Shown here: one piece after another, positions 1 to 64,000 of the stretch
How the letters are laid out: every line of letters starts with the position of its first letter
How positions within the stretch are numbered: the stretch's first letter is position 1
Origin: Podarcis cretensis
Taxonomy: Eukaryota
NCBI GenBank assembly: GCA_951804945.1
Contig: OX638154.1
Span: 60,078,001-60,142,000 of the forward strand
DNA: 64,000 nucleotides
Reading direction: 5' to 3'
Position numbers and translations under genes: made by a program
The notes under the pieces: generated by a model
The model's input: the letters and a program-made list of their open reading frames with translations, nothing else
What the model was told of the DNA's origin: nothing
Database searches by the model: none

Positions 1-244
1 TACATTCCTCTGAGCCTTCGTTCCCTCTTGATAATATCCTGAGGCATTTGATAAGGAAATGCCTGCCTGTTTCCTCTCATAACACACCCAAATGGTTTAT
101 ATGAATTAATAAATTATCCAAAATTGCTGTACATTTCCCAGAACCTCCTGTTATCTGTAACTGCCTGCCTGAACTTGCATGTGTTGCGCTTCAAATTATC
201 AGACACCTTGCAAGTGTTAGAAATGGGTAGAGCACCATGTAGGT

Positions 245-382
245 CAAGGATGGGGAACCTGTAGCTGTCAAGATACTGTTGGTCTTCAGGTCCCATCAGC
301 CGCAGCCAGCATGGCCGGTAGTCAGGGATTATGGGAGTTGGAGTCCAATGACAACTGGAGGGTGAAAGGTTCCACACCCTTG
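245..382. mobile_element. Older copy of the same hAT-type MITE group
   Basis: Shares the tcccatc...atgggagttggagtcc core. Further degraded relatives lie near 4225-4340, 20790-20900, 24030-24170, 33060-33170 and 52580-52670. Confidence 0.6.
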
Positions 383-2738
383 ATTCCACAATTGATAAAC
401 TGACATCTTGACAACTTCCCATAACCACCACACCACTGAGGTGTCCTTTAAAAGTTAGAAGAGTGCTGTGGGATGAACATAGGACCATCTCTTGCCACTA
501 GGGTAATGTTTACAGTTCTGCAATTGGGCATGTCAGATAGGTCTTTTCCAGAAAACTGGCATCCAGCAAAACCCAAATGATTGGCCCCACTTGTGATTGT
601 GGTACACTAGCACTGTGGCAAAACCATAGGTATCCAATTGGTCACTGTGAAAACAGGATGCAGGACTACATTGGCCTTTGGCCTGATCCAACAGGGCTTT
701 TCTTGTGTTCTTATATGTGGTCTGAAAATATTGTTTATTTCAAATATTTCAACCCCATTCTTCAGTCCAAAAGGCTTATGTAAGAGCTATAACATGCAAG
801 ACACTCCCTGGCCACAGACAGGTTACATTTTTTTACCTGCTTCCAACAATGTTCCAAATTCCAGCTTGTTCTTTTTAAAAAGTGCATTGAAAATACATGT
901 GGCCCACCTAACCTTTCCCGTTTGGCTGTGATGCTATTTTACTACGGTGGTCAAGAGAGAAGAAAGAGGCTCCCTTAGGGTCGAAGGTTGTCAGAGCATA
1001 TGTATTCCCAAGTCTGGCAAGCTCCGCATACGTCTGTGGTTAGAAGTGTGAATAAAAGGATCCAGCCTTCCAGACTGAAAGATTAGCGGGCCTCTGCTTA
1101 TTTACACAATATTATACAGTCCTTGTTTCATACTTACATTCATATGAAGGCCAACAAATATTTGAAACGGAGGCCAGCTGTTTCGCATAAGCGTCCAGCG
1201 TCCTTCCCACTTGGTGCGGATTGAAAGGGATGGAAATGCCTCGTTCCCCACAGAATTGCAACCCACCCAGAAGTTCCAGATTCCTCAACGTCCCAGGGAT
1301 TTGTTTTTGTTTGTTTTTCTAACATTCCCTTTTTCATGGGCTCTGTGTGCTTAGCAAAGAGACTGAAAAATTGCAGGCAAGAGGTATGCAGTGCTCCTGA
1401 AAACCTTCGTCAATTCAACTCCTCCTCAAACGCAGGTTCTTTTGCATCTAAACACAGCAGCTCCCCTGCCATATTGGTCAGCAGTTGGATTAAACCAGGG
1501 CCAAAGAGTGGGTCCTCTGACAGATTCTCCCTCACTAAAGATGTGAACTGGGTAACATGACTGATTTCCTGGGCGCTTAAAAGTTTCAGCTCTCTCTGTT
1601 AACAAACGCTAGAGAGCTCTGCTTTAACTGTATGTGGTGATGTTTCTTCCTTATACCACAGCCAGGGGTTTTACTTGTGTGAAGGATGCCCTGGGTCCAA
1701 TTATCATCATCATCATCATCATCATTATTATTTGTATAACTGCCCTTCACCTGAAGATCTCAGGGTGACACTTATTTCCCCAACCAGGGGTTCAAAGTAT
1801 GAGGAGGCAGTTCTGGAACAAAACTAGTCTTTTTATTTAATTACATGCAATAATGGTTTTACACTTGACGGCTACTCATGAGGGGGGTGATTCTTAGTTT
1901 TCTGCTTACTAATCTATGTAGATATGCAGCTTTCCTATAGAAACCAGGGTGTTGCTACTTTATAGCTGCATAAAAAGAATTCTTTATTAGAAAAAAGAGA
2001 ACAAGATACATTGTTTTTCACTTTTAGAAGTCAGGTTGGTAATTTCACAGCTGCTGTAATTTGCAGAAAGCTGCCTTCCTTCCTTCGGCTAGGTTGTGAC
2101 TACACTGATGAATACCCTGCTAAATCAATGCATATTGAAAGCATCTGGATGCTAGATTAGTTGGGCTGGCAATGTGAAATAAACGTGTGGTATCTATAAG
2201 AATTATATTGGCTTGGCACGACTTTATGAGATGATTACATTGTTACTTATGGGTCGTAGCCCAATTTTATAATATACATCTGTAAGCATTGGTGGTGGTA
2301 TAACTGGCTGAAGAGGATAGCTCTTTTATGTTTCTTACCTCCATGCCAGTTGATAAATGCATAGATGTGTCAAAATTCTAAGTATTTCTGATGTTCTTTT
2401 CCAAATCTGATCTGCAGGTCAAATTCACTTGAGTCATATCATGTCATGGATAAATATTAGGTGCACGGTGACAACAATATTTACCTTGTATCTGTTTTCG
2501 GAGTGTTTTGCAGGTGCCTGATATGGTTTGGATCCACTTTGTGTTGTTCTAATTATTCAGTTCATATATGATCTGTTAAATCTAAACCATTGCAGGCATG
2601 GTTAGCCCTTCTGAGGGGCTGCAGCTTGCCAAATTTCAGAAAACAAGGTGCAGAGGATCTCCTTTAAGGACTGACTTTACCATTTAGGCATTGCTATTGG
2701 GAAAGGAAGATTTTTCTCTTACCCCACCACCCCTCCTA

Positions 2739-2887
2739 NNNNNNNNNNNNNNNNNNNNNNNNNNNNNNNNNNNNNNNNNNNNNNNNNNNNNNNNNNNNNN
2801 NNNNNNNNNNNNNNNNNNNNNNNNNNNNNNNNNNNNNNNNNNNNNNNNNNNNNNNNNNNNNNNNNNNNNNNNNNNNNNNNNNNNNNN
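2739..2887. other. Assembly gap (N run)
   Basis: Run of N. Confidence 1.
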
Positions 2888-4871
2888 TGTATTTGAAAGC
2901 TTGACCTGTCAAACAAGTTGAATGATTTCCCTGCCTGTCCACCACTCCCCTCTTTAGCTTTAGACATTCCCCCGGTCAGTTCAGTTTCATTTATCGGGGG
3001 GGACCCCAACCCTTCCAACTCACACTACTGATTCTGCATCCCAGAACAAAATGCAGCATGGCACCATTTTGAAGGAAAGAGCTTTTGCTTTTCTAAGTTG
3101 ATGACCACTTTTTTTAAAAAAAAATATAACTCCTGTTCTTTGGTCTCAAAACAAAACAGCTGTGCATTTATTTTTATGGGTAATACAGAGCCACAGAGCT
3201 ATTCAGAAGGTTGGGCGCTTACATAGGAAGAGCCTGCTGGTCCTATGGCTTGTCCAGTCCTGGTTACAAGGAGATACAAAGAACAGAAAGAAGGATTGGG
3301 CCTTACATCTTCATTTCGGCTTCAGTTCTATGCATGATTACCTGGGAGTAAGTCTTCTTGAACTCAGGGGACTTAATTCTGAATAGACATTGATAGCATT
3401 GTGCTGCTAAGTAGATGGATGCATAGAACAAAAAGCTTCCGTTCCTCCCCTACACCGACACAAAAACAGCAACACTACTGCTTGTATTGCACTGAAAGAG
3501 ACACTGGCACTTGATTTCTGGCTCCATTCAAGAGAGGGACAAAAGGAACAGAAAAGGTACGAGTCCCTTTCCAACCATGCCCACCTCCCAGTCACACACT
3601 TCTGAGAACCAACAAAGTCTAATCTCACTTGTCATCAGTCATTTCCTTCATTGCAACTCTTTCACATGGTTCACATTGCACTTTGTTTTTATAGAGACAG
3701 GCATATACACAGCACCACAGAAGAAACGCAGCAGAGGTTGTTGGAGAGTGCTCTGACAGATGTCTGTTGATGATAGCATTGTGTTTGTTTTCATATTTGG
3801 AGGATAAGTATGTGGCATGTGGTCCTTTTTTGGAAAAAGGTATCTGGGTGGCAGCTGCATTTTTGTGTTTGCTTATGAAAAGCAAATGGGCTTTATTTAA
3901 CTATTGTGGGAAATTATATGTGCCATTGGCTGACCTTAAAAGCCCTTGTGTTCCTCACCCCACCTCCCCAGTCATTCACAAGTTCCCAAGAATATATTCC
4001 TCTATGGTTGTGGCAGCACCTCGCTTGTCACCATTGCTGGTTATAAGTGGGGAGATCTATCCATCTGTCAGTGTGGGAAGAAGAGCCTCAGTCGGGGTGC
4101 ACTGGAAGCTTCTGTTATCCCCACCATTGCCAAAGATGGCAAGTGCCACAATGGGTGGGCCTTTGCAGCAGCAGGGAGGAAAAGGCCAAATGAAGGTTAG
4201 GAGAAAGCTGCAAGGGATTGCTGTCACCTGCTGCAGTTGTCCAAAAGGGTCCTCATTTGCCAACCTGGACTTCTCAATATGTTTGGACTGCAATGCCCAT
4301 CAGCCCCAGGCAGCATATAGCTGAGGGAAGTTGAGGACACCATGTGGGCAAATGTTCTAATATTTGAAGGAAGAGGTGTGTTTCAGTGACTATGAACGTT
4401 TACTCAGCTGTGGGCCACCCTGTGTTCAATGGGGCTTGCTACTAGGGAAGTCCTTACTAAAGAACTCAATGGAACATGAACTCTTGAACTCAGTGAATTT
4501 ACTTCAGAATAAAATATGCTCAGAATGACCGTGTGAGATTCAGAATGGCCAAGCCTTGTGAAGATAGACCTACAAGGAAATGGTTGCACCTTTGTGCTGC
4601 CATGTGGAATTTCTGGCATGTTCCTTCTGTTTAGAGGTAATTTTATTGAAATATGGATAAGGATATGGATAAACTTCTGGATGTTTTGTCATCCATCTGG
4701 AGTACAGTATAGTCTTTATTGACTTGGTCTTTTTTCTGCCTCTAACCTTATAAAACAGAAGGTGGAATGGTCAACAGCAATAAGCAGCAGTTCTGTGGCT
4801 CACTCAACCAATCATTTTTTAAAATGCCTCTTTATTTTGATATCATAGAAATGACCCTTGTAGGGTTTTAA

Positions 4872-4883
4872 AACTAACTAACC

Positions 4884-4917
<34 letters not shown>
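4872..4917. repeat. (AACT)n microsatellite
   Basis: Direct reading. Confidence 0.95.
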
Positions 4918-5575
4918 TCTGCCTGGTTTAATTTATGTCACTTGGTTTTCAGACTTGCTAACTGTGTTGATCCTGATGTTCTTATGATTCAGCATATACT
5001 TCATACTAGGCACACCAACACCTAGAGGCCGAGGCAGTTTTGCCCCCCCACCAAAGTATTTTTGAGGGGGCCAAACCCTCACAATATTCAGAGGGACATT
5101 CAGCACCATGCCCTGGCTCCTTGCAGCATTGCACACCTGATGTCATGACATTGCATGGTGTCGCGCACAGGCCCCTACAATCCCTTACAGAGTGTAAGGG
5201 TAGGTAGTGTTAGCAATGTTTATTGCTCAAGATGAATTCCTCAAATGAGTGTGCCCTTGTTTCTTTCGTCCACTTATCTGAGGTACCAGTTTACACTGGA
5301 GAGAGTGTGTTGCTTCTGGTGGGAAATACCATGAGCCGTCAAATTTGATTTGTAACGTTTTCTTTCACAGAGGACCATAGGGCCTATTTATAAGGCACCA
5401 CATGAAAGCCTATCAAGGTATCCAGCAGTTATCAGGGCCAGGGAAGCCACCAGAAGATTTTTCATGTGGCTTATAAGCAATTATTACCTCCCCCAGCATT
5501 TCTCTTAATTTGTTCTTGGAAATAGTATTTTTCTTTCTTTCTTCATGGCATGGAGTATCTTCAAAACTCAGCAGA

Positions 5576-5578
<3 letters not shown>

Positions 5579-5622
<44 letters not shown>
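5579..5622. repeat. (CT)n microsatellite
   Basis: Direct reading. Confidence 0.95.
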
Positions 5623-6862
5623 GTCCCCAACTGTTTGAGCCAAAAGCACTCAAGGAGCTCTCCTTGTTTTGATTTTGGCACCACCAAACAGAACATAGTT
5701 CAAAGCCTGGTTCAAGGATGAGGGACTTGGTCCAGGATAAAACACTCATTTTAAGCAGAGTTATGTCCTGTGGTGACAAATTGCAGAAGATTTGTTAGAT
5801 GACGAATGAAGGACGACAATGTAGATTTTATTTTAAATTTCCCAATGCATGTGCAAATGTTGGGGCTCTGCTGTATATAATCTCCAGGAGGCAGAGATGG
5901 AATACTGTGAGGAGAAATACATCACTCGCAGTTTGTAAAATATGGATATTGCTTAAAAATACGCTCTTTGTGATGCAAAGCCAGGCATAAATTGAAGTAG
6001 ACCACCATGAAGAAGAAGAAAATACCCTCAGCTTGTGTTACATTCATTGGCCAAGTCCGGAGTTGCCGCAGGTCGATTATCATGGGTTTCTGCAGAAATA
6101 ATTCTGGGGGTGCTGGGTCTGTGACTTGTAACTACCGGTTGTTAACTTATGTCTGAACCCCATGCACTATCATATGGTGCTGAAGAATTAAGAAACAACA
6201 GTGATTTACTGTATTGTATGGGAGTATACTGTACATTTCAGAACTTCTAACAAATTGCTTTGTTTCTCCATTTAACAGTAACAGAGTATGTCACTAAAAA
6301 GACGTACAGCTTCAGTTTGTCCAGTGAACAAAAATACCTCAGGATTCTGACTCACATTACTGCAGGATTCTGAACCAAATTAAAAACTGCTAAGGCTGGA
6401 ATCTCATCTTTTATGAAGCATCTGCCTTGGCTATGGTGAATGCCAATCATAAAGTCTGAAATGTGCGAGACCTTTTTGTTAATACCTGTCCATCCTTAAC
6501 ATAAAGAAAAATATAGGACAAAGGGAATTATGCTTTAAACAGAAGCTTGAATCTTTGAGGGTCTTGACCAAAACGGTCAATGACTTCTACAAATTTCTCT
6601 TTGGGATAGGTCTTCACCTTTTCTCTATGGACATTCAGCAAACACAAACCAGACAATCAATTGTAGGGTGTATAGTTGTCCTCACCCTGCACAATGTGCT
6701 ACAGGATAATTCAGGCCCTTCAGGTTTTGCACCAAGTACCCATTGCTGGATTTTATACTGTTCTTAAATTGCTTAAATGGTTTCTGCTGCTGTGTTTTAT
6801 TCTGATTTTCATTGGCTTCTTGCTGATCTTCTTGTGGTTTTATTTTGGTTAGCACTTTTATA

Positions 6863-7221
6863 AGGTAAAGGTAAAGGTACCCCTGCCCGTACGGGCCAGT
6901 CTTGACAGACTCTGGGGTTGTGCGCCCATCTCACTTAAGAGGCCAGGGCCAGCGCTGTCCGGAGACACTTCCGGGTCACGTGGCCAGCGTGACATCGCTG
7001 CTCTGGCAAGCCAGAGCCGCACACGGAAACGCCGTTTACCTTCCCGCTGGTAAGCGGTCCCTATTTATCTACTTGCACCCGGAGGTGCTTTTGAACTGCT
7101 AGGTTGGCAGGCGCTGGGACCGAGCAGCGGGGGCGCACCCCGCCGCAGGGATTCGAACCGCCGACCTTTTGATCGGCAAGCCCTAGGCGCTGAGGCTTTA
7201 ACCCACAGCACCACCTGCGTC
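6863..7221 (-). mobile_element. Near full-length Sauria SINE
   Basis: Minus strand has a tRNA-like head with A box (TGGTGCTGTGG) and B box (GGTTCGAATCC), a Sauria body and an (ACCTTT)n tail. TSD CACTTTTATA at 6853-6862 recurs at 7226-7235 and 7300-7309. Confidence 0.93.
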
Positions 7222-7319
7222 TTTTCACTTTTATAGTGAATTGTATTTTTGTGAATTGTATAGTGAATTGAATTTTTATAGTGAATTTTATAGTGAATTC
7301 ACTTTTATAGTGAATTGTA
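7222..7319. repeat. Scrambled tandem array of TTTATAGTGAATT(G) units at the SINE 5' junction
   Basis: Six GTGAATT-containing units, all derived from the flanking target sequence CACTTTTATAGTGAATTGTA. Confidence 0.85.
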
Positions 7320-7429
7320 ATTTGGATTTTACTGTTTACTAGCGGGGAGTGTCCCACTCTTCTTGAGTATTCTTAAAAGCCAAAGACTATTTTGTTTTTT
7401 AAATTGCATAGTGCAATTTGTGAGTTTGG

Positions 7430-7791
7430 ACCTGTCACATGAAAAATCCAAAGTCACTTTTCAATCTGCCATCTTGATTCAGAATGTCACCCAGTGTCTA
7501 AATGGTGATTAAGTCTGCTGCTCCATCTCAGGAGTCCTCATGCCAAGTTTTGTGATGATATCTTGAGAGGCAGCCAAACCGATGCCAATAAACAGGTGAA
7601 GTCACACCAAAGTCATGTTTTTGTCCACCATCTTAATTCAAAATGGCAGCTGGCATCCAAACATTGAGGAAGAGTGCTGCCTCCATCTCAGAAACCCTCA
7701 TGCAAAGTTTGATAATGATATCTCATCCAAACATATAGAGGACAAACAAATGGACAGATGGACAAACCACTTTACAAAATACATAGTAGAT
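7430..7791 (+). mobile_element. Possible non-autonomous Helitron/Helentron-like element (5' end approximate)
   Basis: Internal diverged duplication of about 100 bp (7468-7563 vs 7628-7723, CCATCTT..CTCATGC(C/A)AAGTTT..GATATCT), a GACA-like stretch and a 3' end ...ACATAGTAGAT. Confidence 0.4.
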
Positions 7792-9469
7792 GCCAAAAAA
7801 TAGTATAATAAATAAACAACACTCCTTTCTAAATGCTTTCTTTAAAATAAAACAAAATAAAAAACAAGGTAAAATAAATAAATAAATAAATAAATAAATA
7901 AGGTACAAAAGAGTTGGATTAGACTGGACTGAAGATTTGAATTCATTAAACTCAGTGATCCAGTGTGCTTCTGCTAATAAAGAAGCAATCACAGGAAGCA
8001 TCTATTAAATTTTCATTACAAATAAATCCCAGCATCCAGAGAAGAGTCTGGCTGAATGGGCTGGGGGAGGAAAAGCTGTCATTACCTCTTTTGCTGCTAT
8101 GGAGTGGTTAAAAATACAACATAATCTCTAAGGGGTGACCCAGCAGCCTTGTTGCTACTGTTTAATCTAACTATTATTCACAATTACGAGATGCCTTTCC
8201 AGTAAATAAACTGTTCAAAGCAGTTCAGGGCACCAGTAGATGCCCAGTAAGAAATGGCAGTTGAATTGGGTCAAGACAGCACAGGTTTTGAATATACCTA
8301 ACCAATTATCTCTTCCTGTAGACACTTAGGCAACTGAACCGGCAAAGCCAACATGCCCAGAATTCCTTTTATATATTCCTTTCGGCTCCAGTCAGAGAGT
8401 GCTTCAAGATTTCTGATCTGAAGGGGGCGGGGCATTCTGCATCAGTCAGCTTCTTTATTCTTCATGCAGACAGACAATACCAACCCCATTAATTTTACAG
8501 AAGCTGAGCAGGGCGAAGAGAAGAAAGGGAGCTTGCTCCATCTGGATATACTGTGATGTTCATCTTTGGCACCATGTACAAAGATACCAAGGAAACATAA
8601 AATGGTAACTATAACCATTTGGCATCCTGCACTTGCCAAACCACTTCTGTATCCTGGTTATGAACATTGTCGCCTCAAAGTTAGCAGGGAGGAGAAATAG
8701 ATCAGAAGGGTTCTTTGCGTCCATTTCCCAAATGCAACTTCATAACGCTTTTATTCATGTGGGGCAGCTCTGCCATGTGCATAACATCATCCATGTTCTG
8801 GTCTCATTGTTTTAGACTCTATCTAACGTGCCCCAATAATGACTCTTTGTGTCATTTCACACCCGTCTTCCTCTTTTTAATCAAATGGGATGCCATTAAA
8901 AAAAAAAAGCCATCCAGGAAATTGTCATAGGATTTAAATATTTTTATCTGGTAGTCTTGAATTTTAGACTACGCCTGAGGTTTTCCACCAACACACTCTG
9001 CTTCTAATAAACAACCCAAATTAGCAGGAATCCAAGATTATATCACAGCTTAGGGAAATGCCCTTGTGGGCTTTTTTATATATAAAAAAGTCTCAATGTA
9101 TTTATAACAGATGAGTCAAGCTTTCTACAAAATTTGGCTCCATTTCAGAGCCTGACATGATGGGTCACTGAGTTTCCTGTCTTAACTTCTACCATTCATG
9201 ACTTATAAAACAGTGGAGAGTTTTACTAGCAGAAAGGCCCCATGGGGGCAGTTAGGTGCTGATTCATCAATGGAGCATTTTAAGGGACCAATCCTGCAAG
9301 GAATTAGATGTTGATGGTCAGTGCAACAGTGGAGAACAAGGAGTAACCAAATATGGACAAGCCAACCAAAGTTAAGGCACAACATGATTTGGTCTCTCAC
9401 TTGAAATCAATGCAGCCTAGGGGTCAGCTATATCCTCCTGTTTGCTTCTTGTATAGAGCTATGAGAAAG

Positions 9470-9626
9470 TCACAGAATCATAGAACTGTAGAGTTGGAAG
9501 GGACCCTGAGGATCATCTAGCCCAACCCCCTGCAATGCAGGAATATGCAGCTACTCCATACAGGAATCGAACCTGCAACCTTGGTGTTATCAGCACCATG
9601 GTCTAACCAACTGAGCTATCCAAGTC
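9470..9626 (-). mobile_element. tRNA-Ile-headed SINE with CR1-derived 3' tail (Squam3-like)
   Basis: Minus strand GGATAGCTCAGTTGGTTAGACCATGGTGCTGATAACACCAAGGTTGCAGGTTCGATTCC resembles tRNA-Ile. The tail is ...CTAGATGATCCTCAGGGTCCCTTCCAACTCTACAGTTCTATGATTCTGTGA. Confidence 0.85.
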
Positions 9627-9930
9627 GTGGGTTTTTTGTTTTTGTTTTTTTGCAGAATTAAACTAGGAAAGCAGAGCTATGTATTGAGAAATATATGAAA
9701 AATTAATTTTGGCTCTTTGGGTTTTGCTGTACTAGATGTCCTGCCACTGGTACTACTTGCAGTCATCCGTGGGCTCCTGCTGACACATCTGATCTATCAG
9801 CAATGGGCTGATGTCCTAATGGTTGGTACATAAAGCACTTGCAGCAACGCCCTGCTGTTAGTGCTTGCAGCTATTTTAATGCTAGTGCCTGTGCATCTGT
9901 GTGTGTTGAATTCACAGCATAGATCCACAT

Positions 9931-10131
9931 TTGGGTTGCCATATTTCAAAAAGTGAAAATCTGGAGACAAAGGTTTGGGGAAATCACAGTTTTTAAAGAA
10001 AATCAGTAAAAATGACACTACCGACATGGATTGCCAAATGTCTGATTTTTCTGGGATATTTTGCCAATTTTTGAGCGGACACTGCAGTATTCTGGGTATG
10101 TCCAGAAAATTCTGGATGTATGGCAACCCTA
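9931..10131. mobile_element. Non-autonomous DNA transposon (probably hAT-type MITE)
   Basis: TIRs GGGTTGCCATA...TATGGCAACCC; TSD not clear. Confidence 0.65.
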
Positions 10132-11194
10132 ACATTCCAGATCAGAATCTGGTAGCACCTTATGGACAAATAAATGTATGGGGCATAGATTTTCATGGAC
10201 ATGAGTTTTCATCAGATGCATCAGATTTACTTCACAGAGATAGGGATCATTCTGATCATGTGATAGTAGTTCATCAGGTATATGGCAGCAGTGCAGGCAC
10301 CTAACAGGAGGGGGTCCTGGGAAGGGATGGAGGTGTTTGATTTGGGTTTTAATGTGAACCTTCCCATTGGTGGCTGCTGCCCACTGGAACTGGTAGGGAT
10401 GCCAGTCACAGGTGGAGTCAGAGTCAATGATAGGTGGAGCCAACTGATTCTGGTTTTGTCCCCATCCTCCTCCCTGTTGAGATTTATCCCACAAAAATGT
10501 GGAGAATGGAATTTAAGAATGGAAAAATGAGAAATGGAGAGAAATCAAAATTGGCAGATTCTTCCAATTCTTCCTTTTGAGGGCAGATTCAGAGCTTTGT
10601 ATCCCAGACCTAAGACAGCCCTCCTTCAAGCTGCTTTGGGTTTCACTCAAAGAAGTAATATGCAACACCGTGAGATCTAGTCTTTTCAGATATCATCAGA
10701 AATGGTTCCATCTGAAAGACTTTTAAGCTTGAGACTTGGCCTGCAACAGAAACTTTATGTGCACCTTTGATATATTGCAAATGGTTTCTGAGCTTTGCAG
10801 ATGTGTCTTATAATTTTATGCTATCCTTCAAACAATTTTATGGGTGAATTTTACATGCTATTATGCCGTATTGCCTTCTTAAAAGTTGTGCTGGCTGGGT
10901 GAATTGGACTGTTTTTATTTCCATCTGCCCTCAAAAGGTGTAAGTCACATTCTGTAAAAAAACACACACCAGTATCTGCCTCAATCTCTTGAGGTATCAC
11001 AAAATAAAAAGCCTCCCAAGCTCAGAGCTAATATAATTTGCAAGTCAGGTGCAGATAAATCATCCCAAACATCCTATGCTATAATATTTCCTACTCCTTC
11101 CCCCAAGCAGTGGAAAAGTTCGTGGCAGTCTTTGCAAGGTCAATATCCTCTGCAGAGAAATTGCCAGATAGGATTTTGTGTTAAGTGCAGGGAG

Positions 11195-11850
11195 CAAATG
11201 GGCAATGAAAATGGTCAGTGGTAGGGAAAGCAAGCCCTATGAGGAAAATTTGAAGTAACTAGGTATGTCTAGCCAGGAGGAGAGGAAACTAAGGCCACAT
11301 TCACACCTTATGTTTAAAGCTCTATGATACCACTTTGAACAGTCATGGCTTCCCTCCAAAGAATCCTGGGAACTGTAGTTTGTTAAGGGTGCTGAGAGTT
11401 GTTAGGAGACCCCTCCCAGAGCTTCAGTTCTCAGAGGTGTTAACAATCCATTCCTTTTCCCAGGGAACTCTGGGAATTGTAGCTCTGGAAGGGGAATAGG
11501 GGTCTTCCAACAACGTTCAGCACCCTTAAACTACAGCTCCCAGGTTTCTTTGAGGGAAACTATGACTGTTTAGAGTGGTATAATAGAGCTTTAAATGAAT
11601 GTGGCCTGAAGGGGGACCCCAACAGGCCTGCAGGGCTAACACATAGAAGAGGGTGATTATTATTTATTGTCCTTCTGCCCCAAAGCGAAGGACTGGGCCT
11701 TAAAGGCTTAAATTCGAGGAGGGTGCATCTTGAGTTGAACATTTGGGGAGGGACTATTGATGCTAAGAGCACTTTGATAATAGAAACAACTACCAATGGG
11801 GGGTCTTATTGCTGGGCTTTTTGAGCAGGGATGCTCTAGCTCCTCACCCT
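11195..11850 (+). mobile_element. Degraded CR1 LINE 3' fragment interrupted by the MITE at 11293-11606 (ends approximate)
   Basis: AAGCCCTATGAGGAAAATTTGAAGTAACTAGGTATGTCTAGCCAGGAGGAGAGGAAACTAAG resumes after the MITE as AGGGGGAC...GGCTTAAATT...GTTGAACATT, typical of the CR1 ORF2 end. Confidence 0.6.
11293..11606. mobile_element. Palindromic MITE, PIF/Harbinger-like
   Basis: TIRs GGCCACATTCA...TGAATGTGGCC, long internal inverted symmetry, flanked by TAA/TGA. Confidence 0.75.
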
Positions 11851-11987
11851 CCATGATTTTATATGCTGGTAAGGTGAACATTGACCAGCATCCCACACAG
11901 ATCTGTGTGTTGGTTCTAAAAGAAAACCAGTGCTCACCCCAGATCTAAAAGCACAGAACCCATCAGTCTGCCCTCACACAATCTCAC

Positions 11988-12250
11988 TGTTAAGTTGTGG
12001 GTGAACATATCAGACGACACAGCGATTCTTCAACAGCTCTTGTTTATTCACAGGCCAGAACAGAACTGAACTGAAGGGTTCAGCCAGCCTGCTTATATAG
12101 AGCTCCACTACAACGCAACAGTAACAACTTTCTGTAACTATCCAATCACTGAATGTCACTTTCAATCCCTTATTTGCATATGTGGACCTGAGTGAAAACT
12201 ATCTACAGTATCCCCCTGCTGGCCCAGGGTGTGAACTTCAGTATATAACA
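11988..12250 (-). mobile_element. Solo LTR, 263 bp
   Basis: Termini TGTTA...TAACA with 5-bp TSD CTCAC (11983-11987, 12251-12255). On the minus strand the octamer, CCAAT element, TATA (12093-12100) and AATAAA (12043-12048) occur in U3-R order. Confidence 0.85.
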
Positions 12251-14377
12251 CTCACCTTCCATCATTTATGCAGCCAGAGGAGCCAACCTCACTTTGCTTT
12301 CTACCTCCTGTTCTGGATGTGACTTTCAGCGAAGCCCTCTGCCTTCCCACTGCACCTCTGCACTTTTCACTGTACTGTGGACTGTTTCAAAACACCCTGT
12401 GCTAGAGAGCAGGTCATTGTGCCTGACCTCTATGTGGGATTCAGTCCTACCGCATACAAACGTGCAGCAGAATTCCCTGAAATAAATCCTCTGCTGTGTC
12501 TCCCTGCAAGAGTCACTGCTCTAGACTTGTCTCTTTCCTGTCACGCCCATGGTCCTTACATTTCCAGGCTCTAAAGTTTGTCTCCAGTCTTTGTTGAGGG
12601 GAAAAAAAAAGTGTGCTGAACCTGGAAGCTGCATTTTGTAACACAATCTCCTATATTTATAAACTGGAGGCAGTACAGTAATTCATGCCCCTGTGCTAGG
12701 AGCTAGCCTAGAATGGATGTTGACTCTTCCATTCTAACTCTACCATTTCAAAATGGAAGTGGACACTGATCCAGGCCATTGACAATTCCATTGCCTTACA
12801 CCATCCAGTTGTCTTCTCAAATAAAGCATTGCTTTCCTACTGAGTCAGGAAGAAGCCTTTGGGAGCTTTTGGGCCATCTTGACTTGTTTGCGTGAGTTCA
12901 CAGCACAAGACTCTCCCCACCCCACCCCCTTGTAAATTGGGAGAGTGCCAAGTTTTCATTAAACCTCTTATAAACTCAGAGCTCCTGCGAGGCTCCATAT
13001 GGCAAAGAAGCCATCTGTGATTCGTATAGTCTTGCTCCAACAAAACGACAACAGTGTGAAAAACTCTTTTCTCTGGTTGGCAGTGAACTGTAAAAGTAAT
13101 GTTAGTAATAGCTTCTGCAGGCTCGGGAATGACATAATTGACATTGGCTTATGGCACGAGCATTAGCTGCAAACTCTTGCCAAAAGTTCTGGATTGATTA
13201 ATATCTTCATTTAAAAGCGTAGATCGTAATGGTCAAGGGCCTTCTTAGCGTTAGCTTTCTTTTGGAGCAAGGGAATTCTAGGTTGCTGTAGATGGACAGT
13301 GTCTTTAAAAAAAAAATCATTCTATTTGTTCCCCATATTGCTGATCTCTTGCACTGCAAGAACCCATTTGCTTTATCCATAAACAGGGCTTGTGTTTCTA
13401 ATTGTTTTGGAACCTTATTGCCAGACCCACCTCTCAGTCGTATCTGTAGCACTTGACCCAATGTCTGCTGTTTAATACAGAGCTGTAGCAAAAAATAATA
13501 ATACTGGGCCTGGAGCCATGTCCACATATGTTTCTTGGATGTCTGATATTTTCATTTTGCTTCAGATGCCCTGAACTTGGAGGAGTGTCCATTTATAGCA
13601 TCCATGATCTTTCCAGAGGGCTGTGCTTTCACCCTCATCCCATCTTTTCTCCCCTCCAACCAACTCTGCAAATGCAGAGCTCAGAAGCAGAGACCTACAT
13701 TTAATTTTAACAAATGAGTAAGGGAGACTGATCTCTTAAAAAATATTCATGCTTGGAGGCAGGAAAGATGGAGAAGGGAGGGAGGGGGAGGGAGAAACAG
13801 AGAGAGAGAGAGATCCTTTCCCAATCCCTTTGAATTTGAAAGTTTGAGGTCTTTGTTTTTTAGAATTTCTTGCTGTGCAATTTAAATATCTCAATGGGAC
13901 CATAGAGCATGGAAAGGCTGCCTGCTTACTGAAGCAAATGTTTAGAAAAACAACACCTAAGAACAGCAAGGCTTCCTTTCCCACCTCTCCTAGTCTACTG
14001 TTTTTATAGATAGGCTGAGCTGAACTGCAGAAGCATTTCATAGTTTGTTTAGATAAGTAAGTGGCAAAACAAATTGGACCAGCTCCTAGAGGCTTTACAC
14101 ATGTTTTGGCCTTTTTCTCTCCCCCCCCCTTCTTTTTCTTTTTTTTAAACCCAGATGTCACCAGGAATTTCCCCAAAGAAATGGAAAGAGTAAAAGCAAG
14201 TGTGACATTGGAATAAAGGCTGACAGGTTTCCATTTAGGGGCAGTTTGCATGTTGCCCTAGAAAGTGACTCCTCAACTTGGGCTTCTTTCTACAGCAAAG
14301 TGGATTTGTTTTCCTGACCAGTATGTATGTTTTGATCCACCGGATCTGATTGGCTGCTTTACTTTGGCTCGTTTATA

Positions 14378-14579
14378 CAGTGGTACCTTGGGTTACAGAC
14401 GCTTCAGGTTACAGACTCTGCTATCCCAGAAATAGTACCCCGGGTTAAGAACTTTGCTTCAGGATGAGAACAGAAATCGTGTGGCGGCGGCGCAGCGGGA
14501 GGCCCCATTAGCTAAAGTGGTACTTCAGGTTAAGAATGGACCTCCAGAATGAATTAAGTTCTTAACCGAAGTACCACTG
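14378..14579. mobile_element. Tc1/mariner (Tigger/pogo-like) MITE
   Basis: TA|CAGTGGTAC...GTACCACTG|TA: TIRs with a TA target duplication. Confidence 0.88.
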
Positions 14580-14999
14580 TACTCATTTACAAAATTGTAG
14601 TGACTTTAGTTGCCGTGAAATCACGTAGGAACTCACGAGATTGTAAGTCATTCATGACGCTGAGAATTCAGTTAACTACCCTTAACTAGAATTTCCAGGA
14701 TACCCTGGAGAGGAGTTGTGAGTTTTTTGAAACTGGTTTACATATATGGCTTTGACCCTGATCTCAGTTTATGGTGCACCGTAATGAGTGTGATATGAAC
14801 TAAAATGTATGCGTTGCTGGGAGACTTTTCTCCCCTTGCTACATGAGTCATCCAGAGTGTTCTGCTCATGGATTCTGTGATTTCAGCACACAAAAGATGA
14901 ATCTGTTGTTCTCAATAGCATGCATAGGATATCTGCTGTGCAAACATATTCTTTAAATTCATTTGTTCTTTGGTATTTTTCCTCAATAGCCCAGTTGAG

Positions 15000-15790
15000 T
15001 TTGGAGAACCAGGCTGTACTTGATTTTTCTTTTCTTATGTTTGGGGTATCAGAACTTCCAGGTTAGATAAGTATGGTCATTAGTGGACTTGTTGTAAAGA
15101 TCTGTGCTCCATGAATATAAGAACATCAAGCAAAGAGATGTGTGGATTTTCAATGGTGCTACTGAATGTAAGCTTGATTGGGGAATGAATAACGTTGATG
15201 AAATATTTAAATTGATCTAAGCTGCCTTTCTCATCTGGANNNNNNNNNNNNNNNNNNNNNNNNNNNNNNNNNNNNNNNNNNNNNNNNNNNNNNNNNNNNN
15301 NNNNNNNNNNNNNNNNNNNNNNNNNNNNNNNNNNNNNNNNNNNNNNNNNNNNNNNNNNNNNNNNNNNNNNNNNNNNNNNNNAAACAGGTATTGGCATGTG
15401 GTTGTTAAGTATGCCATTAACAAGAAAAATATGTCCATTGATATAAGGTTTCCACGTTTTTGGTGGCTGTAGAAGATTTCTGTTGTAGAAGTCTATATTA
15501 TCTTTGGAGTCATCAAGGAAAAAAACCCCTGTATCTCTTTTCAAATGTATCAATGCCATTTTTCATTTGTGCTATATTGTATTCTCCTGGTGCTGGGTAG
15601 AAGGTGAATCCTTGAATGGTAGCATAATTTTACTCTGTGGTATTTTGCCCACAGTAAGTAAAATCTATTACTGTTTTGGAGTTATGCCTGTTATATCAGA
15701 TAACCTTCTTAAGAATGTTGATTATTTCAGGGTAAATCTTTTGAAAGTTCTGTTTTCAGTTTTGTTTATTGCTATCCCTACTTCTTAATG
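15000..15790 (-). mobile_element. Penelope-like retroelement RT remnant (ends approximate)
   Basis: Translation FKYFINVIHSPIKLTFSS...ISLLDVLI resembles the Penelope RT C-terminal motif (LNxxHPxIKFT...xxFLD). Spans an assembly gap. Confidence 0.5.
15240..15381. other. Assembly gap (N run)
   Basis: Run of N. Confidence 1.
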
Positions 15791-15849
15791 TAGAGTTAAT
15801 AATGGGGGGAAACAGCATTTTGCCTTCTCTACATGTCTTAAAATCAGCG

Positions 15850-16345
15850 TCCATTTTCCTGATGATAAGCATGACAGAGAATAACGAGCAGTTCCCTTGG
15901 AAAATGAGCTATTTCATTTTAGGGCATTGAAACGTTTTTGTTACTGGGTACTGAAATAAACAGGAAGTTCACATTGAGACTTTTGTGTGGGTTTCTAATA
16001 GCAAAACCTTTTGGTCAGCTTTTCATGGGCAGCGGCTCCCAGGGATGACACAGATTACATTTCAGCTTGTCTGTGTCTTTATTTCTCTCTCTCTTTGTCT
16101 CTGCAGGATAACTACAGTTTTGCTGAAGAACAATAAATGAAGGGTGAAAATTGCCAAACCACAGACACTTATCTGCTTACATTTTCTGTTTTAGCTGCTA
16201 TTGGGATCAGAATACAAAGTAACCTAACTCTTATGTCATTACTGTTGTCACATCTTATTACGGCGCTGAAGATGGTGGTAGCTTTTTGGCTTTCTGCTCG
16301 GGAAGTTGATGCTTGAGAGCTCCTGACGTAGCCCCAGATAAGTTA
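15850..16345. promoter_or_regulatory. Candidate endothelial-type enhancer
   Basis: FOX:ETS composite TAAACAGGAAGT at 15957-15968; GATA sites at 15863-15868, 16169-16174 and 16336-16341; no recognisable repeat. Confidence 0.35.
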
Positions 16346-16504
16346 ACACACAAAGCACGTTGGCCAGTAGACCGACTTCACTAGTGAAGAACATTCAGAA
16401 TGTTTTGGGTTCCACAGAGATCTTGCTGTTTCAAATTGCAAGGATAATGCAGGGATAAATGTGCACAGTCGTGTTGACTTTCTATTAGCATGGTAGTCCT
16501 GGTC

Positions 16505-16646
16505 CATAGAATCATAGAATTGTAAAGTTGGAAGGAACCTTGAGGATCATCTAGTTCAACCCCCTGCAATGCAGGAATATGCAGGGATCAAACCTGCAAA
16601 CTTGGCATTATCAGCACCATGCTCTAATCAACTGATCTATCCAGGC
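16505..16646 (-). mobile_element. tRNA-Ile-headed SINE with CR1-derived tail, second copy
   Basis: Aligns with 9470-9626 apart from a short internal deletion; ends in (ATTCTATG)n. Confidence 0.85.
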
Positions 16647-18148
16647 TATGTGAGCATGGTATGAGTGTTTTGAAACATGGTAGGCATGTCCTATTTCATT
16701 GCAATCTGGTTCAGCCCAGAGAGTTTCCAGTGTAAGCTAATGCATGTGCTAGGAGCTCTGGGGTGTCTGCTTCGTAACATCAAAACAAAAGGAACACAGC
16801 GAGAGCCCTGGAGTTGCTTGGCAAGGCCAGGAGTTGGCTGGTTACATCCAGGATGGGGTCAGCTAGACTTTTTTACACATTCAGCATTCACAAGAGCACC
16901 TCTTCTCCTCCAATTGAGCCTGTGAACTTGCCCTGACTCTGGCTCCAGTCAGTTCTTAGAACACACAACAATAATTATACACAGTAGGTGAAATTTCAGT
17001 CTGTCTCTGGGTTTCTGTAAACGTAGCAGTGGTAACTTTATGTGCTTACACATTGGTCTTCCTGGAAACTAGGCTAGCTAGTTAAAAAAAATGAGGAAAA
17101 CAGAGATGACTCTTAAGAATGAACACTGAATCCTTCCCAGGTTTTGATTCTGGATTGATGTTTTACTAGCTTTGATCCATTGTCTGTGTGGAAATATCCA
17201 GTGATGTAAGGCAGTAGCCCAATTCTGATTCTGCAGCAAGCCTTGTTTGCACCAAGCTGCTGTCGCAGGGGTCTGAGCACCATTGCAAATGTACAGTTAG
17301 AAAATACTGGAGAAAGAACAAATACCAGAGAGAGAAATAAAAGTGGCAGAAGAAGGAAAAAAAGAGAAATGAAGAGCGAAAGAAGAAAGCTCGGTGGGAG
17401 AGCCTGTCAAAATAGAAGGCTTTTATATATTTTTTATTCTTTTCCATTTATGCTTCTAGATGTTCACACATTATATTTTGCCAGATTTTTCTTGGCCTCT
17501 CTTAACTCAGGTGCAACTTTATGCTGGTGGCCATCTCAACCCTTTGATGCTGCTCCACCATAAACAGCCAAGCGCTGCCAGAAGTGGCCAGACACCCCGT
17601 GCCCTTTCCCTCAGGGTGTTACCTAGAGGTGTGGGAGAAGTGAGATTTCTTTAGCCATGGCAAGGGCTCAGGAATAGTGCCACAACTTGAGAGGGGGATT
17701 ATTCTCATTCCTTTGCAGAGGGGAAGGGAGGGAAGGCGGATGGTGCACAAAGTGTAGCTACTACTTTTCTATGGAGCGGTTGTTTTGAAATTCCTGGAAG
17801 GTTATGTAAATAATTCTTTCTTTTTTTTTAAGCATGCTGTAATCCTTGGGAAGGAGAAGGGAATCAACACCAAGATTTGTGCAGTGGATGTTCCTACTTT
17901 GCTCCTAATTTGATACTTTCTCACTGGAGATATCAAGCGAAAACACCTCTCTCATTTCAATATTCTTCTTCAGTTTATTGGCATACATTCAACTCATCAC
18001 TGCCTCCAAGCACTGGTCTAATGCCTCAAATGCCTCCTCTGGTTCAGTTGGAACAGAGAAATAGCGTTGGGAGTCATCTGCACATTTATTAATTTATTTT
18101 GTAACATTTAAACACCACTTGATTGTAAAAAAAAAATCCCTCAAAGCG

Positions 18149-18150
<2 letters not shown>

Positions 18151-18183
<33 letters not shown>
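18151..18183. repeat. (AC)n microsatellite
   Basis: Direct reading. Confidence 0.95.
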
Positions 18184-18184
<1 letters not shown>

Positions 18185-18302
18185 TTTCAATAAAGAAGAA
18201 CATAACTTCTAAACTTACTTGAAACAAAAAAATAGTACTCAACACCATTACAAATATTGATGACACTTCACTTCAGATCTCCTGATGACAGCTCCCAGAG
18301 GT

Positions 18303-18630
18303 TCATGTAAATGTTAAATACCATTGGGGGGCCAAGATGGAACCCTGCAGGACACTGAAGGACAACTCCCCTGGTGCTGAACAATGCCCACCCATGACTC
18401 CTTTCTGGAAATGGCCCTTAAGGTAGAAGCAGAAGCCCTCAAACAAGGTGCCCCCAACCTCCACCTCGCTAAGATGCTCCAGAAGGATACTGTGGTCAGC
18501 AGTATCAAAAGCTATCGAGAGACTGAGGAGATTCACTCCTCCCATCTGTCTCCTGATAAATGTCATTAGCAAGGCAGTTTCAGCGCAATGACTAGGCCAG
18601 AAGTTAGGCTGGAATGGATTCGAGTAACCC
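18303..18630 (-). mobile_element. L2-clade LINE RT fragment
   Basis: LLSLSIAFDTADHSILLEHL...VLQGSILAP resembles LLDLSAAFDTIDH...GVPQGSILSP. Confidence 0.8.
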
Positions 18631-21066
18631 CACCCTCCTCCCTTTCACTGCAATTTATTTTGTTTGTTTGTTTCATGACATTTGCAAACCACTTGATTCT
18701 AATAAAATGGCAAAAGAATTAATGGCATTATCGTTAAAAGTAAGTATTTAAAACTCTAACAAAATAATTAAAACAAACAATTAGCTGTGTCAATATCTCT
18801 GCCACGTACACATCAGGTGCCTCCCTATACACATCCTTGTCAGTTATCAGGAGCAACCCTGTCTTCTTTTCTTCCAAGAGTATCTCTATTAGCGACTACA
18901 GGAAAGGACCATCCAGTTATGGACCCCTCCAGGCACCTCTGGGTTTTTTGCTCTCATTTGAAAACTCAACCCACCCACCCCCCTGCCAATCATTGCTAGT
19001 TTTATAGTGGAGTAGTGAAAAGGCATTAGTTTCTGTTTAAGCCTCTAGGGGTTTTGCCTTTTTTATTATCACTGAACAAGGCACATTACTCTCGAACCAA
19101 CTTAATGGTGGAGAATTAATTAGCGCGAGACACGGTTTGATAGCTGTGGTCTCTCCACAGCCGTGATGAGACAGAGGCCAAGTTGACTCCAGCACCACTT
19201 TGAGCTATTTCCTTCTGGGAATGTTTCAATGGAGCCAAACGTTTAGGCCTAGAAGCCATTACCAGTCTACCTCCTATGGCTTGCCTGAGCACAGTGCCAG
19301 CCAATTAGTGAAACTAGAGAATTAAATAAACCATCCACCTGCTACAAGGTCATTCTCTTGGCCTTCTTCTTTCCAGAGTACTACCCTGCAAAATCCCCAA
19401 CAAGCTTCCAAGTCTAGCTCTGGCAGGTGTATAAACCTGAAAATTCAACATGTTGGCTAGAAAGTATGAGCAATAAAAGGTGTAGGACCATTATGTCTGC
19501 TTCTCAAGTACCCAGGAAAATAACTGACTGCGACAAATGCTTGTGGTGGCAAACAGCATGTAGAGACATTTGGAAGGAGGAAATCATTCTAAGAAATTAA
19601 AGAGCTATTCATCAACCTGCTTTCAAAAGAGGAATCCTATCTTTCCTATCTACCTTAATTAAAACTACATTAGGTGCATTATAAAATCTTCAGCTTGGAC
19701 TCCTAGAATTGCAGAGTGCCATGACACTAGCAGGACACCGAGGAAGGGGAAGAGGATCCTGGCCAGGGGTGTAGCCACCATATACCAGGGCAAGCTGAAG
19801 ATGGGGAAGGGGAGGTTGGGGACTTAGGAGGTACTCATGGGGCATCAGAGGATGGTGAAGGGGCAGCTGACAGTTCACACAAGCCTGGAGGGAGGGATGC
19901 ATCACCAGAAGTGCCCCCATCTCTTCAGACACAGCAGAGCATCAGGAACAGCAGGAAGTGCCCTCTAAGAGACTTAGGCAGGTAAGGGAATGCAGCCCAG
20001 CTCACTAGTTGTCTAGGAGGAGATCATGAGGTTTGTTAGGTCTTGGAGGAGGTTTGTGGTCATGCAGCTGGATTGGGCCCTCAAGTGGAGAGACACAGCT
20101 GCTCAGCTGGAGCAAATCCAGATGTGTCAATCAAGACTGAAAGGGATAAGAGGGATAAAAGGCAGAGGCTCTGTGTCTGCTCAACTTTCTCTGTTGATGC
20201 ATCACGGCTTGGCTGCTTTGGGGACTCCATTAGGCTGCGACCTTAGGGCTGACCTCAGGTGTTCTGATCCTGGATCTATTGCAAAGGTGAGAGCCTGTTC
20301 TTACTGTTTGACTTCAGACTTTGCTTGTTGTATTGGACCTGGGTCGGTATTTGACCTCTTGGACTGTCTGACTACTCTCTGGTGTTGTTCTTGGGACTGT
20401 GTGCACCAGCAGGACTTGCCTCCAGGTATACTGGGGTTCAGGACATAGAGTTGGAATTTGAATACCTGACCTTGCTTAGCTTTGCATATGCATTAGCAGG
20501 GTTTTCTTTTCCTGCACCACTTGGGGATTACAATACAAGTGTTGATGTACACACTATAGCTTTAAAGCACATTTCCCCTCCTCAAAGAATTCTGAGCACT
20601 GTAGGTTGCTGGGAACTGTAACTTTGTGAGGGATAGACCACAGTGGCCAGAATTCTTATAATCTTATTATATACTAAGATATAATATGCTTTCAATGCCA
20701 GGCTTAGGCTCTGCCCCTGTTATTGGTAACTCTGCAAAAGACAAGTATGGATCCTTGCTCATGCGGACATTACATTAGTATGCATGTATAGTGTGGGAGG
20801 GGAATTTGTGGCCCTCCAGACACTGCTGCACTCCAACTCCCATCAGCTCCAACCAGTCAGTTCAACAACATCTGGGGGACCACAAATTCCCCTCCCACCC
20901 CTTTCCTTCTACAGTTTGTATGCATGTTGTAGGTACCAAAGACCTAGCTAATGCATATCCTCCCAGATCTATCTATATTATTATTATACTTATTATCCAT
21001 CACATTTTTGTACCCAAATGCCTCAAAGCAACGTACACAGAAAAACATAAATAATGGAAATATTAA

Positions 21067-21110
<44 letters not shown>

Positions 21111-21115
21111 TAATA
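21067..21115. repeat. (AAT)n microsatellite
   Basis: Direct reading. Similar tracts at about 22167-22208 and 49121-49163. Confidence 0.95.
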
Positions 21116-22070
21116 AACAAAAAATAAAATACCCATCTGACAACATATTTAAAAGGAACATAGTGGCACTAAACCATAATCCTTCTGCACTGGTGAAGGA
21201 TTGGGAGAAAACAAACCATCCAGCCATGTAGAAAAATACTACTTGGCAATGTATCCCTTCCTCTAAATCTGGTCAGAAATAGTCATCTGCTTAAGAACGT
21301 GAAGTGTTCAGAATATGAATAATGTTCCGAGTGAAGTCTTGGATGCTGCCATCTGAGTTTTGAACAGCTATTTTGTTTTGGGATGTGTGTTTTTTTTCAA
21401 AAGGGGGGGGGGGAGAGGACAAGGGTTTTTCTTGTATTCAGAGCCAGAAGCTGCAACTTCATGTGCAGAAAACACACCTGCTTACCATTTTAATGAATTC
21501 GAAAATCTTCAGATTCCCATACAGTTAATTGTTCATGCAAAGAAAGGCTGTTTTGTCTTCCCATGGTCAAGAAAATGAAATGCAGGATTTAGGTCAATTT
21601 GCTAAATGAAACTATGTGAAAAGCATACCCGAAGCAGAGGTATTTAATTAGTTTCATTAATATGCATGGAATTCTCTGGAAGTCTCTTGGAGCTGAATCT
21701 ACTCTCGGGCAGACAGACTTTGGCAACAGGGTGGATCATCCCAGTGAGCTGGACAGCTCCATTGGTGAGGAAGGCCATGTCATCTTCCTGCCTTGCTTGC
21801 AATGCATCCTTTTCAGACATTACTTTCTTTTTATTTATTTATGCACACTTGAAACCATGTATTTTTACAGCAGTTTACACTTATTTTCAGCTAAGTCAGA
21901 GAAGTAATGCTGCATGTCCGCCAGCTGTTATTGTTATTTCTTAAACAAACAAAGTGATTGGGAAACGGAGGTGAGCTGAATTTAAGACTGGGAAAATTGG
22001 AAGCTGAAATTGACAGATTTGCCTGTTCCTTGTATCCTAGTGTCACTTGTTCCACACACAGAAGCTCTTC

Positions 22071-22123
22071 TTTTTTAAAAAAAAATAAATAATATTTATT
22101 GAAGTTTCAACTTCAACTTTGAA
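22071..22123 (-). mobile_element. Extremely 5'-truncated L1-type tail insertion, 53 bp
   Basis: Perfect 18-bp direct repeats CACACACAGAAGCTCTTC (22053-22070, 22124-22141). The insert has AATAAA plus an A-rich end on the minus strand. Confidence 0.75.
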
Positions 22124-22165
22124 CACACACAGAAGCTCTTCAGGATCATTATTAGGTGCAACCCT

Positions 22166-22209
<44 letters not shown>

Positions 22210-22827
22210 TGTCTGTCACATAGTTGGGACCCCCACTTTTCATCACAACTTATAGTCCAAAATGTAGCAATTGCCAAATCAGGTATTTCCTAATTAATGT
22301 GTAGAACAAGCAGCAAAGCAGCCCTGAGATACAGCACGCCAAAACAAAAGCATGGACATTAGCCACAGACCTCTAATAATGCAGGCCACTGCGGTTCAGC
22401 TTAAGATTTGAACAAGCTGCCTTCCCTTGTACTTAGGAATTCTGGAGTGAACCTGAGTAACCTGGCTCTGATTCTGAGAACGTAATGTTTTTCTGTGTAT
22501 AACAAACATGGTGTTGAGCTAAACTGTTTTGTCTTGCACTTTGGGAAAGCTCTGGCCTGCACTGTATCCTCCCTTTTAACAGCTTGTTTCCCCATTAAAC
22601 CTATTTTCAGGCATTGGCAAAAGACACGGTGCTGTAAACGGCAGTGCGTATCTGCCTTCTGCTGCAAGGCTGCCAATGTCCTCAGTGCTGGGGTGGGGGA
22701 ATCGCAGTAGAAATGCACCATATTTACAGGAAGGGTCCTGTAAATGTTTCAAATGTGTATGATTAACATGTATTAATTTTCATGCCATTTTTGTGATTAC
22801 AGCTTGTGCTGGTTGACCTATTGCTTT

Positions 22828-22966
22828 TAGAATCATGGAACTGTAGAATTTGAAGGGACCATGGGGGTCATCTAGTTCAACCCCCTGTAATGCATGAGGT
22901 TTTTTTGCCCAATGTGGGGCTCAAACCCACGACCCTGAGATTAAAAGTGTCATGGCCTTCCAACTG
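22828..22966 (-). mobile_element. tRNA-Lys-headed SINE with the same CR1-derived tail
   Basis: Plus strand TGCCCAATGTGGGGCTCAAACCCACGACCCTGAGATTAAAAGTGTCATG matches the reverse complement of vertebrate tRNA-Lys(CTT). The tail matches 9470-9540. Confidence 0.8.
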
Positions 22967-23065
22967 TTGAATCTGAACACTTTGAGTGTTCGCAGAAAGC
23001 CAAAAGCTGATTCATGGGGCACTTCCAGGTGACCTGCTAATTGAGCATCCATCCTGATTAGTTTG

Positions 23066-23183
23066 TTTGGTTTTTTAAAATTGCTTTTTATTAAATTTTT
23101 CACAAACAAAACCAAAACAAGACAAAACAATCTTTTACAGTCATCATTTTATGTCATCTTATTTACACTGCATATATTCATGC
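23066..23183 (-). mobile_element. Short L1-type 3' tail insertion, 118 bp
   Basis: Perfect 17-bp direct repeats CCATCCTGATTAGTTTG (23049-23065, 23184-23200). AATAAA and an A-rich end on the minus strand. Confidence 0.75.
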
Positions 23184-26100
23184 CCATCCTGATTAGTTTG
23201 CAGGGATCTTAGACAACACTGACTCTTTAATAAGCACGCAATTCTGATTTGTTAGATGACATTGCATCAAAACAAGCGTTATCCCATACTTTCCACTACA
23301 TTTTCTCATCACTTTCCTTATTGGAAAAGTCTGATCTTTTGGGAAGCGGGTTTCTTGTGCAAGACCTTCAAGTAGGCTGTAATTGTCCAGCCTGAATTTG
23401 CCAGTATGCGATTGAATCACGCCTGAAAAGAGCAACAGTCTGCAAGTACCGCAGAAGGTTGATGCTGAACAGGCTAACCACATGCCAAGAACAAGACCTT
23501 TCAGTAGTTCTTTAAAGAATGTGGCAATTTTTTCTCTGTCATTCCTGCCTGATATGCTGCATCACCTGTGCAAATCTCCTCCTGGGAAAGGGACAAAACC
23601 CCTGTATTCTGCTGCCACTGGTAATATGGTGTGGGTGTGAGACGCTCCCTCATCCCATACTTGCCTAATATTATTTTTAACTTTTATGGCAAACTCCATT
23701 TTCCTGAGAAGCACTTCAGCAGAGCTTGTAACGTATAATCCTCCCTTTCTTTGTGTTGGCTGTGGGAGTTCACATCCTCTGCCTCTTCCTTCTCACACGG
23801 CTGTTCCCTGAGAAGGCAAGGCATACGAAAATAACATTAAAATGAGAGGACAAAGAATTCTTCAAGTCTTGTTTAAAAAAGAAAAATCAGCATTCGGGGG
23901 AGGGGGGAGAGCTACAATGCAAAGCCAGTAAATGAAGGAAAGTAAATTTTGCCAAGCTTCAGGAAAGAAGAAAGTAAAGGTCTGATCATATACTCACATT
24001 CTTGAGAATTTTGCATCTACCAGATCTAGCACAGCCTTGGCTAATCTGGGGCTTTCCAGTTGTCTTGGATTACAATTCCCACTCCCCCAGTCACCATAGA
24101 TGTGGTGACTGAGGCTGATAGGAGTTATAGTTCCAAAGATCTAGAGGGCATCAGGTTGATGATGGCTGACCTAGCAGTTCGGTGTCTATCATTTCTGTTA
24201 CTCCTACTAAACTATTCTACCTCCAGCTTCTTCTTGGCTGGCACACGAAAGGCAACCTGAAGCCAAACACACATTAAAAACTAGCATATTCCCTTCAAAA
24301 TCTGCTGCTATTTGACATGTTGGTACTGTCTCTCTTTTCTCTTCATCCGCTGCCTCTATTCTCTGCTGTACAGTGGTAAGCTGGTTCATCCCTCTGTTTT
24401 GAATCATAAACAGTCAAAGCTGTGGCTTTGGGGAGGGATTCACACATGCCGTTTTGCCCCTGTGATTGAGGGGGGCCCAGGGGGTCCCAACATCAGAATG
24501 CCCCATGGCATGCTGCATGACATCAGCATGCCCCATGACATTCGTGTGTGGCCACTGTGGGACTTTGAGGGGCAGCCCTTTCATTGGAAATATTGGGGGC
24601 CCTGCCCCCCCCACTTGACACCCTTGGAGAGATTACTGTTTTTCTTTTCCACCATTGTATAGAACATTTGATATCAATATCAGGCACTGTTATCCCATCA
24701 CATGTGCAAAAGTATAAGCTGCTTCCTGAGCCTGCTAATTCCGCTAGCTTCCTTGCATGCTCCACTATGAAATTTCAAGTGCCTGATCTTTCCCTTTTCA
24801 AATTACAGAGGTACACTGTGGTGTCCTAGACAGGAGCTTCAGTCTTTTTCGATTCAGTGAAGCACACCAAGCTCTAGGTGAATTCACCTGGTCTGGATAA
24901 TATTGGTTCTGTGCAGAAAACTCCAAGCATGAAGGCAGCTGGAGAGCTGCCCACTATCTAGCTCCTGATGTTCATGGTGAGGTAGCCTTTTTTTCCTTCA
25001 GTTGTTGTCAAAGAGCAGCTCAAGAACCACTGAGCAGGAGACATCTAGGCAGGATGCATACCACCCCCTGAAAGAATAACGGAAACTGACAATTACCCCT
25101 CACAAAGCTACAATTCTCAGCACCCTCAACAGAGTTCACAGAATTTTTTGGGTGGGTGTGATTTTAAATTCATGGTGTGTACACCTCTCTCCCCTTGGTT
25201 CTGCTGTCTTATTATATTGTTACAGATTTGGGGTACCAGAGTTTGTGGGTGCAAAAGCACCCATAATTGGAGTATGTCAATGTTAGGAATTACTAAATGC
25301 TTGGAGTCTTCACTTGGGAAAGAGACAGCTTTGTAGTGTAAAAAATGCAGGTTAAGCTTGTCTCCCAGACCAGGGCATCACCTGGGGGATATGACAAAGG
25401 TGTTGATGATGACCCATCAAAGGAAGATGTTTGAGTCTGTGAATCAAAAAAAATGTTGTCCTGTTAAAAAACAAAGGTCTGGAGCTGGGAGGGCATGTGA
25501 TCGGATAGAAGGGGGGGTTGTGTTTGGCAAGGCATTCTGGGAACAAGAAGGAGGAATGTGGCACTGGTGGGAGGAGGCTGCACCGACAGAGCAGGGGCCA
25601 TGACTGGCTGCTGCTGTGGACCCCAGCTTGCTGAAACTATGAGAGGAGCAACTTTTTGTGAAAATGTGCTGGCATGTAGGACTACAATTGTTTCACACAA
25701 GACTGGAAAAGCTTCCTAGAAACAACTCAGAATGAATACTCAGCTGGTGTCATCCAATCCACAAATTTTGTACAAACAAGTGTTCCATAAATAGGTATTT
25801 TGGGAGTGGACTATTGCAGTTTCATTTGCCCTCCCCAGCCCTCTTCTTACTTTGCCTGGCCCACAGTGACCACAGGGGAAAAGCTACCCACCCTCACTGG
25901 TATCACTGACTCCTCATTCACAGAATTCCCAGTTGCCTCCAAGTTCTCTCTTGTAGCTTCCCAAGAGACTGCCACCCAAAGGTCATGTGCAAATTGATTC
26001 AGAGGTAGAGAAATATAAGTTCAGCAGCTTGAACTGTGTGTGTCTTTAAGAAAGTCATACACTGTCTACGAGTTCTCTTGAGTTTTATCAGAAACAAGCT

Positions 26101-28369
26101 CTCTCTTTCCTGGCCATAATCAGACCCATCAGGCAAGGGTGGAGCTTTCGGTTCAGAGCCAGCCATGGTATATAAATCACCTTGTGCTAAAACTTAGAAA
26201 CTCTTGCTAGGCTCCAGGAGTTCTTTTGCTGTTTTTGCTAGAGCTTCTTGTCAGAACAACCTGCTGCCCTTGATCCAGTGCTGCTTCTGCCTGTCCAGAT
26301 GAAAACCACGACACACCCTTTCAGCTTGCGGCAAATTGTACTTGTGTATTTGCTAGGGCAAGCAACCTAGGGAAGCTCATTATTCCAGGTCCCTTTTATC
26401 CCTCTATTTTGTCATTAATTCTGGTACAATTATATGCTCACTGCAAATACTAAACCACTTAACGGAAGCAAACTGTTCATTGAGAAACAGCAACTAGGAA
26501 GAGAAAATTTGCTACATTACCAAAACGTCAGAAATATGAGCGCATTCAACTACAAATTGCTGAAAAAAATGGATCCCGTCAACTTAACCGTCCACTGTTT
26601 TCCAGGGGAGTTGGAATTCCATGAGGAGTTCAAAAGAGGCCTAGGAATGGTGTAATTATGGAAAGAATTCTACTTCATGCTTTTACCCATATGTGCGTGA
26701 GCCAAGTTTTCTATTGTTTTCTACTTCGTTTTGAGAACTGCGCTCCTCCCAAGGCAATTAAAAGTGCAAATCTGTTATTCGTTAATGCGTCCTAAGGGCT
26801 GAGAGTTTAAACATGCAGCAAATTGAAAACTTAAAAAGCTGTGGTTCTCATTAACTTTGCCACGTTATACATTCTATATTAAGGCCTTCAAAATTAACAC
26901 CATCTACAGGCCCCCAAACACAAAAATCCCAAACGCTATCTGGGTACACACAGAGTGTCGGCGATGGTTGTGGAAATAACAGGGCTTGATTTAATTCCAC
27001 ACTGCTACGTAACTTTTCCAGAATGTTGGTGTTGAGATATACAGGCTAAGCAATAGTCAAGTAGGCAAGCAGCTGGGCCTGTGATTGCTTTTCTGACAGA
27101 GTGACACATAGTCTGGGCAGACATCAGGCCTTGCACAAAAGTAACCATTGGATGTTAAGTTGCTGGTGGTGCTGGTGGGCAGTCCAAGGGACTTACTGAG
27201 AGATAGGAAAGAGAATTAATTGCCCATAGCTACTCAGCCCTTATGTGCTGGAGTTATCAGAGTAGCCCTGTATCCTGTCTAGATGCAGCACTTTATGAGA
27301 TGTAGACCCACCCCTAAAACTAGCTTTTTCTCTATCCTGAACCACCAGGCATCATGCAGGACAGAGCAGGAGCCTGAACATTACAGTTAGAATTTGCTGA
27401 GTTAAGGGAATTTACTGAACCAGGCTGCTTTCAGGCAGTCACTTTTTTTGTGGGAAGGATTCAAACGCACACTGGAAATTTAGGTTTGCCCAACTGAAGT
27501 GGATTAATGTTCTCTGCAACAAAGCCATTACAAAAAAACAAAAGGAAACCCCCTGACTTTTTGCTGTTAAGAAAGTGATGGGGAAATGTGCTGAGAAGTA
27601 TGAGGTGAATGAATGGTTAACAGAAAGATGTGTAAACACCCCACAAGCAAATCTGGATGAATTCTCATTGCATGACCAGGCGGCAACAGCCCCAGCCCCC
27701 ATAAGGTAGGAATAAAGACTCTGACATCTTTATATAGAATTAAAATTAGGCTACGAGTTTATAAAACTTCCAAATGTAGGAAGGCTTAGGCCTTGGGTGT
27801 GTATCCCTCCCAGCCCCCAGCTGGGGGGAACTGGGGCTCATCAGGGTAAATGGGAAATGGGGGTGCTCTGCGAGGTGTAAGTGTAGCAGGCAGCCAAGCC
27901 CATATCCCCGCACGCAAGGTAGTTCATTGACAACCTTTCAGTGTATGGCCAGTGACACCCATATATATAACCCCTTTAAGAGGGGGACCCTGGTATCGCT
28001 GCCACAGGAGGATGAGACACCACTTCACGGCCCCCCTCCCCATATAGGGAAGAAAAGACTAAAGGATTCCATCCAAGGCCAAAACCGCCACCTGAGACCA
28101 CCAACTCGTGGTGTTGTGGCCTCACCCCCTATTGATAAATAGGGCTGACCCCACCTCCCAGCAAGAAACTTCCAAATATTACAGCCCCTGTTTGCCAGTA
28201 AGCTCCCTGGGGACTGTAGCACCACGCACGATCCTGCAAAGGGCACCCACAATGTAAAGTGTGAGTGTTCATTGTTGTATAACTCCCTGTAAACAAATCA
28301 GAATGAATGCTTAATACTACGCACATAGTAACCACAATGTAAGCTTTGTACAAGCAAAGTAAGATGGAC

Positions 28370-28526
28370 GAATCACAGAATTGTAGAGTTGAAAGAGGTT
28401 CCCCAAGGGTCATCTAGTCCAAACCCCTGAAATGCAGGAATCCTGCCCACAGCCATCCCTGCGTGGGCTTGAACCACCAACCTTCTGGTTAACAGTCAGA
28501 CAAATTGATCCATTGTGCCGCAGAGA
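28370..28526 (-). mobile_element. tRNA-Asn-headed SINE with the same CR1-derived tail
   Basis: Plus strand CATCCCTGCGTGGGCTTGAACCACCAACCTTCTGGTTAACAGTC...ATTGTGCCGCAGAGA matches the reverse complement of tRNA-Asn(GTT). The tail matches 9470-9540. Confidence 0.8.
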
Positions 28527-29679
28527 ATAAGCATGAGCCCCCATAGCATCAGCTGTCGGTAGACTCCAGGAACTTAGCCTCACTGACCCCATGTGCCCCT
28601 TCCCACACTCCACCATGATCCAGTTTCTTTTCCAGTAGGTTACTTTGCACTCTCCTTGATCTAGTGCCAATATCAAGCACCTGAGTCCTTGAGACTTTCC
28701 CCCTACATTCCAGAGAATCTGATAATGTCTCCCGGAAGATGTTAAATGCTGCTGGCACCTACTCTGATAAACTTGCATGCGCTATTCCCCTGAAACTTGT
28801 AAACAGTCCTTCTCCCACCACCCGGTCTTGCTATCCTATACCTCTCCCAGCATTGCAAAAGGTGTTTGTTTTGACTTGGAGGTGATAAATCCCCAGGAAT
28901 AAACCTATCGCAGGCCAACAGTTCTTTATTTAATTTCTCCTTCCACTGCAAAAGCCCTGAGAATAACTACCATTTCCTGCTGAAGAAGGAAGCAGTGTTT
29001 TCCTCGACTGTTATAAATATTACTTCCTTGCTTATATGTTTCTCAGTAATGGAAACAGGAGAAGAAATCTTCCCAGCCATAAAGTTTGTTGGCTAAAAAA
29101 AAAAAAAAAAATTAAACCAAACTACGCCCAGCTTCCTTTCGACAAATCTGGAATGTTTATGGGAAATGAGAGACCGAGGTGTAACCACCTCAGTCCATAT
29201 AGCCATGTGTGTGGTCAAGCAATATAAATAGGAGGAGCATAATGTGGCAAAACTTAGTGGCCACAAATATCCACTGAAATCTATGGGATAAAAATTAGTC
29301 GTAATTATGCCTCTTGCCATTGCTAGATTTGGGTATGAAGGTTCCATCAGAGCAAACTCATTAGGTCACTGAAAAGGCAATAATGCTGTGATGTGTTCAT
29401 TTGGCTGTCAATTTTGATTTCTCCCAAAATTTTGCTTTCTCTTTTTTCCACTCTTAAGTTCATTTCCACGTCAGTTCACTTTTTTTTTAAGTCTTCACAA
29501 ACATTTATCCATTTTTCTATGCAATCCAAAAGACACATTTTTGCAAAAGATTTCTATCCCATGTAATGTGTGTTATGTGATTTCTGCAAAGATATGCATT
29601 TTTAATGCACATTGCTTGGCTGGAAAACTGCATTGCAAAATTCAAAGAAGTGCAAATTTCAAAGGATGGCTATGTCCCA

Positions 29680-29838
29680 ATTCATCCTGGAGGGAAAGTG
29701 ACAAGTGGGGTGCCACAGGGTTCAGGGTTCTAGCCTGGGCCTGTTGTTGTTCAACATCTTTATAAACGATTCGGGTGAAGGAATTGGGGGGATGCTCATC
29801 AAATTTGCAGATAACACCAAACTGAGAGGGGCAGCTAA
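29680..29838 (+). mobile_element. CR1 LINE RT fragment
   Basis: Frameshifted SGVPQGS...LLFNIFINDSGEGIGGMLIKFADNTKLRG. Confidence 0.85.
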
Positions 29839-31344
29839 TGCCTTGTTTCGAAAGTGCAAATTATGTTGGTTTGCCTTTAAATGGGGACTGGATCAAATTT
29901 CTCCTCCATTCCTAGCCATGTTTTGCATTACCCCCCCCCCCAAAAAAAAAAATATTGTGGCATGCAGGTAACAATGCATTTTGCAAAGCCTTGTTCTATT
30001 GGAAAAGGAGGCCATTCCAGGGCGGTTATCTCTCTTGAGTTGGTGAGAACCATCCTGGCTTATTAGATTGTATCTTAACTTGTAAGGGCACTGGAAACTT
30101 GCAGAGACAGCTTTCAAATAATTCCAGGACAAAAGCCAAAACATGGTGCTTTCTCCCAAAATGGTTTCTCTTCCAAGCAGGCCAGCCTAAGGTACATAGT
30201 GTTCAGTGCATTTAAAAATCAAATATATGTTACATCATTTTGGATTACTCCAAGAAAAGTCTCTGTTTACTACATTACCTCATTTGACAGAAGAACCTTT
30301 CCCAGCCCTCTGAAATGCAGTTCCCTCATGACATTTGGAAACTTTCCATCTTTGGTATGATGCTATTTGTTTTTCACTTTAAAAAGAAAAGAAAAGTCTG
30401 TCTATTTCCCTTGTAGTATTTTTCTTTCACCCTCCTCCTCCTGCTTTAACACAAGGAATTCTGTGACATTGATCAAGTTTTATGGCACATTTGCATTAAA
30501 ATCAAAATCAGGCTTGTCTTGAATGACTCTCTTCTGTGATCTTCAGATGCTGAAAAGAAAAGAGGGAAGAAGAAGAAAAGATTCCGGATTTGACTCCTAA
30601 CCCCATGGCTCAGGGGTTGTTCTATGTGCTCCAGTGATCTAGGGAAAGCAACATGTAGTTTCTTCCTGAAATCCAATTACAGCAAATCCAGTTAGATCTG
30701 GCAGTACTGAAGGAAAGCAAAGTGGAGGGGAGGCTGCTTCCTGCTAGGACAGAGATGCAACTCAAACAAATTTCTAAGTGGAATCCTAAACATAGTTGCA
30801 AGGAAGTAACACCCAGTGAACTCAATGGAGCTTAGGACGGGATTCACTTAATAAAAACCATCAGCAGAAGCACTGCTCAGGGACTTCCACTTGCAAAACA
30901 GGGCTTTACCCACTCTACATGTCCCATGTCCACCCCCAACAATTGAATATGGGGGCTCAGGAGAAGCCAAAGTGCAATGCATGGGGTAGGAGAGGGGGAA
31001 TCGTTCCACGGCCGTCATTGCACAACATTGAATCCCACCGTTAGTTCTGAGTAAACATGTTTTGGATCGAACTGGAAGTATAGCCCTATTCACTCATTTA
31101 GGAACTGGGATAATCAGCTCATGGGGGAACATGTGCTAACTCCCCCACCCCATCCCTCTTGTAAGCTGAAGGGTGGCTGCACAGAGCGAGCAATGTAGAA
31201 CCCTGTGAAATTAGTCTGGTAGTTTGCTGAAGTGGATGTTGTGATCCTATTGATCCTGTTTATGATGACACCATCTTTTATTGTAACATTGCCTTGAGAA
31301 AATATTTGATTTTGAAAGGCAACAGACAGAATGATTAAATAATC

Positions 31345-31348
<4 letters not shown>

Positions 31349-31383
<35 letters not shown>
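31349..31383. repeat. (AG)n microsatellite
   Basis: Direct reading. Confidence 0.95.
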
Positions 31384-31386
<3 letters not shown>

Positions 31387-34300
31387 GTTTCTGTGCTTGC
31401 TTGCATTCATCTCTAGTCACCATTGCTCCTTCCTTTCTTCCTCTCCCTTTATCTTGTCTTGGTTCAAATTTCAGATTGTAAACTCATTGGATCACGGACA
31501 TTTTGGGAGAACTCACAGCCCCACAGAAAGCAAGAAAGAGTGGAGTTGAAATGCAGTTCAGAAAACAAACACATTGTTCCATAATTTCCATGGGATGACG
31601 TAGAAATTAAGTAACACTGACAAATACAAAAATGGTTTTGGAGTAAAATGCACACCGGTGGGTGATATTATTAAAAGCAACCACTGTGCTCCATTAGCTT
31701 TCAGTGTTAGCAGCATGAGTCTTGCAGCTGATGAAGAAACATCTAGAAACACAATGTTCAGTTTCATAACACCCTTAATTAAACTTATTCTTGCTTTCTC
31801 TTCTGGGTACATATGTTTTTGCTTACTAATTATAATGATATACTGTCAAAATAACATAAATATTTAGACTGCCTTGGTGTACTAGAAACCTATATGCTGC
31901 TTCATGGTAATATGAGCTCAACCAGTCTGAGGCTTTCCAGGTTGTTCATTGCATCAATTTAATGCTTTCTTAACTTCCAGACACACAACATTTTTATCAG
32001 GTCTTCCATTACAACCACTGTGTGGTCACTGTGAGACTGACAACATGGGACAAATGTAGATTTGACTGCAAAACCCACCTAACAGCAGTTGGGATTAGCA
32101 GTTGAGATCCCAATATTGAAAATCACTCCCCACCTTTTTACAAATGCCAAATCTTCTTTATGTTTCTGTTAATTTTTGCTTAATCGGATACCCCTACACA
32201 GGAAGAAACACAGCACACAACAAAACCCAAACTACAAATCTCATGTTATAAACTATATTTAAACATGTGCTTCTGGGCTGATACGAAATCAGTCCATTTG
32301 ACCTTGCATGACTTGCCCTGACTGGAAGTAGCTTTCCGGGGTCATGGGCAGAGGTGTTTCCTAGAACCTGCTCACCTGACCCTTAATACTGATAAAACTA
32401 GTGGTTGAACTTCTGACCTGCAGGCATAACATGTGCTCTGTCACTGAGCTGTTTCTGCTCTTTAGTGAAACTTGTGATTATGTGGTTGTGCAAGCATAGG
32501 GTCAGGAACTGCCTGGGCAACATTGCAGTGCGTGAGGCAGAGGCTGCCCTTCCCTGTTGACCTATGCACCCTGTACTACACTGCCATGGGAGTTTTGCAT
32601 CCACCCTCCATATGGCAGTATCTTCTCCAGGGCTGCACATATCGACTGCTAGCTTGCAGAAGAGCCATAGCCCAGTGGCAGAGTGCATGTTCTACATGCA
32701 AAAGATCCAAGCTCCATGAGTGACTTGCAGGGCTGTGTAGGTGGACCTGCATTGCCCTCCTGACTTTTCACTGTTGTACCTCACTGCTGTTTGCTGAGAC
32801 GGAGAGGGGGAGACAGCAGGGAGCTCAGCATGGTGTGGGTGCAGCGCTGGGAGTGTCAGATTGTTTGCACCTCAGACCCCGCATCAGGCTGAGCACCCCA
32901 CTCAATTGCCTCTCCCAGTAACCAGCAGCGACACATAGCGTTGTAAAGTCCAGAGAGCAACACAGCCCCACCCACACAGCTCTGTCAGATGCCACTGCCA
33001 GGTTCTTCACATATGGCTAGGAAAGACTTTTGCCTATGGCACTTCAAAAGACTTCAACTTCCATCCAGCCCTGCCAGCTTGGCCAATGGTCAGGGTTGGT
33101 GGAAGGTTTGTTCCGCAACTAATTGTAGTTGTATGAGCTCCGGAGGGCAATAGGTTCCCCATACCTGCCTGTCCTACCTGCACACAGGCAGGCAAATCCA
33201 TTGTGCTCATTAGGAATAATGGCGAAATAGTCACTCTGAAGCAGCTTCATGGTCCTATTGGCACTAGGCCCCAAAAGCAGAAATAAGGATCATAGGGGTG
33301 AATCTTGGGAAAATGCGATTTTTAATATCCCTTTTTGTCCTGATTTAAATGTCAGATGTTTTAAGACCTTGAAATAAAAAGACCCTGTCTGCAAGAGGAA
33401 GGGAACCTTTGAATCTAACCATATACATTTTAAGTTTCATTGTTGTGTAACAAAAAACCTACATTCATAACCTTAAGATGGAGATAGCTGGCAACAGAAG
33501 GTTTGTGAATCTTCTCTGACCTGTATTTCTATGGCAGGGAAGAGCAGTTGAGGATGAATTAACAGAAGCATTTTCCATGATCTGACAATTAACAAGGCTG
33601 GTTTAGCTAGGCTCAAACATTCTTTTCTGTTATTATTTTTTCTTCCAGATGCTACAGTCCAAGGAAATTATTTATGAGAGGGAAAGGATTTGGGGAACAG
33701 CTAAGAAAGTGAGTTGTAATTGAGAAGCTTGAAGAAATGGAATGTGCCTCATTAACAAATGAAAAATGACAGCTACCTGTAGTTAGCCATTGTTTTTCTG
33801 TTGGCTCCTATTGTGTGTTGGATTCGAGGCTGGCTGTTTTGTCTCAGTTATAGTTTTACCAAAACGATGGTGCAAACAAGAACTAAGGGGATGTTCCAAA
33901 CCAAAGATCTGCCAGGATGAACATGTTAGGATGTGATGAATCTCTGGCACAGTCTCTCATCCCAGCTCTGATGGATCCTAGCTCCATTCTGCTCCATCAC
34001 ACAACCTGGAAACCCAGCAGAACTTAATGCTGGCCAAAAAGGGTGGTGTAAGTTAAACTCTGTTTTAAAGGTTTGTTCCCCCTCTGACAAGCTCAGGCTG
34101 GCTCAGCAAGCAGTAGTCTCACTCCTGAATGGTATTTGGATCTGGCATACTTTATATTGTCTTAATTTAAAGTGGCATAAATTATGCTGGCTTCCCATAT
34201 TGAGGATTGCTCTCTTAGTTGTGATAATGGGGTATTTGGATTAAGCTTCCTCCTATTCCTAAGAGGCCATGAGAGTCAATCCATCTTCAGCATTCCCACC

Positions 34301-35029
34301 TTCAAGAGGTCTATGATTGCCTGTTAAAAGTGTATAATTACAAAAGTATCTCTAAACCTTGCTTTGTTCCTAAACCTGTTCCTGAGAATTAATAACAGTG
34401 CTCTTATTAACCTTTAACGTATTTCCTTTGTGCTTAGCAATCTACCAAAATAGTATCCTCCTTTTGTTTCTGTTTACTTCCTTTAGAATTCTGATATGGA
34501 ACTCCTAGGGAATTTTAGGTCCATTGCCTACGCTGAACCGTCAAAAGATATTAAAAGTCTTCTAGCATTTCCTCTTCTCCCATGGAGTTATATCTACTAT
34601 CTAGGACGTGACGGTCTCACTTGCAACAGTAAACAATTTGTTAAACTTCTTCACAATAACGACATCATCTGTCATTAGTCTCTATCTCTGTTTCCAAGCA
34701 GACCTGCTGACTCCTTGTCAGTTCCTTCATAGGTATTTAAAGAACATCTTAATGTTCATCTTGATTGCCTTTGCTATTTGTGCTCTATAACTATGGTCGT
34801 CATTCTCACTCCCAACTGCCTTCTACTTTATTTAACTACATAGTTTATCTTCAAGGTTACAGCTGAAGAGGGTAATCAGCAAGGCCCATTCTGTGGGAAG
34901 AGTACAGACAGATGCATCTTCAAAGGCAATCATTCTGAAGATGGTGACAAACTAAAATCTGTCCCCTGGTTTCAGTAACTTTGCTTCACCTTGGGCCCAA
35001 ACTCAAAATATTGCAAAATGTGTTTTTAT

Positions 35030-35400
35030 ACCTTAAGCCCCTATCTATTGCATAGCCGCCACCATTTTTGCACTGTGTGAATAACTTTCTGCTTTTGTCT
35101 GTTCTAAACCTGCTGCCAATCAGATTTGATTTTAGGAGAGGCAACATCATTTTCACATTTCTAACACTATCCATCGTATAATTAGCTTCTGTATGCACTT
35201 CTCTCCTTTGTAATTCTTTCCTCAAGTAGTCCTACCTCTTAAATATATCCTCCTCACAGGAAAGATGTTTGAGTGCTTTACATCTTAGCCTCCCTTTTAT
35301 ATATCTACAGCTCAGCAGTATCTTTTCAGCAAGGTGGGGATAAGAACCACACTTGGTATTCCACAAGTGATATACCAGTGGTTAACAGAATGACGTTTTG
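35030..35400 (-). mobile_element. Degraded CR1 3' fragment (ends approximate)
   Basis: ORF remnant KSNLIGSRFRTDKSRKLFTQ is typical of the CR1 ORF2 C-terminus. Confidence 0.55.
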
Positions 35401-37099
35401 ATACCTGCTGCTTTACTTTCAGTTCCTTTCTTTACCTTCCTGTTTTCTAAATTGAATTTTCCCCTTTTCCCAACACTAAAGTTTTCAGTGAGTGTTCATT
35501 GTGAGCCCTCGATCTGTTGCAGCCAGTTTAGTGTCTATGTGGGAGAGATAATGCGTTTGGGATTCCACCTCTTGCTATGCTTGTTTTCTATTGAATTTTT
35601 TTTTATTGAATGGAACATTAAAGCTAGCATCTCCCTTCTGCAATTTGAAGCAATACAGGCCCTAGTGACTGTCCAAAAGTAATTGGAAGAAAATATCTAG
35701 CTCAATCCAGTAGCTTTTCTTATGACAGTATTGCAATCTCTGAGCAATGGCACATTTTGAAACATTTAAAAATGTATTTTGGAGGTACATTGGTACCCAT
35801 AACTGTCTCCCCTCCCATGTTTTTAATTGTGTGTGATTTCCCCACACTCATCCAGTTTGTATACATGGAAAAGTGTTTGGGGAGAAAAAGGGTGCTCTTT
35901 AATTTCTAGGGTAACACTACTGCATGCCAACCTCACATTTTGACTGTTTGCATTAATGACTATAAGAAATCAAAATGATTAAAGGTCTTAGCCTTAATAG
36001 AACTGTTTGTTTTTGTAATCTTACTTGTTTCAGATCTCGATCAGACCAGATAGTCATTTCACTTTACTGTTATAATATTGCTTTGGCACAAATCTGGTGC
36101 AAGTATTAATACAAAATCAAGTTTCCTGTAGGGCAGTTGTTGGAAACGATCTTGAAACCAAAACCAAAATAATGTCAGTTTTCACTTCTATAGGTTCAAT
36201 GTAACATATACATATCTGGCAGGCTGATGGAGGAGACCACCCCTTGCGCGTATCTGTGTGCCAGGAAACCGGAAACCATGAGTTTGAATCTTGATTTTTA
36301 TATAGAAGTTTTCTTGGATGCCTCCTAGCTTTTGACTCTTGCATTCTTAATGCCTGTTTGTGGTTGAGAGACTGGATTTGCAGACATTTGCAACAGTCTC
36401 CAGATGAGTAACAGAACAATAAACAAGGCACCAACTTCTAGTGTTATTTGGAGCACCTGTAATGGATGGGGCAGCAGGGGGCTCAGCCTTCCTTTCTTCT
36501 TTTGCTTAAGCATTCCAGGGTTGATTAGTGTCCTTTCCTTTAATGAAATCATCTACCGTTATTCTCTGGTTTGGAGCTAACAACAGCAATTACATTAGTG
36601 CCTTATAGCCTGCGTGTCGAATAATGATCACGAAAGGTATACAATGACGTATTATTCTGCTCCAGCTTGCAGAGACAACAGTGATCCACCTCCTTGCTGA
36701 AGTTTTCCTAATGATTTCTACTCCAAATGCAACAGGAACATAGCAAGTTAATTTTCTTTTGCTAGTTTAAAATAATGTATTGCTAAACATTGGACTAAAA
36801 ATGGGAGGACTAACCAGCTAACCAAGTTTTAATCAGTATCAACCAATGTGTATAATGATGGATCTAGAAGGTGCTGAAAAGGCAAGGGACACTCCAATTT
36901 CAGGCATGCTTGGGGGAAGCAGACTATCTGGCCCCATTTCAATCCAGCTTTGGGCTCAAGTTCAGCAACAAAACTGCCTCACTCACCCTGGTTGACCTTT
37001 GTTAGGAGAGTGACAGAGGAAGAACAACCTTTTCGTTTCTCCTTAACCTCTCAATGTTTGATACCTGTGATCACTGTGTCCTTCCAGGGTGTTTTTGAG

Positions 37100-38020
37100 G
37101 GTTGGAAGTTGGGTTTCACCATGGTTCCACTCCCACCTCCAAGGCCAATTTCAAGAGTAGCAATGGGAGACTACTGTTCAGCATCATGCGAGCTATCTTG
37201 TGGGGTTCCCTGGGGGTAATCTTGTCCTCTGTGCTTTTTAACGTTTAAATGAAGCATGTCACCAGGGATTTGGTGTGCGGTGTTATCATTATAGTGATGA
37301 CACCCAACCCTCTCTCTCCATTCCATCTCAAGTCTGGGAAGTAGGGAGAAGTCCAGTTCTGGATGGCATTGCACACCTTTGGAAGAAACAGGTATGTAGC
37401 TTAGGAGCTACTCCTTGATCCATCTATATCAATTGAGCCCCAGGTGGCCTCTGTGACCAGCTTCGGTTAGTTCATCAATTATCCCCTTTTCTAGATAGGG
37501 ATATCTTGAGCATAGCAATCCATGTTCTGATAATGTTCAGATTGGACTACATGAGAGCTACCTTTGAAGACAATCTGGAAGCTGCAACTAGAGCAGAATG
37601 AAGCCATGAGGCTGCTTGTGGGTACCTCTGCCAGACATATACTATGCACTCTTGGAAGGTCTCAAATTTGCTACTGAACCCTATTTAAGATGTTAACACA
37701 GGCATATGAAGTGCTCAGTGACTTGGGCCTCCAATGTTTGAAGAAGCAGCTCCTTCCACATTGACTTGTCTGGGAGTTGATCATTAGGAGAGCTCCTATT
37801 GTGTTGGACACCCCCCCCCCATTCTGCGGTTTGAGTGGTGCATGAGGTCTTCTCTGTGGTTATGGAGGTGCATCTAGCACGATCGACGTATGTTTTTCAA
37901 TGATTGCTCAAGATGCGCCTCTTTGCTTGTTCCTGCACTGCATTTCTGCTATTTTGTCATTGTGACTTTATTTTATGATTTTAATGTCATTTGAATTGTG
38001 ATAGTTTTGTAACCCACCCT
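37100..38020 (+). mobile_element. Degraded L2-clade LINE 3' portion (ends approximate)
   Basis: Remnants of GVP(Q)G..LFN and Y(A)DDTQ (GATGACACCCAA), AGATTGGACTAC, and a 3' end TTGTAACCCACCCTG. Confidence 0.7.
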
Positions 38021-38093
38021 GCAACCATGTGGATAGTATAAAAGTTGAGCTCTTCTCTTATGGAGTCTTCTGCACAAACCTTGCATGGTGCTG

Positions 38094-38211
38094 ATTCAGG
38101 ACCCTAAACCGTGTTTTATATAAATGACTTTTATTTTGTTCTGTGTATATTGCAATGTTTTTTGTTGCTATGGCTGACGGCTGAGGCAAATAAAGTTTCA
38201 TTCATTCATTC
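38094..38211 (+). mobile_element. Non-LTR retrotransposon 3' end with (TTCA)n tail, 118 bp
   Basis: 17-bp TSD AACCTT(G/C)CATGGTGCTG (38077-38093, 38212-38228); ends AATAAAGTTTCATTCATTCATTC. Confidence 0.7.
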
Positions 38212-38531
38212 AACCTTCCATGGTGCTGTCCAGTGTACCACTAAAGAATTGGCTCACCTGCCTCCATGCTGTTGAGGTCAATGCTCAAAACAGAACATCA
38301 TTTGGGCTATTTAACAGCTTTGTAAAATATTCAACAGGTACTACTGAGCTGTATTCTACATAACCTCTCATCACCATTGGTATGTAGATATGCACAGAAC
38401 ACAACCCTTTTTGTGTAAAAATTTCCAAGGAAATATCAGTCTTGGTATAATCTTCCATTTCATTTAGGCTCCAAGGAATAGTCAAAATGGAGAATATGGG
38501 TGCACAGCATTATTAATTTGTGCCTGAAACA

Positions 38532-38537
38532 TTTATT
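38532..38537 (-). terminator. Distal polyadenylation signal AATAAA of PLPP3
   Basis: TTTATT on the plus strand at the end of the AU-rich UTR block. Confidence 0.65.
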
Positions 38538-39613
38538 TATAAAGCACATTTATACAGCATTTTTTTGTGTGTTTTTTTCTTTTGCAAATACAAACTTTAA
38601 TTTTGTACTCTACAAAAAGTCTTGCATATTCCTCTTTTTACAAAAAAAGAAACATTACAAAAATACAGACAATTTAATATGGTTTTTATACAATTGTCTT
38701 TAGTTGTTACTTTCATTAAAATATTGCTACCACAGAACTACAATATTTTAGTCGACTATAAAAAATTAAGTCAATGCTTTTTGTTTTAAGCAGCAACATG
38801 TAAATAACACAGGTCAAAACACAGTTTATGATCATAGTGGATATATCTAAAATTGTTTCAGAAATAATATTTTACATAGTTAATTTTTAATGTTTTATAC
38901 ATTATTTATATAATATTTATATATATTTATATATATTTATATTTATAAAAAAAATCATAGCTTGCTAGAATTGAAATGATAGGACGGAGTTTGCATGGCA
39001 AAGATGTGCAAAGGTCAGTCTGCCCTGGTTAGCATCAGCAGTTCAGTCCTTTTAAGGTTTTTCAGAACTGTCTTTTGGAATTGCAATTGAAAGCCTAGAA
39101 GCGGGTCTCTTCCGGTTTACTTTCTTCGCATGCCCTTGGTGTTGCTGAGAGCAGCATTTAGCCTAGTCTGTAATGAATAATCGAAAATGATCCCTTTTCA
39201 AGCCATGGGAATTACAAAAGGGATTTGACTGAACATCAGGCTAAGACGGTTCCGCCCAGCAGTCCGCCTGATAGCTGGAGGAGTTGCCTTCTGAGTCTCA
39301 ACCCCAGAGCCAATAGTGCTAACATAGATCAACAAGGCTGACCACAAACAAGGTATCCGTATGTTCAGAAAATACTTCCGTTATTCGAGTCAATGGTAAA
39401 AGGGGATTTTTTTTTTAATTAAAAAACTAGGCCACCAAGCATAATACTATGCAGGCTGGACAATTCATACAGTACTGTTGACATTAGATATTAGAGGCAT
39501 GGGTCCCATATTTCTTGTGTTGTCCCTTATCTGCACCTCCAACCTGCTCTCCAAAGTATTAGTGATGAGAATAATCGTGAACATGGAGAATGTCATACAG
39601 AAAGTGAGGGATA

Positions 39614-39893
39614 AAAAAGGTAAAGGTACCCCTGCCCGTACGGGCCAGTCTTGACAGACTCTAGGGTTGTGCGCTCATCTCACTCTATAGGCCGGGAGCC
39701 AGCGCTGTCCGCAGACACTTCCGGGTCACGTGGCCAGCGTGACAAGCTGCATCTGGTGAGCCAGCGCAGCACACGGAACGCCGTTTACCTTCCCGCTAGG
39801 AAGCGGTCCCTATTTATCTACTTGCACCCGGGGGTGCTTTCGAACTGCTAGGTTGGCAGGCGCAGGGACCGAGCGACGGGAGCGCACCCCGCC
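39614..39893 (-). mobile_element. 5'-truncated Sauria SINE inside the PLPP3 3' UTR
   Basis: Closely similar to the copy at 6863-7221, with an (ACCTTT)n tail. Perfect 14-bp TSD GAAAGTGAGGGATA at 39600-39613 and 39894-39907. The tRNA head is missing. Confidence 0.92.
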
Positions 39894-40367
39894 GAAAGTG
39901 AGGGATAGGTGAAAACAAATATGGAATGACTCTTTACAACCAGGGATACTGGTGAAGCAGGCTGGGTTGCATTTAGAAAGTGGATTCTACACCTAACTGG
40001 AAATAGAAAAATACTGTCTTGCAGAATTGTGTAGTGGAAATAGGCACTTTTCTAACATTTTACTGGGTATACATCTCCAAAACCAAAAGTAAGTTCCGAA
40101 TTGGAATGGAGATAAAGAAAACCAATAAAATAAGAGGTTACACTTAGAAAGTGATCACAAATCATGAATCAGTGCTTATTTTTCATAGATAGTGCTATAA
40201 TCTAGTTGGCAAGGATTTTTCTCTCCCCTCTCTCACTTAATAGGAATTGAAAACTGTCATGGCAAATAAAAGAAGCAGAAGCAGAGATGGCCAGTTTCCT
40301 AGAAATCATTTAGTGTTCATTAAGCTATGAACAATTCAGCATTCACTACAACATGAACACTCAGCCA

Positions 40368-40374
40368 ATTGCAC
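40368..40374 (-). promoter_or_regulatory. miR-25/32/92-family 7mer-m8 seed match (GUGCAAU) in PLPP3 3' UTR
   Basis: Plus strand ATTGCAC. Mammalian PLPP3 is a known miR-92a target. Confidence 0.45.
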
Positions 40375-40401
40375 ATTTAGGATTCCTGCATCGTGTTTTG
40401 A

Positions 40402-40407
40402 TTTATT
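40402..40407 (-). terminator. Candidate proximal polyadenylation signal AATAAA of PLPP3
   Basis: TTTATT on the plus strand about 215 nt after the stop, followed in mRNA sense by a GU-rich tract (gagtgttcatgttgtagtg). Confidence 0.45.
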
Positions 40408-40621
40408 TCGTAATTGTTGCCTTTGACTTACTTGAACAACACCCATTTTATGCAAATGTTGTGAGTGTAAAAAAGGCCACAGTGTCAGACCTCATTGGTC
40501 AGGCAAGAGTCTCTCCCTACATTCTACTGTCTGATGAGATTGAGAGCAGCAGGTAGTTGCTGTCAGCAGTCATTTTGCAAAAACAAAACAAAAACAAAAT
40601 ATATATATATTTGTCAAATGT

Positions 40622-40747
40622 CTACACCATGTTGTGATGATTGTTCCGATCAAGGATATCCACAGGTGAAAGTAACTCCTTCCGGATTGGAGGTGGGGGC
40701 AGAGAAATCTTTGTTTTCTCCTTGAAGAGGTCTGAGACATAGAACAC
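40622..40747 (-). CDS. PLPP3: PLPP3 last coding exon (human exon 6 equivalent), 126 bp coding including TAG
   Basis: Translates VFYVSDLFKEKTKISLPPPPIRKELLSPVDILDRNNHHNMV*, matching the LPP3-specific C-terminus. Acceptor is ttttatttacag|. Confidence 0.96.
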   Translation of the reverse strand: MFYVSDLFKEKTKISLPPPPIRKELLSPVDILDRNNHHNMV

Positions 40748-43700
40748 CTGTAAATAAAATGAATATATGCATTCAATATAAATATTCAGATTTTTATACC
40801 TGTTCTGGTTTATGTAAAGGAAATCTAACTCCTCCATTAATAAGCATAACAGTTCTGAAGTTACACTATCCTGCTATAATGAGAACCAGACTGAAGGTCT
40901 TCTAGACTGGTCCATAAAAAAAGCAAACAATTATTTCACAGGAGTCAAGCACTGCTAGATACCTAGCAGGGACAAAGACCCAAGGCACAACTTTGCATAA
41001 ATGTCTAGTGCCTCTGGTGGGGATCTCACTGGTATGGAAAATGCCTTTCCCTGCCTTTCCTTTTCCACTGGATCTCACCCAGCACCCATTGGTTTCTTTC
41101 ACTATTTTAATTCAAATACATTCACTGTGTGTTTGGAAGGGAGATGTACTGAGGGGATGGGGATTTTTTTAATACAGAAGTCTTTAAAAATGTTATTTAC
41201 AGTTAAAAAACAACAACAACCCGGCACACAATCAAGAAGCTGTCAACATCCATACCAAGAGTTCACACGGCTTCGCTTCCTCTGGTGATTTAAATGGACT
41301 AAAATTAAACTTCCCTTTGGAGTCAACTCTCCGTAATTCTTAGTCAGTCAGGTTAGCTTGATATTTCCTTGCCTTCCCACCCACCCGCATCCCCTTCCCT
41401 ACTGCCCTTTCCTCACAGCTAGAAAATTAAAGCTTAGTCAGGATGACTGTCCTGTCATTTTAAAGAAATAGTGTCAAGGAAGAGATATTCCCAACCACCT
41501 TTCCCTGAAATAATCAATGACGTATCCGCTCTTACGGATGTGAAAAGTCTCCCACTTGACAATTCAGAGAGGCAGCCACACAATAGGAAAGCCCTGGGAG
41601 GAAACTTTGACATCCTCCCTCAGCCAAAATCGTATCAAGTCCAGCATGACTGATGTACTTTCTCCCTTGCAAAATTTAACTCTGAAGCCAGAAAGGAAAA
41701 GGGTCAGACAGAATGCAGGCTCTGCTGACAGGAGAATAAGGCTCATCTCTGCTATTCAATGCTAGAGGCTTGGTACAAACAAATCCCAGCTATTAAACAC
41801 ATATAATATTTATATACAACAACAATCACACAAGCTGCTACAGACTTGTTCACTGGCTGAATGACAATTGGTTTACTACTAATTTTCCAATTTCTTGAGC
41901 ATTGTGGTGACTGGGCCCAGTGTCAAGAAGTGACAGCCATTCAGTGGATACAGTGAGACGTGGGCTCGCTCATCCCTACCCCCAAAATATCCTGTTTTCT
42001 GCAGGCTACTGCCAGTGTAAATCCATTGGTAATACTTTGAGTGAGTGGAACATACCGGACAAATGATGCCAGTGTCATTTGGTAGGCAGACTGGAGCTTT
42101 GGACTGCCGTCTAAATACTGTATATGTTGACGGGAGTCAATGGAAAGCCCAAGGCAATTCATTCCCACCTTACCTGCAGTTACACAGGGGCTGCAGAATG
42201 GGATTCCAATTAACCCAAGAGCTACTCACGACTCAAACAAGAGCAGCACACCTCCCCAGAACATAGACTGCACATTTTAAAAAGCAGAACATGTGGCTAC
42301 ATCACTCTAGACCCATAGCTGACTTTACAGGTAGGAAGTTTGTGATGGAATAGTTTGTGCAAAATGTTCCCTTGGTGAAAGGTGCCCCATTAACAACTAC
42401 CTCTCCATCCTGCCTACCAGGAATCCCCAAAAAACAAGGTACAGACAGGATAATGGGGTTAAAGAAAACAGCTGATCCATGAAATATGCCCATCTATTGA
42501 CAAATGTAATTCCAGGAAAATCCATCACTCTGCTCTGCAGTTGAAGTAACCAATGTGTGAGAGGCTCTTATTCCACTGGCGAATGTGTCCAGCAAGAACA
42601 TTCTTGTTCATATGTTATGACCAAAAGCATTGCTTTTATACTGCTTTGAAGCTCTAGCAAGTCTTCCCAAGACTTCCATTAGTTAGGCTACTAGGCTTTT
42701 CAGAGTGAGAAATCACAAAGCATTTGATTGTTTAAAGAGACTGCTTGTTTTACTGGATGCAGATGTTTGCATTCAGGCTTCCAATTGTCTTGCTATGTTC
42801 CCAGATCAGTTAGTTTGACATCTAAATATTAGCATTGAAGCAAACAGTTATTTCTCTGAGGAAACAGAACTCCACTCAGGAAAAAAATAGATGGTTGGCT
42901 GCAACCAAAGAAAAATAAATAGTAGTACCAACCTCTTTCCCTGGCTTATTTAAATTTTATGTTCTCTTCGAAGGCAACACTAGGGTTCCTGAACCAAAAC
43001 TACAGTTCCTTTTTCTGATTGCCAGCATATTAAGTCTCCTGTTTCAAATGAAGCTATATTAGAGATGGATAGGCATTCTAAACTTTCTTTTGGTTCTGGA
43101 GAAAAAGGTTTCTTACCCATTATAACACTAGCCCTTCATAACGAGAGGAAAAGGAGCTGTGAACTCCGGACAGCAAATGCTGTCTCTGACTGTCCTACTC
43201 AAATCAATGAGATTTAAATTAGTCAAGACCACTTCTGACTACTTGCTTTTGTTGGACGGTGTGCAGTACTTGTGGTTCATGCTTGTATTGTATCACTACT
43301 TCAAGAAACTTGTGATGGAGAATTGTAAGCGTCCCTTTGATTTTTGGGGGGAATAGGCATACTTGGTGTTCTCTGTGTGTCTTCTAGATTTTGGAAGTAT
43401 TTAAATCTTCATTTAATTTGAACACAACTGCTAAATGTCTGTACCCATTCATCCATTTCTGTAGTATGGCAGAAGCAAGAGTTGGAAGGCGATTTTGACG
43501 CCATGCCTCTCATGTACCCACTTCCTAAGACTGGATTCAATCATGACGATATCCACATTCTATACCGAGAGCTCCATGACAAATCAATTTGTGGCAGGAG
43601 TGAGTAGCGGTTGCACGGTGGAAGTGGCAGATGGAGGATTAGGTTCAATCTGGCCTGTATTTTCTAACTGGATAAGTTATGGATGGAGTGTCATCTTGGC

Positions 43701-46395
43701 TTTCTTAGCCTTTAATCTGCAGTTCATGGCGTGTGTGGCTTTAAATCAGATATTTGGGTAGTGGCGTTAATTCCCATTTAAACTGTATTTCACTTTTAGC
43801 AAGGTTTGAGGTTATAAAAACACTTTGAGAAATCATGAAACATGATCTCCTAAGGTTAGAACAGTGTGTTAAACCTTCCTAATGCTTCAGCTGCTTAACA
43901 CAAAAAGAGAGAGGGGTAAATGCACAGAGTGTTTTTGCTTGGATTTATGCCACTTCCTGTGGAAGGTGCTCTCCACCCATAAAGAAAACTAAACTGCAGA
44001 CGACAGGGAATGTGCTATATGATGTTGTAAGCTGGTAGCTCACAATTTCAACTGATCAATGCCCTTCTTAAATTCATTATATTAGAAAAGGCTTCACTTG
44101 GACCCAGAACATTTTAAGCAAACAGCTTAACATGAGATTAGGTGAATAGGAGAAGGAAATGGCCCCTAAGATTTGCATCTTCCCACAATTTGCCACAACA
44201 CAATTATAGCCACCACAAAAGCGGTGCATAAAAGACATTTTGATTTTAGCCATTCTGATTGCATCTGAATTCGAAAGAAAACAAGATCTTGTATGGTCTT
44301 GGATGAAACAAGTACTGCAACCCCCTTAGAGGCTAGCCTCAGCTACCGGCACCTATTACCAATAATCAGAAGAACTAAACTGCAAGAACTCCGGGTCAAA
44401 GGACAGGACATAAATTTTAAATAAATTCAGAAAAGTATATAAAGCACAGTGAAAAAGGTGAGGCTAGGACTTTTCTAAATCTAAGTCTCATAAGCAACAC
44501 TCAACTTGCTTATGAACATTTAGGTCATTCCTTAGGAGCTGGAAATTATGGGACGAAGTAGCAGTAGTCCCCCCCCCTCTTCATTTCCTTTTCTACAACC
44601 ATGTCTTTTTCCCCCACCCCCCATGGCTGCACAAGGGCCAGACTAAAAGTGACCAATACCCTCTGCACATCCTGATGAAGGACTGAAGCATAAAAAAGGG
44701 CAGCAGCCACGGAGGGAAGGGGCTAAAAAGGAAGTGATGTACATGTGTGTGGGGTTTCTCAGGCAGCTGCTTCCTCCGTGGCCTTTATCTCGTCACAGGA
44801 AAGTCAGCCTATAGCAGCCGAACTCTCACCCCTCCTCTGGCCCAGTAAAACATGCCATCTGTTTACAGGTCAGGAAAACGAGGTCAGAGTTGTAACTTGT
44901 CATTGGACAGGAAATGGTGAAAAGTGTCCTGTTCAAGCATCGAGACCCTTATTGTCTGTCAGAAGCGTTTTTGCTGCAATGCATTGAGTTCATCTGCATC
45001 CTACTGTACCCTAGCATCACATTCTTCTTCTTCTTCTCCGTCCTCTTCCTCCCTTTGGCAAAGTATTTAGAGCAACTAACAGGAGAGCTTAGTCAAAGCC
45101 TTCCATATAGCTATCTCTAATACCGGGCAATTCTAGACAAAGCCACATGACCCAAATTGAAGCCCCTGAGCTGAAAAGAAACTGTTTCGTTGTGTGAAAA
45201 AGTTGCCCAAAGTATTTTCTGAATACATCCAAGAGCTCCTTCCAGGGTGATCTTTTGTTTGTTTAACCCGCGACAGAAATAAATAAGAATAAAAATGCCA
45301 TGGAAGCTTTGAAGAATCTTATTGTGCTGTCTCTGCAACTTAGTGGAGACTATCACTTCTGCTACTAAGTAAAATGTAAGCAGGAGATGTTCACCCACTG
45401 AAATTACAATTGAGGTTCAATGTGTATGTGAGAGAAGCAGGACTGGTGAAGAAGCGCTTGCTGGAAAACAAACTGATGGCCTGGGGGCATGGAGAGCGCT
45501 TATGCATTCTCTCCCCCCCTCCCAGATTCTCTGGCAGTTTTATTATTATTTTTCTTCCCAGCTAGATTGTGAAATTGCAAGTGAGGAGGGCAGGGCATTT
45601 GTAGGGGAGAACTGGTGGTTTTGGGAAGGAGTAAGCACCTGACTGGCAATTCTCCCATATAAGTGCAATTCCTGTTATTGCATAGTCAAATTGCATCTTA
45701 TGTGGGAACTCAGTGCTTGGAAATCCCCAGGTTTATTTACTTCACAAAATGGCCCTGATTCGTAGCACTGCATGGTGCTGATTGTGGAGCTGTGATCCTT
45801 TATCTCTATGCTGTGAAGCTCTAATAGCTTTCTCCTGAAGGTTGCGATGTCTCCAAAAGATCTGGGCATGTTTTCTGGAGCTAAAAACATTTCTGCTTAG
45901 CTTTTCAATCTGTACTTGCGTACTGAGAGACTACATTCCTCACAGAATTCAAACAGTGGTTTGGTTAGCAATGGAATCAGTGAAAAAGAAAGAAAATACA
46001 TATATATTCAGCTGCCTTTTGAGATGTTTCAAAACTCGGGATGGGTGGGGGACTGCTATAATGGTTTACACATTCACCTGTGTGAACCACCCTGCTAATG
46101 TGCCCAGTCTAGTATGCATTCAAGGAGAACTCTTTTCCATGCACTAAACATCACCAATCTAATACTTAGAGGGAAATTGTTTCACATGAACTTCACATGT
46201 TACATGTGAAAGGTTACTGTTTGCTGTGCATTTATCTTTTAGGTTTCTAACACTGCATTGCACATTGGTTTTCCTTATTTAAGTCTCCATCCCTTTCTCC
46301 CTTCTTTGTTTAAGTCTACCCTTCCTTGGTTTTACCAATTCCTGCACAATGCCAGCAACACTCTCCCCAGTGAGGTCCACCTAGAACTGATACTA

Positions 46396-46704
<309 letters not shown>

Positions 46705-47083
46705 CTACAAAGGGAAAAAAAGGAAGGAGAAAGACATTAGGATGCTGTCCTCGCAACAGTTGGCACCAGACTGCAGTGGAACAGAATTGGTGCCAGGTTT
46801 ACAATATGGCAAACAGAAAACAAACCTATCTTAAGGGCAGAGCAAAATAGCAGCTGGGGGAAAAAGCGTTGTGTGGCAGGGAGTGCCTCTGCTGTCACAA
46901 CCAACACTGCAAAACAGGTGTCAGCAGTAGGCAAAAGGTGGTAGAAGAATTTCAACCCCCACCTTGTCAACCAAATTTGGGTCCCAAGTTCAAACCTTCG
47001 GCTCAATCTTCGTAACTTCTTTTGTCTGTCATGCCATCCAACTTTAATGAGCAACCCACAGTCCTATGTTTACAATTAATGGG

Positions 47084-47237
47084 GAATGGTGTGCTTTCTT
47101 TATCAAATTTTAACACACTATTTATAATTGTATGAACCTTTCTTATGTCTTTTCTTGATCATTTTTTCTACCTGATAAGAAAGGTTTATACAATTATAAA
47201 TAGTGTGTTTAAAATTGATAAAGAAAACACACCATTC
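47084..47237. repeat. Inverted repeat, 63-bp arms, 28-nt spacer, in PLPP3 intron
   Basis: Arms 47084-47146 and 47175-47237 are complementary at 59 of 63 positions by manual comparison. Confidence 0.92.
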
Positions 47238-49125
47238 TCAGATGGAAAGTCCCCCCCCCCTTTATAATTTTGGCTTCCCCACTTCTGAACATTTTCCAGA
47301 TCTGCAACCCCTTTTTTGAGATGAGGTAACTGGAACACTGCTGAATATTATTGCAAGTGCAGCTGCAGTATGGATCATAGCATTAAGATTCAGACCATCT
47401 TATGGTTTTTTCCTAATTTGCTTTTAAATCCTAGCAGTGTTTGTGACCACTTTGTGACTTGAACTTTTAAAATGCCTTGGACCTAAAATACAGTGTTCGA
47501 AATGATACTTTTGCTTCAGCCAGGGAAAACGAACAAACAAATCAACAGCCACAAGGACTTGACCTGAAATGAAGTAGCTGAAATGATGTCAAACGGGTAT
47601 TGTCTCCTGCCTCACCCCTCCCCACTTATCCTGGTCTGGTTTCCTCTTGAAAGTTGTGGGCACAACCTATTCCTCGAGTTCCTGTGGGAACCTTGGGAAG
47701 CCAAAGAGAGAGAGGAAGAGGCAGCAGGAAAGGCAGAAACGTTTGCCCACATATCAAAGGAGCTGGAGGCTAACCCAATCTGAAATGCAGGGCAAAGGGA
47801 AGTCTGAACATGGCCAAGTCCTCCCATTATGGCTGCCTTCCCATAACACAAGGCAGGGAGATGAACGTGACAAGGTAACAGCAATGCCTGCTTGTATAAT
47901 TGATGCAGTAAAAGTTTACAGTTGGAGGAAAAGCGAGGCACTGTAGTCTGATCACTGCTTACAAATCAAGACATGAATTAGGGTGGGCTCATTCTTAAGC
48001 CAATAAACCATGGTTTCTCAGTCCAATATTTTTTTGTCTGGACTGGGACATTTTTATGTAGTTGTTTTGTTGAACCTGCCGTTGGTACAATGGTACAAGC
48101 CAATCAGTATATTTTCAGAAGAAAACAGTGCATGCCAGTAGTCTGAGAGAAGAAAGGTCAGGTCTAAACTTAAGACAGCTCCTGCAAGCAAGGCAGAATT
48201 TTACCAGATACAGCTGTCTCTACCATGGCATTTCAGTTCTGAAAGAGGCTGTACCTATTGGAATTCTCCCTTCTCACAGAATCATAGAATTGTTTTATCT
48301 ACGCCTGAATGTATAAGAGCCCATTCAGTCATTAAACAGTTTAGAATCATCCTTCAACATAATATCAATTATTTCTCTTTCGACGAAACTTTAAATCACC
48401 ATATTTGCTGAACAAAATTTAGTTGCAGCATGTGGAAGGTTAACTAGCCCGATCTTGTGTTCTTTTTCACAAAACCCACCCTGTGCTGTCATCTTCTGCC
48501 CTCTTTACATCCGAAAGGTTTTCATTATAAAGTGAAACCAAGCTAAAGAAAACAAACACTTAATGTAAAAAAAAAAAAAAAAAAAAAACAACAACGAACA
48601 ACCCAACTGAACTGAAGTTGTTTTTACAGCAGACAAAAAGCGAATTACAAGTGGTTTTTACTCAAGTCTCTATATACTGCTAACTCAGTCGTGGGAGGTT
48701 TACGGAGGCGCCAGTGTGGTGTTTATATAGTAACATGAAATGAACAACTGCCACTTGCAGACCAATAAGCTGCAGTGGGAAAAGTTGCGGCCAATAGCAC
48801 AGAGGAGATAAGTGTGACAAAACCAAAGAGGGAGGGAAGACAGCAATGACCTCGTGGCCATATGTAGCCAGGGTTGCTGGAAAACCTCTCACATATAAGA
48901 AATCTGGCAGTGGCAACATCACCACAGAACAGACCGCTCTCAGGGCAATGTGCAGCAGTTCTGCGGCCAGGGGACTTCCAGTGATGTTAGTGGGAATGTC
49001 TGTGGTTAGTCAGGGATCCCAAGCAAATAAAAATGAGGGGCTCATGTTCCCTTAACAAGTGAGGAGGAGAAAAATATTAATAGTTGCTTACATTTTTGTT
49101 ACTTTTCAGAAGGTTTGGCTATAAT

Positions 49126-49166
<41 letters not shown>

Positions 49167-49286
49167 CACATGCAACATATGTTTGTTGTAAGAAGGGCTT
49201 TCATTCCATTTTCAGACAGTGGCTCAAAGCAGCTAAATCCACCATTTTCAACGTTTATATCATGCGTGAATGAATACATTTGTCAT

Positions 49287-49422
49287 CAGTGCCATTTTTC
49301 TAGAAAGAGGTTCTGGAACTCACCATGAACGACTCCCTTGTTCTCTTATAATGGCAATGGCGCCCACCTGAGATGTGCCGGAACTGAGTTCCAGTGAGTT
49401 CCAACTGGGGGGAAAAGCTCTG
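49287..49422. mobile_element. hAT-type MITE
   Basis: CAGTGCCATTTTTC...GGAAAAGCTCTG with near-TSD tttgtcat/catgtcat. Confidence 0.6.
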
Positions 49423-50292
49423 CATGTCATGAAGTTTACACAAGTAAACTCATGCTACCAGTACCAGCTGTGTGAAGGCATCTTTGTTACTTCATAGTAC
49501 TGCTCTGGGGAGATTTTGCGTTGTTTGAAAACACTTTGGAAAGATGGAGAGGCTACTGGATAATCTGTTTGGGGTGGGAGAAGATGTGGTCAACCACACA
49601 CACTTCCCTCATAAGCGCTTGACAGGTAAGCACAACTGTAACCGTGACCCATATTCAAACTCTAAAGTGTTAGCTCTAAAGCTGTCAGGGTTGCCTAACC
49701 TATGTCAAATTTTGCTGTGGGGATGAGTAAGAACACACTGTAGAGTACACTGCTGATTGAGAAATGCTTATATTAATGATTAACAGTTTCTGAAGTACTG
49801 TAGGAAATTTTCAAATGAATGAGTACCTGCATCTGGCCTCATTTGAGCAGATGGGTTAGAGTCACACAAAAGAGTGTAAAGGGGGAAAATCATTCCCTTT
49901 TGTTGAGTCTGGGGCTTTGAAATCAGTCACTGATATTTATCTAATGACTAACAGATTGGCCATGATCCCACTGAAATAGAGTCAGAAGTTTGCTATTTGG
50001 CGTTCTTGCAGACATGAACTCCACTGTTCATCTGGCTGTTAGAGTAAGTATAGCACAGCCCTGGGAACTAAAACAAGTAGCATTTAAGGTGGCCACCTCA
50101 GGAGTTTATTTCCTAACCCCGCATGGCACAACGACATAAATGTCAGTGAAGTTATATAAGAAATTAATCCAGCAGCTGTTTTCAGATTTGGCTGGCACAA
50201 TGCAACACCCTGTGGGCAACATTACCTGGCTTACTCTAAGAACCCCTGGAGTCAGGACACATTTATTTAGAAAGCTAAATACTACCTAAAAT

Positions 50293-50428
50293 CAGGCTTC
50301 CTCAACCTCGGCCCTCCAGACATTTTTGGCCTACAACTCCCATGATCCCTAGCTAGCAGGACCAGCAGACAGGGATGATGGGAATTGTAGTCTCAAAACA
50401 TCTGGAGGGCCGAGGCTGAGGAAGCCTG
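50293..50428. mobile_element. hAT-type palindromic MITE
   Basis: CAGGCTTCCTCAACCTCGGCCCTCCAGA...TCTGGAGGGCCGAGGCTGAGGAAGCCTG; degenerate TSD acctaaaat/acctagat. Confidence 0.85.
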
Positions 50429-52089
50429 ACCTAGATGGTAGCTGGTGTTCTTCCACATAAAGAGGAGAGAGTAAATGTGTGGGTATTGTTGGACTGGCCT
50501 TAGTAGTGTCTGAACTGGGCAGAGAGAGCAGCAGCAGGAAACTAATGCAATTGCTTAATGGAATGTCATTAAGTCAAGAATGAGCTTTGGCCCAGCACAT
50601 CTGAACACAGCTGTGAAGAAGCTTCGCTATGCCATTGTGGGTTTTCCTTTGGAATTCAGGATTCATCTGAATCCAATGCACACCCCTAGTACACAATGCA
50701 GATTCCTGTTGCAAATCAACTAAAACCATAACACACACCTTTTCTTACCTCCTGTGAACTAACCATGCATTGAGCAACAATAGACCAACCCACGGCTCTC
50801 CAAATAATATAAGAGACTTAAAATAGATGCGCAGAGCATATGCTTCAAATGTTACAGTTTTAACTGGAACAAAACATGAGTCTATAATAGACTCGTTCAA
50901 CAAACAAACAAACCCCCAAATGTATCAAGCAGTATGAAGAACACAATGCTGAACTTGTAAGATCCCAAAAAAATGCAACCCTGACAAATTTAATGAAGAT
51001 CCACTCCCTAGAGGACTGGAGTGCAAGAGGGAGAACCCTACAGGCAAAACTGGATCAACCGTGACAGCTTCTTCTACCTGAAGTCAAATGAGAGTAGAGG
51101 AAAATTAGCACCTTGTGGGAGAGTTTGACATTAGTCAGCACTTCAAGGTGGTTTTCATTTTGTTTTTTGTACGAAAGCAGCAGAGCAGGTTTTTATGATA
51201 TGGTGTGCCAGGCCCACAAAGCCTGTAAAATTGCTTCTCTGCAGGTTCAGAATCAGCAATTGCCTGGGTGGGGGCAGTAGCATACAGCGGTAGGGGCAGA
51301 GAAAGAGTCCAATTTTCAGTAAGTTGAAACTCACACAGACAGCCTCCAGTTTTGCAGAAATTACATGCTTGTCTGTACATGCCATTTTCTTTAATGAATC
51401 CAAAACTAATAGTGACTCATCTAAGTCAAAGGTGACTTCTCTGAATGTTTGGGGAGCTCTCTGCCACATTCTAGCCTCCTACTTTCTGCAGCAACCATTT
51501 CCAAGAATCAAATTTGAACATTTATGAGCCAAACTAGCTGGGCACATTTCACGAACACCTTTCCCTCTATTGCCTGCGCCCCTCCTTTTCTTTGATCGTT
51601 ATTTGGTGGAAGGAGAATGAAAGGTGTTTAAATGATTGCAGAAACCCCCAAATGTACTCAGGACTACCATGCTCTCCCCTGACAAGTGCCCCTTCCCAGT
51701 ACAGCCAAAAATAAAAAGAGCCTCTTCCAAGTACATTTTGGGCAGATGTGGTGCCCATCCTATCTCCTCAGGTCACAATACACTCAGAAAGAAAGGGGGG
51801 GATAACTCTTCACAATCCCAATGGCCACTTGCTCTCGTATCAGCCATCCTCTAATAGAGCAGTGAAGCTGCCATTTAGCCAGTGAGAATTGGCTATGTGA
51901 TGATATTACCAGTGAAGCAAATTCAGAGTGAGGACATTTTCTTTTTTAAAAAAAATCTGTGTTAGATTTGTTTGTCCTGAGTGACATTACCAACTAGCTA
52001 ATTCTCACTGAATACATCAGGGGAGGGGGGGAATGGTGCCAAATAAGCAATTGAGTAGCACTGTGAATATAAGCAAAGGAGCATAGCAC

Positions 52090-52545
52090 AAAAGATGCTA
52101 TGTCCCCTCACCTCAACACCCTCAGGTGCTAAATGTGTATAATGACAGCGCCAAGTGTAATATCTCTGAGGAGAGCATTCCACAATTGGGGAACGACCAC
52201 AAAAAAGACTTGTTCTTGTCTAGCCACTCTTTGCAGCTCCCTTGGACTCAAGATGATGATGGCAGGGTCCAGATAGGTTCATGTGGGGAGATGTGGTCCA
52301 GAAGGTATTTGGGTCATGAGCTGCATAAGGCTTTATAGGTCTAAACCGGCAGTCTGAATTGAGTCCAGAAACGAATTGGCAGTGAATGAAGGCAGATTAG
52401 GATTGGTGTTATAGGATCAAACATCCTACACCCAGTTAACAATTTGGCTGGTGGATTCTACACTGGCTGCAGTTCTGAACTGTTTTCAAAGGCAGCCCCA
52501 CGTATAAGGCATTGCAGTAATCTAATCTAGAGCTTACCTGAGCAC
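52090..52545 (-). mobile_element. Degraded L2-clade LINE fragment (ends approximate)
   Basis: CATTGCAGTAATCTAATCTAGAG is the reverse complement of a (S)RLDYCNA-coding motif, with the downstream L2 ORF2 end. Confidence 0.65.
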
Positions 52546-54394
52546 CTTGTAGGTTAGATTACTGTTGACCTGCAACTGCCATTATCTCGGACTACCAGCC
52601 ATGTTGTTTGGGATTGCTGGAAGTTGTAGTCTAACAAGATTTGCAGGGCCACAGAATAGGCTCCCCTGATGCAGAACATTCAGCTCAGTCCAATACAATA
52701 ATATAATTCTACCATTTTGTGAATTCTCCATGAATTGCTTTGGTTACTATACAAAAGTGCCATATAATCACTATTTTGTTTTCACCTCAGTCCAAACAGT
52801 ACAGCAGGTCTTCATACTGTTCCTCTAATTTTAAAATCAGTGAACATAAATGGCCTCTAAAGAGGTCCTGGAGAGTTTAGCGGGGTGTACACATACAGGG
52901 TGGGAAATGGTGGAACCATTTCATGGCAAATGGAAGTGGTGATAGGTAAAACAAACCGTTTATTCTGAAGTCCTTGAGACCAGCTCCATTGCTATAACCA
53001 AAGGACACACACTCACTCACTACTGCTATGATTATTCTTATATTTTTTTAAGAAGGAGGAAAGGGGGGAACAAAAAATGAGCTTTAGCCTTTTTCATGTT
53101 GCAAATCCACCCGCCTCCAGTTCACTGGCAATGTTATTTTACCATCACTGAGAGGAAATGGTGTAAATGTTTACGGAATAACTTTGAAACATTTAAAGAA
53201 AAGTGAGAGAAAAATATGGGGAAATAAATTCATGCAGACTCCCAAACAGTCTGAAAGGCATGGTAATTAAATTATGGAGGCTGCTTCCATCATAAAGAGT
53301 AAAAGGGAAAGGGGAGGGGAAACAGCAGGGAGCTGTGTGTTAATTTATCTTTTGGGGTAGCAAAGAGAAGGAATTGTGTTGCAAAAAGCCTACACATATA
53401 TATCTACTTATGTTTAATGTTTTTATAAGTTCAGGTCTGGGTTCTCCTCCCCCACCTGCCCCCAAATTTCATATCTAAGGTTACAGGAGATTCAGGGCCC
53501 ACAGATCTTTTGAAATAGTCTCAGAAGAAGAAAAAGCTTTCCCTTAATTACATTTACCACAAATCACTCCCTAAATCTCTCTCCCTTTTCCTTCCAAAGA
53601 GCTTAGGGTAGTTCCACCCATAATTGACCTGTGCCGTGCTCTTTTCACAAGCTCTATCAAGCATGCTTCCAGCAGCTACAGTCAGGAAATACTCTGGCAT
53701 AACAAGCTGAGGAAAGGAAGGGCAGAGCCATTTTTCATTGACAAAGAAAAACATGACCAGCCCCATAGTTTTGGATGAAACTATGTGGGCTAGTAAGTCC
53801 ACCTGCCCTGCTTCCTGAAGAGCTACTCAGAAAGCAGATTACTTAAAAAAACCCAAAAAACTAATGAAACAGATAATTATGATTTTGAATCAATGTAGGT
53901 AAATGACAAATAAAGCAGCCTAACATTATCTCAATTATGTTGCTTGGCAAAATGAAATACACGAAGGCTTACATTCCTTGAGCTTTGCTTGCTCTTGCTT
54001 TTTCTAGTGAAACTGAGATCGAAACAAGTAATGCAGATGTGGTTCTTTTTTGGCAGGATAAACATTGCAAAGGAACAAGAAACTGCTGGTCTATCTAGCT
54101 CATTATTGCTTACACTGCCTAGGAGTCTTTTCCAACTGTACCTAGAGAGGCTGGGGAATTCAATTTGGTCCCCTCTGCTTGCAAGGCAGATGCTCTGCCT
54201 ACCTTTCAGCTATGGCTGTTCACGCCAACTTCTTAAAACCACAGCATCCAAATGCCTCTGTAGCATGCCTGTTTTATAGGTCATAATCCCATTCCATAGG
54301 TCACAATTCCCAACTTGAAGATGAAGAACAAATCAGGCTGATGTCTGATGTTACTCTCTGATGCACATTCAATACACATTGCTACCTTCATAAA

Positions 54395-54692
54395 TAGGGC
54401 TGTCTTACCCATAGGTGCTTGGGGTGTGGGGCACCTAGGCACTGGGCTCTCAGGGGTGCCAGTATGGGGCCCCAGAGTTGAGTCCGGGGAAGAGCCCGCC
54501 CATCGGTCGGAGTACCACGGTGGGCTTTCTGCTGCAGGTGGCTCTGCGCCGCGAGTTAGGGGGCGACCGAGCCAGCGAGACGCTGAGGCGGCCGGCCAGC
54601 TCCGCCCTCCTGCGTGCCTGGGCAACCTGGGGGGGGTGGGGCGCTGGGCGGATCCTTGCAGCCCGGCGCCGCATATGCTTAAGACAGCCCTG
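54395..54692. mobile_element. Young GC/CpG-rich non-autonomous hAT element in PLPP3 intron
   Basis: TIRs (T)AGGGCTGTCTTA...TAAGACAGCCCTG with a perfect 8-bp TSD TTCATAAA (54387-54394, 54693-54700). Confidence 0.9.
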
Positions 54693-55078
54693 TTCATAAA
54701 CCATGGTTTATGCTAATGTTGGGCATTAGTATTCGGCCCAGCAATTTTCACATTTTGGGAAAAGGGGTTTAAAGAGAAAAAAGAAAAGAAAAATAAATTT
54801 TTAAAACCTCCCAGTCACCTTTCATTAAGGCAAGCCACATGGCCAGGTGTATAAAAAAGCTCTTAGAATTGCCCCCATATATATATAATGATTCAAATTT
54901 GATTTCTTTGGTCCGGGGGGGGGGGGCTGTCACCTGAACACTACCACCCAATGTAATGTCAAAAAACAAAGCTGGGCTGAAAACTTTGGCCCAGCATAAA
55001 CATTTACTCATTTCTCATACTGCCTTAAGAAACACTGATAAAATATGATTTCTTAAAGATACATGACCTCCTACTTAC

Positions 55079-55136
55079 CACCAAATAAAGCATGGTATAG
55101 AGGGAGAAGGAAGCATGTCCAGAAAAGAATGATTTC
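55079..55136 (-). CDS. PLPP3: PLPP3 coding exon (human exon 4 equivalent), 58 bp
   Basis: Not in the ORF track; read by hand as (R)KSFFSGHASFSLYTMLYLV with the C2 motif SGH. Acceptor is ctgttttgcag| and donor is GTG|gtaagt. Phase matches both neighbouring exons. Confidence 0.96.
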
Positions 55137-56181
55137 CTGCAAAACAGAAGAAGCAAAGTAGCACACCTGTTTTGTTACTGGCGCAAATGGCCAAATGCTT
55201 TGGTTTTCTGAACAACACCTTTGCATAGTCATCAATAAAATCAAGTATAACTCTCAGCCCCTAAAATACCAAAACAGGAACAGCAGTTTAAAATTACTTA
55301 AGGATATGAAATTAAACAGTCCACACTGCCTGTCTATATTTACTTATTTATATGTCTCTAAGATGTCTCCTTCTCCCTACACATATATACTCATAGAGAT
55401 GGCAATTTTAAATAAAATTCTGGCATGCAGCCCTGCGGCCCAGGGCACTTACGTAGCAGGTTTTACCATCTCCTAGTGCATAATCAGTTGGTCTCGCCTA
55501 TCTTCTTGAGGCAGTTTGGAACAGCAAGTTTTTTTTAAAAAAGTTATAATTTAATCTGTCTTTCTTGATATGAAAAGCTTTCTGAAATTCCTTTACTTTT
55601 TTTTTGTTATTAGTGACAAAACTGTGGGTGTTTATCTTTATAAGTGGACTCAGATATTTGCAAGCTTAAGTAGCCAAATCTATTTGCTACAAGGCTACAT
55701 AGCTTATCTGAGTTAAGTTACACCTTCCTCAAAAAATGCTTCCTTTGTAAGGAGCAGTGATTTTTATAAAGTTAGGTGTATCAAATTCTTTTAGTTGTCC
55801 CCCCCACCACCACCCAGCAGCTTTTTATAATCTTTCTCACCTTTCCATTCTTAAGTTCTTCCCTTGGACAATTATCCATTGTTTGTTTAATGAAATATAC
55901 TTGCAAATCTATCATTGAAACAGGACTTACAGTGATATTATTACACCCAGTGCAAGGGAATAAAAATTGGACAAATGACTTGCAAACTCGCGTGGAGGTA
56001 TCAAGACTAAAGGAGAGCTATTACGTCTTTAAATTTACGGTTGAGAAAGTCAACCCGCTTGCTCATTCATTCAGGTTCCTCTGTCATTTTTCAAGGTGAT
56101 TATGTAGGCAAACAAGGGTATCATTTTTATTCAAGTCACAACACACTATTTCTGATGGAAAGAGAGAGAAAAAGTTCTCAC

Positions 56182-56465
56182 CTGGCTTCCTGAACTTTGC
56201 TTTCGTCATCGTTAAAGCACTGGTACTCTTGGATATAACCCTGAGAGCAGTTGATTAGTGTAAAATTCGGCCGGCAAACCGCAATAAAATTGGGCCTCAA
56301 ACGTCCAACAGACACTTTGGCGATGTCTGTGAAAGACTGGCTGATGGCACATCCAAAGGCAAAGCAACCCACTTGCTTGTATAGAGCTGCCACATAGGGG
56401 TTCTGGATGAAGGATCGGGATGTTTCCTTTAAACAATGGATCCGATAAAACTCTCCTATTATGAT
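56182..56465 (-). CDS. PLPP3: PLPP3 coding exon (orthologous to human exon 3), 284 bp
   Basis: Translates [94 protein letters not shown](R). It contains the PAP2 C1 motif KxxxxxxRP. Acceptor is ttcccttacag| and donor is AG|gtgag. Confidence 0.97.
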
Positions 56466-59400
56466 CTGTAAGGGAAAGATACGTATATGTTTAAGTAAGA
56501 TAGGAAATTATGCATCCTTCATGAGCAGGCCACATGTCAATACAATTTTATTGGAAAAGAGCGTACAGGTGTAGCTTTTTTAGATATCCCATTTCTCCCC
56601 TCAGAAACAATCCCACTTCACTGTATGATTAATCTGGGGGAGACAGAGCATCATGGTGCCTCACTGTTGAAATGGGCGAAACATATACACTTGTGTTCCA
56701 TTGCGTCAGCTTGCTGAAGTTCATGGGCTTGCTTTGTTATGCTGGGCCAAGTTTCTGTGATTCCCTCCTCTTCCCCCCGGTAATTATTTAGGGTCTTTAT
56801 TTGAGAAAAACATTCAAATGGCACCTAGTAACTCCCCTGTGAATGCAGCCAAAATGACAAGGAAGGTACTTATTAGTATAGAGACAGACAACATTCCCCA
56901 AACAATTTACACGTCCCAAAGTTATTACTAGAGACTATCTTATAAGTACAACTTGGAATGCAATAATAAATCTGACGGCTTTGGGGGAATCTCTTACAAT
57001 TGCAAAGGCTGCAAAACGAGAGCAATCATAGTAACTGTTATTCCATGCCTTAGCTTACAGGCAATGATGACAAGCCCAGTGATATCATTAGAAAGAACTT
57101 GTCTAGCTGCTTTCATTGGACGATCCTATCTACTTCTAAACACCAAAAGAACAGAATCAAATCTGAGTGATGTGGGTGCTTTTGGCATCTTTATATATAT
57201 GAGTCATTGGGCAATTGCACCTCAGACAAAGCTGGAAATAAGCTGCAGGTGTAGCCAAAAATAGCAGGTAATTCCACAAGCACAACAGTTCCTAAGCTGA
57301 GCTTTTCCAAGTCTGTCACCTGAACGGAGAGCTCTAAAAATTCTGCTCTAGTAATTGCGGCAAAACCTTAAGCGATGCAAGACACCTGGGCCAATTCACA
57401 TGTTTTTGAAAAGGAAGTTACTACAAAGGCACTTTCCCCTCTCTCTGTTTAAACAGAGCTAGTTCACATGTCACATTAAACCATAGTTAAAATAAACTAT
57501 GGTTTAATGCAAATGAGCATACAATGCTAAGATGCGCTGCTGAAATCACAGACATTTTGCTTCTTCTCCATAGCTGGGAAGCAAGCTATGGTCTAGCTTG
57601 TGTCATCTGATCCCAGGCTCGTAGCTTCTCTCCAGATAAACCACAAGCGGAGACCAAGGTTTTCCTCTTTGACTGACATTCATGGCTTCTTTGGGATAAA
57701 CACATCATGAGGGGTTGGGAGAGCCAGTCCTGGTGCCATCACGTGACAGCAACAGGCCCAATTTGTTGTATTAGCCTGAGAGCTGGCACAGCAAGAAAAC
57801 ATTTTTTTGAGGTGGGGTGGTGGTTCTTTGCTCCTGGTCAGCACAAGTGATAGGGCTGTGGTGCAGTGGTGACCATGATGCTCCATTAATCCCTGTCACT
57901 GGTGACCATGGGTTTAGATTTCCCTCTTAGCCAAGTATGATCTTTGAAACATTAGTCTCAGCTATACTGGCAAAGAAAAAGTGCTTTATATGTGTTGTAT
58001 ATGCATTATAACATGGTGACACCAGACAGTGCTGTGGAGTTCTGTTTTCGCCAACCCAATTTCTCATACAAAGTTTACGGCGTGTTTAACTGAAACACTT
58101 CTTTGATGTGTCTATCTCTGGCCACCGTCCAGAGATAGACGAAGTGTAATTTATATTCAAAGTGTAATTTATATCACACTTTTCAGAGCCAAGTTTCTCA
58201 TTTAACCTCTGGACGGATGGAAGATTAGGCTCCTTCTCAACTCTTAGGTGAGGTAGGTCGGAATTGCATATACATTCCTGGGGGAGCATAGGTTGCTCTC
58301 CAATACATCAGGGTTCCTCAACTTGTTAAGCATGGGATTCTGGTAGATGAAGCAAACAGTTTTGTGGATCTCACAGATAGCAAGCTTATTTCTGTTGTGA
58401 CTCCACTGGGATCATTCAAAGGGGGAAAAGGAGGGTCACAAGCGGCTGACTGCTACAGGACCAGTTATCCCAGGTTGTGTGCAGGGCACTAGTCAGTGAG
58501 CAAGGAAGAAACTGGGTTGCTTTACCTTTTCCTAGGTTGCTGAGGGTGGGAATAAGTACACATTTTCTGCTTCAGCTATTACATTTTAGATGTCATCCTA
58601 AATTGTCTAAATTTACACCTTTGCATGTGATCAACATAGATACAATTGGCCAGATTCCAGGATTAGCTGTAGCTCCTTGCTTGACTGCATGCTCCCATAA
58701 AGTGCAAAATGGTTCTCATTGTAATTTCTTAAAATTGTGGGAAACACAGTTCATACCTGCACACACTTTTCTGTTGCTCTTCCTACAATGTAGCATGTTT
58801 CTGGGAGCACGACCCAAGAACCCTTGAACCATACACGGTAAGTATTTCCTGTGCCACATCTAGAGGGAATGTTCTAGACTTGACACTAATGCTATCAATC
58901 ATCATTATGAACTTGGTTTCCTGGCTTCTTATAATCTCAAGCTTTTAAAGGCAGTTTAATGAAAATCAGGCTGTGAAATCAATTCCAAATGTCACACCTC
59001 CAGGAAAGAGGCAAAAAGCTTAAATTGTTCTTTGTCACGTTACCCAAGTAGATTTTTTGAGCTCTGGTTTTACATTTTTAGGATTTTATTAATTACTTCA
59101 CTGTTTTTATACCTCTGTAATAAAATAGGTTCCTTTCCTCCCTCTCCCTCTACATGTTTTTTTATTCTGGCCAATAGAAGAATATACACATTCAATGGCC
59201 AGAAAAATGCCTTCATGCAAATCAATCTCTGAAACTGACAGTAATATTACTCGCAACATGGAAACATTGCCAATTACAGACACACACGCAAACACACAAA
59301 TTCATTCTAATTTACTTTTCTCCCCTTTACCACAAAGTCTTTCTGTACCAGCTATCACTAAAATGAATCTATAAAGCTATTTAGCTTAATATACTAATTA

Positions 59401-62400
59401 AGCAAAACAAGGAAATAACTATTAAGAGCAACAAAGCCTGCTTCACTAGATACGGAAACACAATTTTTTATATTGTAATGCTTCTGGGGGATGGTGTATT
59501 GTTGTTTTTTCCAATATTGTTGCCCAGCCACAAATGGCATGCAGGCAACATGCTAATATAAGGATGCTTAGAAGGTTCAGAAAGGATTGCTTTTCACATG
59601 TCACACCACCAAACAGCTTCCTTGCAGGTTTATCCACAAAAGAGAGAAGGAAATGGCTAGCTCTCTTATAGATGTTTCATAGAAGGGGGGGTGTCTGTTT
59701 TGATGATTATAAGATTTACAAGAATAAGAGTTATTAATAATGTGCCACAAGCTGTAAGTGTAGTATTCTTAGTATTCTGCTTAGAACCCTATGGGGGTGA
59801 TGCAAACGAAGACCCTAGAAGGTAGCAAGCAATCCAGTTTACAGGACAAAAAAGAATGCAAAGTTTAAAGGCTACAGACATAAGAGGTACTGAGAAGACT
59901 AACTACAGGAAACTGGGTTTCCTGGTTTGGGAAGGTTTGTATTGTAAGGTGCAAAACCTGAAACTGAACAAAAATACAGGGAGGGAAAACCACTAACATT
60001 AAATATTAAAAACTTCCCAAAACAGGGCTGGGAAAGAGGAGAAAGGGACATGGATTCACTGAAATTACAAGCATTCATAGCTACTTCATGGAAGAGTGTC
60101 TAGAAAAAGTGTGGGCTTGCTAGTTTAGTTTCTTTTGTTTAGTCGGCAGAAAAACAGCACATACTGAAGAGCTGCATTGTCACATTCCCCTCCCCCCCAC
60201 CGGAAATTAATATTGCGGTCCCTGGGGCTTCACCCAGGCTGTCTAGGTTTAGGAGCTAACCTGTTCCAGAATCACATGCAAGCCATGGAGAACACAAGTG
60301 CTGCACAGCTGATGGCTTATCTCGACTGTTGGACCATCTTCAAATGCAGGCGATCGGCCAGAGTCTACGTTTGCATGTGGGGCGAATAAAAGCATCTGAA
60401 TCTCAGCATCTCCTCCTTTGGCAGAACGCAATTAATTTGCCAGATGGCCTCTAATGGTTATTTACAGCCAGGGCCTCTCTCCGACAACCGTAGCATCAGT
60501 TTCTTTTCCCTATTGCTCATTTACTGGAGGATGAGTCTCTTACAAATCCCCTGTGGCTTTTGTGGACACTTGGGAATGCATTTCCACCACATATGCACAA
60601 GCAAAAGTGGCCTGTAGGCGCACTACATTAAAAAAGTACAAATATGTATAAGGGAGATGCACATGTGTTCAGCCGCTTCAGAGGAGATTCTATGCTTCCC
60701 AGCTGTCCTGGGATGGGGATGCAAATGATCAATGTAAAAACAAAAAACAACAACTGGAAATCTGCATTTTACAGTGGTTGAGCCTTTTGCTCCATACGAA
60801 CATGGGTCAGCATAACAAACTGAATTAAGGAAAGAGCGTAACAATAAGTGCTCCACCATTTTATTCTTAACACATGGAGCCTCTTAAGCCTTAGATGCCT
60901 GTCCTGAGATAGACATGGGAATATTTTGACCAGGGCCAACAAAGTCTAGGGATTAATATTTTCTCTCGCTGCTGGTGGTCCTGGTAATTGCACAGATGTA
61001 GCAGACTGTAAATTGGAGACTTCAGCCCCCCACCAGCACAACAGTGTGTATCCATGACCCGTCCTGCTTTAGCTGAAATCAGGGCCGGACCTTTAATGAG
61101 AAGCTGAAGTAGGATAAACTTGTTCTTTTGGCAACGCTGTCCCTGATTAAAAAAAAAGGGGGGGGGAGAAAGCTCAAGCAACTAATTCAGCACAGATGTG
61201 CAAAAGCTGAAACTTCATCCTGAATAAACAAGTCTTAAAGATATTAAGCTCCTCTTCTGACTTGTGTCTCCAGCAAGTAGTATGCATGTGGTGTGAACTG
61301 CTGGAAACGCTTAAAGGGGAGCAAAGCTGGTAAGGGACAAAGTGCAAAATGGCCCAGTATTTGGAAAGCATGGCTGCAAATCCGTTTTCATCAAATCCTT
61401 GAAAGGTCTCTGTGCAATTAGTTTCTATTATTCAGTCACCCTTGCAATCTCTCCTGACCACCGCCAACCATGCTTCATTTTCAAGTTACTGTGAAACACC
61501 CCCCCCCAAAAAAAAACATCTAATAGGATGGGGAGATTTAAATAAATTAAACACACTTCTCTCTGTTTTGTTTGCACTGGTTTTGACTCTACTAAGTGCA
61601 ACTGTTTCTATTTTTGCTTTAAACAAAACTTTTAAGATGCTATGCAAGTGCATGCAAAGAGAGACACGAGGAAGTAGGATAACTTTCACTTTAACTAGGT
61701 CACTGGTTCAAATTTACGGTGGACTGGTAGTGCCTTTTCTTCTGCTAAGGTGAAATTCACCTCTTTAGAGAACAGAAAAGGCTCTGTATAATTGAGGAGA
61801 TACATGTTTACGTAGAAACAAGTCCTACTATGTATAACAGGATACATTCCCATGTAAGCATGCATAGGATTTGTGTTCTTAAGTAGCAGAAGGTCACATG
61901 TCTCCTTTGTACAAGACGAACTTTTCTTACAGGAGACGAAGTCGGGTAGAGATGCCAATAGGGGATCAGGCATTGCTTATTTACTGAAATGTGCAGAGAG
62001 AAGGGCCATCAGTCACAAATATGAGACTTTACTAGATGGCCAATAAGTAGAAGTTTGCATAGAAGTTTGCAGCCATGACTTGTGGATAACATGAGGTCCT
62101 GAAAGGTCAAACCAAGCCATATTTTCTAAAGTAAAAGAAATACGATGTGGGGTAAGATTTGGGAATATTTAGGGGAGGTCTGGAAAGCACAATCCCCTAA
62201 GGCAATTAGTATCTCAAGGGTCTTGTGCATTCATATCCTCCCATGTACTGATGGAGACAAAGGTCACAGCCTCTGGTATTTACTTAACAAGAACTTTGTG
62301 GGCCTTGCAAGCCCCATAAAACATGACCTAGACCTTTTGCTCTAGATGAGGGAGTCTATTGATGACACTATATAAAATAAAGGGTTAGCAGTGTGAAAAT

Positions 62401-62714
62401 GATTGTCTTGCTTATTGTCCCCCAATGCCCTTATTCCAGCTATGGAGTGTTTGGAAAGCAAATACATCAAATTTAAAGGGGATAATTAGTACTCAGTGAA
62501 TTTAAGGTGAATTCCAGTGGTGCTACAATAATCCTGGCATCTAAGTCATGCCTTCTGGGTGGTGGTGGGAAATATATGTAGCGTATGTGCAGAATGAGAG
62601 TTAAAATCTCACCACTGGTCACCACTTGGTGGAAAACTGTTTTCCTAGATTGTATGGTATATATGGATTTAAACAGCTTTATAAACTGAAAATTGTTGGT
62701 GTTATGGAATAGAA

Positions 62715-62848
62715 CAGGAATGAGGATGTTGTGCCCCTCCAGATGTTGCTGGACTACAACTCCCATCATCCGTGACCAATCCTGATTAGTGCTGATGGAA
62801 GTTGGAGTCCAAAAACAGGTTGGGGGGGACAGAAGTTCCCCACTTCTG
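62715..62848. mobile_element. hAT-type MITE copy
   Basis: CAG...CCCTCCAGATGTTGCTGGACTACAACTCCCATC...GATGGAAGTTGGAGTCC...CTG. Confidence 0.65.
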
Positions 62849-64000
62849 ATAGAGAGAAAGTGAACGTTTACTTCACGCGTGGTGTTTTCTTGTTGTTTCT
62901 AGGTCTGCATGTATGCCTGCATGATGTAGCAGTTGGTGTATGGCAATTTTACATGTATATTTATTGATATAATACTAAAAATATGACAAATTTTCTCTAT
63001 CTTTTCCCATCATAAATAAAAAATAAAAATTCTAAATCCATTTCTTTGCATGCTTGATAAGATTGGCAAATCTCCACAATAAAAGTGTTGTATTGTTTTG
63101 TATTTTCCATACTCAGTTGCTTTTGTTGGGTAAGCTGCAAATATGGCAGAGAATCAGCTATTTTACGTCAGAGTGGCTGGGGTTTTCTTTCTCTCCCCCC
63201 CCCCCCCCCCAGTTTTTAATTAGCCTGCCATTTTGTGTTAGAAAGTTGACGGATTATATAGTCAGCTGATTATGTTTCCAGCCACATTTTCAGCACTAAT
63301 AATACACACCACTGGCTTGCTCCTGATCAGAAGCAGATTCTGCAAGGAGCCCAAATGACAGTATGTTAGGCAATTACATGGAAATGAAAAGCTTTTTCAC
63401 TTTCATTTATGGCCTTTCTATAATGGGAAAGTTCCCCTGCAGGATAAAATTCCTTCTTGTTTATAGGTTTATTCATTTTCTCTTTGAATGCAAAAATAAC
63501 TGGTTATTGGGGCTATTTAGTTGATAGAGCACTTAGTAGGAACAGACTTTGTTGACAAATAATGGCAGGAGGAAGTTTTAATAGCCGTGAAGCAAAGAAA
63601 CCTAGAATGGATGTGGGGGTTGGGGAGTCACATAAAGGTTGGGCAGACCTAACACAATGGTTGGCCAACCCAAGCACACAAAACTCTTGGACGCTACAAA
63701 CAAGGGTTTTGCTATAGATTGCCCTCTGTCATTGTGTTTCATTTTGTTTTTATTTTATTTTACATCACTTGAAGCAGCAGGAACTTGGCTTGTAGACAGA
63801 GGGAGAAATGAGTGGGGCTAGGTTAAAAGTCACAATCAAAAGTATATGCGATCTACATGTTAAAATTATGTGACTGATGAAATTACTTTTCTTAACGCGC
63901 CGGGCCTTACGTATTGTCTTAGCCTGCTATACAACTTAGCATTTTGAAGAATGTCCTCAAAGTCCTGAAGGACAGAACCTACAACTGGCAGGAGTAGGCC

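Follow-up and report, generated by a model that had tools for sequence, protein, structure and literature searches.

CR1-tailed SINEs with tRNA heads are already known from birds, turtles and one lizard. The lizard is Podarcis sicula, for which Fantaccione (2004) reportedly describes, by its title, one CR1/SINE pair with a tRNA head; our guess from that title is that this SINE may be one of the families presented here, most likely that with the Lys or the Ile head. In passerine birds, TguSINE1 (tRNA-Ile) and PittSINE (tRNA-Asp) likewise join a tRNA head straight to a CR1 3' end that has a hairpin and an 8-base microsatellite, and the account in PMC5729268 places the two heads on one tail, proposes template switching between them and has the Ile head joined at the discriminator base, as it is here. 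According to the same account, the tails of the bird elements share four derived bases, in keeping with a head swap, the heads occur in different lineages and there are about 2,000 copies. In contrast, the lizard families combine four heads in one genome, have no derived tail base in common and reach up to tens of thousands of copies, and a source locus was found. The tortoise Pol III/SINE (PMC3747384), to go by its description, resembles our Lys family in having a tRNA-Lys head on a CR1-type tail (PsCR1) in a reptile, although it belongs to the turtle lineage and has one head. The squamate SINEs Squam1/Sauria, Squam2 and Squam3 are tRNA-related too, and are described as 190-350 bases long with a body (PMC10702118, PMC7983390, PMC3747384). 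Squam1 is paired there with Bov-B and Squam3 with L2, whereas the present families have no body and a CR1a tail directly behind the head; lacking the body and the Bov-B or L2 tail, they appear by sequence to lie outside Squam1 and Squam3. From Squam2 they are set apart by its description, with 147-163 bases and no body against 190-350 bases with one, and CR1 does not occur in PMC10702118. Finally, SINE3 with its 5S rRNA head and the chimeric SINEs of hagfish, as presented in PMC7245038, show that 5S-derived promoters, and heads from more than one class of RNA sharing a tail, have been described before; the fourth family below differs from these in that its 5S part is confined to bases 37-97, follows a short piece resembling tRNA-Ser and is joined to a CR1 tail. 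In the literature searched, we found no description of these families or of an Asn- or 5S-headed CR1 SINE in lizards. We suggest that four separate SINE families, all now decayed, arose on one CR1 3' UTR, each probably born when the CR1 reverse transcriptase (RT) left its CR1 RNA template and jumped to a Pol III transcript, at the transcript's 3' end.

The window studied here, a stretch of 64,000 nucleotides from Podarcis cretensis, had been annotated initially as holding four elements with one tail of CR1 origin behind two tRNA-Ile heads, one tRNA-Lys(CTT) head and one tRNA-Asn(GTT) head. All four were found at the positions given, on the minus strand of the window; a tail profile built from 109 seeds gave exactly four matches (E 4e-24 to 5e-17), and the heads kept their assignment when compared with the real tRNA genes of the same genome (1.51 Gb, 51 contigs searched). 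The first Ile copy consists of a tRNA-Ile-derived head with anticodon GAT and putative Pol III boxes A and B (9552..9622), a 7-base linker of the main-subfamily form (9545..9551) and a CR1a 3' UTR tail with a small and a large predicted hairpin and the 8-base microsatellite at its end (9470..9544); its head matches Ile at 57/74 bases, the runner-up reaching 47. The second (16505..16646) has a full 5' end and a 13-base internal deletion across head end and linker, and matches Ile at 55/74 against 51/71 for Lys-TTT. GAT was read in both, as annotated. The Lys(CTT) copy (22828..22966) is without the first 11 bases of its head, has an A-rich linker and the Lys-type base at tail position 37, and matches Lys-CTT at 56/73 (runner-up 49). 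The Asn copy has a head (28454..28526) derived from variant tRNA-Asn(GTT) genes with a CTGG/CCAG anticodon stem (60/74, against 56/74 for canonical Asn), a 19-base linker (28435..28453) that corresponds to the spacer between the Asn and Ser genes of the source tandem and the last 8 bases of which (28435-28442) are also CR1a sequence, and a CR1a 3' UTR tail (28370..28442). The 13-base deletion and the 11-base 5' loss had been missed, as had a fifth element on the minus strand (20444..20523), a decayed copy of the fourth family with a 5S-rRNA-type promoter head and a mostly deleted tail of which 11 end bases remain; its nhmmer score of 22 bits is weak on its own. The repeats at 6867 and 39616 in the window are presumably Sauria SINE-like.

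The CR1 origin of the tail could be narrowed down to the 3' UTR of one CR1-type LINE subfamily, CR1a, as the same 70 bases terminate many copies whose upstream part encodes the C-terminus of ORF2. The shared tail word begins 4 bases past the ORF2 stop codon and 43 bases past a T5 run, and the SINE junctions fall within about 10 bases of each other just past this stop codon. The genome contains two CR1 subfamilies, the old CR1a, which is 14% diverged and ends in the tail that the SINEs carry, and its sister CR1b with a different tail, on which no SINE heads were seen. Several CR1b copies are nearly identical to one another, a long one carries RVT_1 (RT) and endonuclease domains, and their protein identity to the CR1a end is 75-79%. 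Assignment to the CR1 clade is based on the 8-base microsatellite, which is the one given for amniote CR1 in the account of PMC5729268, and not on an RT tree. The two hairpins of the tail were predicted in the consensus and in 2/4 copies folded, at a stability not above that of shuffled sequences (z -1.5 to 0.1). Among headless CR1a copies, 16/61 have a 5' end that lies at most 12 bases from where the tail begins, compared to 7 in the next 33 bases, and several of these 16 are SINE stubs. Divergence from consensus in the census described below was 13.8% for Ile (n=3), 13.9% for Lys (n=8) and 14.4% for CR1a (n=10); on these small samples the Ile and Lys families are old, with copies about 14% from consensus, and their activity overlapped that of the partner CR1a.

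The Lys- and Asn-headed forms, which would have been refuted as families had they been single-copy chimeras, turned out in the genome searches to be families. A T-loop-plus-tail pattern had 3,609 exact matches genome-wide and none in the reversed control; sorting of the first 100 by eye gave 47 Ile, 45 Lys, 7 Asn and 1 other, and by this proportion about 250 of the exact matches would be Asn. With an Asn query, 40/40 of the best 40 of 1,463 candidates scored span most of the query, and 30/30 fetched loci have head, linker and tail start. A census of 73 stretches of 10 kb at round coordinates (730 kb) contained, with tail, 12 Lys, 6 Ile, 0 Asn, 13 CR1a, 9 CR1b and 9 unassigned elements, from which we estimate, roughly, 25,000 copies of the Lys(CTT) family (13,000-43,000) and 12,000 of the Ile family (4,500-27,000). 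For the Asn family the census sets a bound of under 7,600 and the 7% share suggests 2,000-3,000 copies, again roughly. Further tRNA heads were not seen: a pattern for other T-arms had 235 matches, of which the first 100 were by eye all Lys or Ile, in a search that heads with decayed T-loops would escape. The definition in SINEBase (PMC3531059) speaks of a short interspersed repeat of <1 kb, of 100 copies or more, and of an identity to tRNA or 5S rRNA that is no lower than 60% across 60 bases. The Ile, Lys and Asn families reach this number of copies. The consensus sequences run to 147-163 bases without a body, and copies lie across many contigs, which makes them short interspersed repeats in this sense. 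Consensus heads match their tRNA genes at 65/74 (Ile), 67/72 (Lys) and 67/74 (Asn), and all four heads appear from sequence comparison to reach the identity asked for. Moreover, the copies share changes absent from the cellular gene, which argues for SINE families and not RNA pseudogenes: G34 in Ile, A7 in 23/28 Lys copies, and G17, C21 and T24 in 31-32/32 Asn copies, most of the 32 having been chosen by head similarity and the same changes being present in most of 8 copies chosen otherwise. Candidate Pol III boxes are present and a T4 run is absent in every SINE consensus. Target site duplications gave a weak signal, with matches of at least 6 bases in 21/150 copies against 7.2% in mismatched pairs.

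The fourth family came to light because two unassigned tails had 64 upstream bases in common. When this sequence was used as a query, 27/30 fetched loci among the best 40 of 792 candidates scored have the CR1a tail start, while the 730-kb census contained no copy with tail and two head fragments. The head has 93 bases and, in an alignment above all 5,000 shuffles, agrees at 42/61 with bases 37-97 of the 5S gene from the same genome, a segment which we take to comprise box A, the intermediate element and box C. For the first third of the head, the best match was tRNA-Ser(GCT), at a score reached by 2/300 shuffles. Rfam and ARAGORN did not recognize the head; only the direct alignment to the genome's 5S gene matched.

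In the Ile family it is the anticodon that points to the origin of the head. The intact tRNA-Ile genes found all read AAT (9/9, with exact patterns by which divergent genes could be missed), and two GAT matches in that search were SINE copies. GAT had been taken as the trait of a shared master copy, and indeed G34 prevails in both Ile subfamilies, in 22/27 informative copies of the old and 47/58 of the main one. The old subfamily (34 of 67 pattern matches, with 7/34 rows removed for poor alignment) retains T7 (21/27), a CR1a-type tail and a linker that duplicates a tail word. The annotated lack of CCA at the head-tail joint is true of the consensus of all three families, but in the oldest Ile subfamily CC stands right after the discriminator base, as part of this duplicated word. 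In the old subfamily, which is the most gene-like, G34 is the sole non-CpG position below 70% gene identity, which fits reverse transcription of inosine-34. By a rough estimate, the chance that the first random non-CpG change falls on base 34 is 1-2%. Inosine editing reportedly takes place on tRNA precursors, to judge by the title of one study. Reverse transcriptases read inosine as G, and several G34 tRNA genes are absent from most eukaryotes, as stated in the account of PMC8072771. Editing of the early SINE's own RNA would give the same mark, and GAT would also result if a master copy in DNA had undergone one A-to-G point mutation. A convergent GAT was not seen in TguSINE1, in which AAT is mostly kept (54 vs 12 occurrences, which are not independent copies, in the supplement alignment of PMC5729268).

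Three other readings of the Ile head were tried and given up. A mixed A/G anticodon in old copies was a hint from 15 copies that was gone with 34 (Fisher p 0.74). The head is not a Lys/Ile mosaic from birth, since A7 is a later change absent from the old subfamily. The linker GCTG, read as a tRNA trailer or an overlap with CR1, matches its best cognate trailer at 4/4 bases (8 tries), but 2/65 control trailers equal this and the linker of the older subfamily differs. Similarly, the Lys linker as a tRNA trailer (5/7) is equalled by 4/67 controls, and the AA linker of the Lys SINE is without explanation in the model proposed below. At head position 7, both the main Ile and the Lys family have A where the parent genes have T and C; A7 breaks an acceptor-stem pair and, speculatively, may shield the RNA from tRNA processing.

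The Asn family is the one for which the source could be traced. Seven canonical Asn genes have the anticodon stem TTCGG/CCGAA, whereas eight variant genes with the stem of the SINE lie in one 20-kb cluster (C2:117.78-117.80 Mb). Behind 7/8 of these variant genes there is a Ser(GCT) gene or relic that scores above all 1,000 shuffles; behind the eighth, the Ser score was reached by 80/1,000 shuffles, but 13 of 14 bases at the corresponding offset agree with the beginning of Ser. No Ser(GCT) was found behind the canonical Asn genes tested (0/6). From all this, the Asn-spacer-Ser tandem is native and old. Two variant genes have G17 as in the SINE, without its C21 and T24, and their spacer, after a 13-base duplication, equals the SINE linker at 18/19 bases; a sister lineage matches 8/10 of the first linker bases, which 0/62 non-cognate trailers reach. 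The expectation that linkers correspond to the 3' flanks of tRNA genes was thus borne out for Asn and not for Ile and Lys, where the flanks did no better than control trailers. In its last 8 bases, GATTCCTG, the spacer does not differ from CR1a, and this word stops precisely at Ser +1. Of 68 trailers, 3 match the junction window over 8 bases, two of the three being those of the G17 Asn genes, and at the junction of the Asn SINE the overlap is present once. RNase P cuts at +1 of a tRNA, and like RNase Z it leaves a 3'-OH end. A co-transcribed precursor would therefore release an Asn RNA ending in GATTCCTG, and co-transcription of Asn and Ser is suggested by a spacer without a T-run, none of the variant Asn genes having one directly behind. 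No long upstream homology of the G17 genes to their cluster neighbours was found, and no CR1 tail remnant behind the Ser gene of their tandems, where scores were at shuffle level. The 13-base duplication could mark conversion of the G17 genes by an early SINE; this would cut the native overlap to about 5 bases and leave its position unchanged. CR1 fragments were observed within the cluster. In public sequencing runs 23/24 rows hold part of the Asn-Ser tandem (best share 0.52), which we did not count as evidence.

Two birth routes had been offered, insertion of the tail behind a tRNA gene and template switching, and the evidence leans to switching at the RNA level. In the model that we think likely, target-primed reverse transcription of CR1a RNA would halt near the tail start after the last 70-80 bases, and the CR1 RT would then continue on a Pol III RNA after a jump to its 3' end. 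For the Asn family the acceptor would be the upstream piece of the Asn-spacer-Ser precursor freed by RNase P, to which the cDNA could anneal since the last 8 bases of the piece equal the CR1 template; for the Ile family it would be tRNA-Ile(AAT) edited to inosine at position 34 and read as G by the RT. The chimera would owe its internal Pol III promoter to the head and its recognition and priming site for CR1 ORF2 to the tail, and would have been amplified in trans during CR1a activity. The junction window was likely bounded by hairpins and by the T5 run 43 bases upstream; fusions farther upstream would take in this run, which would stop Pol III, and the window would be limited on that side. 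Jumping of non-LTR RTs between templates in vitro, helped by short 3' overhangs, is described in PMC8857657, section 10 of which also holds that jumping is perhaps dispensable in vivo and that L1 chimeras arise via ligation. Rather more tentatively, the CR1 RT may sample processing intermediates of nuclear Pol III transcripts, the Asn family fixing an RNase P end and the Ile family fixing I34 as a DNA base. In the literature searched, no SINE was described as bearing a mark of RNase P or of inosine, and the Asn source locus with its junction did not appear there either.

The fusion could also have taken place in DNA, by insertion of a short, 5'-truncated CR1a behind a tRNA or 5S gene or by deletion or recombination through the 8-base match, with Pol III read-through making the first SINE RNA. 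Very short CR1a insertions are frequent (the 16/61 above), the variant Asn genes have no T-run directly behind them, the Asn SINE retains genomic spacer and CR1 fragments lie inside the Asn cluster, all as a fusion in DNA would have it. However, no tail remnant is left behind the G17 Asn-Ser tandems, the end of the match at Ser +1 would be a coincidence (we estimate roughly 1 in 12 placements), and G34 as the first non-CpG change would require a chance mutation or later editing of SINE RNA. We therefore consider this origin unlikely.

Whether there was one birth or several can be judged from the tail, for which copies picked with the Ile tail were excluded. Position 31 is T in Ile (15/20) and C in CR1a (29/32), Lys (24/35) and Asn (22/29), whereas position 37 is T in Lys (25/35) and G in CR1a (28/32), Asn (25/29) and Ile (16/20). 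Ile has T31 to itself, and a fixed A36, and Lys has T37 to itself; the Asn tail equals CR1a and the tails of the fourth family and the old Ile subfamily are of CR1a type. T37 was also seen in CR1b (6/8). Among the four families compared, no derived tail base relative to CR1a is common to two, and the signature of the bird head swap is absent, which fits four separate captures from the LINE better than head swapping. Repeated fusion of the tail to different RNA-gene heads, as annotated, is supported, and the 5S-type head adds a fourth instance. A single birth followed by head swaps, through template switching or recombination, has its precedent in the step proposed from TguSINE1 to PittSINE in PMC5729268, and it could draw on junctions within about 10 bases and on the A7 that the main Ile and Lys families share against their parent genes (T, C). 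The four diagnostic bases of the birds have no counterpart here, the old Ile subfamily has T in place of A7 (21/27) and the junction is different in each family; a swap before any tail change would leave no trace, and on balance we regard this history as decidedly improbable. Ligation of the head RNA to a CR1 3' fragment ahead of reverse transcription, although it has a precedent in U6/L1 chimeras (PMC6789731) and would equally lead one to expect RNA marks, G34 among them, and junctions where RNAs end, is very improbable, as it makes an overlap unnecessary, yet the Asn junction has 8 bases present once, and as RtcB is described there as requiring a 2',3'-cyclic phosphate, against the 3'-OH ends noted above for RNase P and RNase Z.

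If a repeat library lumps these families together or files them under CR1, some 40,000 elements would be miscounted. Scans for tRNAs, in turn, would report tRNA-Ile(GAT) genes that are not genuine, most eukaryotes being without this type. The acquisition of a tail by a SINE is usually argued from consensus sequences, the parent locus having been lost, while here the parent tandem of the Asn family survives. Its junction is readable to the base, and the three further births on the same tail are replicates; together, the surviving tandem and the replicate births make template jumping, DNA fusion and ligation testable against each other. If it is true that the CR1 RT samples Pol III intermediates, these lizard families would be a base-resolved record of the birth of SINEs.

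The source locus of the Asn SINE head is a cluster of variant tRNA genes, duplicated in tandem, in the genome under study (G000:C2:117.78-117.80 Mb, loci L222-L225). Here, the anticodon stem is altered in the Asn genes and the D-loop in the Glu and Val genes, and the cluster also includes an atypical Gly(CCC). The variant Asn genes are without a terminator and continue into Ser genes or their relics. Such an arrangement is, to our knowledge, rare in vertebrates. A head fragment of the fourth SINE family, which has a 5S-rRNA-type promoter head, follows a tRNA-Ile gene at a distance of about 70 bases (near G000:C13:46556000, L159/L235); this tRNA gene carries a one-base deletion. At G000:C5:95.68-95.75 Mb, 5S rDNA forms a tandem array whose repeat unit is about 570 bases long.

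Ile-type tail bases were present in three copies of CR1a, the old CR1 subfamily that donated the SINE tails (L016, L025 and L026). These are likely to be the result of chance or conversion, as the three copies were selected using the Ile tail as query and the Ile-type base at tail position 31 (T31) was otherwise rare in CR1a (1 of 32 further copies). Elsewhere, a truncated CR1a end was fused to a 35-base stretch (L078:1400-1500), which we presume to be 28S rRNA-like; an Rfam search of this stretch gave no match, and no second copy was detected among the fetched loci.

In the window, the four tRNA-headed elements all lie on the minus strand, as does the decayed copy of family 4 (9470-28526; 5/5); this could reflect an antisense bias within a plus-strand gene, or chance. 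A presumably Sauria SINE-like repeat also occurs twice in the window (6867-7145 and 39616-39894), the two sequences being about 93% alike, and in L154 and L161 similar copies were inserted adjoining tRNA genes. Several further short elements have long inverted arms (50292-50429, 20793-20898, 11313-11595 and 47084-47237) and are probably MITEs; weak miRNA-family matches were obtained for several of them.

The young CR1 subfamily CR1b differs in its tail and has copies that are nearly identical to one another (L064, L040, L057, L082, L093, L140, L387, L390). None of its nine copies in the census of 73 10-kb stretches carried a SINE head, and the SINEs may therefore have died together with CR1a.
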